A program made the position numbers and the translations under genes. Positions 1 to 64,000 of a stretch of 64,000 nucleotides of DNA are shown here, in pieces (positions within the stretch are counted from its first letter, which is position 1; each line of letters starts with the position of its first letter). The notes below the pieces were generated by a model. That model did no database searches. It was not told where the DNA came from and saw nothing but the letters and a program-made list of their open reading frames with translations. This DNA comes from an uncultured Bacillota bacterium (GTDB lineage Bacteria; Bacillota_I; Bacilli_A; RFN20; CAG-288). The stretch is from the NCBI GenBank assembly GCA_949282275.1, contig CASDOO010000020.1, positions 4,965-68,964 of the forward strand, written 5' to 3'.

Positions 1-1232
1 TGGAGGACGAGATTGCCAAGGACTGGGAAGAGACGTATGGTTCGATCTACACCAATCCGACGACGGACTATCCCAATTCCTTCCTCAGTGTTTCCCAGAA
101 CCTTGCCGATGCCGTCATTTGCGAGTATCCCGTTGCCATGGCGATGATGGATGCCTATCCGACGCTGAATATGTATACCGTCGATCAAAGCAAGGTCGAT
201 TCCTCCTTTATCGAACAGCTCTCCGTCTCCATCGGCATTGCCAAGAACGATAGGGATGGCATCCTTGAACAGATCAACGCCTCCCTGGCCAAGCTTAGCG
301 ACGACGATCGCAAAGGGATGATGGACCAGGCACTTGAAAGGTCGAAGAACCTTCAGAGCATGGAGGAGAACGAGGGTGGAGAAAGCAACCACCTGCTCTA
401 TCTCATCGAGAACTATTGGGTGGAATTCGGTTATGGAACCCTCAATACGCTTATCCTGGCAGTCGTCGGAACGATTATCGGACTTATTATCGGAATCTTC
501 GTCAGTCAGGCTCGCAATATCAAGATCGAAAAGAACGACAACATCTTCCTCAAGGGAGCAAAGTATGTCGGGAAATTCCTCTCCTGGCTTTATGTCACCT
601 TCTTCCGTGCGACCCCGATGATGATCCAGGCGATGATCTTCTTCCTCTTGGGGCCGGTCATTGGCATCATCTGGACGAATCTCTCCCCGGCAGGAGATAT
701 CGGAAGGATCTTCAATGGGTATATGCTCTGCGGCTTGGTCGTCATCTGCATCAACACCGGTGCCTATATGACGGAGAACATCAAGTCCGGTCTCAATGGT
801 ATCGACAAGGGCCAGGAAGAGGCGGCACGCTCCTTGGGACTTTCCAAGACGCAGACACTCTATGGCGTCGTCCTTCCGCAGGCCATCCGCAACGTGCTTC
901 CGACCATCGGCAATGAGCTTGTCGTCAACATCAAGGACTCTTCCGTCCTCAATGTCATCGGCCTGACCGAGCTCTACATGACGGCATCGATTGCCACCAA
1001 CACCAACTATTTCCGCATCGAAGGCTATATCATCATCTGCGTCATCTATCTTATTCTCGTCCTCTTCTTCTCCGGCATCCTCAAGCTCCTCTCCAACAAG
1101 CTTTCCTTCCCGGACGAGGTCAATTTCCTAGGTTTCCGCAAGGGAAGGATGACGAAATGTCTGGAACGGTTCCATATCGGAAAAAGACAGAAGAACCTGA
1201 CTCAGGGATTGGGAGGAAACGAAAATGAGTGA
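1..1232 (+). CDS. Polar amino-acid ABC transporter, fused substrate-binding domain and permease (5'-truncated by window edge)
   Basis: Frame is open from position 3. Binding-domain tail is followed by a HisM/GlnP permease with 'FRATPMMIQ', EAA loop '[12 protein letters not shown]' and 'IKDSSVL'. Overlaps the ATPase gene. Confidence 0.9.
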
Positions 1233-1965
1233 GAACGAAATCCTGCTCCAGGTGCGCGACCTGAAGAAAAGCTATAACAACCTTCCCGTCCTCAAGGGCA
1301 TCTCCCTGGATGTCCATAAGGGGGATGTCATCTCCATCATCGGTTCTTCCGGCGGCGGAAAGTCGACCTTCCTTCGCTGCCTCAACCTGCTGGAGGTTCC
1401 CGATTCCGGATCCCTTCTCTTTCGGGGCGAGGATCTTCTCGACAGGAAGACGGACATCAACGAAGTCCGCATCCACATGGGCATGGTCTTCCAGCAGTTC
1501 AATCTCTTCGACAACATGGACGTCCTCAAGAACTGCATGTATGCCCAGATGAAGGTTCTCAAAAGAAGCCGTGACGAGGCCAAGAGAAGAGCCATGACCG
1601 CCTTGGGACAGGTCGGAATGGGAAACTTCGCGACCCATATGCCAAGAACCCTCTCCGGCGGACAGAAACAGAGAGTCGCCATCGCCCGCTCCCTTGTCAT
1701 GGATCCGGAAATCATGCTCTTCGACGAGCCGACCTCCGCGCTCGATCCCGAGATGATCGGCGAGGTTCTCAAGGTCATGAAGGATCTTGCCGGCAATGGC
1801 ATGACCATGGTCGTCGTCACCCATGAGCTCTCCTTCGCCCGGAATGTTTCCAACCGCGTCGTCTTTTTCGACAAGGGTGAGATTGCCGAGGAAGGAAAAC
1901 CCGAGGAATTCTTCACGAACCCGAAAACGGACAGGGCAAAGGCCTTCCTCTCCCATATCCATTGA
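1225..1965 (+). CDS. Polar amino-acid ABC transporter ATP-binding protein (GlnQ family)
   Basis: Walker A GSSGGGKS, 'RCLNLLE', 'VFQQFNLF', [13 protein letters not shown], '[12 protein letters not shown]'. Confidence 0.95.
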
Positions 1966-1972
1966 GAAATCC

Positions 1973-2004
1973 GGGACTGTCGTTGCGACAGTCCCTTTTT
2001 CTTT
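1973..2004 (+). terminator. Intrinsic terminator
   Basis: GGGACTGTCG-ttg-CGACAGTCCC stem followed by a T-tract, just after the ATPase stop. Confidence 0.85.
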
Positions 2005-2069
2005 CGGATATTGTTAAATTCAGGTAACCAAATGCGCTGTCATCTCTTCAAACAAGGTGGTAGAATTTC

Positions 2070-2155
2070 CCTCCGAGGGAGTAGGACGCTTCAAGAAAGC
2101 GGCGAATCAACATGCTGGAGAAATCCTGGTTCGCCTTAATGATCCGAGACTCATA
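2070..2155 (+). ncRNA. yybP-ykoY (Mn2+-sensing) riboswitch
   Basis: GAGGGAGTAGGA...TCCGAGACTC (P1/L1), CGCTT/AAGCG (P2), GGCGAA/TTCGCC (P3) with TCAACATG L3-like loop. Directly upstream of mntP; TAGAAT -10 at 2061-2066. Confidence 0.85.
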
Positions 2156-2170
2156 TAGGAGCTTTGCTAT

Positions 2171-2746
2171 ATGGATTGGATCAATGTTTCTTTGACGTCC
2201 GTTTCGATGGCCGTCGATGCGATGACGGTCGGTGCCGTCGATGGCATTCAGGAAAAGAAGATGCCGATCTGGAAGGTTCTCTTCATCGGCTTTCTTTTCG
2301 GCTTCATGCAGTTTCTCATGCCGACTATCGGCTATTTCGTCGGCTATTCCTTCCGGGATGCCTTGGAAAGCTACATTCCCTGGATTGCCTTTGCCCTGTT
2401 GACGTTGCTCGCCATAAAGTCCCTTGTCGACTTCATCAAGGAAAGACGCAAGGGAAAGGAAGAGGAGAAAGAAGAGACGAAAAAGATCAAAATTCCGGAA
2501 ATCCTTCTTCAGGGCGTTGCCACAAGCATCGATGCCCTCTGCATTGGCTTTGTCTATCTCAATCTCGAAATACCGCAGGCGATGCTTGTCTTCGGTATCA
2601 TCGGTATCGTTACCTTTGTCCTTACCTTCCTGACGACGCTTTTCGGAAGCAAGGTTGCCGGAAAGCTCGAGAGATGGGCTGGACTTATCTCAGCCATAGT
2701 TTTCTTTGCCGTCGGTCTTAAGATCCTTCTGCAGGGCGTTCTCTAA
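2171..2746 (+). CDS. mntP: Manganese efflux pump MntP
   Basis: 'SMAVDAMTVG', 'FQFLMP'-like segment ('MQFLMPTIG') and 'ATSIDALCIG' duplicated MntP motifs; about 6 TM; riboswitch upstream. Confidence 0.9.
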   Translation: MDWINVSLTSVSMAVDAMTVGAVDGIQEKKMPIWKVLFIGFLFGFMQFLMPTIGYFVGYSFRDALESYIPWIAFALLTLLAIKSLVDFIKERRKGKEEEKEETKKIKIPEILLQGVATSIDALCIGFVYLNLEIPQAMLVFGIIGIVTFVLTFLTTLFGSKVAGKLERWAGLISAIVFFAVGLKILLQGVL

Positions 2747-3029
2747 ACGGGACGCTCTTTTCGCTCCGGGCCATGATTGACATGGGAATTGTCCTTATGG
2801 CTTTTGATATTGTCATCGAATCGAGTGATGAATTGTCATGCCCCGGAATGAAAATCGAGTAGGTGGTATTTATCTATTTGGTTTTGTTTTTCGTCCTTTC
2901 CACCCAATATAGGGTGAAGCCAGGCTATTGGCTTCTGAAGGGACTCGGCGTCGGTTCTGCCTCTTTTCTTTCCTTGCTTCGTTTCCGTCTTCCGCCGACA
3001 GGGATGCTGTCGGAGAAAGGAGGTGAGTC

Positions 3030-3128
3030 ATGGATATCTTTGATGTTCTATGGCTTCTGATTCTCTATCTCATCCTCAAGCACGACTCCGAAAAAGAAGC
3101 AGAAAAAAAGAACCGTGATGATCACTAA
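3030..3128 (+). CDS. Small hydrophobic peptide, putative type I toxin (MDIFDVLWLLILYLILKHDSEKEAEKKNRDDH, 32 aa)
   Basis: Strong SD AAAGGAGGTGA immediately upstream; hydrophobic N-half and charged tail; overlapped by an antisense transcription unit. Below the ORF-track size cutoff. Confidence 0.65.
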   Translation: MDIFDVLWLLILYLILKHDSEKEAEKKNRDDH

Positions 3129-3175
3129 CAGGCAAGTTTGTTGATCATGAGGCAGAGCCTCCGCCGGTTCCTTCA
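3102..3175 (-). ncRNA. Putative antisense antitoxin sRNA (~70-75 nt)
   Basis: Minus-strand promoter TTGAAA(3209-3204)-17 nt-TATAAT(3186-3181). Transcript closes GAACCG/CGGTTC followed by T7 and is complementary to the 3' end of the peptide ORF. Confidence 0.65.
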
Positions 3176-3405
3176 TTGGTATTATAGAGGACTTTCTGTA
3201 GACTTTCAAGAAACCCAAAGAGGCGGGAAGACGTCAATGACAGGGAACCTTTTAGCCGAAATGGTTATGTGGAAGCTTGGATGAGAAGGAATGTGGCATT
3301 TGGAATTCAAGAAACGATTGCATGGGAAAGGAAATTATAATTGTCTCCCGGATTCTCTTTAACGTGAGGCTGGTGATGTTTTTTCCTTTGGCTTCACCGA
3401 CCTAT

Positions 3406-4659
3406 CTACGATTCCGCACTTTCTTCTATCAAGGCAGTTTCTTTTTTGTCCCTTGCATAGGAAGCAATATAGCATGGTATGGATAGGGCCTGTGCCGTCA
3501 CCGACACGATGACCATGGCAAGAGGCGAGAAATCATAGAGGACGCCCAAGAGCCAGCTTCCGAGGAACCAGAATATGCCAAATGAGAATTCGAATATGCC
3601 GTATCCCGTCGCTCGGCTGTTCTTCGGGACCATCTTGGTGACAGCCGCCTTGAGTATCGATTCCTGCGCTCCCATTCCGATTCCCCACATGACAATTCCG
3701 ACGAAGAGCATGGGAAGGGAATCGAATTCAAAGATGAACACCGAGAAAAGGCAAGAGCAGAGAGTGGCAAGGACCAAGGAAAACATTCCGAAGCGATCGT
3801 AAAGCTTTCCGAAGACGATGGCTGCCATGGCATCGACTATCATCGCCCCGGAATAGACAAGGGGCAGGGTTTCTGCCGTGATGATGCTGTTTCCGCCATC
3901 GACGAACGTCTTTCCGATGTGCATGCCGACCAAGGAATAATCGACGAAGCCGAAGGCAAAGGCACTGATGCCGATGATGTAGAGGATGAAGCTGGGTTTC
4001 ATTCGGAACTTCTCTGCTTTCTTGGGCTCTGGTTCGAATTTGTCCGGATTGGGAAACTTGTGTTTCGTGAGGAAAAGCATCGCTATTGTCGCCACGGCGG
4101 GGATGAGAAGGAAAAGAAAGCAGATCGAATAGTTCCTGAAAGTATCTCCATCCGTTTGGAAAAGCATGACGAGATAAAGAAACAGCGGACCGAGGAATGC
4201 ACCGATTTGGTCGAGCATCTCCTGGATACCGAAGCTTCGTCCGACTTTCCACTGACTTGCCGCAAAGGACATGATGGTATCCTTCGCCGGCTTCTTTATG
4301 GCCTTGCCGATGCGCTGGATTGCCAAAAGAACGCAAGCCCAAATCCAGCCATCGGGACCGACGAAGGCAAGCAAGGGAATCGCCAGGGTATCGATAAGAT
4401 AGCCGGCGATTACCATAGGCCAGTATTTCTTTGTTTTGTCTGTTATTCTTCCGAAGAGATAGCGAAGGCTATATCCCAGGAGTTCCGCGAAACCCGAGAT
4501 AAAGCCGATGGTTCCCGCGGAGGCTCCAATCAGGGATAGGTAGGCTCCTTGGATACTGGCTGCTCCTTCGTGCGTCATGTCGGAAAGGAGACTCACGACG
4601 CCGAAAAGCAGAAGGAAGACCATCGCTTGCGATAAACCACGCCTTGCTTTGTTCTTCAC
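3406..4659 (-). CDS. MFS transporter
   Basis: About 12 TM; 'FGRITDKTKKY' and 'FGKLYDRFG' MFS loop motifs. Confidence 0.85.
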   Translation of the reverse strand: MKNKARRGLSQAMVFLLLFGVVSLLSDMTHEGAASIQGAYLSLIGASAGTIGFISGFAELLGYSLRYLFGRITDKTKKYWPMVIAGYLIDTLAIPLLAFVGPDGWIWACVLLAIQRIGKAIKKPAKDTIMSFAASQWKVGRSFGIQEMLDQIGAFLGPLFLYLVMLFQTDGDTFRNYSICFLFLLIPAVATIAMLFLTKHKFPNPDKFEPEPKKAEKFRMKPSFILYIIGISAFAFGFVDYSLVGMHIGKTFVDGGNSIITAETLPLVYSGAMIVDAMAAIVFGKLYDRFGMFSLVLATLCSCLFSVFIFEFDSLPMLFVGIVMWGIGMGAQESILKAAVTKMVPKNSRATGYGIFEFSFGIFWFLGSWLLGVLYDFSPLAMVIVSVTAQALSIPCYIASYARDKKETALIEESAES

Positions 4660-4663
4660 GCGT

Positions 4664-5128
4664 TCATGCCTCTTCTTTCATTTGCTGTATCACATTGATG
4701 AATCCGCCCTTGCTTTCTTCCTTCGAACGTCGATATACCTTTTCGAGCAAGGCGCAGAAAACCTTTTTTTCTTCATCGGGCAAAGCCTCGAGGATATAGG
4801 AGTAGAAGGCCGTTTCGACATATCTTTTGGAAACCTTGAGTTCTTCTGCCTTCTCGGTCGGATAAATCAAGGAAGCCCTCTTGTCGGTCGGATTGCTTGT
4901 TTTCTTGAGATAGCCTTTTTTCACGAGGCTGGCGACCTGTCTTGCGACGGCGGCCTTGTCCGTTCCGAGAATTCGGCATATTTCCGCCTGGCTGATGCCA
5001 TCATGCTTTCTTACGACGTGGATAAGGTCGAATTCCGAAGTCCCTATTCCATCTCTCCGAAGTGTCCTTACGGCAAGCTTGCTTGCCTCCCGTGCAATCT
5101 TCGTAATTTGGGCGTGCGTCAAATCCAT
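4664..5128 (-). CDS. MarR-family transcriptional regulator
   Basis: 'GISQAEIC...DKAAVARQVASLVKKGYL...DKRASLIYPT' winged HTH. Confidence 0.9.
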   Translation of the reverse strand: MDLTHAQITKIAREASKLAVRTLRRDGIGTSEFDLIHVVRKHDGISQAEICRILGTDKAAVARQVASLVKKGYLKKTSNPTDKRASLIYPTEKAEELKVSKRYVETAFYSYILEALPDEEKKVFCALLEKVYRRSKEESKGGFINVIQQMKEEA

Positions 5129-5140
5129 CTTGTTTTCCTC

Positions 5141-5725
5141 CTATTTTCTAAACCCAAGCATCATCTTTTCAAAGTTTTTCTTCCTGGAAAGGAAGTGGAC
5201 GAGAAAGAAACTGGCCAACCCGCTGCATAGACCGACCAAAAGACCGCCAAGGACATCGCTAAAATAATGAACACTGAAATAAATCCTGGAAAGACACACG
5301 AGAAATGGGAAGAAGAGAATGGGCCAAATATTCTTTTTGTTTTTGGATGAAATAAATATGGTAATGGAAAAACAGGTTGCCGAAGTTGTATGCCCGCTTG
5401 GGAAGGAATACTCAGTTGTCATGAGACTTCCGGTTTCCAGCCAGTATTGATAATAGATGCTTTCTTCGTCAAGAAATGGACGATCGACTGCGAGTATGTT
5501 CTTGAGTAGAAGATTTGTGATGACGAAGCCAAAGATGGTCGCCATCAATGCGCAAGCTCCAATGGGACGCGATCTATTAAAACAGATCAGGACAATGGCA
5601 GAAAGGACGATAGGAAAACCATAGTCGCCAAGCATGGTAATTCCGCCAAGAAAGGGTGTAAAAAAGCCTTCGCTTTGGAATAGCCAGTGAACGGCCGTAG
5701 CAATTGCCAAATTTATGAACGCCAT
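5141..5725 (-). CDS. PAP2-family membrane phosphatase
   Basis: K-x6-RP ('KNILAVDRP'), 'SFPSGH', 'SRIYFSVHYFSDVLGG' motifs. Confidence 0.9.
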   Translation of the reverse strand: MAFINLAIATAVHWLFQSEGFFTPFLGGITMLGDYGFPIVLSAIVLICFNRSRPIGACALMATIFGFVITNLLLKNILAVDRPFLDEESIYYQYWLETGSLMTTEYSFPSGHTTSATCFSITIFISSKNKKNIWPILFFPFLVCLSRIYFSVHYFSDVLGGLLVGLCSGLASFFLVHFLSRKKNFEKMMLGFRK

Positions 5726-5736
5726 ATCGCCTCCTA

Positions 5737-5777
5737 TAGTTGATATATCAACAATACGATAGATGATATAGCAACTA
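5737..5777. promoter_or_regulatory. Tandem palindromic operator (probable MarR sites) overlapping the promoter of the PAP2-marR-MFS operon
   Basis: TAGTTGATATATCAACAA (5737-5754) and TAGATGATATAGCAACTA (5760-5777). A minus-strand TTGAAT-17-TATCAT promoter overlaps the second site. Confidence 0.65.
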
Positions 5778-6029
5778 ATTTTTCAATTCAATCCTTCCTT
5801 TGTTTTTGGTCGTGTTCTGGAAAGAGGAAACGAGACTCAAATAGGTTTCATCCAATAAGGATCTTGAACATTATGCCTTGGCCTTGTCGGACATTGGCTC
5901 GCAACCAGGCTAAATCGGTAGTCGTTCGGGCTGTTCGAGATATTCCAAAAGTCAGGGAAAGCAGGGTCTACATGACATTGGGTAGTGGATTCTGCAAATT
6001 TCAAGCGTTTGCTGTATTGTCGATTTTTC

Positions 6030-6160
6030 TCCGCCCTCCAGTAAATGATGGTAGAAAAGATTATTATGTGGAGTAGATTTGTCACATCTGCGAATGCCGG
6101 TAATTACCTTGATGATGCCATTGTTCTTTCTGTTTTTCTCAGTTTGTTCAATAGAAATTT
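6030..6160 (-). pseudogene. N-terminal remnant of an AAA_14/DUF4143 ATPase
   Basis: Manual translation RKNNGIIKVITGIRRCDKST..NLFYHHLL matches the start of the 36671 ATPase (RMNNGMIKVITGIRRSGKSYLLFKLFYDYLL). Walker A Gly is replaced by Asp, the upstream part is frameshifted, and similarity then stops. Confidence 0.6.
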
Positions 6161-6403
6161 TAGTGAATCCCTATTGGAAACCTCCCGGAAAGGATTTTTG
6201 CAACCTAGCACACTTTTCTGTTCTAATAGAAACTTGCTCAATATTTAGAGCAAGTTGCCTAAAAGGATGTTTATGATTGGAAATTCGTGTTTTTTGAAAT
6301 GAGTATGCGAACGATGAGAAGAAGTTTAAGGTGCCTTGCGAATCTGCGTTAGCAATCATAGATAACTAATATGAAAAAGATTATTTATTCCAAACTTGTT
6401 AGG

Positions 6404-7750
6404 TTATTCACTTAGCAAAAAAGCCAAATAATACGGAATAGCTAACTTTCCGGTACTTTCTCCAATATTATATTCTCCTAATTTAATACAATTTTTAACT
6501 TTGTATAATTTATAGTTTTCTAAGATTGTGTTAGCGGATTTCGTATTTCCAGTTGTTGATTTCACTTCAACTAAAGTCACTTCGTTCTTGAAATTTGTAA
6601 CAAAATCAATCTCTAAGCCAGAGTCCTTGTGAAAATAATATAGTTTTTTCCCCATTTTGGAAAAAGAATCAGCCACTATATTTTCAAAGATTGCCCCTTT
6701 ATAAATTCCTAAATCCCCACTTAAAATCGATCCAGCAGTTCCTTTGTCAAGCATTCCAATAAATAAGCCGCTATCTCGCATATAAAGTTTAAAAACATTG
6801 TCTTCTTTATTTCCTTCAAGTGGCAATTCTAAATTTGTGAGATTAAAACATTGACTCACGATTCCAGCATCGACAAGCCACTGGATTGCCTTCATGTAGT
6901 CCGAAGCTCTCTCGTTTCTTTTTATTTTTGAATATTGAAATTTCTTATTTTGTTTCGCTAACTGACTTGGTATTGAATCAAAAACTTCTTCAATTCTTGC
7001 AAGCAAAGTCTTATCGATTTCCTCATTTTCGTTCGAATCTAAATGCTTGCCAAAATCATCCTTATATTCTTCCAGAATATCTCTTTGTTCTTGATAAACT
7101 TGGTTCATATCTCCAGTAGCAAGAAATGTATTAACCGCTTCTGGTAGACCACCTACACAAATATATTCTTTAAAATATCTTAACATTGATTCGTGTATTG
7201 CCCTTGAAATAGATTGCTTATGTATGAAACACTCTTTAAGATAATCTATGATTTGATAAGATATACCTTTTGCCCATAAAAATTCTTCAAAATCCAAAGG
7301 ATACATATAAACGATTCTTTCAGAACCAGTAGGAACGCCCTTTCCAATTTTTATATTGTACCCTCTAATTCCTAATAATGAACCGGTCGCTATAATATCA
7401 AATCTTCCGTCCTCAACAAAAGTCTTGATAGAAGCCCTTGCGTTAGCACATTCTTGGATTTCATCAAAAATAATAATTGTCTTGTATGGAACAATTTTTA
7501 TTTTTGGCATTTTCGCAGATAGATCCATCAAAATTCTATTTACATCAAGATTATCATCAAAAGCAGATTTCACGTCATCGTTATTTTTAAAGTTTATGTA
7601 AATTATGTTTTCATAATTTTCTTCAGCAAATTTTTTAACAATATAAGTTTTGCCAATTTGTCATGGACCCTTAATTACCAAAGCTTTCTTTTTTGTCAAA
7701 GTATTATTTTTCCAAGAGATTAACGTGTCCATTATTTTCCTTTTTAGCAT
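6404..7750 (-). pseudogene. AAA_14 + DUF4143 ATPase with an in-frame nonsense codon in Walker A
   Basis: ATG at 7750 with GGAGG SD. Reads 'ALVIKGP*QIGKT' with TGA at 7661-7663 where Arg is expected, in frame with the 389-aa ORF ('IIFDEIQ', 'GGLPE', 'EIDF...VEVKS'). AT-rich. Confidence 0.8.
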
Positions 7751-8051
7751 AAGACAAGGCCTCCTATAACACTTTTTCAAGGGAGTTTCTAAATGTCTCA
7801 GATTTATTGATGATGTTACCCGCATTTTAATAAAGACATACAAATCCGTCCCGTGTCTTCAGAACAACAGCGGCTATCCGTAATCCGTGGTTTCACTGAA
7901 GGGCAAATGGGGGCACGTCATGGACAAAAGGTTTATGCATTTGCTTTGGGAATTGACGTCTGGTATTGGTCGACTTTCGGTTATGTAGTAAACGTATTCA
8001 TAAGATACCGGAACTTAAATTCAGCAACACCTTCAAGCAACCCTGAAAATG

Positions 8052-8074
8052 AAAAAAAGCCCGTTTTCACGGGC
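8052..8074 (-). terminator. Intrinsic terminator of the tRNA gene
   Basis: Minus strand GCCCGT-gaaa-ACGGGC followed by T7. Confidence 0.8.
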
Positions 8075-8088
8075 GATTCTTGATACGA

Positions 8089-8163
<75 letters not shown>

Positions 8164-8280
8164 ATGTAATGCCTCGGGAAGGCTAAATAAGTATAGGCGT
8201 TATGCTTAGGAATTGCAAGTGCTATTTCAGTGAAGAAAAAGAAAGACAAGATTGTGGTTTCGAGAGTAGAATAGAGACCT

Positions 8281-9204
8281 ATGAAAGCACTGATTGTCAT
8301 CAACGGTTATTCCGAAAACAGATCCCTCCTGAGGAAAGTCGGGAGGCTTATCGATGCCCTGGATGTCTATGCCATCGATGCCGACGTCGAAAAGGCGACC
8401 CGTTTGCTTGCCCTTTCGGAAGGCAACACTGGAAAAGTCCTTCTTGAGGGAAGGAAATACGACTTTTGCCTCTATCTAGACAAGGATGCCTACTTGGCTA
8501 AGGCTCTTTCCGAGGCGATGCCTCTTTTCAATTCCTATCGTTCCCTCATTCTTTCCGACGACAAGATGAAGACGCTTCAGGCTCTTAAGGGGACAGGAAT
8601 AAAGGCACCAAAGACCATCTCCGCTCCACTCTGCTATGTGGAAAATCCCGATCCTAGGGAAGTCACCTTCTTTCTCCATCAGGTAGAAAACATTTTGTCT
8701 TTCCCGCTTGTCTTCAAGGCTTGCCATGGATCCCTAGGAAAACAGGTCGCCCTCATCAAGGACAGGCATGAGCTCTTTTCCTGCTATCGACAAAACAGGC
8801 ATATTCCTCATCTCTATGAAGAATACCTGCCGTACCATCCCGGGCACGATTACCGTCTCTTCGTCGTCGGTGAGAAAGTTGTCGCCGCCATGGAGCGGAT
8901 CAACGAAAAGGACTTCCGTTCCAACATCGCCTTGGGCGGTAGGGGAGAGGACGTGACAAAGACGATTCCGGATGCCTATAAGGAAGTCGCCATCCGTGCT
9001 TCCAAAGAATTGGATCTTCTCTATGGCGGTATCGACATCGCCATCGGAAAGGATGGGGAACCGATCTTCTTGGAAGCCAACGGAAACGCCTTCTTCGATG
9101 AGATCGAGCGGGTGACGAAGGTCGATGTCGCCTCTCTTGTCGTCAACGAGGTCTTGGAAAGGCTGAAGAAGCCAAAGAAACGGACATCGAGAAAGAAGGA
9201 CTGA
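8281..9204 (+). CDS. RimK/LysX-family ATP-grasp ligase
   Basis: 'DKMKT', 'PLVFKACHGSLGKQV', 'DYRLFVVG', 'FRSNIALGG', 'GIDI...FLEAN'. Confidence 0.85.
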   Translation: MKALIVINGYSENRSLLRKVGRLIDALDVYAIDADVEKATRLLALSEGNTGKVLLEGRKYDFCLYLDKDAYLAKALSEAMPLFNSYRSLILSDDKMKTLQALKGTGIKAPKTISAPLCYVENPDPREVTFFLHQVENILSFPLVFKACHGSLGKQVALIKDRHELFSCYRQNRHIPHLYEEYLPYHPGHDYRLFVVGEKVVAAMERINEKDFRSNIALGGRGEDVTKTIPDAYKEVAIRASKELDLLYGGIDIAIGKDGEPIFLEANGNAFFDEIERVTKVDVASLVVNEVLERLKKPKKRTSRKKD

Positions 9205-9233
9205 GATGCCAGAGACGTTTTGGGGAACTGGAA

Positions 9234-9746
9234 ATGCAGCTGAGGAAATTGAATCTTGAGGATGCCCGGAAGGAATACGCCTTCTTCCAGAACAACGAAG
9301 CGAATGACCATGGATTCTGCAACGAATACAAGAACGTTTCCTATGAGGAATTCCTTTTGCAGTCGATTCCCGAACGATTGGAGGCCGAGAAGGGGCTCCG
9401 TCTTAAGGAAGGCTATGTTCCCGATGTCTACTATTTCCTTTTCGATGACGAGGAGGAAATCGTCGGGGTCTACAAGCTGAGGCTGCAGCTGAACGATTTC
9501 CTGAGAGACGGCCCTGGCCATGTCGGTTACCTGATCGACAGGGACCATCGACAGAAAGGATACGGAAAAAAGGGGCTGGCGCTTCTAATCGACCTCATCA
9601 GGAAGGAGCATCTTGTCGAAGAGGACGAGCTTTATTTCGAGGCATACAACGACAACATTCCATCCATGAAGACGATTTTGGCCAATGGCGGCTATGTCCA
9701 CCACAAGGACGGCAAATGCACCTATCTCCGGATAAGGCTTCGATAG
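9234..9746 (+). CDS. GNAT-family acetyltransferase
   Basis: 'GHVGYLID...RQKGYGK' acetyl-CoA motif; 'NIPSMKTILANGG'. Confidence 0.85.
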   Translation: MQLRKLNLEDARKEYAFFQNNEANDHGFCNEYKNVSYEEFLLQSIPERLEAEKGLRLKEGYVPDVYYFLFDDEEEIVGVYKLRLQLNDFLRDGPGHVGYLIDRDHRQKGYGKKGLALLIDLIRKEHLVEEDELYFEAYNDNIPSMKTILANGGYVHHKDGKCTYLRIRLR

Positions 9747-9755
9747 CATCGATAC

Positions 9756-9786
9756 AAAAAGCCCCTCCGACGGCAATCGGAGAGGC
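9756..9786 (-). terminator. Intrinsic terminator of the pot operon
   Basis: Minus strand GCCTCTCCGA-loop-TCGGAGGGGC followed by TTTTT, between convergent genes. Confidence 0.75.
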
Positions 9787-9792
9787 AAAGGA

Positions 9793-11574
9793 TCAGAGAC
9801 CCTCGACGAGGGTCTTTTTCAATGTCTTGGACCACTCGGCGCTATGGAGCCTCTGTTCCTTGCGCTGGCGACGTCTCTTCAGGACCTGTCTTCTTTCCAC
9901 CTTGAGGCCAATTGCAAGGGCAACAAGGAGGACGACCGCAAGAAGGATGACGATATAGGACCAGAGGGGGAGGGAGGTGTTCTTGACCGCTTCCCACATC
10001 ATCAGGAGGGAGGCGTTCTGCTGGGCACCGAAGTCGGCCATGACGGCAAGCCGCGGAAGGACGCTGCTATCGGGGTACTGGGTGTCGAACTGCCTGTCCT
10101 TTTCCGTTGCGGGAAGGTAGAAGATGGCTTCCTTGGAGGCATCGACACCCTCGCCAAGCGTTCCCTCGAAGAAGTAGGAGATATCCTTCAGGTAGTAGCT
10201 TTCCGCCTTCTCTTCCTCGCTCAGGGCGTAGACGGCCTTGGGGTCGACCATCGTCAGGCCATCCAGGGCAGAAGGATCCAGTTCGCCCGTGTCCCAATAG
10301 CGGATGTCGTACCAAGAACGGACGAGATCAAGGATTTCCTGTCCGGCGATGACGGGCGTGTAGCCGATATAGTTCATGTTGACGGCGGCGTTGTCCGGAC
10401 GGGAGAGGAAGTCGACGAACTTCGCGGCCAGCTCCGGATTCTTCGCGTTCTTCGGGATGACCCAGCCATCGAACCAGATGTTGGCCCCGGCATCGGGAAG
10501 GAGGTACTTGAGGGTCGTCGGGACGAAGCCTTCCTCATCTTCGTGGAGGGCGTTGTTCTCGTCGGCAAGATCCATGGCGAAGGCGGCATCGCCCGACCAG
10601 GCGACATTGATGGCAAAGTACATGCCTCTGGCCATGTCCGTCTTTCCGGAATCGACCTCGAAGCCGAAGGCATTTTCCTTCAGGGCCTGGAGATCCTTCT
10701 CGACCCGGTCGAAGGTTTCCTGGTCGTGCATGTTGAAGAGCTGGGAGACCAATTCGTTGTAGGTGTCGGCATCATAGGTGCCGTTTTCGTATTTTTCCTT
10801 GAGCGTGGAGAAGCCCTCGTATTGCTTTCCGTCCAACTCAAAGTCTTGGTCGTAGGTCTTCATGATGCCCACGGCATAGGTGTCGCGCATCGAATCCTTG
10901 ATGGCGAGGAGGTTCCTGTAGTCCTCGCTCCAGAGGCTCGTCCAGTCGGAGAGGTCCTCGCGCATCTTGTTCTCGTCGATTCCCCGTTCCACGATCCCGG
11001 AGAAGCCGGGGTTGTAGAGAAGGCCGAGCGTTCCCCACATGTATCCCCTGGCATAGTCGTTGACGTTGACGATGTTCCCGTCCTCGTCCTCGACCTCAAT
11101 CGATTCGATCTTGGAACGGACGAAGGGAGAGACGTACTTGTCGTAGTTGGGGGTCGAGTCCTCCGGGAAGGGCTGGACGAGATCGTCGGCGATCATCTTC
11201 TGGATGACGTAGTCGGAAGGACAGATGATGTCGTACTCCGCCTTTCCCGTCTTCAGTTCGGCCAGCATCGTCTCGTTGGTGTCGAAGGCGGAATAGTTGA
11301 CATGGACGTTGATGCCTTCTTCCAGCATCGCCTGCTCGAACAAAGTGATCAGGCCCTGCTCGCCTTCGTCGTTGGTATCGTTGTCGCCATTGAGGTCCTC
11401 GTCGTCCTGGATGTAGTCTTCCCAGTTGTAGACGTTGAGGACGACAGGCTCGCTGCTTCTTGCCCGAAGGAGCGTGGCATGGCTGTTTGCCGCCTCCTCA
11501 AGGGGAAGGGCATTTGCTCCAAGAAGGAGAAGGGCCAGAGCCATTGGCACGTACTTGGCTTTTCTGCGGTTCAT
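9793..11574 (-). CDS. potD: Spermidine/putrescine-binding protein with C-terminal TM anchor
   Basis: 'LNVYNWEDYI', 'FDTNETM', 'PSDYVIQKM', 'YMWGTLG', 'WSGDA', 'NIWFDGWVIPK'; last gene of potABCD. Confidence 0.9.
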   Translation of the reverse strand: MNRRKAKYVPMALALLLLGANALPLEEAANSHATLLRARSSEPVVLNVYNWEDYIQDDEDLNGDNDTNDEGEQGLITLFEQAMLEEGINVHVNYSAFDTNETMLAELKTGKAEYDIICPSDYVIQKMIADDLVQPFPEDSTPNYDKYVSPFVRSKIESIEVEDEDGNIVNVNDYARGYMWGTLGLLYNPGFSGIVERGIDENKMREDLSDWTSLWSEDYRNLLAIKDSMRDTYAVGIMKTYDQDFELDGKQYEGFSTLKEKYENGTYDADTYNELVSQLFNMHDQETFDRVEKDLQALKENAFGFEVDSGKTDMARGMYFAINVAWSGDAAFAMDLADENNALHEDEEGFVPTTLKYLLPDAGANIWFDGWVIPKNAKNPELAAKFVDFLSRPDNAAVNMNYIGYTPVIAGQEILDLVRSWYDIRYWDTGELDPSALDGLTMVDPKAVYALSEEEKAESYYLKDISYFFEGTLGEGVDASKEAIFYLPATEKDRQFDTQYPDSSVLPRLAVMADFGAQQNASLLMMWEAVKNTSLPLWSYIVILLAVVLLVALAIGLKVERRQVLKRRRQRKEQRLHSAEWSKTLKKTLVEGL

Positions 11575-12428
11575 TTCGTTGCCCTCCTCTTTGCGTGCTT
11601 TCCGAGCGTGTCCCTGTTCTTGGCATTGACCTTGATGGAATAGACGATGACGATGACAAGGACGATGAGGAAGATGAGTGTCGTCAGGGCGCGCATCTCG
11701 GGCGGAACGGCGCCTTTCTTGATCTTCGCCTGGACAAGGGTCGACAGCGTCTCGATCTGTGCCTGTCCGCTAAGAAGGCCAGGACCCCTGGTGAAGGCAG
11801 TGACGATGAAGTCGTCCAGGGAAAGTGTGAAGGAGAGAAGGAGGCCGGAGAGGATTCCGGGGACGATCTGGGGAACGACGACCTTGTGGATGGCCTTTGT
11901 CGGGGAGCATCCCAGATCCATCGCTGCCTCGAAGAGAGCAGGATCCATCTGCTGGAGCTTGGGCTTGACGTTGAGATAGACAAAGGGGATGGCAAGGACG
12001 CAGTGTCCGGCAAGGAGCGTCCAGAAGGAGAAGAGGGATTCGCCCCCGAAGAAGTTCTGCCCGAGGAAGACGAACATGACCGTCAGGGACATGGCAAGGA
12101 CGATCTCGGCATTGACGACGGGTATCTGATTGATGTTCTCGACAAGGGAACGGAAGCCTTTCCTGCAATAGTAGACGCCGATGGCGCCGAGGGTCCCGAT
12201 GACGGTCGAGACAAGGGCGGAAATGGCGGCAAGGATGAGGGTATTGCCAAGGGCGGTCATGATCTCGGCATCCCGGAAGAGGTCGGCATAGAGCTGGAGG
12301 GAGAAGCCTTGCCACTGGCCGGCAAGCTCGGCCGCGGTGAAGGAATAGACAATCAGGTAGAGGACGGGAAGATAAAGGAGAAGGAGGATAACGTAGATAT
12401 AGCAATAGGACAGGATTTTCCTTACCAT
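11571..12428 (-). CDS. potC: Spermidine/putrescine ABC permease
   Basis: 'LYLPVLYLIVYSF', 'EAAMDLG', 'FTLSLDDF'. Confidence 0.92.
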   Translation of the reverse strand: MVRKILSYCYIYVILLLLYLPVLYLIVYSFTAAELAGQWQGFSLQLYADLFRDAEIMTALGNTLILAAISALVSTVIGTLGAIGVYYCRKGFRSLVENINQIPVVNAEIVLAMSLTVMFVFLGQNFFGGESLFSFWTLLAGHCVLAIPFVYLNVKPKLQQMDPALFEAAMDLGCSPTKAIHKVVVPQIVPGILSGLLLSFTLSLDDFIVTAFTRGPGLLSGQAQIETLSTLVQAKIKKGAVPPEMRALTTLIFLIVLVIVIVYSIKVNAKNRDTLGKHAKRRATK

Positions 12429-13231
12429 GACGAAGACCTCCTTTCCCCGCCGTCGCCCTGGAACTTGCGGGTGGCAAGCATGACCAGGAAGATGATGATC
12501 AGCATCAGCAGGGACATGAACGAACCGCCGTTCCAGTCGGAGTTGGAGAAGGAAAGGTAGATGGAGTTTCCGAAGAGCATGATCTTGCCTTCGCTAAGCG
12601 TATCGGAGATGACATAGGAGGAGATTGTCGGCATGAAGACCATCATGGCCGCGGATACGATTCCAGGCATCGCCTGGGGAATGATGGAACGCGTAAACGT
12701 GCGGAAAGGATTGCATCCAAGATCCTGGGCCGCCTCGATTTGGCTATGGTCGAGCTTGAGCATCGTCGAATAGAGAGGCAATACGGTGAAGGGAAGGTAG
12801 TTGAGAACCATGCCGATCATCGTGCAGAGAAGCGGATGTTCGCCGGTCGTCGTTCCCATCCACCCAAGGACCACGGAAAGAAGGTCTCTCAAGGCACCGG
12901 TACGGAGAACGAAATTGATCCACATCGGCATGACGAAGAGCATGACGAGCATGTAATTCTTGTTGATCTTCGGATTGGCGAGAAGATAGGAGAGCGGGAA
13001 GGCGATAAGAAGGCAGATGACGGTGTTGAGGATACCAATGAGGAGGGAGATGAGAAGGACGTTGAGCTTGACCGTCGAGGTGAAGAAGGACTTGAAGGCG
13101 TCAAGGGTGAAGTAGCCGTTGCTGTCGGTGAAGGCATAGTAGACGATGAAGAGGATCGGGACGAGGATGAAAAGGATGAGAAAGAGCGTGAAGGGCAGGG
13201 CGAGGGCCTTGCGGAAAGACTTATATCTCAT
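12422..13231 (-). CDS. potB: Spermidine/putrescine ABC permease
   Basis: 'PMWINFVLR', '[10 protein letters not shown]', 'EAAQDLG'. Confidence 0.92.
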
Positions 13232-14903
13232 AGTCCTCGATCTCTCCTTTCAGCTTCATCTTGATGTCTTCCTTGCGGACGGTAAGGCCGACGATATCGC
13301 CGGGATTGAAGGTGTAGGGCGTGGCGACGAAGAAGTCTTCCTCGTTCTCGGTGCGGACAAGGATGAGGTAGTGGTCGCCCTTATAGACGGCGGTGATGAC
13401 CTCACCGGTGATGTTGGCTTCGGAAGTATCGTCGGAAATCTGGAGTGCCCTTGGGTCGATGGTGGCGATGACGTCCGCATTGGCGAAGTCATAGCGTTTC
13501 TTGTCATAGGTGACGATGCCGTCCTCGTCGACGCTGGAAGAGGCAAAGAGGCAGGAGAGGTCGCAATCGAATGGGGCATCGTCGATATAGACGCGATGGT
13601 CCTTTCCGATATAGCTGTCGGTATAGACGTTGAGATCGTTTGCCCTCTTCATCAGGTGGATGCCAGCCGGACGGATGTCCAGATAGATTGGCTTGTCCTG
13701 GTCGAAATCCTTGATGGACTGGGCGAGAAGCTCGTCGTGGCCGATCATGATGACGTATTGATAGTGGATGCCCTTGAAGACCTTGGCGGCGATGCGGCCC
13801 TGGATATAGTTTTCCTTGGGGAAGTCGGAGAGGTGGACATCTTCCGGACGGACGATGACATCGACCCTTTCGTTGACGGGGAAATCGTCCAGGCAGTCAT
13901 AGGCGTGGTTGAGGAAGCGGACCTTCCTCGGGGCGATGACCGTCGCATTGTAGATGTTGGAGGAACCGATGAAGTCGGCGACAAAGGCGTTCTGCGGTTC
14001 GTTGTAGATTTCTTCGGGCGTTCCGATCTGCTGGATGACGCCATCGTTCATGACGATGATCGTGTCGGACATGGTCAAGGCCTCTTCCTGGTCGTGGGTG
14101 ACGTAGATGAAGGTGATGCCAAGACGCTTGTGCATTTCCTTGAGTTCCAATTGCATGTCCTTGCGCATCTTGAGGTCCAGGGCGCCAAGGGGCTCGTCAA
14201 GAAGAAGGATGAGCGGTTCGCAGGTGATGGCCCTGGCGATGGCGACCCTTTGCTGCTGGCCGCCGGAAAGCGTCGAGATGTCCCTGTCTTCCAGCTCGTC
14301 GAGATCGACGACGGAGAGGGCATGAACGACTTTCTCGTCGATTTCCTGCTCGGTGAGATGGCGGAACTTGTAGGCCTGGACCGGAGTCTGCAGGACTTCC
14401 TGGAGCCGTGCCTGGAGTTCCTTGAGTCTCTTTTCCTTCTCTTCCTTGTCGATGATCTTGTCGTGGCGGATTCGGCGGATCTGGCTCTTGAGATCCTTGG
14501 CCTTTGCCTTGTCCACCTTCATGACGGGATGGCCTTCCTTGTCTTTCAAAGGCATCGGGATCTTCTTGTTGCGAAGGCCGAAGGCGACGTTGTCATAGAC
14601 GTCGAGGTTCGGGAAGAGGGCGTAATGCTGGAAGACGGTATTGACCGGTCTCCGATAGGGCGGGATGGTCGTGATGTCCTTTCCATTGAGAAGGATATCG
14701 CCGGATGTCGGTATCTCGAAACCGGCAATCATGCGGAGCGTCGTAGACTTTCCGCATCCAGATGGTCCCAGAATGGTGACGAACTCGCCTTTCCGGATGT
14801 TGAGGTTCATCTTGTCGATGACGGTAGTGCCGTCGAAAATCTTCGTCACGTTCTTCATCTCGATGATGAAGGATGATTCGGATTTGCCCTGCAGCTGTTC
14901 CAT
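13221..14903 (-). CDS. potA: Spermidine/putrescine ABC ATPase with an insertion in the ATPase domain and an extended C-terminus
   Basis: GPSGCGKS, '[14 protein letters not shown]', LSGGQQQR, '[10 protein letters not shown]'. Start placed at MEQLQG after a GGGAGG SD. Confidence 0.92.
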
Positions 14904-15243
14904 TTGGTTTCCTCCCACTTTTTTCGTCAAAAATAAACGTCCAAAATATAGGGTCTCGACCCCCAAAATGCAATCCTTTTTTTCAAAAAAAATCCCCCTG
15001 AAAAACGCATTTGAAATATCTTTCGTTAATCTCATCAAGTTTTGAATCGAAAATCATTGACGGGAATTGTCAAAATCGCTAAAAGCGTATAGGAAAAAAC
15101 CTTTTCCAATAAATGAAAGACGTCATGAAAAAAACACAAAAGGTCCTTTTCTCTCGCAATCGTAAAGAAACGGCGAGGAAAATGATGGGGCATTTTGCAT
15201 CGAAATCTGCTATGATTCTCTTGCAAGTCATGGAGGTAGGAGA

Positions 15244-15915
15244 ATGAAGGGAAACGATTATCAGGCATTCGTCTTCGACATGGACGGGACGATCGTCTCT
15301 TCCATCGAGGATATCGGCGATGCGGTCAATTATTCCCTTGCCTTCCATCACCTTCCGATACACCCCATGTCGGATTTCCCGGGCTATCTCGGAAACGGCT
15401 CCGTGAAGCTTATCCAACGGGCCTTGGGAAAGGAACATCAGGACTGTTTCCAGAAGGTCTTCGATACCTACTATGCCTATTATCTCGAGCATTTCTGCGT
15501 CAAGACGCATCCCTATGAAGGAATCGTCGAAAGCCTAAGCTGTGCCAAGAAGGAAGGCATCCTTCTTTTCGTCTATACCAACAAGCCCGAGAAGATAGCT
15601 CTCGAGGTGGCCGACAAGTGCTTCGGGAAGGGGTTCCTCGATGGCCTTGTCGGAATACCCCTTGGCGGCAAGGTCAAGCCCGATCCGGAAGCCTTTGTCG
15701 AAAGGGTCATGAAACCCTATCATCTCGATCCAAAACGTTGTGCCTACTTCGGGGATTCCGTCACCGACATCTTGACCGCCAGGAACCTTTCCATCGAAAA
15801 GGCCTATGCCGTTTCTTGGGGCTATGTTCCAAGAGAAAGGCTTCTTGAGTCGAAACCTTATCGCCTGCTTGAGAACCCACTTCAGATCAAGGACGTAGCC
15901 CAAGGACTTCTCTAG
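15244..15915 (+). CDS. HAD-family phosphatase (phosphoglycolate phosphatase-like)
   Basis: 'FDMDGT', 'TNK', 'KPDP', 'GDSVTD'. Confidence 0.85.
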   Translation: MKGNDYQAFVFDMDGTIVSSIEDIGDAVNYSLAFHHLPIHPMSDFPGYLGNGSVKLIQRALGKEHQDCFQKVFDTYYAYYLEHFCVKTHPYEGIVESLSCAKKEGILLFVYTNKPEKIALEVADKCFGKGFLDGLVGIPLGGKVKPDPEAFVERVMKPYHLDPKRCAYFGDSVTDILTARNLSIEKAYAVSWGYVPRERLLESKPYRLLENPLQIKDVAQGLL

Positions 15916-18479
15916 GCCCTGTTTTGGAGGTCGGATAGATTCGGTGCCTGGCCTAGCCAGGCCTTTTTCGTTTCATCTAAGGGAGCAAAGCGATAAGGGT
16001 GGAAGCCGGTGATGTTGCTTGCCGCTCTTAGCATGGCAATCTTCATCGCCTGGTATTTTCCGATTGGACTGGTGTTGAAGTCCGGGACGGGATCCTGTTT
16101 CAGGTCGAGGGAGTAGAGATAGGGATCAAGAGTGAATTCCGTTCCGAAGCTTTCCGCCAGTGTCTTGGAAAGGAAGACATCGGATGCATTGTATCCGCCT
16201 CCGTTGAGGAAGACGGGGAGGTTGACATAGTGGCTTCCTTCCCTTTCGACCAGGACATGGGATTGTTGTTCCGCAATCATTTTCTTCAGGGGCAGGTAGT
16301 CGTCCTCGGTGACGGAGACGGAAAAGCCATCGCCAAGTCCGCCATGGGCAAGGATGAGCGAGGCGATGTTCTCTAGAAGCAGGGACTCAAAGGAAAGGTC
16401 GTCGAATTTCTTCCAGTCATAGAAACGGCAATCCCCTTCAAGGCTAAGCAAGACGGGATAGGAGGTCCTTGCCATGTTCGAAGGCTGGACATCGCCAAAA
16501 TACATGCCCGTGATGAGGGAGAGCAGCGAGGTGATATTGGAATGGAGGAAGCTTCCCTGCGGAATCGTGTCCAGGAAGAGGGCGGAAATGCCGGAGTTGT
16601 AGAAGAAGCAGTCCGAAATCGCCGTCGTTCCTTTATAGACCTTGTTTCCCGAGCCATCGAAGAAACCTTCCGTGTTGGTCAGGCTGTCAGCAATCGTCGG
16701 GATTGCGTTGGCATAGTCTTCCTTGGAATAAAGCCCTTCGTCCACCCCGACGAATTCGTTGGCCTGGGTGTTGTAGATGGCTCCGTAGGAAAGAAGGGAA
16801 TCGGCTTTGTAATTGAAGTCCTGAAGGGATTCCAGGCTCTGTCGGGAAAGATAGTCCTTTGCCGTCGTTCTGTGCTTGACGCCGTTCCCGTCCGTATAGA
16901 CGACTTCCTTGTCTTCGTTGACCTCGTTGAATTCGTTCGCCCCCAGCTTGACGAGGAATTCCATCGCATTCTGGAGAAGGCAGTTTTCGACTGTCAGGCC
17001 TTGGCTGGAATAGCTTCGCAGGACGTTTCTTCCTTTCTCGATGACGGAATTCTGGACACGGACATTGTCGCCGTTGACTTCGAGGACGGTTCCCGTATAG
17101 GCGAGGTTCGTGAGATTCCCGGCGATATTGTCGGCGTTTGCGAAATGGACATCGTCCAAGGTGATATCGTCTCCATCCACGTAGAAGCCGACATTGTCCT
17201 GGCCATAGAGGGCGAAGATGGGAAGGCCACCATTGGTAATGCTTGTTCCGGGCGTGTTGGGGTCGCCAAGACTGACGTAGAGAAGCGGGCCCCGATAGAG
17301 GTCGCTTTCACCGAGGATTGCATTGGTCGTCTGGTTTCCGAGACTGTCGGTGATGGTCTGCTCCTGGGACGGATAGCAAAGGTCGTGAAGGTTTATCTCG
17401 AAGCCGTTTCCATGGAAGTCCTTCTGGATGTGGACGGCGGCATAGCGGAGCAAGGAGACGGGTGTCTCCGGTTTCTTCTCGTTCCAGAAGTCGAGATAGG
17501 TATGGTCATAGGTTGTCGTGAAGCGATAGAGGTCGGAAGGTTCAAACGGACGTGGAGAAGTTCCTGACATATGGCCAAATAAGGAAGCACCTTTGTCGGA
17601 AAGGACAAGGTTGCCGTCATTGTCGATAATGGCGGACCCATCGGAAGTCGTTTCATATGTTCTTTCGAAATTGAGAAGATTCTTTCTTAGGACAATAGGG
17701 ATTCCCGTTGCGGAGTCATTCGTTGCTGCCATCAAGTCGTCATAATCATAGACATTCATGGCTTCCTCGATGGCAAAGGCAATCGTCCCGTTTCCTTTGG
17801 AAGAGACGGGATTGATGAAGGTGACGGAAGCTTCCCCTTCCTCAAGGAGTGTGATTTCATGGTTGGGAAGGTCGACTTCCACGTTTGGACTGCTTTCGAT
17901 TTTGATCTCGTTTTCCTGGAAACTTGAGGTTCCGAAAATCTCGATGTCAAACGAGAGGGTCGCATCGGGAGTCTTTCTATCATAGGCATCGACGCTATCG
18001 TAGAGACCGACATGGTTGATTCCGGAGATGGATTGGCTCGAGAAGGGGATCGTCGGGGTGATGATGATGGCTCCGGAATCGCCGACGATACGGGCAAGGA
18101 AATAGTCGGAGACGTTTCCTTTTTGGTTTCGGCATTCCACACGGCACGTTCCTTCATCGTGGAAGACGAGATAGTTATCCTCGCCTTCTTTCTCGATTGT
18201 CGCAATGTCGCTTTCCTCTTTCGTCACGGGATCCAAGCTCGACCAGACGAGGTCATTTCCATCGCTTAGAGGATAGCGTTCATCATAGACGGGATTGGCC
18301 TTCAGAAGTGTCCTTCTCTGGGAAAGGGAGAAGGGATTTTCTTCGCCGCTTTGGTACTCCCAGCTTATTCCCGTGATGTCCGTCTCAACCGACCGGATGA
18401 TGACTGTCGAGGTGACGAAGGCAAAGATGGCGATGAGGAAGGGAAGGAAAAGGAGGAAGATGATGGCTTTCTTTCTCAT
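15912..18479 (-). CDS. Large membrane-anchored extracellular protein (possible Ig-like N-part and beta-helix segment)
   Basis: N-terminal hydrophobic anchor. 'LVWSSLDP...IATI' is Ig-like; 'VDGDDITLDDVHF/VNGDNVRVQNSVI/LTVENCLL' is a beta-helix-like repeat pattern. Confidence 0.6.
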   Translation of the reverse strand: MRKKAIIFLLFLPFLIAIFAFVTSTVIIRSVETDITGISWEYQSGEENPFSLSQRRTLLKANPVYDERYPLSDGNDLVWSSLDPVTKEESDIATIEKEGEDNYLVFHDEGTCRVECRNQKGNVSDYFLARIVGDSGAIIITPTIPFSSQSISGINHVGLYDSVDAYDRKTPDATLSFDIEIFGTSSFQENEIKIESSPNVEVDLPNHEITLLEEGEASVTFINPVSSKGNGTIAFAIEEAMNVYDYDDLMAATNDSATGIPIVLRKNLLNFERTYETTSDGSAIIDNDGNLVLSDKGASLFGHMSGTSPRPFEPSDLYRFTTTYDHTYLDFWNEKKPETPVSLLRYAAVHIQKDFHGNGFEINLHDLCYPSQEQTITDSLGNQTTNAILGESDLYRGPLLYVSLGDPNTPGTSITNGGLPIFALYGQDNVGFYVDGDDITLDDVHFANADNIAGNLTNLAYTGTVLEVNGDNVRVQNSVIEKGRNVLRSYSSQGLTVENCLLQNAMEFLVKLGANEFNEVNEDKEVVYTDGNGVKHRTTAKDYLSRQSLESLQDFNYKADSLLSYGAIYNTQANEFVGVDEGLYSKEDYANAIPTIADSLTNTEGFFDGSGNKVYKGTTAISDCFFYNSGISALFLDTIPQGSFLHSNITSLLSLITGMYFGDVQPSNMARTSYPVLLSLEGDCRFYDWKKFDDLSFESLLLENIASLILAHGGLGDGFSVSVTEDDYLPLKKMIAEQQSHVLVEREGSHYVNLPVFLNGGGYNASDVFLSKTLAESFGTEFTLDPYLYSLDLKQDPVPDFNTSPIGKYQAMKIAMLRAASNITGFHPYRFAPLDETKKAWLGQAPNLSDLQNRA

Positions 18480-20086
18480 GATTGGGCCTCCTTTTCATAT
18501 CGCAGGAATAGTTTCTCCGTCTTCAGGAAAAAGAGCAGGAAAAGAACTCCGGAAAGAATTAGGAGAAGAATCAGCGCACAGAGATAGAACGTCAGGACGC
18601 TTTGACTGTTGAAGGGCTTCAGGAGGGAAAGAAGGAAGGAAAAGGCAAGGAAAATAACGGGAAGGAGGAAATCGACGACGAGCGAAAGGAAATCGCCTTT
18701 CTTCATCCTCAAGTCCAAATGGATCGAGGAGAAGGAGAGGGCAAGAAGGAAGACAAGGCCGATGGGAAGGAGGAAGGCAAAGGAAAGGGCGGAAATCTCG
18801 TTCGTCGAGACCAACACGATGATGGCGACAAGATAGGAAACAGCGGAGAAGAGGAAGGGGACGAAAAGCTTGACCAGGAGCTGCTTTCTCGGGGATACGG
18901 GCAAGGTCTTCATCGTAACGATGTTGTTTCCTTCTTTCTTCAGGGAAAGGGAGGAGGTGGCATTGATGACGGCAAGGAAGAGAAGGATCAGAAGGGAATC
19001 CATAAACAAAAGGAAGTTCGGAAAGAGCGTCTGGATGAAGCTGAGGTTTCCCGTATGGAAGATGACGTTGATTGCCGAGACGACCAAATAAATCAGGAAT
19101 GGCTCCACGGCAACAAGGGAAATGAAGGAAAAGAAGCCATCGCTTCGGCTTAGGACAAGGGAGAGCTCCTTCTTGACCAAGGCCATGAAAGGCGTGTCCA
19201 ATGTGACAGGAAGGACCAGGAAATCCTTTCTCTCCTCCCCCTTTACGCCTTGACGATAGTAACGTTCCAAATAGGGATAGAAGATAGGTAAGGAAAGAAG
19301 GGGAAAGCCAATCGTCATCAAAAGGAACCAAAGGAAGGCGATGGCGCTTTCCGTGAGCAAAGTCTGGGAAAGAAAGGATGTCGGGACAAGGTATCGGGCG
19401 ATATGGGACATGGATTCCATCCTTTCCGTGGTGAAGAGCATGTCCAACGAGGAATTCTGAATCAGATCGACGAAGAGACCGAGGAACAAGGAATAAAGAT
19501 AGGCAAGAAGGAAGGAGATGGCGATGGTAAAGAGGAAGGCAAGGATGGGATAGCGCTTGAGGAAAAGGTAAAGGACGCGGTAAGGAAGGAGGAAAAGAAG
19601 GGCAATGCCAGTCAGAAGCACGGCGAACAAAGGAAGGAAAAGCAGGAGAAGGAAATAGAAAATACCACCGCTTCCGGATTCGGCACCATAGACGATGGAT
19701 AACGGAAAATAGGTGATGAAAAGGAACAAGGCATTTCGAAGAAGAGAGTAAAGCGTTTTTGAAATAAGAATATCCTTCCTCGATACGGGCCTCGATCCCA
19801 GGATTATCCTTTCCTTCTCGTTTTGGAAAAATGTCTTGTGCATCGTCGGGACAGCAAAGACGATGCCGAGAACAAAGACGAAGAAGAGGACGAAATCGTA
19901 GAAGGAGCGGTTGAATCCGGAATAGATGGCAAGCTGTCCATAGAGCCTGTCGTAGACGAAACAGAGGATGGTCACGAGAAGTCCGGCAAAAAGGACGGTC
20001 GATGCTATCGACAGGATTCTTTTCGTGCCGCGTTTATGGAAGACGGAAGAGGAGAACAGTTCCCGCTTAAATAACGTCCGGATCAT
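18476..20086 (-). CDS. ABC exporter permease (duplicated multi-TM)
   Basis: About 12-14 TM; twin motifs 'SRPVSRKDILISK' and 'TLPVSPRKQLLVK'; coupled to the ABC ATPase. Confidence 0.75.
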   Translation of the reverse strand: MIRTLFKRELFSSSVFHKRGTKRILSIASTVLFAGLLVTILCFVYDRLYGQLAIYSGFNRSFYDFVLFFVFVLGIVFAVPTMHKTFFQNEKERIILGSRPVSRKDILISKTLYSLLRNALFLFITYFPLSIVYGAESGSGGIFYFLLLLFLPLFAVLLTGIALLFLLPYRVLYLFLKRYPILAFLFTIAISFLLAYLYSLFLGLFVDLIQNSSLDMLFTTERMESMSHIARYLVPTSFLSQTLLTESAIAFLWFLLMTIGFPLLSLPIFYPYLERYYRQGVKGEERKDFLVLPVTLDTPFMALVKKELSLVLSRSDGFFSFISLVAVEPFLIYLVVSAINVIFHTGNLSFIQTLFPNFLLFMDSLLILLFLAVINATSSLSLKKEGNNIVTMKTLPVSPRKQLLVKLFVPFLFSAVSYLVAIIVLVSTNEISALSFAFLLPIGLVFLLALSFSSIHLDLRMKKGDFLSLVVDFLLPVIFLAFSFLLSLLKPFNSQSVLTFYLCALILLLILSGVLFLLFFLKTEKLFLRYEKEAQS

Positions 20087-20834
20087 TTTCCTCTTCCTTT
20101 TCCTTGGCGTTTTCCAGGAAGTACTGGTTGAGATGGTAGCGTTCCCTCGGGTTTTCTTTCAAAGAGAAGATCTTTTGGATCGTTCCCTTGTTGATGATGG
20201 CAACCCTGTCGCACAGACGGGCGATGAGGTCGATGTTGTGGCTTGCCACGAAGACGGTCTTGTCGTGATCGGCAAATTCCCGCATCATCCGGCACAGCTC
20301 GTTGGACGTGAAGGCATCCAGTCCAACGGTTGGTTCATCAAGAATCCAGATCTTCGGGTTGTGAATCAGAGAGGCAATCAAGCAGAGCTTTTGCTTCATT
20401 CCGTGGGAGTATTCCTTGATTGGTCTATAGAGATCGTTCATGGAAAGATCGAGACGTTTTGCCAAATATTCGAAATTCGTCTTGAAACGATTCTTGTTTA
20501 TCCTGTAGATGGAGGCGATGAATTCCACGTAGCCAAGCCCACTCATCTCCTCATAGCTTGTCGGTTCGCTCGTGACATAGCCAAAGGTTTCCTTGGCCTT
20601 GTTGGCTTCCTTGCGGATATCAAATCCGCCAATCTGGATCGTTCCGCTTTGGAAATCCTTGATTCCGATGGAGCATTCGATGGTGGTTGACTTTCCGACG
20701 CCGTTCTTTCCGATGAATCCGAAAAGCTCGCCTTCATAGACATCAAGGTCTATACCCTTAAGGACTTCATGTGTTCCGTAGCTCTTGTGGAGGGAGTGGA
20801 TGGCGATTGCGATATGTTTTTCTGCTTCAGGCAT
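20067..20834 (-). CDS. ABC transporter ATP-binding protein
   Basis: GKNGVGKS, 'YSHGMKQKL', 'ILDEPTVGLD', 'ASH'. Confidence 0.92.
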   Translation of the reverse strand: MPEAEKHIAIAIHSLHKSYGTHEVLKGIDLDVYEGELFGFIGKNGVGKSTTIECSIGIKDFQSGTIQIGGFDIRKEANKAKETFGYVTSEPTSYEEMSGLGYVEFIASIYRINKNRFKTNFEYLAKRLDLSMNDLYRPIKEYSHGMKQKLCLIASLIHNPKIWILDEPTVGLDAFTSNELCRMMREFADHDKTVFVASHNIDLIARLCDRVAIINKGTIQKIFSLKENPRERYHLNQYFLENAKEKEEENDPDVI

Positions 20835-23679
20835 TTTCAGCAGCTCCTTTGAGAGTCCAAACGTTGTTTGAAAAGCTTAACGAGTATAGACGTGTTCGAG
20901 AATCACCAGTATCTCCACCTGCGTAACGGTATAAATATGTTGTGGCAGTGTTGCCGTTTATTGAATCTTGGACATAAACAAAACTTCCTCTGTAAAAAAC
21001 ATTAATCGGCCGATTGAAAGTTAACCCGTCACCATAGTCTGTGCCGTTGATAGAAATATAGTTTCCGTTGTTGGTTACTTGGAAAAAGGAACCAGAAAGA
21101 TCGTCTGGGGAATCGGCGGATGTTTGAAGATTCACTGTACCATAGAAATTGGCTTTATTTGTTTTGTCCCATGAGTGTGACCAAGAATAATCAGGAATAA
21201 ATGCATAGGTTGATGTTCCATTGTCAATCAAACCAGTGATTGAGTCATAGTGATATTCCGGTTTGTTAGACAAAGAAATTCCAGCGGATGATTCTGGGGT
21301 AACGCTAGATGAGGAAGAACCGCCCACAACGGAATAGTCGACTGTCGTTACATCAACCAACACTTCGCGTTCTGTGTTCATTAGCGGTGGTGTATAGAAC
21401 CCTCGAACATAGAAATAGTTTTGCCCTATGGATGTCTTTCCAGGAGCCGTGTTTGGTCCAAGCATAAAATAATTACCAAATAAACTAACCTTTCGATGAG
21501 AAGAAATAGAATTCCAGTCATTTATTGATCTTCTGAAGGCGGACATGTTTTCAATATCCATCATGCCCCCAAAACGAAAAGAATGGTACATAGGTATGAG
21601 ATTATTAGAAGAGTCCCGATTTTCTCTAAATATAATTTTTCCATCGAAATCGGCATAGGCAGGAGTTGCTGCAAGAGATTTCCAAAGAGGCGCATAGGAA
21701 GAATTCGAGAGGAGATTCGTGTTTCTTGCATCATAGAGAGGATAATTTGTTGTTCCAGGTTCGGAATAATAAAAGGTGTCCAGAAAAGTCAATCCACCAA
21801 CGCTTTGGTATGTCTGATAATCAATAAATGAGTCGTTGTTTGTCATTAAATCTGCCGAAGAATAGGAAAGAATCAAATTGCTATTTCTATCAAAATCCAA
21901 ATAGGAACCGGCCATAAACACGATTTCTTGGTTGAGATAAATCGTTGAATTTAAGATATGGGCTTTGAAATAAAAGGGCAGGAAAAACTGATATTTCCGT
22001 GAATCCATCGTAATATGATTTCCAGCGACATTAAAATCCAAGAGCCAGTTGGCAAAAGTCAATTCAGCATTTTCAATATAGTAATGGATTTCTTGATTGA
22101 ACAAGTCAGATGCATATTTTGTCAATGACTCGTTATAGCGGACATCTCGTATTATTTTCCCGTTTGATAGTTGAAGAAGGTTATTTTCTTCATTGGCGGC
22201 TCCTATAAATGAAACCAATCCGGTGACACCTAAACAGACATTTCCATTATTCCCAAGGCCTATATTGGTGATTCCGGCAAGATCAACCTTATATTCTCCG
22301 CTAAAATATGAGCCGGCATAAAAAACAATTTTGCAGTCCAAATAGGGGCATCTGTAGAAATTAAAAGGAGAATTGTTGTTGAAAAAAGATACTGGAGCCG
22401 ACATTGGGAGAAAAACATCCTCTATCACAAAAGGGGATTGAAGGCTGGAGCCAGGAAGCATTATAAGAGTTCCAAAAGAACTTGAATCGTTGAATCTTGA
22501 ACTATCGGTAATAGACCCATAGGAGATGATTTTGCTCCCATTGGGCATGATAAGATCATATCCGTTTAAGTCAATTTCACAATAATTGCCAATGATAAAA
22601 CCTTGATATCCAGATTGGGAAAAATCTAAGTTGTTGCCAAAATAGCCTGTGATTCCTCCCAACGTTATGTTAGCGCTGAAAATGATATCGTTTTGTAATG
22701 AAAAACGCGTGACACAATAGTTTCGAGAATAAGAGTTAGCAGACGAATTATATGTTTTGGTTCCACTATTTGAGGATGCGTTTTGATATTTATACGGGGT
22801 TCTTTTTGAAGAATCACCGCCTTCGGAGGAGTTGGCTTCGGGATTTGAAAGTCCTATCGTTGAATCTCCGCCATAGGAAATGAATTTGTCACTGCTATCA
22901 TGATAGCCATATCCGTTGGTTTGATTTTTAAGCCACGAGTCATCTTTATGTGATAATCTGTAATTAACAGAATTCCCCCGTGCCATATCAGCATCCCTTG
23001 TTTGTTTGACATGAGATGTCAAGAAATATTGCCCATTTGTAAAGCTTGGTGTAATGCCGGCATTTTTTTCCGAAGCCGTAATTCCCATCACCCTTGTCTC
23101 AACGCTTTGATTGTATCCTTCTGATGTTAGATGAATGATATTGTCCGGCGTTCCGATGAATTGTTCGCCGTAATCAAGTGTTTCGTCATAGGTGCTTTGT
23201 AGTGTTGTCGTCTGGTACGTGGATTCCGTTCTTGAGGCAAAGCTGGTATTGTTGGCACCCAAACAGCTGGCGCTTACCGTATTCGTATAATTCGCTGCCG
23301 TGCCTGTGAGAAGCATATCTTCCGTCACATCAATATGCTTGCTTAGGGACTGCCCGTTATAGGTGCCGCCGCTTGCCTTCCAGGAAAGATATTGATTGCC
23401 TGAGACATACATTGTGTTGGGGTCGTTGTTCGTGGCATCGGCAAGATCGGCCATGCTCAAAATATAGCCATCCTCAAAATAGCGTGTCGTTGTTTCTTCC
23501 GTGGCGGTGTTTTGGAAGGTAACCTTGTGGTAGTCCTTATTGGTATCCTTGTTTTCGTCGACATTGCTCACACCGGTTTCGGGACCATCTTCCTGAATCT
23601 GATACCCGGCATAGCCATTTGTGATAGGCATGATGAGGAAGGTCAGGAAGAGAAATGTTTTCAAGAGTTTCTGTTTCAT
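20827..23679 (-). CDS. Large secreted Asn/Ser/Tyr-rich protein, putative adhesin or fibre tip
   Basis: Signal peptide ending 'TNGYA|GYQ'; short InlB-B-repeat-like segment near the N-terminus; most of the gene is visibly more AT-rich than its neighbours. Confidence 0.6.
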   Translation of the reverse strand: MKQKLLKTFLFLTFLIMPITNGYAGYQIQEDGPETGVSNVDENKDTNKDYHKVTFQNTATEETTTRYFEDGYILSMADLADATNNDPNTMYVSGNQYLSWKASGGTYNGQSLSKHIDVTEDMLLTGTAANYTNTVSASCLGANNTSFASRTESTYQTTTLQSTYDETLDYGEQFIGTPDNIIHLTSEGYNQSVETRVMGITASEKNAGITPSFTNGQYFLTSHVKQTRDADMARGNSVNYRLSHKDDSWLKNQTNGYGYHDSSDKFISYGGDSTIGLSNPEANSSEGGDSSKRTPYKYQNASSNSGTKTYNSSANSYSRNYCVTRFSLQNDIIFSANITLGGITGYFGNNLDFSQSGYQGFIIGNYCEIDLNGYDLIMPNGSKIISYGSITDSSRFNDSSSFGTLIMLPGSSLQSPFVIEDVFLPMSAPVSFFNNNSPFNFYRCPYLDCKIVFYAGSYFSGEYKVDLAGITNIGLGNNGNVCLGVTGLVSFIGAANEENNLLQLSNGKIIRDVRYNESLTKYASDLFNQEIHYYIENAELTFANWLLDFNVAGNHITMDSRKYQFFLPFYFKAHILNSTIYLNQEIVFMAGSYLDFDRNSNLILSYSSADLMTNNDSFIDYQTYQSVGGLTFLDTFYYSEPGTTNYPLYDARNTNLLSNSSYAPLWKSLAATPAYADFDGKIIFRENRDSSNNLIPMYHSFRFGGMMDIENMSAFRRSINDWNSISSHRKVSLFGNYFMLGPNTAPGKTSIGQNYFYVRGFYTPPLMNTEREVLVDVTTVDYSVVGGSSSSSVTPESSAGISLSNKPEYHYDSITGLIDNGTSTYAFIPDYSWSHSWDKTNKANFYGTVNLQTSADSPDDLSGSFFQVTNNGNYISINGTDYGDGLTFNRPINVFYRGSFVYVQDSINGNTATTYLYRYAGGDTGDSRTRLYSLSFSNNVWTLKGAAENA

Positions 23680-23684
23680 GGTCT

Positions 23685-24476
23685 TTAGACTCCTTTCGAG
23701 GTGGTGATGGATAGAGTCACGCCAGAGAAGTCCGCCAAGGTCAGGTTTTCCATTTTGGATAGGTCAAAATCCAATACCAAGGAATACTTGTTCATGGTGG
23801 CGATATAAGTCGTCAGGACATCGGCGAAGGAATAGAGATAGTAGTCATCGGGAATGGTGGCACCGCCCAAGGTATGATCGGTGATGAGTACGGAAAGGGT
23901 GATTGTCTTGTTTGCGGTGTCTCCCTTGAGATAGGTTCTTTCGGTCCCGCTTTCGGAAATGCGATTGTTTTCCACATGCCAATTGGATAAAGGAAGGGTG
24001 AGATCCTCATTCGGATTTGAAATGGGCCGATATTGGAAATAGGCATCGGCATTGTCGACAAGGGCGTTGATGTCGACAGTGGCGCTTTCGGGGAAGGAAA
24101 AGACGAAATCGATCGTCCCGGTGCATCCAGCATTTCCGCCAATTGAGTTGTTTATCTGTGCCAAAACGACAGATGCCTTTTCTGTAGTCGTGAAGGAAAT
24201 GGTGAAATTGTCTTTATCAGTACTTCCTATGCCATCGGTATCAATCGTGTTTTGCAAATCCATCAATTCGTTTCCGTCGGAATAATAGTGGATTCCTTCG
24301 CAGGATATGGTCGTGAAAAGATAGTTGAGATAGCTTGGGACAGTTGTCACTTGTATGGCTCCAGGGTTTGTGCTTGCGCCGGAGATGTTGCCTGTCACGG
24401 AAAAAGCGGCAAAGGAAACGGACATGGTCATGAGGATGCCGGTAGCCAGAATCAAAGACAATGTCCTTTTTCTCAT
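23685..24476 (-). CDS. Secreted protein with SipW-type signal peptide (minor fibre subunit candidate)
   Basis: MRKRT + hydrophobic core + 'SVSFA|AFSV'; Thr/Ser-rich beta-type mature region. Confidence 0.6.
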   Translation of the reverse strand: MRKRTLSLILATGILMTMSVSFAAFSVTGNISGASTNPGAIQVTTVPSYLNYLFTTISCEGIHYYSDGNELMDLQNTIDTDGIGSTDKDNFTISFTTTEKASVVLAQINNSIGGNAGCTGTIDFVFSFPESATVDINALVDNADAYFQYRPISNPNEDLTLPLSNWHVENNRISESGTERTYLKGDTANKTITLSVLITDHTLGGATIPDDYYLYSFADVLTTYIATMNKYSLVLDFDLSKMENLTLADFSGVTLSITTSKGV

Positions 24477-24478
24477 GT

Positions 24479-25615
24479 TTAGTTCTCCTCAAAGCATGCG
24501 AATAGCCTTGTGTATTGTTTTGTGACAGGAGTCAGGTCCGTGAATTTCCCCGCCCTAGGATCGTTAGGCCCTTGGGCGGAGGTGTACCATCCGATGAAGG
24601 TGGCCCCGTCCTTGGAAGCGGTCGGTATTTGGCTGATGTCGAGGCTTTCTCCCTTCAGACAGGTGACCCGGGAAAGATAGGAGCCATCCAGGATGCCGCC
24701 ATTCGTCGTGGCATCGAACTCGACCGTGCAGGGAATCGTCTCATTCTTCAGATTTGCGATGAGATCCCAAGTGAAACCATTGAAAAGATAGATGGCAAAG
24801 TTGGTGAGGTCATAATAGAAGTCGCCCTGCTTTGCCTGCATGGAAATCTCGAATGTGGGTTCGCCGTTCCCGCTGAACCACTTCGTCGATTCGGGCATCG
24901 GGAATTCCAGGACGTCGATGTTTTCCTGATTGGGGTCATCGGTATATGTGACATAGATGTAATAGGTTCCGTTGGCGCTTTGAGTCGTGATGCTGGAAAT
25001 CCCTCTTCCGTCCTCGCCGTCGTTCCCCTTGATATACGGTATTGTGATTGTTGTCGGGTTCTTGCCTTCGTCGGTGTAGGAAATGGTGATCGTCGTGTTT
25101 CCTTCCTCGTCTCTCGTGCTTTCGATGTTCTCGATTCCGATGCCATCCTTCCCGTTCTGGAGAACGAACTGTTTTTCCGTGCCGTCCGTCAGGCGAATGG
25201 TGACCGTTGTCGTTTCGGTGGTGCTATCGAAGTCGGTAAGGATTTCCTCTATGCTGACGGCATCTTCAAGTTCGATACGCTCCTGTTCCATCGTCTCGTC
25301 CGTGAAGGTGATGACGAGATAGGTCTTCCCGGTTTCAGGGTCGGTAACCTTCTCGATCTTTTCGATTCCGTTGCCAATTGGTCCCTGAGGTCCCATTTCT
25401 CCATTCTCCGGCGCAGGTATGGTGAATTCGACAGGTTGGTAATAGTCATCGGTGAAGGTGATGGTAATGGTGGTGTTCCCTTCCTCGTCCATCTTCGTCG
25501 CGATGTTCTCGATCTGCATTCCGCCATCGTCAAAGAAGGACCCGCAGGAGGTCAACGGCAACAGGAAGAGGAAGGCAAGGATGAAGAGCCTAAGACGTCT
25601 AAAGATTCTTTTCAT
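24479..25615 (-). CDS. Lipoprotein with tandem beta repeats, short G-x-y linkers and a C-terminal InlB B-repeat-like domain
   Basis: Lipobox LTS|C; repeated 'IENI...EEGNTTITI.(F/Y)TD' units; 'GKDGIG' and 'GNDGEDGRG' linkers; 'PTASKDGATFIGWYT'. Confidence 0.7.
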   Translation of the reverse strand: MKRIFRRLRLFILAFLFLLPLTSCGSFFDDGGMQIENIATKMDEEGNTTITITFTDDYYQPVEFTIPAPENGEMGPQGPIGNGIEKIEKVTDPETGKTYLVITFTDETMEQERIELEDAVSIEEILTDFDSTTETTTVTIRLTDGTEKQFVLQNGKDGIGIENIESTRDEEGNTTITISYTDEGKNPTTITIPYIKGNDGEDGRGISSITTQSANGTYYIYVTYTDDPNQENIDVLEFPMPESTKWFSGNGEPTFEISMQAKQGDFYYDLTNFAIYLFNGFTWDLIANLKNETIPCTVEFDATTNGGILDGSYLSRVTCLKGESLDISQIPTASKDGATFIGWYTSAQGPNDPRAGKFTDLTPVTKQYTRLFACFEEN

Positions 25616-26717
25616 GTTGGCCTCCTATCTTCAGGAATGGAACGTTCGTGACGAAGTCAATGCCATCCTCTTCTTCCTGGATGTTGGCATGGCAGAGAGG
25701 ACAATGGCCGTCAATCGCCGGGGAGTGGCAGATGGGACAGATGCCATCCTTTTCTCTCTTGGTCAGTGCCGTCCAGGAGACGATGAAGGAAAGAAGATCG
25801 TTGACTTCGAGGAAGGAGAACGTCCTTTCGTCTTTTCCGTTTCGGATCGTCAACGCCGGGAAGAAGAAACTGAAGCCGACTTCCAAGGCATAGAGAGTCT
25901 TCTTGTCGCCATGACGGATCTCGATTGTCATATCCTCGTCTGTCCGGAGCCTGTACTCCATTCTTCCGTCTGTTCCGACAAGGAATCCGTCTTTCTCCAC
26001 GGCATGGAGTCTTTCGTGGAAGAGGGCAAGGAGGTTCTTCCGGAATTCTTTTCTCATGAGTCTTCTTTCGTCTTGTCTTCTGAGGAAGAAGTCGAGGCAG
26101 GTTCGGTAATCCTTCTGCTCCATGAGAAGATTTGTCGGTTCGACGCTTTCGAAGGGACGGAGAGGGATTCCCATTCCATCGGCGGCCTTCTTGAGGAATG
26201 CTGCCTTTCGATAGAGGGCAAAAAGGTTGTTCGTGATATCTTCCGTTCCCCTTTTTTTGGAATCCTCATCCTTGAGAAAGTCGTCAAGGAGACGGATCGT
26301 TCCATAGGGGCCATAGGAGATACCGTTCTTAAGGAAGGGGAGGAAGGAATCGCCCCTGCGGATGAAATCCAATGCCTTTTCGGAGTCCTTTGCTATTAGG
26401 CTGAGGACGAAGAGGGCAAAGCGATTCTCGTAGGTATCAAAACTCTCCTCCGGCATTTCGTCATAGGCTTTTTCAAGGGACAGCCTTCCACTGGAATCCC
26501 GTCGGAAGAGCCGAGGATCCCGATAAGTCTTTTCCATGAGGGAGCGGTCGTAGTGTCGGATCTGCTCGATTCGGGAAAGCTGTTCCGAAGCGAAAAGGCG
26601 AGATTTCTGGAGACGAAGGATATTCTCGATTGCCTCCAGGACGAGCCGATGATTGGCAAGCCTGTCCTTTATGACAAGGGGGCTATCCCTGCCATCGGAC
26701 TTTCTTTCCGCGATCAT
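25599..26717 (-). CDS. McrC-like/DUF2357-like protein with C-terminal CxxC-x8-CxxC zinc ribbon
   Basis: 'ESFDTYENRF' and 'PTNLLMEQKDYR' resemble DUF2357 motifs; ATGA-coupled to the McrB-like gene; 'CPICHSPAIDGHCPLCH'. Confidence 0.65.
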   Translation of the reverse strand: MIAERKSDGRDSPLVIKDRLANHRLVLEAIENILRLQKSRLFASEQLSRIEQIRHYDRSLMEKTYRDPRLFRRDSSGRLSLEKAYDEMPEESFDTYENRFALFVLSLIAKDSEKALDFIRRGDSFLPFLKNGISYGPYGTIRLLDDFLKDEDSKKRGTEDITNNLFALYRKAAFLKKAADGMGIPLRPFESVEPTNLLMEQKDYRTCLDFFLRRQDERRLMRKEFRKNLLALFHERLHAVEKDGFLVGTDGRMEYRLRTDEDMTIEIRHGDKKTLYALEVGFSFFFPALTIRNGKDERTFSFLEVNDLLSFIVSWTALTKREKDGICPICHSPAIDGHCPLCHANIQEEEDGIDFVTNVPFLKIGGQHEKNL

Positions 26718-28606
26718 AAACCGATCCTCTGGATTGTCCTTTCGATCTGCTTTCTGGAAAGAGAGAAAGATTCCTTTCCGTAGAGGGCATCGATCTTTTC
26801 GAGAAGACGCCTCAAGGAGAGGCCAAGGGAGGAATCCATCCTTCCTTGGAGTTTTCTTAGGACCTTTGTGGCAAAGAGGTAGTCGAGGAGTTCCTCCTTC
26901 TTTCTTCCCATTGCCTGATAGACGGGAACCATCTTGTCGATTTGACGAAGGAGACGGTTTCCGATGGCAATGGCGAATTCCGTTTCCATGAAGGCGAGCA
27001 AATCGAGGAAAGCTTTTCTATCGTTCTCATCGAAGCGAAGGTCCATGTCTTCTTCCGCCTTGGCAAAGAGGTCGCTTAGGCCATCATAGGAAAGCAGGAT
27101 GGGATTGACATCCTTTTCGACCACGATTTCCCGTTGATAGTTCTCGAAATCGATGACGATGGCACGGTCGATGACCTTGTCCGTGACCGTATAGGTCGAA
27201 TCGTCCTTGTTGCACGTTCCGACGAAGTAGGTGTTGGGAAGGAGGTCGATGCATCCATTGCGAAGATGCCTTGGGCAATCGTAGTCATCCGGAAGCGAGA
27301 GAAGGGGAATGCGTCTTTCGTCCTCCGGGAATTCCAGGACGGAAAGGAAGTCGGCGAAGTAGTACTCGACACGGGAGATGTTCATCTCGTCGAGGACCAT
27401 CAGGTTGAGACGGCTAGAAGAATAGGACGCCTGGTAGAGCCTTCTTAGGAAGGGTGTCTCCATGTATTTCCTCGTGAATTCGTTGTAATAGCCAAGAAGG
27501 TCGGATTTCTCTTTGTAGGTCACTTGGATTGATTCGAAGAAAGCTTCCTCGCCGATGAACTTGGCAAAATATCTTGGGAGGGAGGACTTTCCGGTTCCGG
27601 AGATGCCTTCCAGGATGATGAGATGGGTGGCATTCATCGCCGAGACAAAGAGGGCAAGCTCCTTTTTCTCATAGAAGAGATGTTCTTTCTTCGCAAGATA
27701 GGCCTGCAAGTCATCGATGAGAGAGGAAAGGGTAATGTTGGGACTATCCATGGCGACGAAGTTGGCCGATACGTTTGCCTCGTCAATCTGTGAGAGGGCG
27801 GGGAAAAGCTTTTCCTTTTCGGGAAGGACGACCTCGTCATGATTTTCTTGAGTTGGAACAACCTTTAATTCAATTGGTGAATCGCTTGCGATAGTTCCTT
27901 CTGTAGGGTCGTTTTTCCCGGATGAATTGGCTTGAACTGTCGTTTTTTTGGAATCAACTTCCCCGAAGGAGGAGACGACATCCTTTCCATCATCCTGAAG
28001 TTCACCGGGTTCTTCCTTTTCCTCTTTCTCGATTTCCTGCCTTTCCTTCTCTTCTTTCCTGATTTGCTCCTGGCTGTAGCTTGTGAGATTGACCTTGGCA
28101 AATCCGATGCAATAGACGCAGATACCGATGAGCGCGAAGACGAAAAGGCCAAGGATGACGAAGAAGAGGGCGGATAGGACAATGACCTGACTGACGAAGG
28201 TCATCGTCGTCGGATAGCTATCCATGCCGACGGCAAGATGGAAGAGGCTTCCAAGGCCGAGGGAGAGGGCGACTGCGACAAGGAAGGCGATTCCATAATA
28301 AAGCCATGCCTTTCTCGAATAGACCTTCTCGCCGTGACGCCTCATCCAATACATGATGTAGCAACAGGCCATGTCGAAGAGGACGATGTAGACAAGGATA
28401 AAGATGAGCATCAGCCACATGATCGGCGTTGCCGCAATTGCCGGGAATCCGAAGAGGGCTCCCAGTGCGGCAATGGGATTGGTCCTGGCAAAGATCGTAT
28501 AGCTTGCATCCAGCCCGAAGGCCGTGACCAAGGCGATGACGGCATAGAATACCGCTAGGCATATGCTCAGCTTGTTGGCCCTTGTCAGCTTGTTCTCCAT
28601 AGTCAC
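26714..28606 (-). CDS. McrB-family AAA+ NTPase with N-terminal multi-TM domain
   Basis: 'LIILEGISGTGKS' (Walker A), 'DLLGYYN', 'VLDEMNISRVEYYFADFLS' (Walker B), 'GTCNKDDST..VTDKVIDRA' (NxxD signature); about 4 TM helices in residues ~10-170. Confidence 0.85.
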   Translation of the reverse strand: MTMENKLTRANKLSICLAVFYAVIALVTAFGLDASYTIFARTNPIAALGALFGFPAIAATPIMWLMLIFILVYIVLFDMACCYIMYWMRRHGEKVYSRKAWLYYGIAFLVAVALSLGLGSLFHLAVGMDSYPTTMTFVSQVIVLSALFFVILGLFVFALIGICVYCIGFAKVNLTSYSQEQIRKEEKERQEIEKEEKEEPGELQDDGKDVVSSFGEVDSKKTTVQANSSGKNDPTEGTIASDSPIELKVVPTQENHDEVVLPEKEKLFPALSQIDEANVSANFVAMDSPNITLSSLIDDLQAYLAKKEHLFYEKKELALFVSAMNATHLIILEGISGTGKSSLPRYFAKFIGEEAFFESIQVTYKEKSDLLGYYNEFTRKYMETPFLRRLYQASYSSSRLNLMVLDEMNISRVEYYFADFLSVLEFPEDERRIPLLSLPDDYDCPRHLRNGCIDLLPNTYFVGTCNKDDSTYTVTDKVIDRAIVIDFENYQREIVVEKDVNPILLSYDGLSDLFAKAEEDMDLRFDENDRKAFLDLLAFMETEFAIAIGNRLLRQIDKMVPVYQAMGRKKEELLDYLFATKVLRKLQGRMDSSLGLSLRRLLEKIDALYGKESFSLSRKQIERTIQRIGL

Positions 28607-29505
28607 CTTTCACTTTCCGGAAGAGCTATCCTTTCCTTGTCGATGAGAAGATAGCTTTCCCCTTCATATTCCTTTTCTTCGTTGTAATCGTATTCGCCTT
28701 CCTTTACGACCAATGTCCCGTCTTCCGAAACGATCTCATATTCCTTTGCTTTCCCTACTTTTTCGAAAAGCATTGCCTTCCGTTCCTCTTCCTTCTTCTG
28801 CTGGATACGCATGCACTGATCATAGAGGATAAGGACATAGAGGATTCCGCAGAAAGCAAGGATGCCATAGTTGGATTGGACGAAGAGGACGAGGATTCCT
28901 AGCTTCGGTATTCGGAAGTGCGTGTAGACACCGACCAGATTGTCCATCGTCACCATGGTCGGATCGCTCGTATCGTTGGCATCGCCTCTCGTGACAAGGA
29001 AATTCTCCTTCTTTTCGATGACCCGGTGGACGATTGGTCTTCCTTCCTCATCAATATAGCAAACGATGTCGTAAAGCTGGATTTCATCCAAGGAGTCGAC
29101 ACGTCTAACGGCAATCATGTCGTTGACCTGAATCTGGTCATTAAGATTATTTTTGAAGAGATAGTCGTTTCTTTCGTTCTTCTCCGACATGGAGCCTGTC
29201 ACGATGACCATCGTCTCATATGGAAGATGGAAGGCATTGATGACGCGGGTCGTCAGAGAAAGAAGGAAGAACAAAGATAAGACGATTACAAGAACATCCA
29301 GAAGGATGCCGGCAATCTTGCGTATCCTCCTGGATGTCCGATTCTTCTCTTTTTCTTCTTCGAGATGCACTCCGTAGACAAGATAGGCATCTCTTTTCCC
29401 TTTCTTCACTTCCTCGATACTCTTTTTGACATAGTAGATAAGCAGGCAGGTCAAGCCGGCAAGAAAGAACAGCGTTATGGCGAGGACGATCCAAAAGAGG
29501 TTCAT
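28603..29505 (-). CDS. sipW: Signal peptidase I, SipW/ER (S26B) type
   Basis: 'VTGSM' catalytic Ser, 'IVHRV' His, 'TRGDAN'; flanking TMs. Confidence 0.85.
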   Translation of the reverse strand: MNLFWIVLAITLFFLAGLTCLLIYYVKKSIEEVKKGKRDAYLVYGVHLEEEKEKNRTSRRIRKIAGILLDVLVIVLSLFFLLSLTTRVINAFHLPYETMVIVTGSMSEKNERNDYLFKNNLNDQIQVNDMIAVRRVDSLDEIQLYDIVCYIDEEGRPIVHRVIEKKENFLVTRGDANDTSDPTMVTMDNLVGVYTHFRIPKLGILVLFVQSNYGILAFCGILYVLILYDQCMRIQQKKEEERKAMLFEKVGKAKEYEIVSEDGTLVVKEGEYDYNEEKEYEGESYLLIDKERIALPESER

Positions 29506-29519
29506 ATCAATGGGAGGGG

Positions 29520-30128
29520 TTAAGCGGTGGCGTCAGTGACCGTAACGACAAATTTAATCGTTGTTGCCTGAAGAGCTGTGTTGAAGGCATTCATAGCAGT
29601 GCTAATTGTTTCCTTGTCTTCTTCGGCAGAATAGAAGGCAACAGGATCGGTGTTACCGAATTTTTCACCCCAACCAAAAGTAAAGGTGTAGTTGAGAGAT
29701 TCGGCAAAGGTCTTACTCAGCGAGGTTGGATCGGGAAGAGTGATGTAGCCTGAGGTTACTGCATTTCCTTCTCCATCAGCAGAGACCGTGACGGTAATGT
29801 TCTTTCCCGATAAATCTTCGCCTCCAGTGGCAGTGACATCAATTTGAAGATCTAAGTTGGCCTCCGGGATTCCGTCATATTGGAGAACCGCATTGTCCGT
29901 ATCGGCTGTGGTAGGATAGAAGGCTAATTTCTCGTTTTCATGAATGGTGGCAGTGATGTCATAGCTTTCGTCCACAATGATGACTGGTTCAAGCTGAGTG
30001 TCTCCAGGGTTGGTGATGTTGGTATCGGCGAGAACGTATCCGGCAAACGCAGCCGTGCCGACTCCGGCAAGCCCGAACAAGAGACCGAGGGTGAGGAAGA
30101 GTTTCTTCCGATTCTTCTTCTCCTTCAT
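29520..30128 (-). CDS. Secreted acidic Thr/Ala-rich protein with SipW-type signal peptide (TasA-like major subunit candidate)
   Basis: Lys-rich N-terminus + 'GVGTAAFA|GYV'; first gene of the operon, strong AAGGAGG SD; adjacent to sipW. Confidence 0.65.
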   Translation of the reverse strand: MKEKKNRKKLFLTLGLLFGLAGVGTAAFAGYVLADTNITNPGDTQLEPVIIVDESYDITATIHENEKLAFYPTTADTDNAVLQYDGIPEANLDLQIDVTATGGEDLSGKNITVTVSADGEGNAVTSGYITLPDPTSLSKTFAESLNYTFTFGWGEKFGNTDPVAFYSAEEDKETISTAMNAFNTALQATTIKFVVTVTDATA

Positions 30129-30157
30129 GGTTTTTCAACCTCCTTTTTGGTCGCTTC

Positions 30158-30186
30158 ATTCTAATCTATCAAAATAGGCGATTCAA
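30158..30186 (-). promoter_or_regulatory. Sigma-A promoter of the 10-gene operon
   Basis: TTGAAT(30186-30181)-17 nt-TAGAAT(30163-30158), upstream of the SD. Confidence 0.65.
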
Positions 30187-30408
30187 TCAATTACAAATTT
30201 ACGAAAACGAAAATGCGGAGGGGGGTTATGTGAAAAGATAAAGGAAATTTTGCAATATAAGTATTTATTTATTCCACTTTTGGTTTTTGACTTTTACGTT
30301 GTTCTTGTTTTGAAAAGGCAAAAGCTGTTTTAAGAAAGGACACGCCTTAAATTGTAAATACTGCAAGAGAACTTTCGAAACTTGGGATATGTCGGCGCAA
30401 TATGGCAC

Positions 30409-31170
30409 TTAGTCCAATTTTGAATGATTCCGTCGAATCCATGGATAGATGCCCCATTCGATGGGATCAGGTTCGTAGTAGCGGAAGAGAGAACGGTTGA
30501 TGGTATAGAAGGCAAAGGAGAGGAGGATGGCCAATGCCAGGATGAAGACCGTCGTTAGGCTTTGGACAAGAGGGGAGACTATCATCTCCGGGAAGATATA
30601 GCTAAGCAATGTTCCGTCGACCATCTTGAGGACGACGTAGCTTCCTTTCGGGATGCCGGGATAGAGGATGTCTTCCTTGACGAGATAGGCAAAGAGAAGG
30701 ACAAGGAGGATGCCTGTCGTGGAATAAAGCAATGCCCGTTTCTTGTAGCGCCTTATGCCAAAGAGCATGACAAGGCCGCAGAAGAGAAGGAGACCATGAA
30801 TTACCATGCCCTGGATGATCGTGAACTCGTCGAGTCCGGACATCATCGAGTCTGGACTTGCCATGGCACCGATGAAATAGCCAATGGCACAGACCGTGGA
30901 AAGGAAGCCGGCGAAGAACTGAAGCTGCGGAATGCCGGAAAGAAGGATACCGGCCTGGGTAAAGTAGGCGATATGGCTGATTTCGATGGGATAGACCGAT
31001 TGGCCGTCGATGGCATAATAGGAAAACTGGATGGCACGATAGATGCCAAGCGAAAGGGCGACGATGAAGACGATAGGAAGGGCGATGCGTCTCTTCATCA
31101 AAGGAATGGACAAAAGGGCAAGGACAAGGAAGATGCCGATGATGAGGAGGCGATAAGACATATGATCCAT
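30409..31170 (-). CDS. Integral membrane protein (YwaF/TMEM164-like)
   Basis: About 7 TM; 'YPIEISHI' and a later 'HG' resemble the family's conserved positions. Confidence 0.55.
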   Translation of the reverse strand: MDHMSYRLLIIGIFLVLALLSIPLMKRRIALPIVFIVALSLGIYRAIQFSYYAIDGQSVYPIEISHIAYFTQAGILLSGIPQLQFFAGFLSTVCAIGYFIGAMASPDSMMSGLDEFTIIQGMVIHGLLLFCGLVMLFGIRRYKKRALLYSTTGILLVLLFAYLVKEDILYPGIPKGSYVVLKMVDGTLLSYIFPEMIVSPLVQSLTTVFILALAILLSFAFYTINRSLFRYYEPDPIEWGIYPWIRRNHSKLD

Positions 31171-31420
31171 AATGGCACTCCTTTTTCAATGAAAGCACAA
31201 AAACGAAAGGATGGAAAGGAAAATCATGAATCCCCAACAATCCAAAACGGAGATTCCGAAATGAAATATGGAAAACGAAAAGAACGAAAATGACGATAGC
31301 ATCCGCATAAATCAGCCTTTCCCGAAAACAAAGAAGGAAATCCATCATGACGGCAATTTCCTTGTTGCAACATCAAGAGGGCGACATTAGAATATTTCCT
31401 AATAATTTGAGAGGTTCCAC

Positions 31421-31996
31421 ATGATCGTAATCACAGGACCGTCGGCTTCCGGAAAGACCGCAACGTGCCTCTTCCTTCAAGCCCATTTCGGAATTCGCAA
31501 GGTCGTCACCCATACGACACGTCCGCTGCGTACTGGGGAAAAGGACGGCATCGACTACCATTTCGTCGACAAGGAAGAATTCCTGAGGATGAAGGAAAAC
31601 GACGAATTCGTCGAGACGGTCTTTTACAATGGAAACTACTATGGAACCTCCCGCAAGGAAGTCCGCATCGACAAGTGCCTTGCCGTCGAGCTCAACGGCG
31701 CCAAGGTCTACAAGTCCCTGGATGACCCAAGGATCGTTCTCTTCTATCTTTGTGCCAACGAGAAGCAGAGAGAGGAGAGGATGAAGGAAAGGGGCGATGC
31801 CCCGGAGAAGATCGCTGCCCGTCTTGTCAACGACAGGGATGCCTTCCAGATGGACGAGGACATGAAGGAAATGGTCGATTGCTTCATCGATACGGAAAAG
31901 CATGACCTTGAGGAGGTCAGCCGCATCATCTTCGCCAAGTATCTCGAGATCCTCAAGGAACGGAACATCGAATTCCATCCGGATTGCCAGGACTAG
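31421..31996 (+). CDS. gmk: Guanylate kinase
   Basis: 'GPSASGKT', 'THTTRPLRTGEKDGIDYHF', 'YYGTS'. Confidence 0.9.
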   Translation: MIVITGPSASGKTATCLFLQAHFGIRKVVTHTTRPLRTGEKDGIDYHFVDKEEFLRMKENDEFVETVFYNGNYYGTSRKEVRIDKCLAVELNGAKVYKSLDDPRIVLFYLCANEKQREERMKERGDAPEKIAARLVNDRDAFQMDEDMKEMVDCFIDTEKHDLEEVSRIIFAKYLEILKERNIEFHPDCQD

Positions 31997-32016
31997 CCGA
32001 TAAATCTTGAGCTGTC

Positions 32017-32040
32017 GCCCCTTGTTATGAGGGGCTTTTT
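32017..32040 (+). terminator. Intrinsic terminator after gmk
   Basis: GCCCCTT-gttat-GAGGGGC followed by TTTTT. Confidence 0.8.
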
Positions 32041-32562
32041 CAATGTTGGGAGATAAAAAGCAACCTCTTTCTAAATAAGATGAATGGAATAAGTATTAAA
32101 GACGATAAAAAAAGAAAAGAAAATCAAAAGCCGTACCGATAAAATACATAAATATCATGACATTGTTTTGTCAAACTATCTCTATTGGACAAGGAAAGTC
32201 CAATCCTTTTCGACCGGGATTCGGAGATGAACGATTCCTGGATGGCTGTTGTTGGCCATAGAAGCCTTTCCTTGGCGGATAGCAACCTAAAACTAAGAAT
32301 GTGGCTGTTTGGGAAACAACCTCCGTCAACTTGTACATTGTTTCGCGAAAATGCGACAAACACTTGATAAAAAGCTGCCTTGAACGCTGTCAAGCGAGGG
32401 AGAGATTTCTTTTTGGCGGCCCCTTTGCGATGGCTGAATCGGCAAAAATGGCTGATGGTTAGGCATTCTTTCCGCTAGCGCAGTCTTTCCTTGCTCGAAG
32501 TTGTTTCCACGTACCGGGTTGTTTGCGAAATGCGCCCTATAATGGGGACACAGGTGATCGAC

Positions 32563-33822
32563 ATGACAATACAGGACAGAGTGATTCTTGCCATCGATTT
32601 GAAGTCCTTCTACGCTTCCGTGGAATGCCTCTCCAGAGGACTCGATCCTTTCAGGACGCCCCTTGTGGTTGCCGATCTCTCAAGAGGGGACGGGACAATC
32701 GTCCTGGCTTCCTCGCCCTATATCCGCAAGAAATACCATGTCCCGTCCCGCTGTCGGCTAAGGGAGGTCGACAAGACGATTCCTGGATTGATCGTGGCAA
32801 GGCCGCACATGGAGACCTATCTGGAATACAGCGCCAAGGTGAACGCCATCTATCTGGACTATATCGACGAAAAGGACATGCATGTCTATTCCATCGACGA
32901 ATCCTTCCTCGACGTGACCCATTACCTCAAGAGGCATGGGGATACGCCGGAAAGCTATGCCCGGAAGATCATCGCCGACATCCGCCGCAAGCTCGGCCTT
33001 GTCGTTACCTGCGGCATCGGAAAGAACCTGTTCATGGCAAAGGCATGCATGGACATCGAGGCCAAGAAGAAAGAGGACTTCCTTGCCCAATGGGACTATC
33101 GGGACATTCCCGAGAAGCTCTGGCCTGTGACGCCCTTAAGCCGCATGTGGGGGATTGGGACCCGCCTTGAAAGGAGGCTCAATGCCCTTGGCTTCCATTC
33201 CATCGGGGACATCGCCATGGCGGACAGGAACTACCTCGTTTCCAAGTTCGGCGTCATCGGCGAGGAAATCTACTATCATTCCCTGGGCTATGACGACGCC
33301 CGGATCCAGGAGAAGTATGTGCCGAAGGAAAGTTCCCTCTCTGTCGGCGAGGTCCTTCTTCGGGACTATGGCCGTGATGAGATACCGCGCGTGTTGAACG
33401 ACCTTTCCATCGAGCTTGCCGACCGATTGCTCATGGAGGGGAAGAAGGCCAAGGAAATCCACGTCGGAATCGGCTACAAGGATCATGACGGCTATGCCTT
33501 TCGCCTTCTCTTCCAGGACCCCGTCGATTCGCCAAGTCCCATCGCCCGCAAAGCCATCCGCCTTTTTCTTTCCCGGAAGGAAGCAGAGGAGAAAAGCTAT
33601 CGGCAGGTCCACCTTGTCGCCGTCGATGTCGTTTCCGCATATTGCTATCAGGGAAGCCTCTTCGAAGACTACGAAAAGGAGAGAAGGCAAGCCGACCTGG
33701 AGAAGACGCTGATGACGATCCGGAAGACATACGGGACGATGAAGGCCATGCCCTGTTCGGCATTGTGCCTGGGTTCGACATTCATCCAAAGAGACAACCA
33801 GATAGGAGGACACCATCGATGA
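32563..33822 (+). CDS. Y-family DNA polymerase (UmuC/UvrX/PolY2-like)
   Basis: 'IDLKSFYASVE', 'YSIDESFLD', 'GIGKNLFMAK', 'WGIG', C-terminal 'IGGH'. Confidence 0.92.
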   Translation: MTIQDRVILAIDLKSFYASVECLSRGLDPFRTPLVVADLSRGDGTIVLASSPYIRKKYHVPSRCRLREVDKTIPGLIVARPHMETYLEYSAKVNAIYLDYIDEKDMHVYSIDESFLDVTHYLKRHGDTPESYARKIIADIRRKLGLVVTCGIGKNLFMAKACMDIEAKKKEDFLAQWDYRDIPEKLWPVTPLSRMWGIGTRLERRLNALGFHSIGDIAMADRNYLVSKFGVIGEEIYYHSLGYDDARIQEKYVPKESSLSVGEVLLRDYGRDEIPRVLNDLSIELADRLLMEGKKAKEIHVGIGYKDHDGYAFRLLFQDPVDSPSPIARKAIRLFLSRKEAEEKSYRQVHLVAVDVVSAYCYQGSLFEDYEKERRQADLEKTLMTIRKTYGTMKAMPCSALCLGSTFIQRDNQIGGHHR

Positions 33823-34124
33823 GAGGCATGGCAAAATGGCTGCCGTTCAAGTCACTCAAGGGACAGTACGACATTCTCGACAGGTCCAAAAGGGAAAGAA
33901 GGAAAGTCGAACGACCGGAGCTTTCCGAGGATGGCGAAGAGGAGATCGACCATGTCCTTCGTCTTCTTCGGAAGGGAGACAGGACCATGGTGACCTTCTA
34001 TTGCAACGGCGAGATACTGACGCGCGAGGAGGTCTTCCTTAGGACGGACAATCAGGAAAGGCGCATCTATTTCCTCGGCTTTTCCCTGACGCTTGGAAAC
34101 CTTCTTTCCCTGAAGAAGGCATGA
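33819..34124 (+). CDS. YolD-like protein
   Basis: 'RGMAKWLPFKSL' and 'RPELSED..EEI'; ATGA overlap with the polymerase stop. Confidence 0.8.
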   Translation: MRGMAKWLPFKSLKGQYDILDRSKRERRKVERPELSEDGEEEIDHVLRLLRKGDRTMVTFYCNGEILTREEVFLRTDNQERRIYFLGFSLTLGNLLSLKKA

Positions 34125-34265
34125 GAGATTTCGAAAACGTGTTTGCATTTTGGATGGTTGCGGAAAAAAGAAGGTGAAGGAGGCAATAGTGACGGGAAGG
34201 AAAGTAATTCTTTACTTCTGTATATAGAATAATCTATACTACTCGTTGGCTTTCCTTTGAAAGCC

Positions 34266-34324
34266 GTATACTTTCTTGCCGATCCCTGATGTAGGACCGG
34301 CCGAGAAGACCATAGGGAGGTATA
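34266..34324 (+). ncRNA. S6:S18 ribosomal protein leader (autoregulatory RNA)
   Basis: TATACTTTCTT can pair with AGGGAGGTATA (covering the SD); inner GCCG/CGGC stem with CCG motif; directly upstream of rpsF. Confidence 0.6.
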
Positions 34325-34328
34325 ACGC

Positions 34329-34610
34329 ATGAAGAATTACGAAATCATGTACATTCTTGCGCCGACCCTCGATGAAGCTGGCATCAAGACCACGATCGAG
34401 AGCCTTCACAAGATCCTCACCGACAATGGTGCCAAGATCACCGGCGTCAAGGAGTGGGGCATGAAAGACCTGGCCTATCCGATCAAGAAGCAGACGAAGG
34501 GCTATTATGCCATCGTCAACTTCGAGGCCGAGCCCGTTGCCGTCAACGAGTTCGACCGCATCGTCAAGCTGGATACCAGAGTCTTGAGATTCCTTGTCAC
34601 TGTCTGCTGA
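34329..34610 (+). CDS. rpsF: 30S ribosomal protein S6
   Basis: 'YEIMYIL', 'WGMKDLAYPIKK...GYY', 'VLRFL'. Confidence 0.97.
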   Translation: MKNYEIMYILAPTLDEAGIKTTIESLHKILTDNGAKITGVKEWGMKDLAYPIKKQTKGYYAIVNFEAEPVAVNEFDRIVKLDTRVLRFLVTVC

Positions 34611-34632
34611 CAGAATCAAAGGAGAAAAGAAA

Positions 34633-35055
34633 ATGGCTGGACTCAATCGTGTCGTGTTGGTCGGTAGGATGGTTCGCGATCCGGAACTGAAGAGAACGAA
34701 TTCCGGAACGTCGGTCACGTCCTTCACCATCGCCGTCGACAACCTCACCAAGGCCGGCAACGAAAGGAGCGCAAGCTTCATTCCTTGCACGAGCTGGAAC
34801 AAGACTGCCGAGAATGTCGCCAAGTATTGCTCCAAGGGCACCTTGGTCGGCGTGGACGGCAGGCTCAACCAGAGAAGCTACGAGGACAAGAGCGGACAGA
34901 AGCGCTCGGTCGTGGAAGTCATTGCCGAGTCTGTCCAGTTCCTTGAGCGCAAGGGAGCCAATGAGGAAGGCGAGTCCCAGCCCGAAGAAACCACTGCCAA
35001 GAGCACGGTCGCCCATGAGGGCATCGATTCCTCGGACGACGACCTGCCCTTCTAG
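34633..35055 (+). CDS. ssb: Single-stranded DNA-binding protein
   Basis: 'LNRVVLVGR..RDPEL', C-terminal 'DDDLPF'. Confidence 0.97.
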   Translation: MAGLNRVVLVGRMVRDPELKRTNSGTSVTSFTIAVDNLTKAGNERSASFIPCTSWNKTAENVAKYCSKGTLVGVDGRLNQRSYEDKSGQKRSVVEVIAESVQFLERKGANEEGESQPEETTAKSTVAHEGIDSSDDDLPF

Positions 35056-35092
35056 CCAATCCATAGGTATTGGCGGAAAGGATTGAACAAGA

Positions 35093-35317
35093 ATGTATCG
35101 TAGACCCAAGCCCAGAAAGAAGATCTGCTACTTCTGCAAGAATCACGTCGACCATGTCGACTACAAGGACGTCGAGCTCCTCAGGAAGTACATCTCTCCT
35201 TCCGGAAAGATCACGGCCCGTCGTATCACGGGAACCTGCAGCAAGCACCAGAGAATGATCGCCACCGCGATCAAGCGTGCTCGCTTCATGGCTCTTCTTC
35301 CTTACGTCGCCGACTAA
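35093..35317 (+). CDS. rpsR: 30S ribosomal protein S18 (Cys-containing form)
   Basis: 'CYFC...VDYKD...GKI..RRITGTC.KHQR...AIKRAR..ALLPY'. Confidence 0.97.
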
Positions 35318-35340
35318 TCCCACAGAAGAACGAAAACAAG

Positions 35341-35367
35341 ACCCGGCTTGCATCGGCCGGGTTTTTC
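35341..35367 (+). terminator. Intrinsic terminator after rpsR
   Basis: ACCCGGC...GCCGGGT followed by TTTT. Confidence 0.8.
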
Positions 35368-35412
35368 TGTTGTCTTAAGCGCCAGTGTCTATGCGTCTTC
35401 AATCCATTCCGA

Positions 35413-36671
35413 CTAGAAGTCCAGGCTGTATTCGTATTCGTTCATGAGAAAATCATAGATGCCCATTGTCGTTATTCCGTTCTCGTCTCTTGTGACATGG
35501 ATGACGTCTTTGACGACGATGATTTTCTTGAAGGAATCCTTTACGTTTATCAAAGGAAACTTTCTTGATGTTGTTTTTCGATAGTCGGCATGGAAAAGGC
35601 GGATTGGATGTAATAGCGTTTGCTTCCTAAATTGGCAATGAAATCAATCTCATAGGATCTTCGGACTTGTTTATCCCCAGCATAGGTCTCTCTTCTTTCT
35701 ACGACGCCAACGTCAACATTAAAACCTCGATACCGCAGTTCATTATAGATGATGTTTTCCATAAGATGATTTTCTTCTGTTTGTCGGAAACCAAGTCGGG
35801 CATTTCGAAGGCCTATGTCTTCGAAATAGAATTTCATTGGTGTCCCAATATGTTTTCTGCCTTTCACATCATAGCAATGGGCCTTGGAGATAATGAAGGC
35901 ATCCTCCAGACAATCGATATATTCTCTAATGGTATTGATACTTATTTTTGATTTCAAAACACTCTTGAATGTCTGTTGCATCTTAGGGGCATTGGACAAA
36001 GAACCGGCCTGTGAAGCCAAAATGTTGATTAGATCATCCAATTCTTGGCTTTTCAAAATGTGATGGTGTTCAAGGATATCTTTTATATAGGTCTCTTTGA
36101 ACAAATTTGTCAAATAATCAATTTTTTGTTTTTCGGACTTCATTGTCGATATAAGGGGCAATCCACCATATAGGACATAGTCCGCCCAGGCGTGATAGAT
36201 ATCTCCTTCATAAACCTGCATAAACTCTTTGAAGGTCAAGGGATAGACATGAATCTCGTCTCCTCTTCCTCGAAATTCCGTGATGATATTTTTTGAAAGA
36301 AATCTGGAATTGCTCCCGGTTACATAAATATCGACATTTGGTATATGAAGCAGGGAATTCAATACCTCCTCAAAATCGTTTAGCATCTGGACTTCATCCA
36401 ACAGAATGAAGTATTGCCCATTGTCCTGAATCAAAGATTCAAGATGTTCCAAAAGGATATCCGGATTTCGGTATTTTCTGTTCTTCCGCAAATCCAATTC
36501 GATTTTGATTATGTGGGAATCCGGGACGTTTTGGGCCAAAAGATAATCATAGAATAACTTGAACAACAAGTAGGATTTGCCGGATCGTCTAATGCCGGTT
36601 ATTACCTTTATCATCCCGTTGTTCATTCGGTTGATCAAATCCGTCAAATATCTGTGTCTGGCGATTTCCAT
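35413..36671 (-). pseudogene. AAA_14/DUF4143 ATPase with a frameshift near the C-terminus
   Basis: 'GIRRSGKS', 'LLDEVQ', 'YGGLP', 'EIDFIA'. ORF stops at 35550, but adding one base near 35562 restores 'EKFPLINVKDSFKKIIVVKD...DFL' to TAG at 35413. Confidence 0.75.
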
Positions 36672-36830
36672 GTCCCCCTTTTTTTGATTATTTTTGTCAG
36701 TTCTGCCGTTTTTAGTCAAAGTGACTTTGCTGAGGAATTTGGGTTATTGAATGGATTTTATTATGAATATATCAAACGTATTGTTTCTCTTGTGGATGAT
36801 GAGTCGGATATAAGGCTTTCTGGCACAAAG

Positions 36831-36862
36831 AAAAAGCCACTGTCCCGAAAGGAACAGTGGCT
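36831..36862 (-). terminator. Intrinsic terminator of the sugar transporter gene
   Basis: Minus strand AGCCACTGT...ACAGTGGCT followed by a T-tract. Confidence 0.8.
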
Positions 36863-36880
36863 GTGCGGATGGGAATGCGT

Positions 36881-38872
36881 TTACTGCAGGTTGGCCTGGC
36901 GAATGGCGGCGCTTTCCTCTCTTAGGACGAGGAATTCCTCCTCGATGCGTCTTTCCTTCTGGGCCTTCCTTTCGGCTTTTCTGTCATAGGCCTGTTTTTC
37001 TTCAGGACTCATGGCGGCAAGGCGAGACTGGAGTTCTTCTTCCTTCAGGCGCTTCTGCTCTTCTTTCTTGGCCTGAGCCTCGGCCTTTCTCTTGGCGTTG
37101 GCTTCGGCCTTGATACGTCTGTCTTCCTCGAACTTCTTCAGTTCTTCCTCGAAGTCGAGTTTCTTCAGTTCGCCAGTCGGCTTTCCTTCCTGGACGAGCT
37201 TGTCGTATTTGGCGTTGTTCGTTTCGCAGCGCTTCTTGAGAAAGGCGATCTTTTCCTGATGGACGGCTTCCTCGGCCTCGGCCTGTTCCTGAAGCATGCG
37301 GGTTTCCGGCTCGATCCATTCGGCACCGTTCTTGAGGGCGACGGTCTTCTGGTCCTCAAGGATGACCTTCTTGTCGAGCAGGGAGAACTTCTCGACGTTC
37401 ATGAAGAGGAACATGATGGCGATGATCAGATAGCAGATGGATTCGCCGCCGAAGAAGAGGAAGGTGTTGGCAAGCTGCTGGTTGGCGACGCTGTTGACGA
37501 TGGAAGGCATGGTGTTGACGAGGTTGATGATGGCATTGGCAATACCGGGCATGGCGACCATGATGGAACCATAGACGGCCATCGTGAAGCCGTCGGTTCT
37601 CTTTCCGTAGAGGGCTTCCTGGTGTTCGAGGACATCGGAGAGAAGGGCCATGGAGATGTACATGGCAGGGACGGTGCCAAGGGCCTTGAGGCAGAAGCTG
37701 GCAATGGAGATGCCCCAGACAGCGGTTTCGTTGGCGCTGAAGGGGAGAACGAGGAAGCCAAGGCATCCCAGGACGAAGGCCATGATGCCACCGACCTTGA
37801 TGCAATTGGCCTTTCCGAACTTGCGGGCGAGAGGCCAGATGACGAGCATGCCGAGCGCTGTCGGAATGGCACCGACCGTATTGATCGTGCCGGAGAGCTT
37901 CATGTCGCCGTTGGTGAAGGCTTGGGAGAACCAAGAGGCATCGTTGTTCTTGAGCATGCCACCGAGCTGGTAGAGGAAGTAGAAGACGATGATGAACCAC
38001 CAGAACTTGTCCTGGACACAGATCTTGGCCTGGGCCTTCATCGGAATCTTCTTTTCCTGAAGGGCAGGGTTGTCGGGGTTGGCCATGCGAAGCTTGACCT
38101 TCTCTTCGGTGATTCTTTCGCGGGTAAAGAAGTATTCGACAAGGCAACCGATGACGAGGGCAACGATCATGATCACCATGATGATGACCCATTTGCCATT
38201 GGCAGCTTCTCTGGCGGCTTCGTCGGCAAGACTATTGTTCGGGCCGGTCGGAAGCAGACCGAGGGCGCTGACAAGGAAGGGGCCGATCATGCCGGCAATG
38301 CCGGAAGCGACAAGCTGGGCAGCATTGGAAGCCGTGGCGAGGAGCGAACGTTTCGAACTGTCTCTGGTGGAAAGGTTGACGAGGGCGGAATGGGAAGTGT
38401 AATAGAACGGATAGGCGAAGGCATAGTAGAGGTTATAGCCGACGGCGATGAAGATGATCGTCAGCCAATTGGGGTTTTCCACCGTCGCGCCTTTCGGGAA
38501 GGGGACGAGGAAGAGAAGGAGAAGGGCGATGGCAATAAGAGGCATGCCAACAAGAAGCAAAGGTCTTGCCTTGCCGGCAATGGAAGGCTTTCTTTCGATC
38601 AGCCTGCCGATGGAAAGGTTGCCGATGACGATGATGATGGCCGAGATGATGGGAAGGAGGGTGGGGAAGAGATTCATCCATTGTCCAAGGCCAAGGACGC
38701 GGACCCAATACTGGGAAAGATAGGTGTTGACGATACCGTTTGCCATTAAGGCTAAGGCGGGGCCGAGCAGATAGCCAAGGGCAGTCTCCGGGAACAGCTT
38801 GACATCCGCCGTCTTGATCTTGGTCGAGAGCAGCGGCGTTTCGAATAGGCTCTTCTTCTGAGTTTTTTCCAT
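36881..38872 (-). CDS. Glycoside-pentoside-hexuronide (MFS_2) transporter with long charged C-terminal tail
   Basis: 'GKARPLLL', 'LSTRDSSKRS', 'TRERITEE', 'LLSDVLEH..GKRTDG'; about 12 TM then an E/K/R-rich tail. Confidence 0.85.
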   Translation of the reverse strand: MEKTQKKSLFETPLLSTKIKTADVKLFPETALGYLLGPALALMANGIVNTYLSQYWVRVLGLGQWMNLFPTLLPIISAIIIVIGNLSIGRLIERKPSIAGKARPLLLVGMPLIAIALLLLFLVPFPKGATVENPNWLTIIFIAVGYNLYYAFAYPFYYTSHSALVNLSTRDSSKRSLLATASNAAQLVASGIAGMIGPFLVSALGLLPTGPNNSLADEAAREAANGKWVIIMVIMIVALVIGCLVEYFFTRERITEEKVKLRMANPDNPALQEKKIPMKAQAKICVQDKFWWFIIVFYFLYQLGGMLKNNDASWFSQAFTNGDMKLSGTINTVGAIPTALGMLVIWPLARKFGKANCIKVGGIMAFVLGCLGFLVLPFSANETAVWGISIASFCLKALGTVPAMYISMALLSDVLEHQEALYGKRTDGFTMAVYGSIMVAMPGIANAIINLVNTMPSIVNSVANQQLANTFLFFGGESICYLIIAIMFLFMNVEKFSLLDKKVILEDQKTVALKNGAEWIEPETRMLQEQAEAEEAVHQEKIAFLKKRCETNNAKYDKLVQEGKPTGELKKLDFEEELKKFEEDRRIKAEANAKRKAEAQAKKEEQKRLKEEELQSRLAAMSPEEKQAYDRKAERKAQKERRIEEEFLVLREESAAIRQANLQ

Positions 38873-38953
38873 AGGGATTTCCCTTTCGAGTTCCTTTCTG
38901 CCGAAAAGGAAAGAACCCTTTCCGACGGACGGCATACAAAACGTCGGAACTAA

Positions 38954-38981
38954 TTATAATAAGCGCTTACATCATTACAAT
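38954..38981 (-). promoter_or_regulatory. Promoter with overlapping cre/LacI-type operator
   Basis: Minus strand TTGTAA-16-TATAAT enclosing TGTAAGCGCTTA (palindrome TAAGCGCTTA at 38960-38969). Confidence 0.65.
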
Positions 38982-39103
38982 TGCAATAAATAATATCAAA
39001 TATTGCAAAACATATCCTATTTATGGAACGATGCTATTTTCCGCTCTCCTTTTGCCATGGCAAAGCCTTTCCTTCTCGTCATGGACAAGGTAAAATCCAC
39101 CAT

Positions 39104-39808
39104 ATGAAAAACTATTCGAAGGAACAGGAAACCAGCTTCGCGATTGGTTTCTTCAGCGTTATCCAGCTTCTGGAAAGCCACCCCGAAAAGGTCGTTTCCG
39201 TCTATGTTGCCGAGGATAGCCTCGAAAGCGACGGCTATCAAAAGATTCTTTCGCTTATTGACAAGAAAAAAATCATCATCTCTTCAAAAGCAATCGAAAG
39301 AATCAGCAAAAAAGAGAATGGCCATGTCATGGCGGAATTCCGGAAATGGCACGAGAATCTCTCTCCTGATGCCGATCATCTTGTGATGGTCAATCCTATG
39401 GACAAGGGGAATCTTGGCAATGCGATGCGCTCCCTTCTGGCTTTCGGTTTTCATGATCTTGCCATCATCGAGCCCTGTGCCGACGACATGGACCCGAAGA
39501 CGATCCGTGCCTCCATGGGCGCTATCTTTCATATCCGGGTCGAACGCTTTCCTTCCTTTGAGGCCTATCTTGCCAAGTATCCCCGGCCTTACTATCCCTT
39601 CGTTCTGCGGAATGCCAAGCCGATGAAGGCCGTTGTCTTCTCCTCGCCGCTTGCCTTGGTCTTCGGAAACGAGGCGACAGGACTTCCCGACGCCATCGGA
39701 AACGAGAACAACGTCTTCATCGAACAATCCGACGAAGTCGATTCCCTTAATCTCACGACATCCATCGCCATTGCCCTTTATCGTCTGAGAATGGACAGGG
39801 GATACTAG
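39104..39808 (+). CDS. TrmH/SpoU-family RNA methyltransferase
   Basis: 'DKGNLGNAMRS', 'RASMGA', 'VFGNEATGL', 'DSLNL'. Confidence 0.9.
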   Translation: MKNYSKEQETSFAIGFFSVIQLLESHPEKVVSVYVAEDSLESDGYQKILSLIDKKKIIISSKAIERISKKENGHVMAEFRKWHENLSPDADHLVMVNPMDKGNLGNAMRSLLAFGFHDLAIIEPCADDMDPKTIRASMGAIFHIRVERFPSFEAYLAKYPRPYYPFVLRNAKPMKAVVFSSPLALVFGNEATGLPDAIGNENNVFIEQSDEVDSLNLTTSIAIALYRLRMDRGY

Positions 39809-40347
39809 AAGAGAGTCATTTGGTCGCTTTCGCCGACGACTTTCAGGCCTTTCGTCCGATAGGAGAGAAGATCTTCCTTCGTTGTCTTTCCTTCGAGATA
39901 GGAGCGGACATGGTCGCGTGGAAGTATAAGAGGCATCCTTTTATGGTAGAAGGCGATTTCCTCTTCCGGTTTTGTCGTTATGATGGCAAATTCGCCATCC
40001 TTGTATAAGCCGGCAAGATAGAGAATGCCATCCGAGAAGAATTCCCTGTCGATGCCGTTTCCATCCGTTTCGAAGAACGAGGAACAGAAAAGGACGCACC
40101 GTCTTTCCTTGAAAGAGGCAAGAAAGAAATCCTTTTGGTCGATGGTCTCGATCCGGGCGTTGAGAACCCTTTTCTGGACGATGTCGAAACCAAAGGAGAG
40201 GGCTCGGATTCGATAATGTCCCTTTTCCAGAATCAAGGCCGGTGCGATGCTTCCTTCCGTGATTTCTTCCTGGAAGTCCTTGTGAAAGCCGGGGATGGAA
40301 TCGAACTTGTTGAGGCTGTCCTTGTCAATGCGATACCGTCTGCACAT
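39805..40347 (-). CDS. SRAP/YedK-family abasic-site processing protein
   Basis: N-terminal M-C-x-R-Y, 'NARIET', 'RRC', 'FFE', 'HKRMPLIL'. Confidence 0.85.
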   Translation of the reverse strand: MCRRYRIDKDSLNKFDSIPGFHKDFQEEITEGSIAPALILEKGHYRIRALSFGFDIVQKRVLNARIETIDQKDFFLASFKERRCVLFCSSFFETDGNGIDREFFSDGILYLAGLYKDGEFAIITTKPEEEIAFYHKRMPLILPRDHVRSYLEGKTTKEDLLSYRTKGLKVVGESDQMTLF

Positions 40348-40365
40348 GTTTTGCCGCTCTTTCTT

Positions 40366-41016
40366 TCATAGCAGGCAATGGATGCATGCCTTGAGTTCAT
40401 CGATCGTGGAGACGACGTTTCCGGGATTGGCTTCCTCAAGTTTCCATCGATAGGCCACATCATGCGAATAGCCGGCGGAAAGAAGGTCGACACCGGCCTT
40501 TTTCATCGAATCAACATCGGCAAGGGTATCGCCGATATAGAGGACCTTTTCCTTGTCGAGGGAATGCTCCTTGAGAAGCGTCGACATGTTTTCCGTCTTG
40601 TTGACGCCGTCAAGGCTTCCTGTATAGTAGGATTGGAAAAAGTCACGAAGACCCATTCTGTCAAGTGACATGTCAAGGGTTCTACGACTGCGCCCAGTGA
40701 GAAGGAAGAGGGATTTTCCATGCTTCTTGATGTCCTCAAGAAGCGGAATGATGCCATCGAATGGGACGAGAAGATCGTCCTGTCTTTGGCGATAGTAGTC
40801 GAAGAAGAAGGAAAGGCCTTCCTCGATTTTGTCTTGTGGCAGGATCTTCCTCAAAATTCCATCCTCCGTGGGACCGTAGTAGGAAAAGATTCTTTCGGAC
40901 GGAAAGTCCTTGTCAAAATAGCGCCGGACGGTTTCGACCATGGTTGTTTGCTCCAATAAGTCGGAATCGGCAAGCGTTCCATCGAAATCAAAGACAAAAC
41001 ACTCTTTCTTTTTCAT
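40366..41016 (-). CDS. HAD-family hydrolase
   Basis: 'FDFDGTLADS', 'LTG', 'YIGDTLAD'; start at MKKKEC. Confidence 0.85.
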   Translation of the reverse strand: MKKKECFVFDFDGTLADSDLLEQTTMVETVRRYFDKDFPSERIFSYYGPTEDGILRKILPQDKIEEGLSFFFDYYRQRQDDLLVPFDGIIPLLEDIKKHGKSLFLLTGRSRRTLDMSLDRMGLRDFFQSYYTGSLDGVNKTENMSTLLKEHSLDKEKVLYIGDTLADVDSMKKAGVDLLSAGYSHDVAYRWKLEEANPGNVVSTIDELKACIHCLL

Positions 41017-41172
41017 TTGCTTTGATTTTAAATGCAGAAAGAAAAGAAAGGAAGGGGACGGACGATTCTTGTCGAAGGGAAGTTTTCGGTTTGTCGTGTC
41101 CGCCATTTTCCGCATTCAGTGGGAATGTTCGCCTCAAGGAACTATAATGTTTTGGAAAAAGGGGGATGTCCC

Positions 41173-42432
41173 ATGGAAAGAGAATTCGACTGGATCCAGG
41201 ACGAGGAGGTCTTTTCTGCCATCGATGCCGAAAGAAGGCGGCAGGAGGATTCCACGGAGCTTATCGCCAGCGAGAATTACGTATCGCTTGCCGTCCTCAA
41301 GGCCCAAGGCAGCATTCTGACGAACAAGTATGCGGAAGGCTATCCCGGGAAGCGATACTATGGCGGATGCGGGAATGTCGACACGGTCGAGGACATCGCC
41401 CGGGAACGGGCAAAGGCGCTTTTCCATTGCCGATTCGCAAATGTCCAGCCCTATTCGGGATCGACGGCGAACATGGCTGCCATCCGTTCCCTCCTTAATC
41501 CCGGGGACAGGATCATGGGCATGAGCGTCAATGGTGGGGGCCATCTGACCCACGGCTATTCCCTTTCCTTTTCGGGCAGGGACTATGAGTCTCAGTCCTA
41601 TGACGTCGATAGGGAGACCTTCCTCTTGGACTATGACGCTATCCTAGAACAGGCACGCCAATTCCGTCCGAAGCTGATTGTCTGTGGCGCAAGCGCCTAT
41701 TCCAGATTCATCGACTTCAAGGCCTTCCGGAGAATCGCGGATGAGGTCGGCGCCTATCTTATGGCAGACATCGCCCATATTGCCGGCCTTGTCGCGACAG
41801 GGGAGCATGAATCGCCAATCGGACTTGCCGACATCGTCACGTCCACGACCCACAAGACGCTTCGCGGACCGAGGGGCGGACTGATCCTGACGAACGACGA
41901 AGAGCTTGCCAAGAAAATCGACAAGAACGTCTTCCCGGGAATCCAGGGCGGGCCTTTGGAACATGTCGTTGCCGCCAAGGCAGTTGTCTTCAAGGAAGAC
42001 TTGACGTCGGAATACCAGAACTATATTCGCAATGTCGTCAAGAACGCCAGGAGGATGGCCAAGGAATTCGTCGACATGGGCTACAAGGTCCTTACTGGCG
42101 GAACGGACAATCACCTCTTCCTCATCGACGTCCTCTCCTCGAGGAACATCACGGGCATGGCTTGCCAAAAGCTTTTGGAATCGGTGAACATCACGGCCAA
42201 CAGGAATTCCATCCCCTTCGACACCCAAAAGCCTTATATCTCTTCCGGAATCCGCATCGGGACCCCTGCCATGACGACAAGGGGATTCGGCGAGGAGGAA
42301 TTCGTCGCCATTGCCCACTATATCGACGAGGCTATCGAAAACAGGGACGATCTCAGGAAACTGGACGAAATCAAGGAAAAGGTGACTGCTCTCAACAGAA
42401 GCTTCCCTCTTCCCTATGAGGTTCGCCGATGA
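41173..42432 (+). CDS. glyA: Serine hydroxymethyltransferase
   Basis: 'LIASENY', 'NKYAEGYPGKRYYGG', 'GGHLTHG', 'TTHKTLRGPRGG'. Confidence 0.97.
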   Translation: MEREFDWIQDEEVFSAIDAERRRQEDSTELIASENYVSLAVLKAQGSILTNKYAEGYPGKRYYGGCGNVDTVEDIARERAKALFHCRFANVQPYSGSTANMAAIRSLLNPGDRIMGMSVNGGGHLTHGYSLSFSGRDYESQSYDVDRETFLLDYDAILEQARQFRPKLIVCGASAYSRFIDFKAFRRIADEVGAYLMADIAHIAGLVATGEHESPIGLADIVTSTTHKTLRGPRGGLILTNDEELAKKIDKNVFPGIQGGPLEHVVAAKAVVFKEDLTSEYQNYIRNVVKNARRMAKEFVDMGYKVLTGGTDNHLFLIDVLSSRNITGMACQKLLESVNITANRNSIPFDTQKPYISSGIRIGTPAMTTRGFGEEEFVAIAHYIDEAIENRDDLRKLDEIKEKVTALNRSFPLPYEVRR

Positions 42433-44843
42433 CTCTTTCCCATAACACGTCCTATCTTTTCATAGCCGATTCGTGCTATCGGAACATCCTTCTCGATCTC
42501 AAGACGATGGACCCTGAGCTGGACATCAAAATCGTCAACAGGCAAGAGGCCATTGGCATGTTGTCTTTTTCCTATGCCAAGGACCCGATACCATATCTTC
42601 TTCGAAAGAGGAAATATAACTACACGAATCTTAAGCAACTTTCCTCTCTCCTTTGCTTTGCCGATTTTCCTGATGAAAGCGAATTTGCTCTCATTCGTCA
42701 GGAATTGGCAAGGAAAGGCTATCTTGTCAAGGATCCTATCGGACGATATCAGCTCCATGAGAAGAACATCGTTCTCTTCGAGGATGACGAGGACAGGGAA
42801 CTACAGTGTCTTTTGGAGAAAGAGGGTCTTTCCTTTGCCAAACTCCATTTCGAAGATATTGGCTATCGGAAAAGATATGACGACCATCCCGCCATCTATC
42901 TGTTCCCCGACAAGATCCATCAGTTCGCTTCCGTCTTTGCTTCCATGCGCAAAAGAGTACTCCGGGGCGGAAAGGACATCGAATCCTTCGCCATCATCGT
43001 CCACGACGACAAGGATCGATATTTCGTCGATCTGTTCTCGGATCTGTTTGGCGTCCCAAGCCGCTTCGACTATCGCTATCCGCTTCTTTCCGATGGATCC
43101 GTCAAGAAGGCGATGGATGCCTTCAGCCGGGAAAGGGAGATTGTCTTTCAAAAGACACTTGATGAAAGCACGAAGAGACTGAAGGAGCTTGTCGACTATT
43201 ATGGACTTGCCGAACTCTCGCATGATGATTTTGACTATGCTTTTTCCAACTTGATGGAAATCGTCAAAAGCGAAAGCATCTTGGAGAATTTAGAGGAGGG
43301 TGTATTGGCATCGACCCGAATTACGTTCGACAATAGAAAGACCTATTTCGTGACGAATTTCCAACACGGGGATTTCTATGGTGTCGCAAGCGACAGGGGA
43401 ATCTTCTCCGATGAGGAACTCTGTGCCATCAAAGCCAATCCCAGCTATGTCAAGACCAAGCTTGACAAGAGGAAGAAGGAAAACTTCTTCAAATACATGG
43501 ATGTCGTCTTTTTCTCGCGGGTCGAACTGCATCTTTCCGACAAGATCTTCCCGTCCCAGCTTCTCGAGGAGGTTCCTTCTGAGGACGGAAAGAAGGCCTT
43601 TAAGGAGGAAAAGAAAACCCTTCTGGAGAACGGACTCTATACCCAAAGGGCACGAAACGTCGTCCTGTCCCTGCTCAAGGACAAGTATTTCCTTCCACCA
43701 GACAAGACGTACCGCTGTTACGACAATTCCTATTCGATAGTCAAGTCCCTGAACCTCAAGACGACCTATAGCATCACAGGCTTCTCGAAATACTACGACT
43801 GTCCCTTCCAATATTACCTGGACAAGGTCCTTGCCGTGGATAGCCAAGACCCCGAACAGGATTATTTCCAGAGGAAATTTGGCGAATTCGTCCATGTCAT
43901 CTTCGAGAATATCTATGCCGACGATTATGATTTCGAGGAAGCCTTCGAAAGGGCCCGTCTTTTTTTCGAGAAGGAAAGCCAGGAAAACCCCGAGAAGGCA
44001 ACGAATGCCCGGGAACGTGCTCTTCTTCTAGCCAGCAAGGAATACATCCGTCGCTTCGTCGACAATGTCCGGACACAGAAGACGATCATTCCCTTTGTCA
44101 AAGAAGAACATGAAAAAAGCATTTCCTTTGGTCTCCATTCCGAAAACAGCGGAAGGGACTATACGCTCAAAGGCAGGATCGACAAGCTTCTTTACACGAA
44201 ATGGAACGACAATGTCTTCTACTCGATTATCGACTACAAGACGGGAAGCGAATCCTTCGACTACAGCACCGTCTTCCTTGGAAACTCCCTTCAGTTGCCA
44301 CTCTATTGCCTTGGCATGGCGGAAGAGGAGAGCAATGCCCGATTCGCCCTTTTCGGTATCGAGAAGATCTTCAAGAAGGGACCTTTGCGCAACGACAAGA
44401 CCAACAGCTACGACAAGGATGCCGTTTCCAAGTACATGAAGATAAATGGCATCGCCATGGAAAGCGCGGACTTTTTCCACTCCATCGACGACGAAAAAGC
44501 GTTCAAGGGAAGGGGCGAACTTACCGCCCGCGGCGGAACCTATGTCAACAAGAGCCTGTCCTTCTCCGATGAGTCCGAAAAAGGACTCAAGAAGGGAATC
44601 GCCTATTCCTTTAAGGATCTTCTCGAGGATGCCAAGAAGGCTGCCATAGAGACGATGGACCGGACGCAGGAAAAGATCTTCCCGATTGCACCGACGATTG
44701 CCAAGGACAGCGAGGAGCCAAGCTGCAAGTTCTGCTCCTATCGCGATATCTGCTTCCGCAAGGTTTCCGATATTCGCGATGTCCAAGGCGAGATAAAGGA
44801 ACATCTTGGCTCCTATACTGGGAAAGGGGACGAGGAGGAATAG
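42429..44843 (+). CDS. addB: AddB/RexB-like nuclease subunit with Fe-S cysteines
   Basis: 'DCPFQYY', 'GRIDK...IIDYKTG...QLPLY', 'CKFCSYRDIC'; directly upstream of a UvrD helicase-nuclease. Confidence 0.8.
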   Translation: MTLSHNTSYLFIADSCYRNILLDLKTMDPELDIKIVNRQEAIGMLSFSYAKDPIPYLLRKRKYNYTNLKQLSSLLCFADFPDESEFALIRQELARKGYLVKDPIGRYQLHEKNIVLFEDDEDRELQCLLEKEGLSFAKLHFEDIGYRKRYDDHPAIYLFPDKIHQFASVFASMRKRVLRGGKDIESFAIIVHDDKDRYFVDLFSDLFGVPSRFDYRYPLLSDGSVKKAMDAFSREREIVFQKTLDESTKRLKELVDYYGLAELSHDDFDYAFSNLMEIVKSESILENLEEGVLASTRITFDNRKTYFVTNFQHGDFYGVASDRGIFSDEELCAIKANPSYVKTKLDKRKKENFFKYMDVVFFSRVELHLSDKIFPSQLLEEVPSEDGKKAFKEEKKTLLENGLYTQRARNVVLSLLKDKYFLPPDKTYRCYDNSYSIVKSLNLKTTYSITGFSKYYDCPFQYYLDKVLAVDSQDPEQDYFQRKFGEFVHVIFENIYADDYDFEEAFERARLFFEKESQENPEKATNARERALLLASKEYIRRFVDNVRTQKTIIPFVKEEHEKSISFGLHSENSGRDYTLKGRIDKLLYTKWNDNVFYSIIDYKTGSESFDYSTVFLGNSLQLPLYCLGMAEEESNARFALFGIEKIFKKGPLRNDKTNSYDKDAVSKYMKINGIAMESADFFHSIDDEKAFKGRGELTARGGTYVNKSLSFSDESEKGLKKGIAYSFKDLLEDAKKAAIETMDRTQEKIFPIAPTIAKDSEEPSCKFCSYRDICFRKVSDIRDVQGEIKEHLGSYTGKGDEEE

Positions 44844-44844
44844 C

Positions 44845-47800
44845 ATGTCATTCAACAAGGAACAGCAGCAGGCTATCGACAGCCGCGTAGACGAGAATGT
44901 CCTCATTTCCGCCGGAGCCGGAAGCGGAAAGACGAAGACCCTTTCCAGCAAGGTCTATAAGGTCTGTGCCAAGGATGGCATCAAGCCCAGTCAGCTTTTG
45001 GTTCTGACCTTCACCAACAAGGCGGCCTTCGAGATGAAGGAAAGGATCATCGCCCAGTTCCGGGATGCGGGGGATGAGAATTCGATGACGGACGAGATTC
45101 TCTCCAGCCATATCCAGACCTTCGATTCCTTCTCCCTCTATCTTGTCCAGCAGTACAGCAAGATACTCAATGTCCCTTCGACGATATCCATCATGGACGA
45201 CAATATCCTTACTGCGAAGGCAAACGAATATCTGGATGAAATATTCAATGAATACTATGAAAGGCAGGACAGCCGATTTCTTTCGATGATTGCGAAGTTC
45301 AACATGGCAAACGATGCCTCGACGAAACGTGTCGTCCTGGATCTGGAGAAAAAACTGAAGAATCTCCTGCCGAGCGAAAAAGAGGAATTTGTCACCGATT
45401 ATGACCGGAAATTCCTTGACTGGGGATTTCTTGCAAAAAAGAAGGATGCGTTCCTTTCCGGCTTGAAGAGGAAACTTCTTGTCGGACTGAAGAAGGCTGT
45501 CCTTCTCTTTGAGCTCGACGATCCGGAGATGGACGTCCTTGCCGTGCTTGAGAACCTCAGGCATGTCGACTATTCCTGTCCAGAACTGAAGAGCTTTTCC
45601 TTTGGCGAGGAGAAGCTTGACGAAATGCTCCGACTCGCCCTTTTCTGCCTTGATGCCGACGAGGACGCCTTGATGGAAATGGTCCGTGGCTATACGACCG
45701 AGGATGCCAACAAGTCATTCTGGAATGCCAAGGGTTATCCTGACGATGTCGATGATGAGGTGGTGAAAGAGCGCCTCAAGGCCTGTTTCTATCAGGTCCG
45801 TGCCGCTTTCCGCGACGATTTCCTCATGGTATTGAAGAAGCTTGGTCCTTTCGATAGGCAGTTTGAGAGCATCCTTTCCTTTAGGGAGGATATTCACCTT
45901 CTTTTCGATATCGTCAAGGAGCTCGACGACCGACTTGAGCGATACAAGTTCCTTTCCAATGCCTATTCCTTCCAGGACATATCCAATATGGCCCTTGCCC
46001 TCCTTGTCGATTCCAAGTACAAGGAAGCCGGCGATAGCATCAAGAATCGCTTCCGCTATGTCCTCGTCGATGAATACCAGGACACGAACGACTTCCAGGA
46101 AGCCTTCCTCAACGCCATTTCCGAGAAGGCGACCCTCTTTACCGTCGGCGATGCCAAGCAGGCCATCTATGGCTTCCGCAATTCCAATTGCCAGCTCTTC
46201 CTGGACAGGAAGGCACGTTACGAAAGGGAAGGGGATGGAAAGCATACCGTCATCGACATGAACAAGAACTATCGTTCGGTCGAGAAGATCCTTTCCGATG
46301 TCAATGCCATCTTCGTCAACTACATGTCCAAGGAACATGGCGGAATCCTCTATACCGACATGGAGATGCTCGACTATGACAAAGGGGCAGATGTTTACGG
46401 ATTGGCAAGGACGAACGACAGGGGCGAATATGGAATCCATATCCTGGACTATAAGGATGCCGATGCAAACTGCGGAAAGGTCGAGGCCGAGTGCCTTACC
46501 ATTATCCGGGACATCCAGGAGAAGATCGAGACGGGCTATCCTGTCCTGGACTTCGTAAACGGAGAGCTTACTCTTAGGCCTTGCCGGTACAAGGACTTTG
46601 CCGTCCTCATCCGCAAAAGGAGCCATTTTGACGTCTATCAAAAGCTCTTCCTGGACAATGCCGTTCCTCTCAACAACGAAATCGAGACCGGATTCCACGA
46701 CATCGATGCCATCCTGACCATCCAATCCCTCATTCGCCTTATCTCCTGGCGCATGGGAGAGACCAAGGAAAACTTCCGACACCTCTATCTCTCCATCGCC
46801 CGCAGCTATCTTTTCGGAAAGAAGGAAGGCTATGACGACGAGCAGATTTACGGGACCTTGAACGATCCCGGATGCTGGAAGACGGACAGGATCCTTTTGA
46901 TGGTTGACGCCTTCATCGAGCAAGAGAAGGACAAGCCCTTTTCGCGCATCTTCCTGGACATGCTTGCAACCTTCTGCGTCGTGGAGAAGCTTCCCTACCT
47001 TGGCGATGTCAGCAACAACGTCTCGAAGATCGAGTCCTACTATCAGCTTCTTGTCGGACAGGAGAACATCGGGGAAGGCCTTAAGGACTTCGTCGCTCTC
47101 TTCAAGAGCATCGACAAGTACGATATTTCCGTTTCGGCTTCCTCGGTCACGTCGCTCGAGGATGCCGTCAGTCTCATGACCATCCACCAGTCCAAGGGCC
47201 TTGAGTTCAAGATCGTCTACATGCCTCTTTGCGACAATGCCATGGCCGGCGGAAACAACATGACAAAGCCCGACTATCTTTTTACGAGGAACTATGGTCT
47301 TCTTCTTCCCGACTATGGCTATGGAAAACCAGTCGACACCTTCCTCAAGAAAGTCTATCTCGAGACGGAGGGGAGCCAGAGCGGCGAAATCAGCGAGCAC
47401 GTCCGCCTCTTCTATGTTGCCTTGACTCGTCCCAAGGAGACGCTCTACCTTGTCGGAAGGAAGACGGATGTCTCAAGCCGCGGCAAGGAAAACCTGATGG
47501 ACATGCTCGACTATACCTTCCACTACGACGGCCTTGCCACGCAGCTCTACGCGCATTTTCAGTCCTTCTTCGATATTGGCACGAAAGGCGAGTATCAACG
47601 GCTGATCCAAAGAAGCAAAATCCAGGCGAAGGAAAGGCAGATTTTCCTCAATGTCTTTACCGACGAAGAGAAAAGGGAGATTGCGACTTTCATTTTCGAC
47701 AAACTCATTACGGAAAGGACAAGAAAGAAGATATCCGATTGCATCGATGAATTTTCGATTGCCATCTATGATGCCCTTGTCGAGGACGTTTCCATGGATG

Positions 47801-48741
47801 AGGACAAGGCGATAAGGCTTCTCGTCCATTATTATTCCGGGATGGATATCCAGAAGGACCTTTCCTCCTTCCTTTCCGAAAACGGGAGAATCCTTTCCCG
47901 GCTTGGTCTCGGAACGGACAGGACGAGCCTTCTTCGTCAGGCGAGAAGCTTCGTCTCCGCCCTTGTGGAAGCCAAGCCCAACGATTTCATCAAGGCCCAC
48001 AAGGCCATTCGGGATCCTAGACTTCTCGCCAATGGCAAGAAGGGAGCAAGCGAGGAGGAAAGCCTCCTCTTTCGAAAGAAAAAGGCCGTTCCTTCTTTCC
48101 TTCCCTCTCTCCTTCTTGTATGCGAGGGATGGGATGGGGACATCGTCGAAACCTTCTATCCTCTTTTTGAAAAACGGACTGTTTCTCTTAAGGACATGGA
48201 GAAAGGGGTGCTTTCTTCCTATCGCCTTCCTTCGCCGGACGTGGACGAAAGAAAAATCGTCTATCCGCAAAGGGAAAGGAAAAGGGCAAGCAAGTTCCTC
48301 TCCGACGAGGACAGCCCAAAGGACAGGGTATTGGAAAAAGGCGTCCTTCTTCACCGCTACCTCGAAGTCGTCGACTTCAAGACGAAGGAACTCCCCGCCA
48401 ACCTGTTTGGGAACGAACGGGACCGTGCCATCATCCAAAAGGTCCTTTCCCTGCCGCTCTTTGCCAATCTCGAAAAGACGAAAATCTACAAGGAATATCC
48501 CTATTTTGACGATGTCCTGAAAAGCCAAGGAGTCATCGACCTTCTTCTCGTCCATGAGGACCATATCGACATCGTCGACTACAAGCTCAAGAACATCGAC
48601 GACGAAGCCTATCGGGAACAGCTTTCGACCTATCGACGGAACGTCGAGTCGCTCTTCGGAAAGGACAGGACGATCCACACCTACCTTCTTTCCATCCTGG
48701 AGCATCGCCTGGAAGAGGTGAATACGAAAGATAGAAGATAG
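44845..48741 (+). CDS. addA: AddA/RexA-like UvrD helicase-nuclease
   Basis: 'AGAGSGKT', 'TFTNKAA', 'VDEYQD', 'VGDAKQAIYGFR', 'NYRS', 'TIHQSKGLEF', 'YVALTRP'; C-terminal 'GVIDL...VDYK'. Confidence 0.88.
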   Translation: MSFNKEQQQAIDSRVDENVLISAGAGSGKTKTLSSKVYKVCAKDGIKPSQLLVLTFTNKAAFEMKERIIAQFRDAGDENSMTDEILSSHIQTFDSFSLYLVQQYSKILNVPSTISIMDDNILTAKANEYLDEIFNEYYERQDSRFLSMIAKFNMANDASTKRVVLDLEKKLKNLLPSEKEEFVTDYDRKFLDWGFLAKKKDAFLSGLKRKLLVGLKKAVLLFELDDPEMDVLAVLENLRHVDYSCPELKSFSFGEEKLDEMLRLALFCLDADEDALMEMVRGYTTEDANKSFWNAKGYPDDVDDEVVKERLKACFYQVRAAFRDDFLMVLKKLGPFDRQFESILSFREDIHLLFDIVKELDDRLERYKFLSNAYSFQDISNMALALLVDSKYKEAGDSIKNRFRYVLVDEYQDTNDFQEAFLNAISEKATLFTVGDAKQAIYGFRNSNCQLFLDRKARYEREGDGKHTVIDMNKNYRSVEKILSDVNAIFVNYMSKEHGGILYTDMEMLDYDKGADVYGLARTNDRGEYGIHILDYKDADANCGKVEAECLTIIRDIQEKIETGYPVLDFVNGELTLRPCRYKDFAVLIRKRSHFDVYQKLFLDNAVPLNNEIETGFHDIDAILTIQSLIRLISWRMGETKENFRHLYLSIARSYLFGKKEGYDDEQIYGTLNDPGCWKTDRILLMVDAFIEQEKDKPFSRIFLDMLATFCVVEKLPYLGDVSNNVSKIESYYQLLVGQENIGEGLKDFVALFKSIDKYDISVSASSVTSLEDAVSLMTIHQSKGLEFKIVYMPLCDNAMAGGNNMTKPDYLFTRNYGLLLPDYGYGKPVDTFLKKVYLETEGSQSGEISEHVRLFYVALTRPKETLYLVGRKTDVSSRGKENLMDMLDYTFHYDGLATQLYAHFQSFFDIGTKGEYQRLIQRSKIQAKERQIFLNVFTDEEKREIATFIFDKLITERTRKKISDCIDEFSIAIYDALVEDVSMDEDKAIRLLVHYYSGMDIQKDLSSFLSENGRILSRLGLGTDRTSLLRQARSFVSALVEAKPNDFIKAHKAIRDPRLLANGKKGASEEESLLFRKKKAVPSFLPSLLLVCEGWDGDIVETFYPLFEKRTVSLKDMEKGVLSSYRLPSPDVDERKIVYPQRERKRASKFLSDEDSPKDRVLEKGVLLHRYLEVVDFKTKELPANLFGNERDRAIIQKVLSLPLFANLEKTKIYKEYPYFDDVLKSQGVIDLLLVHEDHIDIVDYKLKNIDDEAYREQLSTYRRNVESLFGKDRTIHTYLLSILEHRLEEVNTKDRR

Positions 48742-48744
48742 TTT

Positions 48745-50607
48745 CTATGCGAGCTCCCTTCTTCCGGTATAGAGGTCGTAATAGGCGCCTCTCTTTTCGA
48801 GGAGCTCGTCCTGGTTTCCCCTCTCGATGATCCTTCCATCGTCGAGAACGCAGATCTCGTCGGCATCCTTTATGGTGCTCAATCGATGGGCAATGACCAA
48901 AACGGTCCTTTCCTTCATCAGCTGGGAGAGGCCTTCGTGGATGAGTTTCTCGCTTCTTGTGTCGATGTTGCTCGTGGCTTCGTCCAGGATGAGGACGGGC
49001 GGCTTGTTGAGGGATGCCCTCGTCAGGCCAAGAAGCTGTCTTTCGCCCTCAGAGAGGTTTCCGCCGTCATCGTGGAGGATGGTGTCGTACTTCTGGGGAA
49101 GACGGCGGATGAAAGAGTCGGCATGGCTCTTGAGGCTGGCTTCCAGGATTTCCTCGTCCGTGGAATGCCGTCGGACATAGCGGATGTTGTCCTTGACCGA
49201 GCCGGTGAAGAGGTGCGTGTCCTGGGTGACCATGGAGATGGCCCTTCTTAGGGATTCCAGCTCGATGTCCGTGATGTCGATCCCGTCATAGGCGATAGTG
49301 CCGCTATCGATAGGATAGAAGCGGGCGAGAAGGGAGATGATCGTCGTCTTGCCGGCACCGGTTGAACCGACGAAAGCAATCTTCTTGCCGGGCTCGGCGA
49401 CGAAGGAGATTCCCTTGAGGATTTCCTTTCCGGGAACATAGGAGAAATGGACATCCTTGAAGACGATCCGGCCGACGAGGGGAATCGTCTTTTCTTCGCC
49501 AGGCTTCTTCCAGGCATAGCGGTCGTTGAAGGAACCGTCCTCTCCTACCTTGACCAGGACGACCTTGCCATTGTCTTCTTCCTCCTTTTCGTCGAGGAAG
49601 GCGAAGATCCTTTCCGCGCCGGCACTGGCAGAGAGGATGCTGTTGAGGTGTTGGGTGAAGAAGTTGAATGGCTGGCAGGACGTACGGACGAAGACGAGAT
49701 AGGAGGATAAGCCGCCAAGGCCGGTGGCGATCATGCCATTGCAGAGGAAGACGACGCCGACCACGGCCGAGACGGAAAAGTTGAGATAGCTCAGGGAGAC
49801 GAAGACGGGAATCGTCAATTGGGTGAAGAAGAAGGCGTTCTCGCTGGCATTGCGCCAATGCGTGTTGCCGACAAGGAACTTGGAATAGCTCTGTTCCTCG
49901 TGGGAGAAAGCCTTGATCACCTTGACGCCGAGGATGTCTTCCTCGACGGCGGAATTGACTTCCGCAAGGCCTATCTGTTGGGCGCGGAAGTATTTTCTCG
50001 CCTTGTGGGAGTTGAAGAACATGAAGAAGAACATCACGGCGATGAAGAAAAGAACGATCAGGGAAAGATAGACATTGATGAGGAAGAGGGAAACGATCGT
50101 GCCGATGATGTTGGAAAGGGAGAGGACGATGTTGGCGAAGGAATCGTTCATGGCCTGTATGAGGGAATCGATGTCGTTGGTGAAATAGGTCATGATTTCC
50201 CCATGGGTATGCCTGTCGAAATAGGCGATGGGAAGCTTCTGCGTCTTTGCCATCAGGTCCTTGCGGATAAGATAGAGGATCTTCTGCGTCAGGCGGACCA
50301 TAATCTGGGCATAGAGGATGTTGCTGAGAACGCCGAAGGCATAGATGGCGACAAGGACGAGCGATTGTCTGGTCAGGATATTGAGTCCTTCTTCAAGGGG
50401 CGTTCCGTTTGCCAGGTTCTCCTCCAAGGTATGGATGACAACCGTTCCGGAAAGATAGGTGCCGAGGATGTTTGCCACGCTTGAGTAGATGGCTAGAAGG
50501 ACAACGACGAAAAGGAGGAAAAGGCTCTTTCCGGTGAAGTAGGAGAAAAGGCGCTTCATGGTCCCGAAGAAATCCTTCGGCCTGGCGCGGTTCAGGCTTG
50601 CCGGCAT
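48745..50607 (-). CDS. ABC exporter fused TMD-NBD, consensus subunit
   Basis: About 6 TM, GSTGAGKT, LSEGERQ, 'ILDEATS', 'AHRLST'. Confidence 0.92.
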   Translation of the reverse strand: MPASLNRARPKDFFGTMKRLFSYFTGKSLFLLFVVVLLAIYSSVANILGTYLSGTVVIHTLEENLANGTPLEEGLNILTRQSLVLVAIYAFGVLSNILYAQIMVRLTQKILYLIRKDLMAKTQKLPIAYFDRHTHGEIMTYFTNDIDSLIQAMNDSFANIVLSLSNIIGTIVSLFLINVYLSLIVLFFIAVMFFFMFFNSHKARKYFRAQQIGLAEVNSAVEEDILGVKVIKAFSHEEQSYSKFLVGNTHWRNASENAFFFTQLTIPVFVSLSYLNFSVSAVVGVVFLCNGMIATGLGGLSSYLVFVRTSCQPFNFFTQHLNSILSASAGAERIFAFLDEKEEEDNGKVVLVKVGEDGSFNDRYAWKKPGEEKTIPLVGRIVFKDVHFSYVPGKEILKGISFVAEPGKKIAFVGSTGAGKTTIISLLARFYPIDSGTIAYDGIDITDIELESLRRAISMVTQDTHLFTGSVKDNIRYVRRHSTDEEILEASLKSHADSFIRRLPQKYDTILHDDGGNLSEGERQLLGLTRASLNKPPVLILDEATSNIDTRSEKLIHEGLSQLMKERTVLVIAHRLSTIKDADEICVLDDGRIIERGNQDELLEKRGAYYDLYTGRRELA

Positions 50608-52373
50608 TCTTTTCCTTCCTCCTGTAGTCGATAGATGTCGCGATAGATGGCATTTCTCTCAAGAAGAGTGGCGTTGGTTCCGATGGCATCGACTTTTCCT
50701 TGGTCAAGGACGATGATCCTATCGGCGTCCTTGATCGTGGAGACCTTCTGGGCGATGACGATCTTCGTCATATCCTTGAGACGAGTCTTCAGGTTCTCCT
50801 TCAGTCGACCCTCCGTGATTCTGTCCAGGGCAGAGAAGGAGTCATCAAGAATGAGAATCTTTGGTCTCCTGAGGATTGCCCTGGCAATGCAAAGCCTCTG
50901 CCGCTGCCCGCCGGAGACGTTGGATCCCGATTGGCCGATTGGCGTATCAAGTCCTTGAGGGAGCTTTTCGAGGACGAAATCCTTGGAACAGCAGATGTCC
51001 AGTGCCTTCAGGATTTCCTCATCCGTTGCCTTCTCGTTTCCCCAAAGGAGATTCTCGCGAACGGTGCCGGAGAAGAGACATGGGCTCTGGAAGGCGATGG
51101 CGATGTTCTTCCTCAGCTCGGCAAGCGGATAGTCGCGGATGCTCTTCCCCGCAATCTCGATTTGGCCTTGGTCGACTTCGTAGAAGCGTTCCAAAAGATA
51201 GGCGAGGGTCGATTTGCTCGAGCCCGTCTGGCCGATGATACCGACAAACTGGCCCGATTCGATACGGAAGGAGATGTTTTCAAGGACGAGGCTTTCCTTG
51301 GCGTAGGCAAAAGAGACGTTTTTGAATTCGATGGCGCCGTTTTCGATCTTGTTTTCCGGATTGCCGTTGTCGAGGATCTCGCTCTCCGTTTCCATGACTT
51401 CCTTGATGCGGTAAAGCGATGCTTCCGAGCGCGTGAAGGACATGAAGACATTGGAAACCATTGTCAGGGAAGCCAGAAGCTGGGCGACATAGCTGAGGAA
51501 GGAGGCCATGTCGTTGATGAAGAGGGCATCTTGGGCCGTCAAGGCAAGGTTTCCGCCGACAAGGAGGATGCCGATCGTGCAGGAATAGGTCATGAACTGC
51601 ATGATGGCGTGGTTGTAGGCGATGAATCCCAAGGATTTCTTGCTGACGGTGGCGAGATTGGAATTGACCGTCCGGAATTTCTCGTTCTCGTAGTCGGCCT
51701 TGTCGTTGGCCCGGATGAGCTTCATCGCGACGAGGCTTTCCTGGGTGACCCTGTTGATGCTGTCTAGGGATTTCTGGACCTTGATGAAACGCGGCCTTGC
51801 CTTGATGGTCATGAAGACAAGGATGCCGGCCATGAGCGGGAGGATGATGGCGAAGACCACGGAAAGACGGGCGGACATGGTTATGGCGAAGGCAAGGGCG
51901 AAAATCAACTGTATCGGCGAACGCAAAAGGGGACGCATCACCTGGCAGAAGGTGTCCGAGACGATTTGGACGTCGTTAGTCATCCTTGTGACGAGAGAGT
52001 TGGTCCGGAAACTGTCGATGTTGCGGAAGGAGAAGGATTGTATCTTCCGGTATTCCGCTTTCCGCAATTCGTATCCGAGGGCCCTTCCGGTCTTGGCAGT
52101 GTATTTTGCCGTGATGATTCCCAAAGCGAGGGAAACGATGGCAAAGGCGACCATGATTCCTCCGATCATAAGGACAAAGGGGAGGTTCAGGTCGTAGAGA
52201 ACTTTGCCGTCCTCTTCATACCTTTCCATGCCGTTGCCAAGGAGAATGTTCATCAGGAAAGGGATGGTGATTTCAAGGGCGCATTCCGCGACGATGGCAA
52301 AACAGGCCGGAAAGAAATAGCGTCGATAGGGCCGGACATAGGCCCAAAGATGGAAACCGTTGGCTTTCTTCAT
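50592..52373 (-). CDS. ABC exporter fused TMD-NBD, degenerate subunit of a heterodimer
   Basis: GQTGSSKS, VSGGQRQR, 'ILDDSFSALD' (Asp for catalytic Glu), 'AQK' (Gln for switch His). Confidence 0.92.
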   Translation of the reverse strand: MKKANGFHLWAYVRPYRRYFFPACFAIVAECALEITIPFLMNILLGNGMERYEEDGKVLYDLNLPFVLMIGGIMVAFAIVSLALGIITAKYTAKTGRALGYELRKAEYRKIQSFSFRNIDSFRTNSLVTRMTNDVQIVSDTFCQVMRPLLRSPIQLIFALAFAITMSARLSVVFAIILPLMAGILVFMTIKARPRFIKVQKSLDSINRVTQESLVAMKLIRANDKADYENEKFRTVNSNLATVSKKSLGFIAYNHAIMQFMTYSCTIGILLVGGNLALTAQDALFINDMASFLSYVAQLLASLTMVSNVFMSFTRSEASLYRIKEVMETESEILDNGNPENKIENGAIEFKNVSFAYAKESLVLENISFRIESGQFVGIIGQTGSSKSTLAYLLERFYEVDQGQIEIAGKSIRDYPLAELRKNIAIAFQSPCLFSGTVRENLLWGNEKATDEEILKALDICCSKDFVLEKLPQGLDTPIGQSGSNVSGGQRQRLCIARAILRRPKILILDDSFSALDRITEGRLKENLKTRLKDMTKIVIAQKVSTIKDADRIIVLDQGKVDAIGTNATLLERNAIYRDIYRLQEEGKECRQA

Positions 52374-52479
52374 ATCCGAAATTTTAAGCCATGGGAGAAA
52401 AGGATTTCAACGTGCATCTAGGTGGAAATAAAAAGCCTTTTCCCTTATAATTTAATTGTTCAGGAGGTTATTCAGAACA

Positions 52480-53037
52480 ATGAAAGATTTGAAGGGTACG
52501 CAGACAGAGAAGAATCTTCAGGCTGCCTTTGCCGGCGAGAGCCAGGCCCACACCAAGTATCGTTACTATTCCGAAGTCGCTGCCAAGGAAGGCCACAAGG
52601 AATTCGCCGATCTTTTCCTCGAGACCGCCCTCAACGAGAGCGAGCATGCCGAGCTGTGGTTCAAGTATCTCCATGGCGGTTCCATCCCCACGACCGAGGT
52701 CAACCTCGAGGATGCCGCTGCCGGAGAGAACTATGAGCACACCGAGATGTATCCGGAGTTCGCCAGGATCGCCAGGGAGGAAGGCTTCCCCGAGATTGCC
52801 GCCAAGTTCGAGCTCGTCGGCAAGATCGAGGCCCGTCACGAAGCACGCTACAAGGCCCTTCTCGAGGCCCTGAAGACGGACAAGCTCACCATCAAGGAAG
52901 GCGTCGTCGTTGTCTTCAAGTGCCAGATCTGCGGCCATATCCATGTCGGTAGCACCGCTCCCAAGATTTGCCCCGTCTGCGGCCACAAGAATACGTTCCT
53001 TCCCGAAACCCTCTACTACGATTGGAAGGCCGAATAA
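52480..53037 (+). CDS. rbr: Rubrerythrin
   Basis: 'AFAGESQA', 'NESEHA', 'GENYE', 'EARH', rubredoxin-like 'CQICG...CPVCG'. Confidence 0.95.
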   Translation: MKDLKGTQTEKNLQAAFAGESQAHTKYRYYSEVAAKEGHKEFADLFLETALNESEHAELWFKYLHGGSIPTTEVNLEDAAAGENYEHTEMYPEFARIAREEGFPEIAAKFELVGKIEARHEARYKALLEALKTDKLTIKEGVVVVFKCQICGHIHVGSTAPKICPVCGHKNTFLPETLYYDWKAE

Positions 53038-53058
53038 GCCGTCTCTCATTTGATATCG

Positions 53059-53082
53059 ACCGCCGGGAAACCGGCGGTTTTT
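53059..53082 (+). terminator. Intrinsic terminator after rbr
   Basis: ACCGCCGG-gaaa-CCGGCGGT followed by TTTT. Confidence 0.85.
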
Positions 53083-53321
53083 CCATGCCTAAAAATTGGA
53101 TAGGGACTGCTTTTCCTTGATAACGGAAACGGAAAAGCAACAGCATAAATAAAAGCCCTTTCATTTCTTATTGATATATTGACTGAAATTGAAAAATGGC
53201 GATAAATAAAGAGAATTTTACATCTTTAACAATCGACTCAAAGCTTATTAACAATCAAAAATGTAAGTGCTATCATAGTCTCAGGTTCGCTTCTATTCCA
53301 GTATCGCTAGGAGGATAATCA

Positions 53322-54515
53322 ATGGAGAAACAGAAGCAGTATCGAATCGGGACCGATGAGCAGCAGGCCTACCTGAGGGACTATAATTTCCCGCCCAAGG
53401 GGTATGGCTATCTTGAGCCTGGTGTCGTCAGTACCGATTCCAACGATTTCGTCGCCTTCCAAGTCGCCAAGTCGTTCTATCAGGTCTATCCGGAAGTCTT
53501 TAATCTTGCCTACATCGAGAAGAAGACGGGCATTAAGAAGGCCGAGATCAAGAAGCGGCTTTCCAGGATGTATCGCGACCATGAGATCATGCTGGTCTTC
53601 AATCCGGCAGTCTCCATCATGGGATGGGGTCTTTACTATTGGATTGTCAAGCTGAAGAAGACGGCTACGAAGGAACAGCGCGAGGAACTGACGAAGTGGT
53701 TCCAGGACAATGATCAGATTTGTACCGGCTATATGATGGAGGAAGGCGGGGAGTTTGACTACTTCAACGGCAACCACATGCGCAACCTCGACAACCTGAT
53801 CGCCGGCGTCCTCGACAAGTTCCGGAACAAGGACTATATCGAATACGTCCACCTCTGCCCCATCCGCCGTTGCGTCCGCGAAAGCCATGTCAACCAGTTC
53901 GATAGCCGCAAGGACTACCGCCGCTATTGCTGGAGCGAGGAGCAGAAGAAGAACGTCCTCAAGTTCCAGAAGAAGATGGACAAGGACGACTTTGCCATCA
54001 TCGATGCCATCAACAATACCAAGAGCATCGGCGACATGTTCGATTATGATGTCCTGGCCAAGCTTTCCGGCCTCGATGCCAAGGAGATGAAGGAAAACCT
54101 CTGCCGCGTCGTGGACAAGGAGAAGAGCATGCTTCCGATGATCTATTTCAACTACATGGCCGTCGGGCTGAAGATGCACTTCTTTGCCGTGACCCTTTTC
54201 CAGAATACGCCGACCTTCCGCGCCGAACAGATTCTCGACGAGCTTTGCGAGGAAGAGGCGTTCGAGAACATCTTCGACATCGGCGATGCCCACCACAACT
54301 ATATCCTGAGCGCCTACGAGGATATCACCGACATCGACAGGCTCCGGAAGAAGATTCTCTCCTATGGCGAGGTCACCGAGGTCCTCGAGGCCACTTCGCC
54401 CAGGCAGTTCCGGCGGTGGACATGCCGTCTGGATGCCCAGAATGGCTATTGGGAGGAATGTGTCTTCACGGACGACGTCCTCTTGGACAGGACGACGGAA
54501 AAGGAGGGCAAGTAG
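53322..54515 (+). CDS. Tandem Lrp/AsnC-fold protein (two wHTH+RAM-like modules)
   Basis: Two HTH-like segments ('IEKKTGIKKAEIKKRLSRM' and 'LAKLSGLDAKEMKENL'), each followed by an 'N....G' linker and an alpha/beta domain. Confidence 0.55.
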   Translation: MEKQKQYRIGTDEQQAYLRDYNFPPKGYGYLEPGVVSTDSNDFVAFQVAKSFYQVYPEVFNLAYIEKKTGIKKAEIKKRLSRMYRDHEIMLVFNPAVSIMGWGLYYWIVKLKKTATKEQREELTKWFQDNDQICTGYMMEEGGEFDYFNGNHMRNLDNLIAGVLDKFRNKDYIEYVHLCPIRRCVRESHVNQFDSRKDYRRYCWSEEQKKNVLKFQKKMDKDDFAIIDAINNTKSIGDMFDYDVLAKLSGLDAKEMKENLCRVVDKEKSMLPMIYFNYMAVGLKMHFFAVTLFQNTPTFRAEQILDELCEEEAFENIFDIGDAHHNYILSAYEDITDIDRLRKKILSYGEVTEVLEATSPRQFRRWTCRLDAQNGYWEECVFTDDVLLDRTTEKEGK

Positions 54516-54516
54516 G

Positions 54517-55923
54517 ATGAAAATCGAAAAGGCAAGACCATACGTCGTCAAGAACCTGAAATACGCGCTCAATCCCTCTTCCATCGCCGTCGTCGGGGCC
54601 TCACGCTATCCCACGAAGGTCGGAAACAAGGTCATCTACGAGCTGGTCAAATGGGGATACAAGGGGAAAATCTATCCGGTCAATCCAAGGGCCGAGGAAG
54701 TCCTGGGCTTCAAGGCCTACCATACCCTCAAGGACATCAAGGACCCTATCGACCTGGTCTTCGTTGCCGTTCCGGCCCATCTTGTCCGTTCCATCGTCGA
54801 GGATGCCGTCAGCATCAAGGCGAAGATGATGGTCATCGCCACTTCGGCCTTCAAGGAGATCGGAAGGGGCGGATTGCAGAACGAGATCACGGAATACTGC
54901 CGCGAGCATGAGCTTCCTCTCATCGGCCCGAACCTCGTCGGCATGGGTTCGCCCTATCAGCACTTTAACTGCGGCTTCATTCCCTATCTTCCCGTCCCGG
55001 GACCGGTTGCCATGATCTCCCAGTCCGGTGCCAACCTTCTTGCCGCACTCGGCACAAGCCAGATGAGCCATTTTGGCATGTCTTTCTTCGTCGGCCTCGG
55101 AAACAAGGCCGATGTCGACTTCTCCGAATTCATCGAATATGCCAATGAGGATCCCAACACGAAGTGCCTTGCCATCTATATCGAGGGCTTGGACTGTCCG
55201 GAAGCCTTCGTCGACTCCTGCCACAAGGTCAGCAAGCCGATTGTCGTCATCAAGGTCGGACGTTCCAAGATCGGCGTCAAGGCGGCCTTTGCCCATACGG
55301 CCAGCGAAAACCCCAACAGCGACGAATACTATGACAAGATCATCAAGGATGCGGGCGCCATAAGGGCGACGACGTGGCAGGAATTCCTCGACATCTCCCT
55401 TGCCCTGGGAAACCAGCCGGCCCTGAAAGGCGACAACATCGTCATGATTACCAACGGCGGCGGAGCGGGCCTTCTTAGCTGCGACCACTTCGAGCGTCTT
55501 GGCCTTCCGCTCCATGAGCTGAAGCAGATTTCCCCGATGCTCGAGCAGCGCATCCGTGCCTATATGCCGATGTTCGGTTCGCCGCTCAATCCCGTCGACA
55601 TCTCCGGCACGGCAAGCGTCATCCAGTACAAGGGTGCCTTCCAGCAGGCACTCAGGGATCCCAATGTCCATGGCGTCCTTGGCGCCATCTGCCCCACCGC
55701 CGTCACCGATGTCCTTGGCACGGCAAAGGCGGCCATCGAGGTCTATGACTCCTGCAAGGATTTGGGCAAGCCCTTCCTCATGATCTGCCAAGGCGGCGAG
55801 GAGTGCCGCGATGCCATCATGCTCCTACGGGACCACGGAATCCCCGCCTATCCCACCGCGGAGCAGACCGTCAATGCGATGGTGGCTCTCTATCGTTACG
55901 GCACCCAGAAGAAGGCAAAGTAG
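54517..55923 (+). CDS. NDP-forming acyl-CoA synthetase alpha-like subunit (CoA-binding and ligase domains, no ATP-grasp)
   Basis: 'PSSIAVVGAS', 'IYPVNP', 'IGPNLVG', 'SQSG', 'GNKADV', 'AAFAHTAS' (phospho-His position), 'TNGGGAG', 'NPVDISG'. Confidence 0.88.
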   Translation: MKIEKARPYVVKNLKYALNPSSIAVVGASRYPTKVGNKVIYELVKWGYKGKIYPVNPRAEEVLGFKAYHTLKDIKDPIDLVFVAVPAHLVRSIVEDAVSIKAKMMVIATSAFKEIGRGGLQNEITEYCREHELPLIGPNLVGMGSPYQHFNCGFIPYLPVPGPVAMISQSGANLLAALGTSQMSHFGMSFFVGLGNKADVDFSEFIEYANEDPNTKCLAIYIEGLDCPEAFVDSCHKVSKPIVVIKVGRSKIGVKAAFAHTASENPNSDEYYDKIIKDAGAIRATTWQEFLDISLALGNQPALKGDNIVMITNGGGAGLLSCDHFERLGLPLHELKQISPMLEQRIRAYMPMFGSPLNPVDISGTASVIQYKGAFQQALRDPNVHGVLGAICPTAVTDVLGTAKAAIEVYDSCKDLGKPFLMICQGGEECRDAIMLLRDHGIPAYPTAEQTVNAMVALYRYGTQKKAK

Positions 55924-55954
55924 TTTCGAAATTCCATTCCGACAATGTCGATGG

Positions 55955-55989
55955 ACGGCAGGGCTTTCCTCCAACCCCTGCCGTTTTTT
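55955..55989 (+). terminator. Intrinsic terminator
   Basis: ACGGCAGGG...CCCTGCCGT followed by TTTTT. Confidence 0.85.
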
Positions 55990-56121
55990 CGTGCCCTCTT
56001 CCTTATAAAAGCCTTTTCAGGAAATCCATGATATAAGAGGAAAGAGAAGAGGAGACAAAAAGTCCATTTCCAGTGTCAAAAAGGGTTCTTTCCGTCCTAA
56101 AAAGCCTTTTCACTTTCTTAG

Positions 56122-56151
56122 TTTGCGTCGCACAACTTGGATTTTGCGCCG
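56122..56151 (+). promoter_or_regulatory. Direct-repeat pair, probable LytTR binding site
   Basis: TTTGCGTCG (56122-56130) and TTTGCGCCG (56143-56151): 9-bp repeats with a 12-bp spacer upstream of the GH3 operon. Confidence 0.55.
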
Positions 56152-56185
56152 TTCGGATTGCTCGAAAAGAGCCTTTTGACAATGA

Positions 56186-56199
56186 TGGAAGCGTTTCCA
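56186..56199. promoter_or_regulatory. cre/LacI-family operator
   Basis: TGGAAGCGTTTCCA near-perfect palindrome directly before the AAGGAGG SD. Confidence 0.75.
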
Positions 56200-56215
56200 C
56201 AAGGAGGAAATCACG

Positions 56216-57463
56216 ATGAAAAAAAGAAGAACGCTTCTCACCCTCACGGCCATCCTCGGCTGCTTCGGCCTTTTGGCATCCTGCAACAACGGCGAAGAAC
56301 CCTCTTCCCCGATCAGCGGCGATAGCCAAACGACGCAGGACGGCAGCTCGAACACCGGAACCGGAGGCGGCACGACAACCGGCGATAAGACTCTTGTCGG
56401 AGCTTATACTTCGCCGGCGGAGCTCGTCTATAGGAACATGCGCCCGACCTACAACTACTATATGACCTACTTCAACTTCGAATCCCTGGAACTTTTCTCC
56501 GACTACACTTATGCCCTGAGCTATTCCTCGATGATGTTCTCGGCCGTCGTCCTTCCCGATGTTGGAAGCGATGCGACCTCCAACGAGAGGGACAATACGG
56601 TCGAGACCTACTATGGCACCTATGAATCCGTCGTCAATGATCTCGATGAGGATTCCCTCGACATCACCCTCTCCATCCCCAACCGCGTCGTCGTCAGCTA
56701 CGATTCCAAATACTTCATCGATACGGCCCAGTGGACGGATGCAATGGCCGATGCCGTTGCCGTCAAGGATGCCGATGGCAATGTCACAAAGTCCTTTACG
56801 GCCGAAAGCTATCTTGCCAGCAAGGCCTTCCATGAAAAGACCATCCTTGCCAGCAAGAGCAACTATTCCTTCGACTTCTTCGAACTGCGGGGCGCCGATG
56901 AGGCGGATCCGGACGTCACCGTTTCTACCGATACCCAAGGCCTTGTCGCAGCCTATCTGACGCCGGCGAAGTTCTTCTATCAGAACATGCGTCCGAACTT
57001 CAACTACTACATCACCAGCTTCACCCAGCAGCAGCTCCTCGTCTATTCCGACAACACCTATGAGATGAACGTCTTCTCCTCCCAGTTCTCCGGCCTAATC
57101 CTTCCTGAGGAAGGAAGCAATGCTTCGGGCAGCGAGCGCGTCAACTATGTCCAGAAGTTCAACGGCGACTGCACATCTCAGACCGATGACCTCGACGAGG
57201 ACTCTCTGGATATCTCCCTGAGTGCGCCGGAAAGGGCCCGCATCTACTTCAACTCCCTCTACTACCTTGACACCGAAAAATGGACCGAGGAGATGACCGA
57301 GAAGACCAACACGACCAACGAGGATCAGACCGTTACCGTCAATTACCCCGATGGCGAAAGCTATCTCAAGGCCGTGGCCTTCGACGCCCAGGAAATCCTT
57401 GCCAGCAAAACCAACTATTCCTTCGACTACATCGACGACCTCGTTGCGCCGATTCTCGTCTAA
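56216..57463 (+). CDS. Lipoprotein with two homologous ~175-aa domains, function unknown
   Basis: Lipobox LAS|C and Ser/Thr/Gly linker; repeats 'YRNMRPTYNYY' / 'YQNMRPNFNYY', 'DLDEDSLDI' twice, 'ILASK.NYSFD' twice. Confidence 0.75.
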   Translation: MKKRRTLLTLTAILGCFGLLASCNNGEEPSSPISGDSQTTQDGSSNTGTGGGTTTGDKTLVGAYTSPAELVYRNMRPTYNYYMTYFNFESLELFSDYTYALSYSSMMFSAVVLPDVGSDATSNERDNTVETYYGTYESVVNDLDEDSLDITLSIPNRVVVSYDSKYFIDTAQWTDAMADAVAVKDADGNVTKSFTAESYLASKAFHEKTILASKSNYSFDFFELRGADEADPDVTVSTDTQGLVAAYLTPAKFFYQNMRPNFNYYITSFTQQQLLVYSDNTYEMNVFSSQFSGLILPEEGSNASGSERVNYVQKFNGDCTSQTDDLDEDSLDISLSAPERARIYFNSLYYLDTEKWTEEMTEKTNTTNEDQTVTVNYPDGESYLKAVAFDAQEILASKTNYSFDYIDDLVAPILV

Positions 57464-57481
57464 GGTAAAGGAGATTCCGAA

Positions 57482-60415
57482 ATGAATTTCAGAAAGCTCA
57501 GAGGAGGAAGTGCCATTTGCGTAAGCGTTCTTTCGCTTGCCATCTTCGCCTCCATCCTTGCCTTCGATAATGCCGGACAAGTCAATATCGCCCTCGGCAT
57601 CACTTCCGGCGCCAACTTTGGCCGGAGCGACTACGATTCCGTCGAGGAAATGCGCGAAGCCGAAAGGGAAAACGAAATACAGACCCAGGAAGAAGGCTCC
57701 GTCCTGCTTTTCAACAACAACGATGCCCTGCCTTTGAAGTCCACCGACAAGGTTACTCTGCTTGGAAGGACTTCTGCCGACAACATCTTCCGCGGCGGTT
57801 CCGGCGGCAGCGCAACGACCGATGCCGATGCCGTCAATCTCTATGAAGCGATGACCGCCAAGGGCTTTTCCATCAACAAGACCGTCTATGATGCCTTGGC
57901 TTCAAGCGGAATGGCGCGGGCAAGAGGCGATATCGCCGAAGTCTCTTCTTCCTTCTATGGCGATTATCAGGACACCTTTACCCAATATGGCGATGCCGCT
58001 ATCATCACGCTTGGCAGATATTCCGGCGAACAGCAGGACTATGCCGCCGGAGGCGATAGCAACCAGCCGGTCGAGACGAACGAAGAAGGCAATCCCGTCG
58101 ACGTCGATGGCCTTCCGATGCTCTCCCTCCATCCGGAGGAAAGGGATGTCATCAAGATGGCCAAGGATTCCGGCAAGTTCAAGAAGATCATCGTTCTCCT
58201 CAACACCGGAACCTCCATGGATGTCGGTGAGCTGCAATCCCTTGGCGTCGATGCCTGCCTGTGGATCGGCTATCCCGGGTATACGGGCTTTGATGGCGTT
58301 GCCAACGTCCTTGCCGGCGATGCCGACCCTTCCGGAAGGCTTGTCGACACCTATGCCACAGATTCCCTTTCAAGCCCGGCGATGCGAAACTACGGCAACT
58401 TCACCTTCACGAACGTCACCACCACAAGCCAAGACCACTATCTTGTCTATGCCGAGGGCATCTACATCGGATACAAGTACTACGAAACCCGATACTATGA
58501 TCAGGTAAAGAACCAGAACAACGCCACCTCCAGCAAGGGTGCCTATGCCTCCGATGGCGGCTGGGACTATGCCGACGAAATGGTCTACACCTTCGGACAT
58601 GGTCTCTCCTACGCCTCTTTCACCCAGACGCTGAAGGAGGTCGAGTGGGATCAGGAGAACAATACCGTCACCGCGACTGTCAACGTCAAGAACAACGGCG
58701 TCGGCGAAGCAAGCACCTACGAAGGGCCTTCCAAGGATGTCGTTGAACTCTACGTCAATCTCCCCTATGCCAAGGGACAGGCCGAAAAGAGCGCCATTCA
58801 GCTAATTGGCTTTGCCAAGACCGGGGACCTTAATCCCGGTGAGGATCAGGACGTCACGATCACGGTCGACGACTACCTCTTTGCCACTTATGACGAAAAT
58901 GCCGTAAACGGCGCCGATACGTCCAAGAAGGGCTGTTATGTCTTCGACCCCGGCGACTACAACTTCGCCATCGGAAAGGATGCTCACGATGCCCTGAACA
59001 ACGTTCTGGCAAAGGAAGGCGTCAAAGGTCTCTTCGATGCCGATGGAAAGAGCGTCCAGGGCGATGCCAATCAGGTTTGCACCATCAAGCTGGACAGCCT
59101 GGACAACACTTCCCATGCCAAGTCGGATCAGACCAATGAAATTGTCAGCAATCAGTTTGCCGATAAGGATCTCAATCACTTCATCGACAATGCCGTAACC
59201 TATTTGACGCGCTCCGATTGGAATACCTATCCGGAACGGGTCGAAAACATTGCCGCCACCGACGAAATGCTCAAGCTCCTGGATGGCCACACCTACAGCA
59301 AGCCTGCGGATGCGCCCGACTATACCGAGTTCAAGCATTCTCAGAAGTACACCGATCCGGAAACGGGAGAGGCCGATCCGCTGACCCTTGCCGAGATGAA
59401 GGATGTCCCCTATGAGGATGACGAAACCTGGAATCGGTTCATCGATCAGCTGACGCCTTCCGAACTGGCATCCCTCTCCGGCGAAGCCTTCGGTATGCCG
59501 GCCTATGAGGATGTCGCCGCTCCGGATATCTCCAGCGCCGATGGACCCGATGGCATCCAGGCCAATGCCGGCTTCTCCCACGTCTGCGAAAACCTCGCCT
59601 GCTCGACCTGGAGCGAGGAACTTCTTGCCGCCCGTGGCCGCTTCATGGCCGAGGATGGCATGGCTTCCGGACAAAGCGGCGTCTACGGCTTTGGCGCCAA
59701 CATGCACCGAACCCCCTATGCCGGAAGAAACTTCGAATACTATTCCGAAGATACGACCATGTCCTATATCGCCGGTGCCATCCAGACCAAGGCGGCCACC
59801 GACAAGGGACTGACGACCTATGTCAAACACTTCTGTGCCAACGATCAGGAAGCCTGGCGAAACGGCACGGCGACATTGATGACCGAACAGGCCTATCGCC
59901 AAGGACCTCTCAAGGGATTTGAAGGCTCCTTCACCAAGGGCGGTTCTTTGGGCACGATGACCTCCAATGCCCGAGTCGGACTTACGACCGTTTCCATGGA
60001 CTATGCGACGATGACCCAGGTCCTAAGAAACGAATGGGGCTTCAAGGGCGTCGCCATGACCGATTCCTCCAAGGGATCCACCCACTATCTCTACACCGCC
60101 GAAAGCGTCGTTGCCGGCATCGACCAGTTCAACAACGACGAAACCCGCGGCACGACCGACATGAAGAACTACCTTGTCAAGGAACGCGATGGCTACCTCT
60201 GGCAGAAGAGCCGTGAAATCGCCAAGCATTACTTCTATATGCTGACCAAGAATTTCACCACTGCCGACCTGACGGAGGAAAGCGTCGTCGAGAACGTCAC
60301 GCCGTGGTGGCAGACGGCCATCTATGCGGTCCTAGGCGTCATGGGCGCCGGTACGGCGGCCCTGATCGTCTTAAGCGTCATCGCCTATGTGGGCGAAAGA
60401 AAGAAGGAGGCCTAG
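57482..60415 (+). CDS. GH3 beta-glucosidase-like enzyme, permuted domain order, membrane-anchored
   Basis: 'EEGSVLL.N..ALPL', 'PSGRLVDT', 'YAEGIYIGYKYY', 'FGHGLSY', Fn3 domain, then 'DGP', 'GRNFEYYSED', 'KHF', 'LRNEWGFKG..MTD'; N- and C-terminal hydrophobic segments. Confidence 0.93.
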   Translation: MNFRKLRGGSAICVSVLSLAIFASILAFDNAGQVNIALGITSGANFGRSDYDSVEEMREAERENEIQTQEEGSVLLFNNNDALPLKSTDKVTLLGRTSADNIFRGGSGGSATTDADAVNLYEAMTAKGFSINKTVYDALASSGMARARGDIAEVSSSFYGDYQDTFTQYGDAAIITLGRYSGEQQDYAAGGDSNQPVETNEEGNPVDVDGLPMLSLHPEERDVIKMAKDSGKFKKIIVLLNTGTSMDVGELQSLGVDACLWIGYPGYTGFDGVANVLAGDADPSGRLVDTYATDSLSSPAMRNYGNFTFTNVTTTSQDHYLVYAEGIYIGYKYYETRYYDQVKNQNNATSSKGAYASDGGWDYADEMVYTFGHGLSYASFTQTLKEVEWDQENNTVTATVNVKNNGVGEASTYEGPSKDVVELYVNLPYAKGQAEKSAIQLIGFAKTGDLNPGEDQDVTITVDDYLFATYDENAVNGADTSKKGCYVFDPGDYNFAIGKDAHDALNNVLAKEGVKGLFDADGKSVQGDANQVCTIKLDSLDNTSHAKSDQTNEIVSNQFADKDLNHFIDNAVTYLTRSDWNTYPERVENIAATDEMLKLLDGHTYSKPADAPDYTEFKHSQKYTDPETGEADPLTLAEMKDVPYEDDETWNRFIDQLTPSELASLSGEAFGMPAYEDVAAPDISSADGPDGIQANAGFSHVCENLACSTWSEELLAARGRFMAEDGMASGQSGVYGFGANMHRTPYAGRNFEYYSEDTTMSYIAGAIQTKAATDKGLTTYVKHFCANDQEAWRNGTATLMTEQAYRQGPLKGFEGSFTKGGSLGTMTSNARVGLTTVSMDYATMTQVLRNEWGFKGVAMTDSSKGSTHYLYTAESVVAGIDQFNNDETRGTTDMKNYLVKERDGYLWQKSREIAKHYFYMLTKNFTTADLTEESVVENVTPWWQTAIYAVLGVMGAGTAALIVLSVIAYVGERKKEA

Positions 60416-60419
60416 GAAA

Positions 60420-60857
60420 ATGCTGGAATACCTGAAGAAGACCGTTCTCCGCAAGAGGACTTTGGGAAACTTCCTTTCCCTTGGCGTTGCCGCTTTCCTT
60501 CTCATCCTCTCCATCGTCTATATCGCCGTCGATCCCGGTGCCCTGAAGATCACCGACTATTCCCGGACATTGGCCTTCGCCATGCTCCTTGTCGGATCCT
60601 TGCTGATGCTTTCCACGCTCTTCTATGACATCAAGATTGTCGATCGCATCATGCCTTTCGTCTCCCTCGTCTTCTACGCCATCGCCCTCGGAAGGCAGCT
60701 CTACCTGGCGGCCTACCCGATTGCCGACCTTATCACGGGCGTCAACTGGTTTGGCGGCAGCCTTCCCATCTACCTTACGATGTTCGTTCTCTTCCTACTG
60801 GCAACGGTAGTTCAGATCGTCGCGCTGTTCTTCAAGCAGACGGCGGAAGAGAAGTAG
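60420..60857 (+). CDS. Small 4-TM membrane protein
   Basis: Four hydrophobic helices; SD AAGGAGG upstream; follows the GH3 gene. Confidence 0.75.
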   Translation: MLEYLKKTVLRKRTLGNFLSLGVAAFLLILSIVYIAVDPGALKITDYSRTLAFAMLLVGSLLMLSTLFYDIKIVDRIMPFVSLVFYAIALGRQLYLAAYPIADLITGVNWFGGSLPIYLTMFVLFLLATVVQIVALFFKQTAEEK

Positions 60858-60965
60858 TTTCCTCCTTGCTTGGCCATCGGGTTGCCGGTGGCCTTCTTCA
60901 AAAGAAAAAAGGGGTGGAAGACCATAGTACAATGGCGCTTCTGCCTCTTTTACGTAGGTTGGGTC

Positions 60966-62321
60966 CTATTTTTTTTCGGCTTTCTTGGTATCGAAGGCGG
61001 CCACCAACGTGAAAAGATGATCCTGAATCTTGTAGGTCAAGGTGCCGTGATGCTTCTCGACGATGAAACGGATGCTCTTGGAGCCGTAACCATGGTTGGA
61101 GCCGTCTCCCTTGCTGGAGAGCGGGAGGCCGTCTTCGCCGAGATGGACCTTGCCTTGGAAGAAGTTGGTGATGTCCAGGATCGCCAGTCCATAGTCCATA
61201 CGCAAGGTGCAGTCGATGATGCGCTTTTCCTCGGGAAGGGTGGAAACGGCTTCAATGGCGTTGGAAAGGGCGTTTCCGACAAGGGAATAGACGTCTGTCG
61301 GGTCCATGAAGGAGAGGAGTCTTCCGTCGCAGAGGGCGCTTAGCCGGATCTTCTTCGTGTTGCAAAGAAGCTTCTTCTCATAGAGGATGGCGTCAAGGAC
61401 GTCCAGACCCGTCTTGATCGTGGAGTCGTAGATCCGCGTCGCTTCCTTGAAGGAGGAAAGCTCGTCTTTGGTAAGTCGGTCTCCGATCTCGTCCAGCCGG
61501 TGGCGCAGATCGTGACACTTGGCATTGATGACGTCGGTGGAAAGGCGGAGGTTATCGAACTGCTCCTTCTCCTGGCGGAAGATCTGGGTAAGGACGAACT
61601 TCTCCTCCTCTTCCTGGCTCTGGAAAAGAATGCCGGTCCTCAGGGTCAGGATCATGATGCTGATGATGCAGGCGAAGACCTTGATGATGATCGTCAGCGT
61701 CCAGCTTTCGGTCTGATAGGGGTCGGAAAAGGAAAAGAGAAAGTTCGTCAGAAGGCCGGATATGATGGATAGTATGAGGATGTTCCTCTTGCTTGTCCTT
61801 GTCTCGACGATGTCCTTTCTTGTGTAGAAGATAAGACCGACGAGAAGGTAGAGAAGGACATGGATCAGGAAGTAGAGGGACCAGTCCCGGTATGCGTTGT
61901 ATTCCGGGAAGAAGGACATCGAGACCTTGTCATTGACACCACAGATGTTGAGGGCCAAGGAAAAGAGCCTGTTGACCAACATGGCCGTCGCATTTGTCGA
62001 GCAGAAGGTCAAGAGCTTTTGATAGACGGTCTTGTCGTAGAGGAAAAAGACCATCAGGAACATATAGCCTGCCGTGAAAACGGCATGGAAGGCGCTTTTG
62101 GCAATCGGATAGTCGTTGAGTGTCAGGCGGATGCCGGCAAGGATGAAGGAAAGAAAGAGGCCGACGAAGGCGAAGAAGAGGACCCAAAGATGGAAGGCGC
62201 TTCTTTTCCGCGTACGGATGTTGAAAAGGAGGGTACAGAGAAACTGTTCCAGAAAGCCCGCAAGGGAAATGACGAGATGCATGCCATACTCGGGCCCGAA
62301 GGCTTCGGATATCCACAGCAT
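60966..62321 (-). CDS. GHKL sensor histidine kinase (AgrC/VirS-like)
   Basis: About 7 TM, 'CHDLRH' H-box, 'GNALSNAIEA', 'HGYGSKSI'. Confidence 0.92.
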   Translation of the reverse strand: MLWISEAFGPEYGMHLVISLAGFLEQFLCTLLFNIRTRKRSAFHLWVLFFAFVGLFLSFILAGIRLTLNDYPIAKSAFHAVFTAGYMFLMVFFLYDKTVYQKLLTFCSTNATAMLVNRLFSLALNICGVNDKVSMSFFPEYNAYRDWSLYFLIHVLLYLLVGLIFYTRKDIVETRTSKRNILILSIISGLLTNFLFSFSDPYQTESWTLTIIIKVFACIISIMILTLRTGILFQSQEEEEKFVLTQIFRQEKEQFDNLRLSTDVINAKCHDLRHRLDEIGDRLTKDELSSFKEATRIYDSTIKTGLDVLDAILYEKKLLCNTKKIRLSALCDGRLLSFMDPTDVYSLVGNALSNAIEAVSTLPEEKRIIDCTLRMDYGLAILDITNFFQGKVHLGEDGLPLSSKGDGSNHGYGSKSIRFIVEKHHGTLTYKIQDHLFTLVAAFDTKKAEKK

Positions 62322-62323
62322 GT

Positions 62324-63049
62324 CTAGTCCCTCTTTCCCTCCATATAGGTGATGACGGCTTCCTGGAAGGCCTTCTTCCGGGGTTGGGAAATGCGGAGGG
62401 TTTCTTTTTTGCCGCTGCCGACCAATACGACGAGATCATAACCGGAAATCTGAACGACATTCTTAAGATTGACAAGGTAGCAATTGTTGCATCTTGAGAA
62501 GAGCTTCGGCTGATTGATCTGCTTCTCGAAACGGTTCAGGGATTCGTAGATCTCGATGGTCTCCGTTGGCAGGTGAAGATAGAGATGGTGGCCTTTGCTT
62601 TCGACGTAGCCGATATCCCGGGGATAAATGCGCCTTCTTTCCTTTCCAACGTTGATGAGGATTGGAGCGTCGCTGTCCTCCTTCTTCAGGCGGTCCAGGA
62701 TTCTTCGGAACTTCAGCTCGAATTCGTTTTCCTCGATAGGCTTGACGAGAAAGTCGAAGGCCTGAACCTCATAGCCGGCCAAGGCGAACTGGGCCAAGGA
62801 GGTGATGAAGACGATGAGGACCGTTCTATCGCGCTGCCGGATCCTCTTTGCGGCCTCCATGCCGTCCATCATCGGCATCTTGATATCGAGGAAGATGAGG
62901 TCGAAATCGCCCGGCCAATTGTCGATGAGGAGAACAGGATTCTCATAGGAAAGGATGGAAAACTCCTTTTCCGTGTTTGCCTTCTCGATAAACTGATGGA
63001 GACGTTCCCTGTCTTTGGGGTCGTCTTCCACGATGGCAATCTTGAGCAT
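62324..63049 (-). CDS. LytTR-family response regulator
   Basis: 'IAIVEDD', 'FLDIKMP.MDG', 'FLVKP', 'SRCNNCYLVNL'. Confidence 0.93.
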   Translation of the reverse strand: MLKIAIVEDDPKDRERLHQFIEKANTEKEFSILSYENPVLLIDNWPGDFDLIFLDIKMPMMDGMEAAKRIRQRDRTVLIVFITSLAQFALAGYEVQAFDFLVKPIEENEFELKFRRILDRLKKEDSDAPILINVGKERRRIYPRDIGYVESKGHHLYLHLPTETIEIYESLNRFEKQINQPKLFSRCNNCYLVNLKNVVQISGYDLVVLVGSGKKETLRISQPRKKAFQEAVITYMEGKRD

Positions 63050-63314
63050 CTTTCTGTAACTATAGCATCTCTTACCTTGGGGACAAGAGCGAGGAGGGCT
63101 TAAAAGTTACATAAGAACAAGAGTGTCTTTGCAAAACAGATTTTGCTGTCCATTTGAAAGAGCTTTACTTCGGCTAAGGACGTAAGAAGGCCGACCGGGA
63201 ATTGCCCTTTCCACCTATGAAAATATTTTCAAAACAATTGCTATATATTGTTCTTTTAAGTATAATTTTGGGCAAAGAACAAGTGCTTTTTTCTGTTTAC
63301 TGAGGAGGCGTATC

Positions 63315-64000
63315 ATGGAAGAAAACAAGAGAATGTTCAAGGATCGCGTGACTATCTATGAGGTTGCAAAGGTTGCCGGCGTTTCCCTGGCGACGGTTTC
63401 CAGGGTCATCAACAACCACCCCAATGTCACGGAGAAGACGAAGAAGGCCGTCAAGGAGGCCATTGCCCGTCTGGGTTACAAACCTTCCGCCTTGGCACAG
63501 GGCCTTGCCAATTCCCGATCCACGAACATCGGCATCATGATTCCTTCCACCGGCTATGCCTATGTCTCCAACATGCTCGATGGCATGATCGACATCGCCA
63601 AGATCTACGGCTATGTCACCTCCATCTTCATCACCAAGAGGACCAAGGAGGATGCGGCCCAGGTTATCGAATCCCTCATCAAGAGCCATGTTGATGGCGC
63701 CGTCATCTATGACGACGAGCTTGGCACGGATGAGATCCGTTCCATCCAGAACTATCACATTCCTCTAATCGTCATCGGCCACGACATGAGCGGCGATTCC
63801 CTCGGCTCCATCATCGTCGAGTACAAGGATCCCGTCATGGATGTCGTCAAGGAACATATGCTTTCCGGCAAGGACGACGTCTACGTTCTGGATATCATCA
63901 ATGAAGGAAAGATGGTCGACGATATCCGCAACGGCCTTTCCGATTTTGCCCAGGCCAATGGAAAGCACATCAACCTTCTCAAGTTCAACGACTCCTATGG
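63315..64000 (+). CDS. ccpA: LacI-family regulator, CcpA-like (3'-truncated by window edge)
   Basis: Manual translation 'VTIYEVAKVAGVSLATVSRVINNHPNV...LGYKPSALAQGLA...GMIDIAKIYGY'; SD GAGGAGG; not in the ORF track. Confidence 0.75.
   Translation, partial: MEENKRMFKDRVTIYEVAKVAGVSLATVSRVINNHPNVTEKTKKAVKEAIARLGYKPSALAQGLANSRSTNIGIMIPSTGYAYVSNMLDGMIDIAKIYGYVTSIFITKRTKEDAAQVIESLIKSHVDGAVIYDDELGTDEIRSIQNYHIPLIVIGHDMSGDSLGSIIVEYKDPVMDVVKEHMLSGKDDVYVLDIINEGKMVDDIRNGLSDFAQANGKHINLLKFNDSY

Follow-up and report, generated by a model that had tools for sequence, protein, structure and literature searches.

In McrBC hydrolysis by the hexamer is stimulated by the DUF2357 domain, which acts as its plug; to our knowledge this module of GTPase plus plug is known only from nucleic-acid restriction. 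SipW-type signal peptidases are found in the tapA-sipW-tasA operons of Bacillus, in which a dedicated peptidase is encoded beside its presumed secreted substrates; we know of no operon of this type that contains an McrBC-like module or an ABC transporter. A literature search for McrB or McrC combined with SipW, TasA or signal peptidase yielded Bell et al. 2024 (eLife; PMC11090510) as the one relevant source, and the term CoCoPALM in the sense used here occurred only in that paper and its preprint. One apparent match to the combined terms was discarded, being an E. coli strain genotype.

In section 7 of their paper, Bell et al. (PMC11090510) name CoCoPALM briefly and without analysis, as a signal-peptidase-linked, membrane-anchored class with an FtsB-like N-terminus (HHpred E 1.2) made up of one TM helix and a coiled coil, and with a SipA-like protein of a peptidase family. 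CoCoNuTs are described in the paper as having long coiled coils and as never occurring without HEPN or other nucleases and helicases. The same section gives N-x-D-[D/E] as the pattern of the NxD branch (CoCoNuT/CoCoPALM) and reports no experiment on any NxD-type McrB.

The NTPase gene and its signature motifs

The window, by which we mean the whole analysed stretch of 64,000 nucleotides, contains a gene for an McrB-like NTPase with TM helices (TM-McrB; 26714..28600); this gene and all features described below are located on the minus strand. The open reading frame extends up to a GTG at 28606 (26714..28606) and its translation is free of internal stops. The ATG at 28600 is likely to be the start codon, with the sequence GAAAGG located 6-11 nt upstream and the stop codon of the adjacent signal peptidase gene 2 nt before it. 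Translation from this ATG yields 628 amino acids and is identical to a database protein (P0007).

Walker A (GISGTGKS, residues 332-339; 27584..27607), Walker B (LDEMN, residues 403-407; 27380..27394), the NKDD signature (residues 464-467; 27200..27211) and the DRA motif, which starts at residue 478 and includes the invariant R479 (27164..27166), are all invariant in an alignment of 27 sequences with 36-80% identity. A sequence-only reading had regarded Walker A, Walker B and the DRA arginine as intact, in line with this conservation, but its assignment of NKDD to the NxxD type had to be corrected. NKDD represents NxD followed by D rather than NxxD because the family-wide motif is N-x-D-[D/E]-S-T: D occupies position +2 in 149 of 150 representatives, and position +3 is D in 108, E in 33 and another residue in 4 of the 145 representatives matching the pattern. 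NKDD aligns with NTAD (residues 333-336) of E. coli McrB, N464 thereby corresponding to N333 at the sensor-1 position, and R479 aligns with R348. Hence P-loop, Walker B, signature Asn and R348 are shared with E. coli McrBC, whereas the signature differs, being NxD(D/E) here and NxxD in McrBC.

We compared the family profile with E. coli McrB and with the E. coli MoxR protein RavA using hhalign. The alignment with McrB had a probability of 84% (E 7.5e-6) over 166 columns and spanned Walker A, Walker B and NKDD=NTAD up to R479=R348, whereas the alignment with RavA had a probability of 8.9% over 83 columns in the Walker A region, a contrast drawn from one comparator of each kind. Together with the DUF2357/McrC-N gene located downstream, this agrees with the earlier placement of the AAA domain inside rather than outside McrB. 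Pfam AAA_5 stayed below its gathering score of 22, reaching 17.7 bits when the entire protein was scanned and 19.2 bits with the domain, and McrB was not recovered from the PDB sequences with either a single sequence or a profile as query. Judged from its sequence, TM-McrB is a membrane-anchored, McrB-like AAA+ GTPase that belongs to the NxD branch, GTP use being assigned by homology; formation of a hexamer and the substrate of TM-McrB are likewise putative and derived from homologues.

Membrane domain, tether and clade

TM-McrB is composed of an N-terminal membrane domain (residues 1-166; 28103..28600), an acidic, mostly disordered linker (residues 167-261; 27818..28102) and the McrB-like AAA+ NTPase domain with its helical lid (residues 262-628; 26717..27817). 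A Kyte-Doolittle scan and the AF2 model agree on four TM helices, comprising approximately residues 10-30, 59-86, 98-121 and 136-166. Three Lys/Arg residues are found in loop 1-11 and five in loop 87-97, as opposed to one in loop 31-58 and none in loop 121-135. According to the positive-inside rule these counts indicate an N-in/C-in topology, so that the NTPase domain is predicted to be cytoplasmic. The first outside loop contains a short conserved helix, and D31 and N41 are conserved in at least 90% of the sequences.

The linker carries 23 Asp/Glu and 12 Lys/Arg residues between positions 167 and 260 as well as a conserved short motif around F212, and residues 195-256 have pLDDT values below 50 in the AF2 model. 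Such a long disordered tether counts against a rigid mechanical coupling of the ring to the TM domain. Searching the ESM Atlas with the TM domain gave no usable match, and the PDB sequence searches matched enterotoxin H and membrane proteins through the low-complexity linker and the TM region, matches that we took as chance.

The membrane domain is a regular feature of the family and not a one-off fusion. At least three hydrophobic segments are present in 76 of 77 relatives from the fetched loci, and in 113 of 120 homologues among the matches listed the alignment spans 93% or more of the query. In the tree the multi-TM forms constitute a single clade (47 rows, support 100), which is separate from the forms with one to three TM helices. 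The earlier suggestions of about four TM helices followed by a charged linker, and of TM helices in place of a DNA-recognition domain, are thus borne out: where E. coli McrB has its DNA-binding N-terminal domain, TM-McrB starts with four TM helices, followed by an acidic tether.

Measured against published descriptions, the system resembles CoCoPALM in combining an McrB GTPase of the NxD branch with an N-terminal membrane anchor, a neighbour of a signal peptidase family and an McrC homologue (Bell et al., as far as described there). It differs from CoCoPALM (published exemplar RHC33375.1), on the basis of that description only, in the number of its TM helices, which is four, and in its disordered linker; moreover, the multi-TM forms are a clade distinct from the 1-3-TM forms in our tree, and the peptidase encoded here has its predicted catalytic Ser and His. 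In our best reading the TM-McrB system would be a new variant of the CoCoPALM class, as compared by description. With CoCoNuT (CnuB/CnuC) it shares the NxD(D/E) signature and McrC homologues with a zinc ribbon in which the nuclease is absent or inactivated (PMC11090510), and soluble relatives of 650-870 amino acids are located in clades next to the multi-TM clade. Unlike in CoCoNuT, no HEPN or other nuclease and no helicase was found in the operon proteins scanned.

McrC-like partner and secretory operon

Directly downstream, and overlapping the stop of the NTPase gene by 4 nt, starts a gene for a McrC-like partner of 372 amino acids (25599..26717), which consists of a DUF2357 domain (Pfam E 5.5e-10), a beta-rich domain and a C-terminal CPxC...CxxC zinc ribbon. 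This arrangement is similar to E. coli, where mcrB and mcrC overlap as well and the DUF2357 partner is also adjoining. An open reading frame directly follows the NTPase gene in 80 of 80 loci, and DUF2357 was matched in 48 of 78 of these downstream frames of relatives. In a structural search with the partner, McrC chains were four of the five best matches (Z 8.6, 8.0, 7.6 and 7.4). Foldseek with the partner model yielded nothing at E<=0.001, McrC appearing at ranks 5-6 only, and hhalign of the partner family with E. coli McrC gave no match (probability 0.5%).

The four cysteines of the zinc ribbon are conserved in at least 99% of the partners. The beta-rich middle domain lacks conserved catalytic residues, no column between residues 212 and 326 contains 60% or more acidic or basic residues, and a scan of 78 partner members matched 24 Pfam families, none of them a nuclease family. 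The partner model exhibits long helices at residues 96-122, 140-181 and 202-237, the NTPase protein one charged helix at residues 177-194. As far as can be told from these features, the McrC-type partner keeps the activator domain and the Zn ribbon without a detectable PD-(D/E)xK nuclease. It thus differs from McrC of E. coli in lacking conserved PD-(D/E)xK residues and in ending in a zinc ribbon.

The genes on either side of the pair belong to a secretory rather than a restriction-modification context, which is a further difference from E. coli McrBC. The first gene of the operon (29520..30128) encodes a fam0 family protein of 202 amino acids with an N-terminal signal or anchor segment ending in an aromatic motif, and is followed by the gene for a SipW/archaeal-type signal peptidase I (28603..29505; 300 amino acids), which has additional TM segments and whose C-terminal tail is cytoplasmic. 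Beyond the NTPase and its partner are genes for a lipoprotein with the lipobox LTSC and a weak match to Listeria-Bacteroides repeats (24479..25615; 378 amino acids), a secreted or anchored protein (23685..24476; 263 amino acids) and a large secreted protein (20827..23679; 950 amino acids), both without a family match, the latter being encoded at the equivalent place of the operon in the closest relatives. They are followed by an ABC transporter ATPase (20067..20834; 255 amino acids), a polytopic membrane protein presumed to be the ABC permease (18476..20086; 536 amino acids) and a large extracellular protein (15912..18479; 855 amino acids), which has an N-terminal anchor, is conserved in relatives and gave no match in the PDB by profile, in Pfam or in NCBIfam. 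Two promoter-like sites, at consensus level only, were identified upstream of 30128, and the terminator scan of the operon revealed no convincing internal terminator.

The order of tandem fam0 genes, SipW, TM-McrB, McrC-like gene, ABC transporter, large extracellular protein and lipoprotein is conserved. Among 65 loci the McrC-like gene is at position +1 in 62, SipW is present in 56 and at position -1 in 53, and fam0 is present in 58 with 138 genes, located upstream of SipW in relatives; ABC ATPase, permease, large extracellular protein and lipoprotein are found in 53, 54, 48 and 49 loci, respectively. The overall context over 80 loci agrees, tblastn detecting the signal peptidase in 74 of them. 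Short-form relatives also adjoin SipW-like genes, and their further neighbours include EAL/GGDEF, transglutaminase-like and BspA-LRR surface genes.

The SipW neighbour matched TIGR02228 with 59.7 bits (cut-off 51.85). Its S105, H160 and D181 are invariant, S105 and H160 as counted in 69 sequences, and D175 shows at least 90% conservation. We take S105 and H160 to be the catalytic Ser and His, and the peptidase is predicted to be catalytically intact. As in tapA-sipW-tasA operons, a SipW-type peptidase is encoded beside presumed secreted substrates. In fam0 the N-terminal hydrophobic segment is present in 160 of 163 proteins and the aromatic motif at its end in 126 of 163, versus 0/59, 0/76 and 0/67 in three control families. 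In contrast to the Bacillus substrates, none of 80 fam0 proteins matched Pfam Peptidase_M73 (TasA/camelysin). The ESM Atlas cluster nearest to fam0 that carries any Pfam family (0.90, 22% of members with Peptidase_M73) had suggested such an assignment, which we rejected as it was not confirmed in Pfam. None of 9 fam0 proteins scanned matched NCBIfam at E<=0.01, and a comparison of the fam0 profile with the PDB gave nothing credible. The fam0 proteins may be SipW substrates or fibre subunits, which we can only infer because no relationship to TasA/camelysin is detectable.

Proposed function and rival explanations

We lean towards the reading that a membrane-anchored, NxD-type McrB-like protein and its McrC-like partner have been exapted for a task in surface-protein biology rather than DNA restriction. 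Since the pair is fixed in a conserved secretory operon, we infer that the McrBC module was recruited from nucleic-acid restriction. The four TM helices and the flexible acidic tether of about 95 residues would hold the cytoplasmic NTPase at the membrane, and the translationally coupled McrC-like protein would be its activator. The pair may then act at the membrane as a remodelling or gating device, driven by NTP and activated by McrC, and help or control how SipW-dependent surface proteins or fibres are processed, exported or assembled. The suggestion of the sequence-only reading that the substrate might not be methylated DNA fits both the nuclease-less partner and the secretory operon. A bolder version is tentative and rather doubtful: GTPase and plug might be the cytoplasmic engine of a new machine for assembling surface structures, together with SipW and the ABC transporter, by which fibres or a surface layer made from the tandem-duplicated fam0 proteins would be built or exported in gut Bacilli with small genomes.

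A role in anti-phage or anti-plasmid defence within the McrBC/CoCoNuT lineage, in which the TM domain would replace the nuclease as effector, for instance by membrane permeabilisation or abortive infection, or would position a sensor at the site of DNA or RNA entry, appears unlikely, even though several observations are in its favour. The ancestry of the system is in Type IV restriction (PMC11090510), and the loss of the McrC nuclease in the partner calls for another effector if defence is the function. The McrC-like partner evolves fast, with a mean column identity of 27% versus 50% for the NTPase. Within the order the NTPase domain, in any architecture, was detected in 128 of 201 genomes and in 85 of 140 high-quality ones, at one to five copies per genome; this patchy presence and variable copy number also fit an accessory or defence role. 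The neighbourhood argues against it: the pair is flanked not by a variable defence island but, in most of the 65 loci and across different species, by one recurring set of secretory and surface genes, both copies in this 1.5-Mb genome have the same set of neighbour genes, and no nuclease, methyltransferase or nucleic-acid-binding family was detected in the operon proteins scanned. The NTPase core does match the PADLOC candidate model PDC-M26A (E 2.3e-38), the best stretch, with 130 bits, aligning residues 266-437 with positions 274-442 of the 724-position profile. All clades, the present one included, match this model over the NTPase core only and with similar scores of 123-158 bits, which suggests that none belongs to that system. 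No other operon protein was matched by PADLOC, and we found no paper containing 'PDC-M26' and none on the composition of the system.

A MoxR-type chaperone ATPase that matures or inserts a membrane complex, such as the ABC transporter or the peptidase, similar to RavA-ViaA or NorQ-NorD, is quite improbable. In its favour, with VIA-align the best Z score was obtained for the MoxR-type protein 2r44 (15.8, 275 residues aligned including the lid, which aligns best with this protein), while E. coli McrB (6ut6_D), among the top matches, had a Z of 14.7 (rmsd 3.0, 183 residues aligned, 19% identity), MCM 14.1, RavA 13.5 and MCM/dynein 13-14; NorQ was among the best Foldseek matches of the NTPase, and two sources name homologues 'MoxR-like ATPase'. 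By structure TM-McrB and MoxR proteins belong to the same AAA+ clade, and remodelling of a partner complex is the kind of activity that we propose as well. The structural search, however, leaves McrB, MoxR-type 2r44, MCM and dynein unseparated, whereas the profile comparison reached through the signature motif for McrB and covered only the Walker A region for RavA. The NxD(D/E) signature and a partner of DUF2357/McrC type, with no VWA family among the operon proteins scanned, likewise argue against MoxR. That the two genes form a selfish or regulatory module of no relation to its surroundings, hitch-hiking between peptidase and transporter with no role in a surface pathway, is of similarly low probability: in a few relatives (L043, L073, L074 and L076) the pair occurs without other conserved genes in the fetched stretch, and a complex prediction for NTPase domain, McrC-like protein and the cytoplasmic SipW tail as scored partner was uninformative either way (score 0.01), but the order SipW > McrB > McrC, with reading frames overlapping or nearly abutting, is still seen at identities as low as 34% and in either arrangement of the operon, and the independently anchored short-form clade is SipW-linked as well.

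For a CoCoPALM-related class, the present analysis provides the anatomy of the operon, the structure of the clades and predictions that can be tested. If our favoured reading of a surface role is true, the system would clearly exemplify the reuse of a restriction-enzyme motor at the membrane or cell surface, which would bear on the exaptation of AAA+ modules, and it bears on how far matches to 'McrB-like' or PADLOC candidate models mean defence. The system is present in at least 564 species genomes and is common in uncultured gut Bacilli with small genomes.

The NTPase and its McrC-like partner

The ORF at 26714..28606(-), which the sequence-only reading had reported as an McrB-family gene, is present and translates without stops. 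Its start codon is likely the ATG at 28600, with GAAAGG 6-11 nt upstream and the stop codon of the signal peptidase gene SipW 2 nt upstream, and the resulting 628-aa product of 26714..28600(-), here termed TM-McrB, is identical to the database protein P0007. All motifs named in that reading were found, i.e. GISGTGKS at 332, LDEMN at 403, NKDD at 464 and DRA at 478 (628-aa numbering), and they are invariant across an alignment of 27 homologues with 36-80% identity (A1). Hydropathy and an AlphaFold2 model (mean pLDDT 79.8) agree on the four proposed TM helices, located at about 10-30, 59-86, 98-121, and 136-166, and a short helix (42-49) is modelled in the first outside loop. As the inside loops contain 3 and 5 K/R vs 1 and 0 in the outside loops, the predicted topology is N-in/C-in with a cytoplasmic NTPase. 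The charged linker is likewise present, residues 167-260 being acidic (23 D/E vs 12 K/R), and residues 195-256 are disordered in the model. Two motifs with variable flanks are at least 90% conserved in 27 sequences, D-L-A-x-S-F around F212 in the linker (window 27818-28102) and D31...N41-P-I in the outside loop (window about 28450-28510), making both possible contact sites for partners. A precomputed Pfam match to PF13858, presumably covering the TM domain, exists for the homologues P0077 and P0105; the window's TM-McrB protein does not reach PF13858 at E<=0.01.

Pfam AAA_5 scored below threshold on TM-McrB (17.7 and 19.2 bits vs a cut-off of 22), and McrB was not reached in PDB sequence searches. 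Profile comparison by hhalign was clearer on the kinship: the A1 profile matched E. coli K-12 McrB with 84% probability (E 7.5e-6, 166 columns), the alignment spanning Walker A and Walker B up to NKDD=NTAD (333-336) and R479=R348, vs 8.9% and 83 columns around Walker A for the MoxR protein RavA of E. coli. By Z score the modelled structure alone does not discriminate: it matches MoxR-type 2r44 at 15.8 and E. coli McrB at 14.7 (rmsd 3.0, 19% identity), with MCM and dynein at 13-14. The McrB-like identity is settled by the adjoining gene, which is of the DUF2357/McrC type, and the proposed family assignment stands. By its sequence TM-McrB is an NTPase of the McrB type that is anchored in the membrane and retains its catalytic motifs intact.

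A HMMER search with the NTPase domain (P0140) against 1.84 billion cluster representatives yielded 7912 proteins at E<=0.001, 675 of them at E<=1e-30. Among the best 150 of these 7912 matches residue N+2 is Asp in 149; at N+3 the 145 of them that were pattern-matched have D (108), E (33) or another residue (4). The pattern is that of the NxD branch of Bell et al. 2024 (PMC11090510), which comprises the CoCoNuT and the briefly mentioned CoCoPALM systems. The motif previously read as NxxD is thus present, but given the Asp at N+2 and the pattern described for the NxD branch it corresponds to an NxD variant followed by Asp rather than to a classical NxxD signature; the ungapped hhalign register against McrB is compatible with both readings.

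The McrC-like partner gene (25599..26717(-)) overlaps the NTPase gene by 4 nt. Its product matches DUF2357, the McrC N-terminal domain (E 5.5e-10), and McrC chains are four of the five best structural matches of its model (pLDDT 88.1), with Z scores of 8.6, 8.0, 7.6, and 7.4. A downstream ORF begins -61 to +108 nt from the NTPase stop in 80/80 loci of relatives, and 78 of these 80 ORFs were aligned (A2). Conserved are YENRF (96-100), TN (195-196), and, in a zinc ribbon at the C-terminus, four cysteines. DUF2357 is matched by 48/78 proteins; the other Pfam matches common to more than two of the 78 are zinc-ribbon/zinc-finger families and RPA_interact_C (8 members) only, with no nuclease family among them. 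Across residues 212-326 no column of A2 reaches 60% acidic or basic residues. The partner is, as judged from these alignments, of the McrC type without a nuclease, and its beta-rich domain, at the position of McrC's PD-(D/E)xK domain, may be a degenerate nuclease remnant.

Conservation and distribution of the anchor

The sequence-only reading had allowed for a one-off TM fusion, which does not agree with 113 of the 120 homologues listed by a word-index search covering at least 93% of the query. A scan with one genome per species detected at least 605 stretches matching a search pattern; relatives are encoded in at least 564 species genomes, and 80 loci were retained. Before the NTPase, the 77 family genes in these loci have four hydrophobic segments in 63 cases, five in 10, three in 3, and one in 1. 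Of the best 150 representatives, 69 lack N-terminal TM segments (mostly 650-870 aa); 1-3 such segments are present in 35 and at least four in 46. In a FastTree of the NTPase domain (147 rows; 5/151 dropped for lacking a Walker A match, having <60 residues before Walker A or a domain <300 aa; outgroup E. coli McrB on a very long branch) the multi-TM forms fall into a single clade of 47 rows (46 multi-TM, support 100), the 1-3-TM forms into another (33 rows, support 99), and the soluble forms into three further groups. Since the multi-TM forms are a single clade and the TM region is conserved across relatives, the phylogeny indicates that the four-helix anchor was gained once and then retained.

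The window's genome (1.5 Mb, 84% complete) carries a paralogous copy outside the window (L084, G000:C27:33567-34661; 650-aa ORF, NTPase domain 48% identical), surrounded by the canonical set of SipW, ABC ATPase, large extracellular protein, two lipoproteins, and genes for tandem small secreted proteins (fam0). The NTPase domain was matched (E<=1e-20) in 128/201 genomes sampled from the same order, in 85/140 of its high-quality genomes, and in 36/44 genomes of the genus, the window's own left out, with 1-5 copies per genome in the order; with the domain as query, these counts include shorter 1-3-TM relatives. The loci from the species scan are labelled in the database as uncultured gut Bacilli, Mollicutes, and Acholeplasmatales-type organisms. 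The shorter relatives of the order (L085-L096; 450-550 aa, 1-3 TM) are in part single McrB/McrC pairs adjoining SipW-like genes, with EAL/GGDEF genes next in L094 and L096, and in part tandem McrB/x/McrB/x pairs near transglutaminase-like, BspA-type LRR, and 1741-aa proteins.

A conserved operon with SipW

Clustering of the ORFs in 65 loci gave the order fam0 (2-7 genes), SipW, TM-McrB, McrC-like, ABC ATPase, permease, extracellular protein of ~810 aa, and lipoprotein. The McrC-like gene is at +1 in 62/65 loci, SipW is present in 56/65 (at -1 in 53/65), fam0 (138 genes) in 58/65, the ABC ATPase in 53/65, the permease in 54/65, the large extracellular protein in 48/65, and the lipoprotein in 49/65; tblastn with the window's proteins across the 80 loci gave the same picture. 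In a second arrangement, found in the window and its closest relatives (L002-L008, L012, L017), genes for a lipoprotein, a 263-aa and a 950-aa protein separate the McrC-like gene from the ABC genes. No nuclease, methylase or nucleic-acid-binding family was matched among the operon proteins scanned.

The SipW homologue (28603..29505(-)) scores above the cut-off of the archaeal-type signal peptidase model. Across 69 sequences S105, H160, and D181 do not vary, and at least 90% retain D175. The homologue also contains additional TM segments, as well as a cytoplasmic tail that ordinary SipW is not known to carry. The C-terminal tail (window 28603-28818, residues 229-300) contains a semi-conserved [FY]xL[IV]SxxGxL-like element and the invariant R242. 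The fam0 proteins (~250 aa, mean column identity 13%) are encoded in tandem; 160/163 have an N-terminal hydrophobic segment, which ends in an aromatic motif in 126/163, compared to 0/59, 0/76, and 0/67 genes of three control families. They matched no known family in searches against Pfam Peptidase_M73 and NCBIfam and in a profile search of the PDB. From gene content and order, the NTPase pair is in fixed linkage with a SipW peptidase with intact catalytic residues, secreted proteins, and an ABC transporter.

The ORFs 30602-31348(-) and 31373-31978(-), the latter overlapping a plus-strand gene for guanylate kinase (31421-31996), have an odd His/Arg/Pro-rich composition and no family match; they are probably not genes, and the operon therefore most likely starts at 30128. 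Further upstream lie a Y-family (IMS) polymerase gene (32491-33822(+)) and an AAA_14/DUF4143 ATPase gene (35550-36719(-)) with no evident operon link. Elsewhere, a low-GC segment (window 6001-8000; 0.333 vs about 0.5 elsewhere) contains an ORF of 389 aa (6404..7573(-)).

Published relatives and possible function

The closest description in print is that of CoCoPALM, a barely described kind to which Bell et al. 2024 (PMC11090510) devote one paragraph, postponing its analysis to a future publication. In CoCoPALM, an NxD GTPase carries an FtsB-like TM/coiled-coil segment as a fusion, and SipA-like peptidase-family proteins are associated with it. Our literature searches found neither later use of the term nor a report linking McrB or McrC with SipW or TasA. 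As far as that paragraph goes, the TM-McrB family shares with CoCoPALM the NxD GTPase, membrane anchoring, and peptidase linkage, yet differs in its four-helix anchor and separate clade status, both set against the published description, in a SipW with catalytic residues intact by sequence, and in an operon extended by transporter and surface-protein genes. We thus regard it as a variant of the CoCoPALM kind; the shorter 1-3-TM relatives (L085-L096) may be the published type.

The main rival to a role in secretion or assembly is a defence system with the TM domain as effector, which is supported by the ancestry, a PADLOC candidate match, and the patchy, multi-copy distribution, whereas the gene neighbourhood, constant and non-defence, speaks against it. 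By homology, the NTPase would form a hexameric ring, with the DUF2357 protein stimulating its hydrolysis. Because the modelled tether is long and disordered, its role is suggested to be localisation rather than rigid force transmission, and the gene context points to a membrane-localised ring whose substrate would be a secretion/assembly pathway protein, not DNA.
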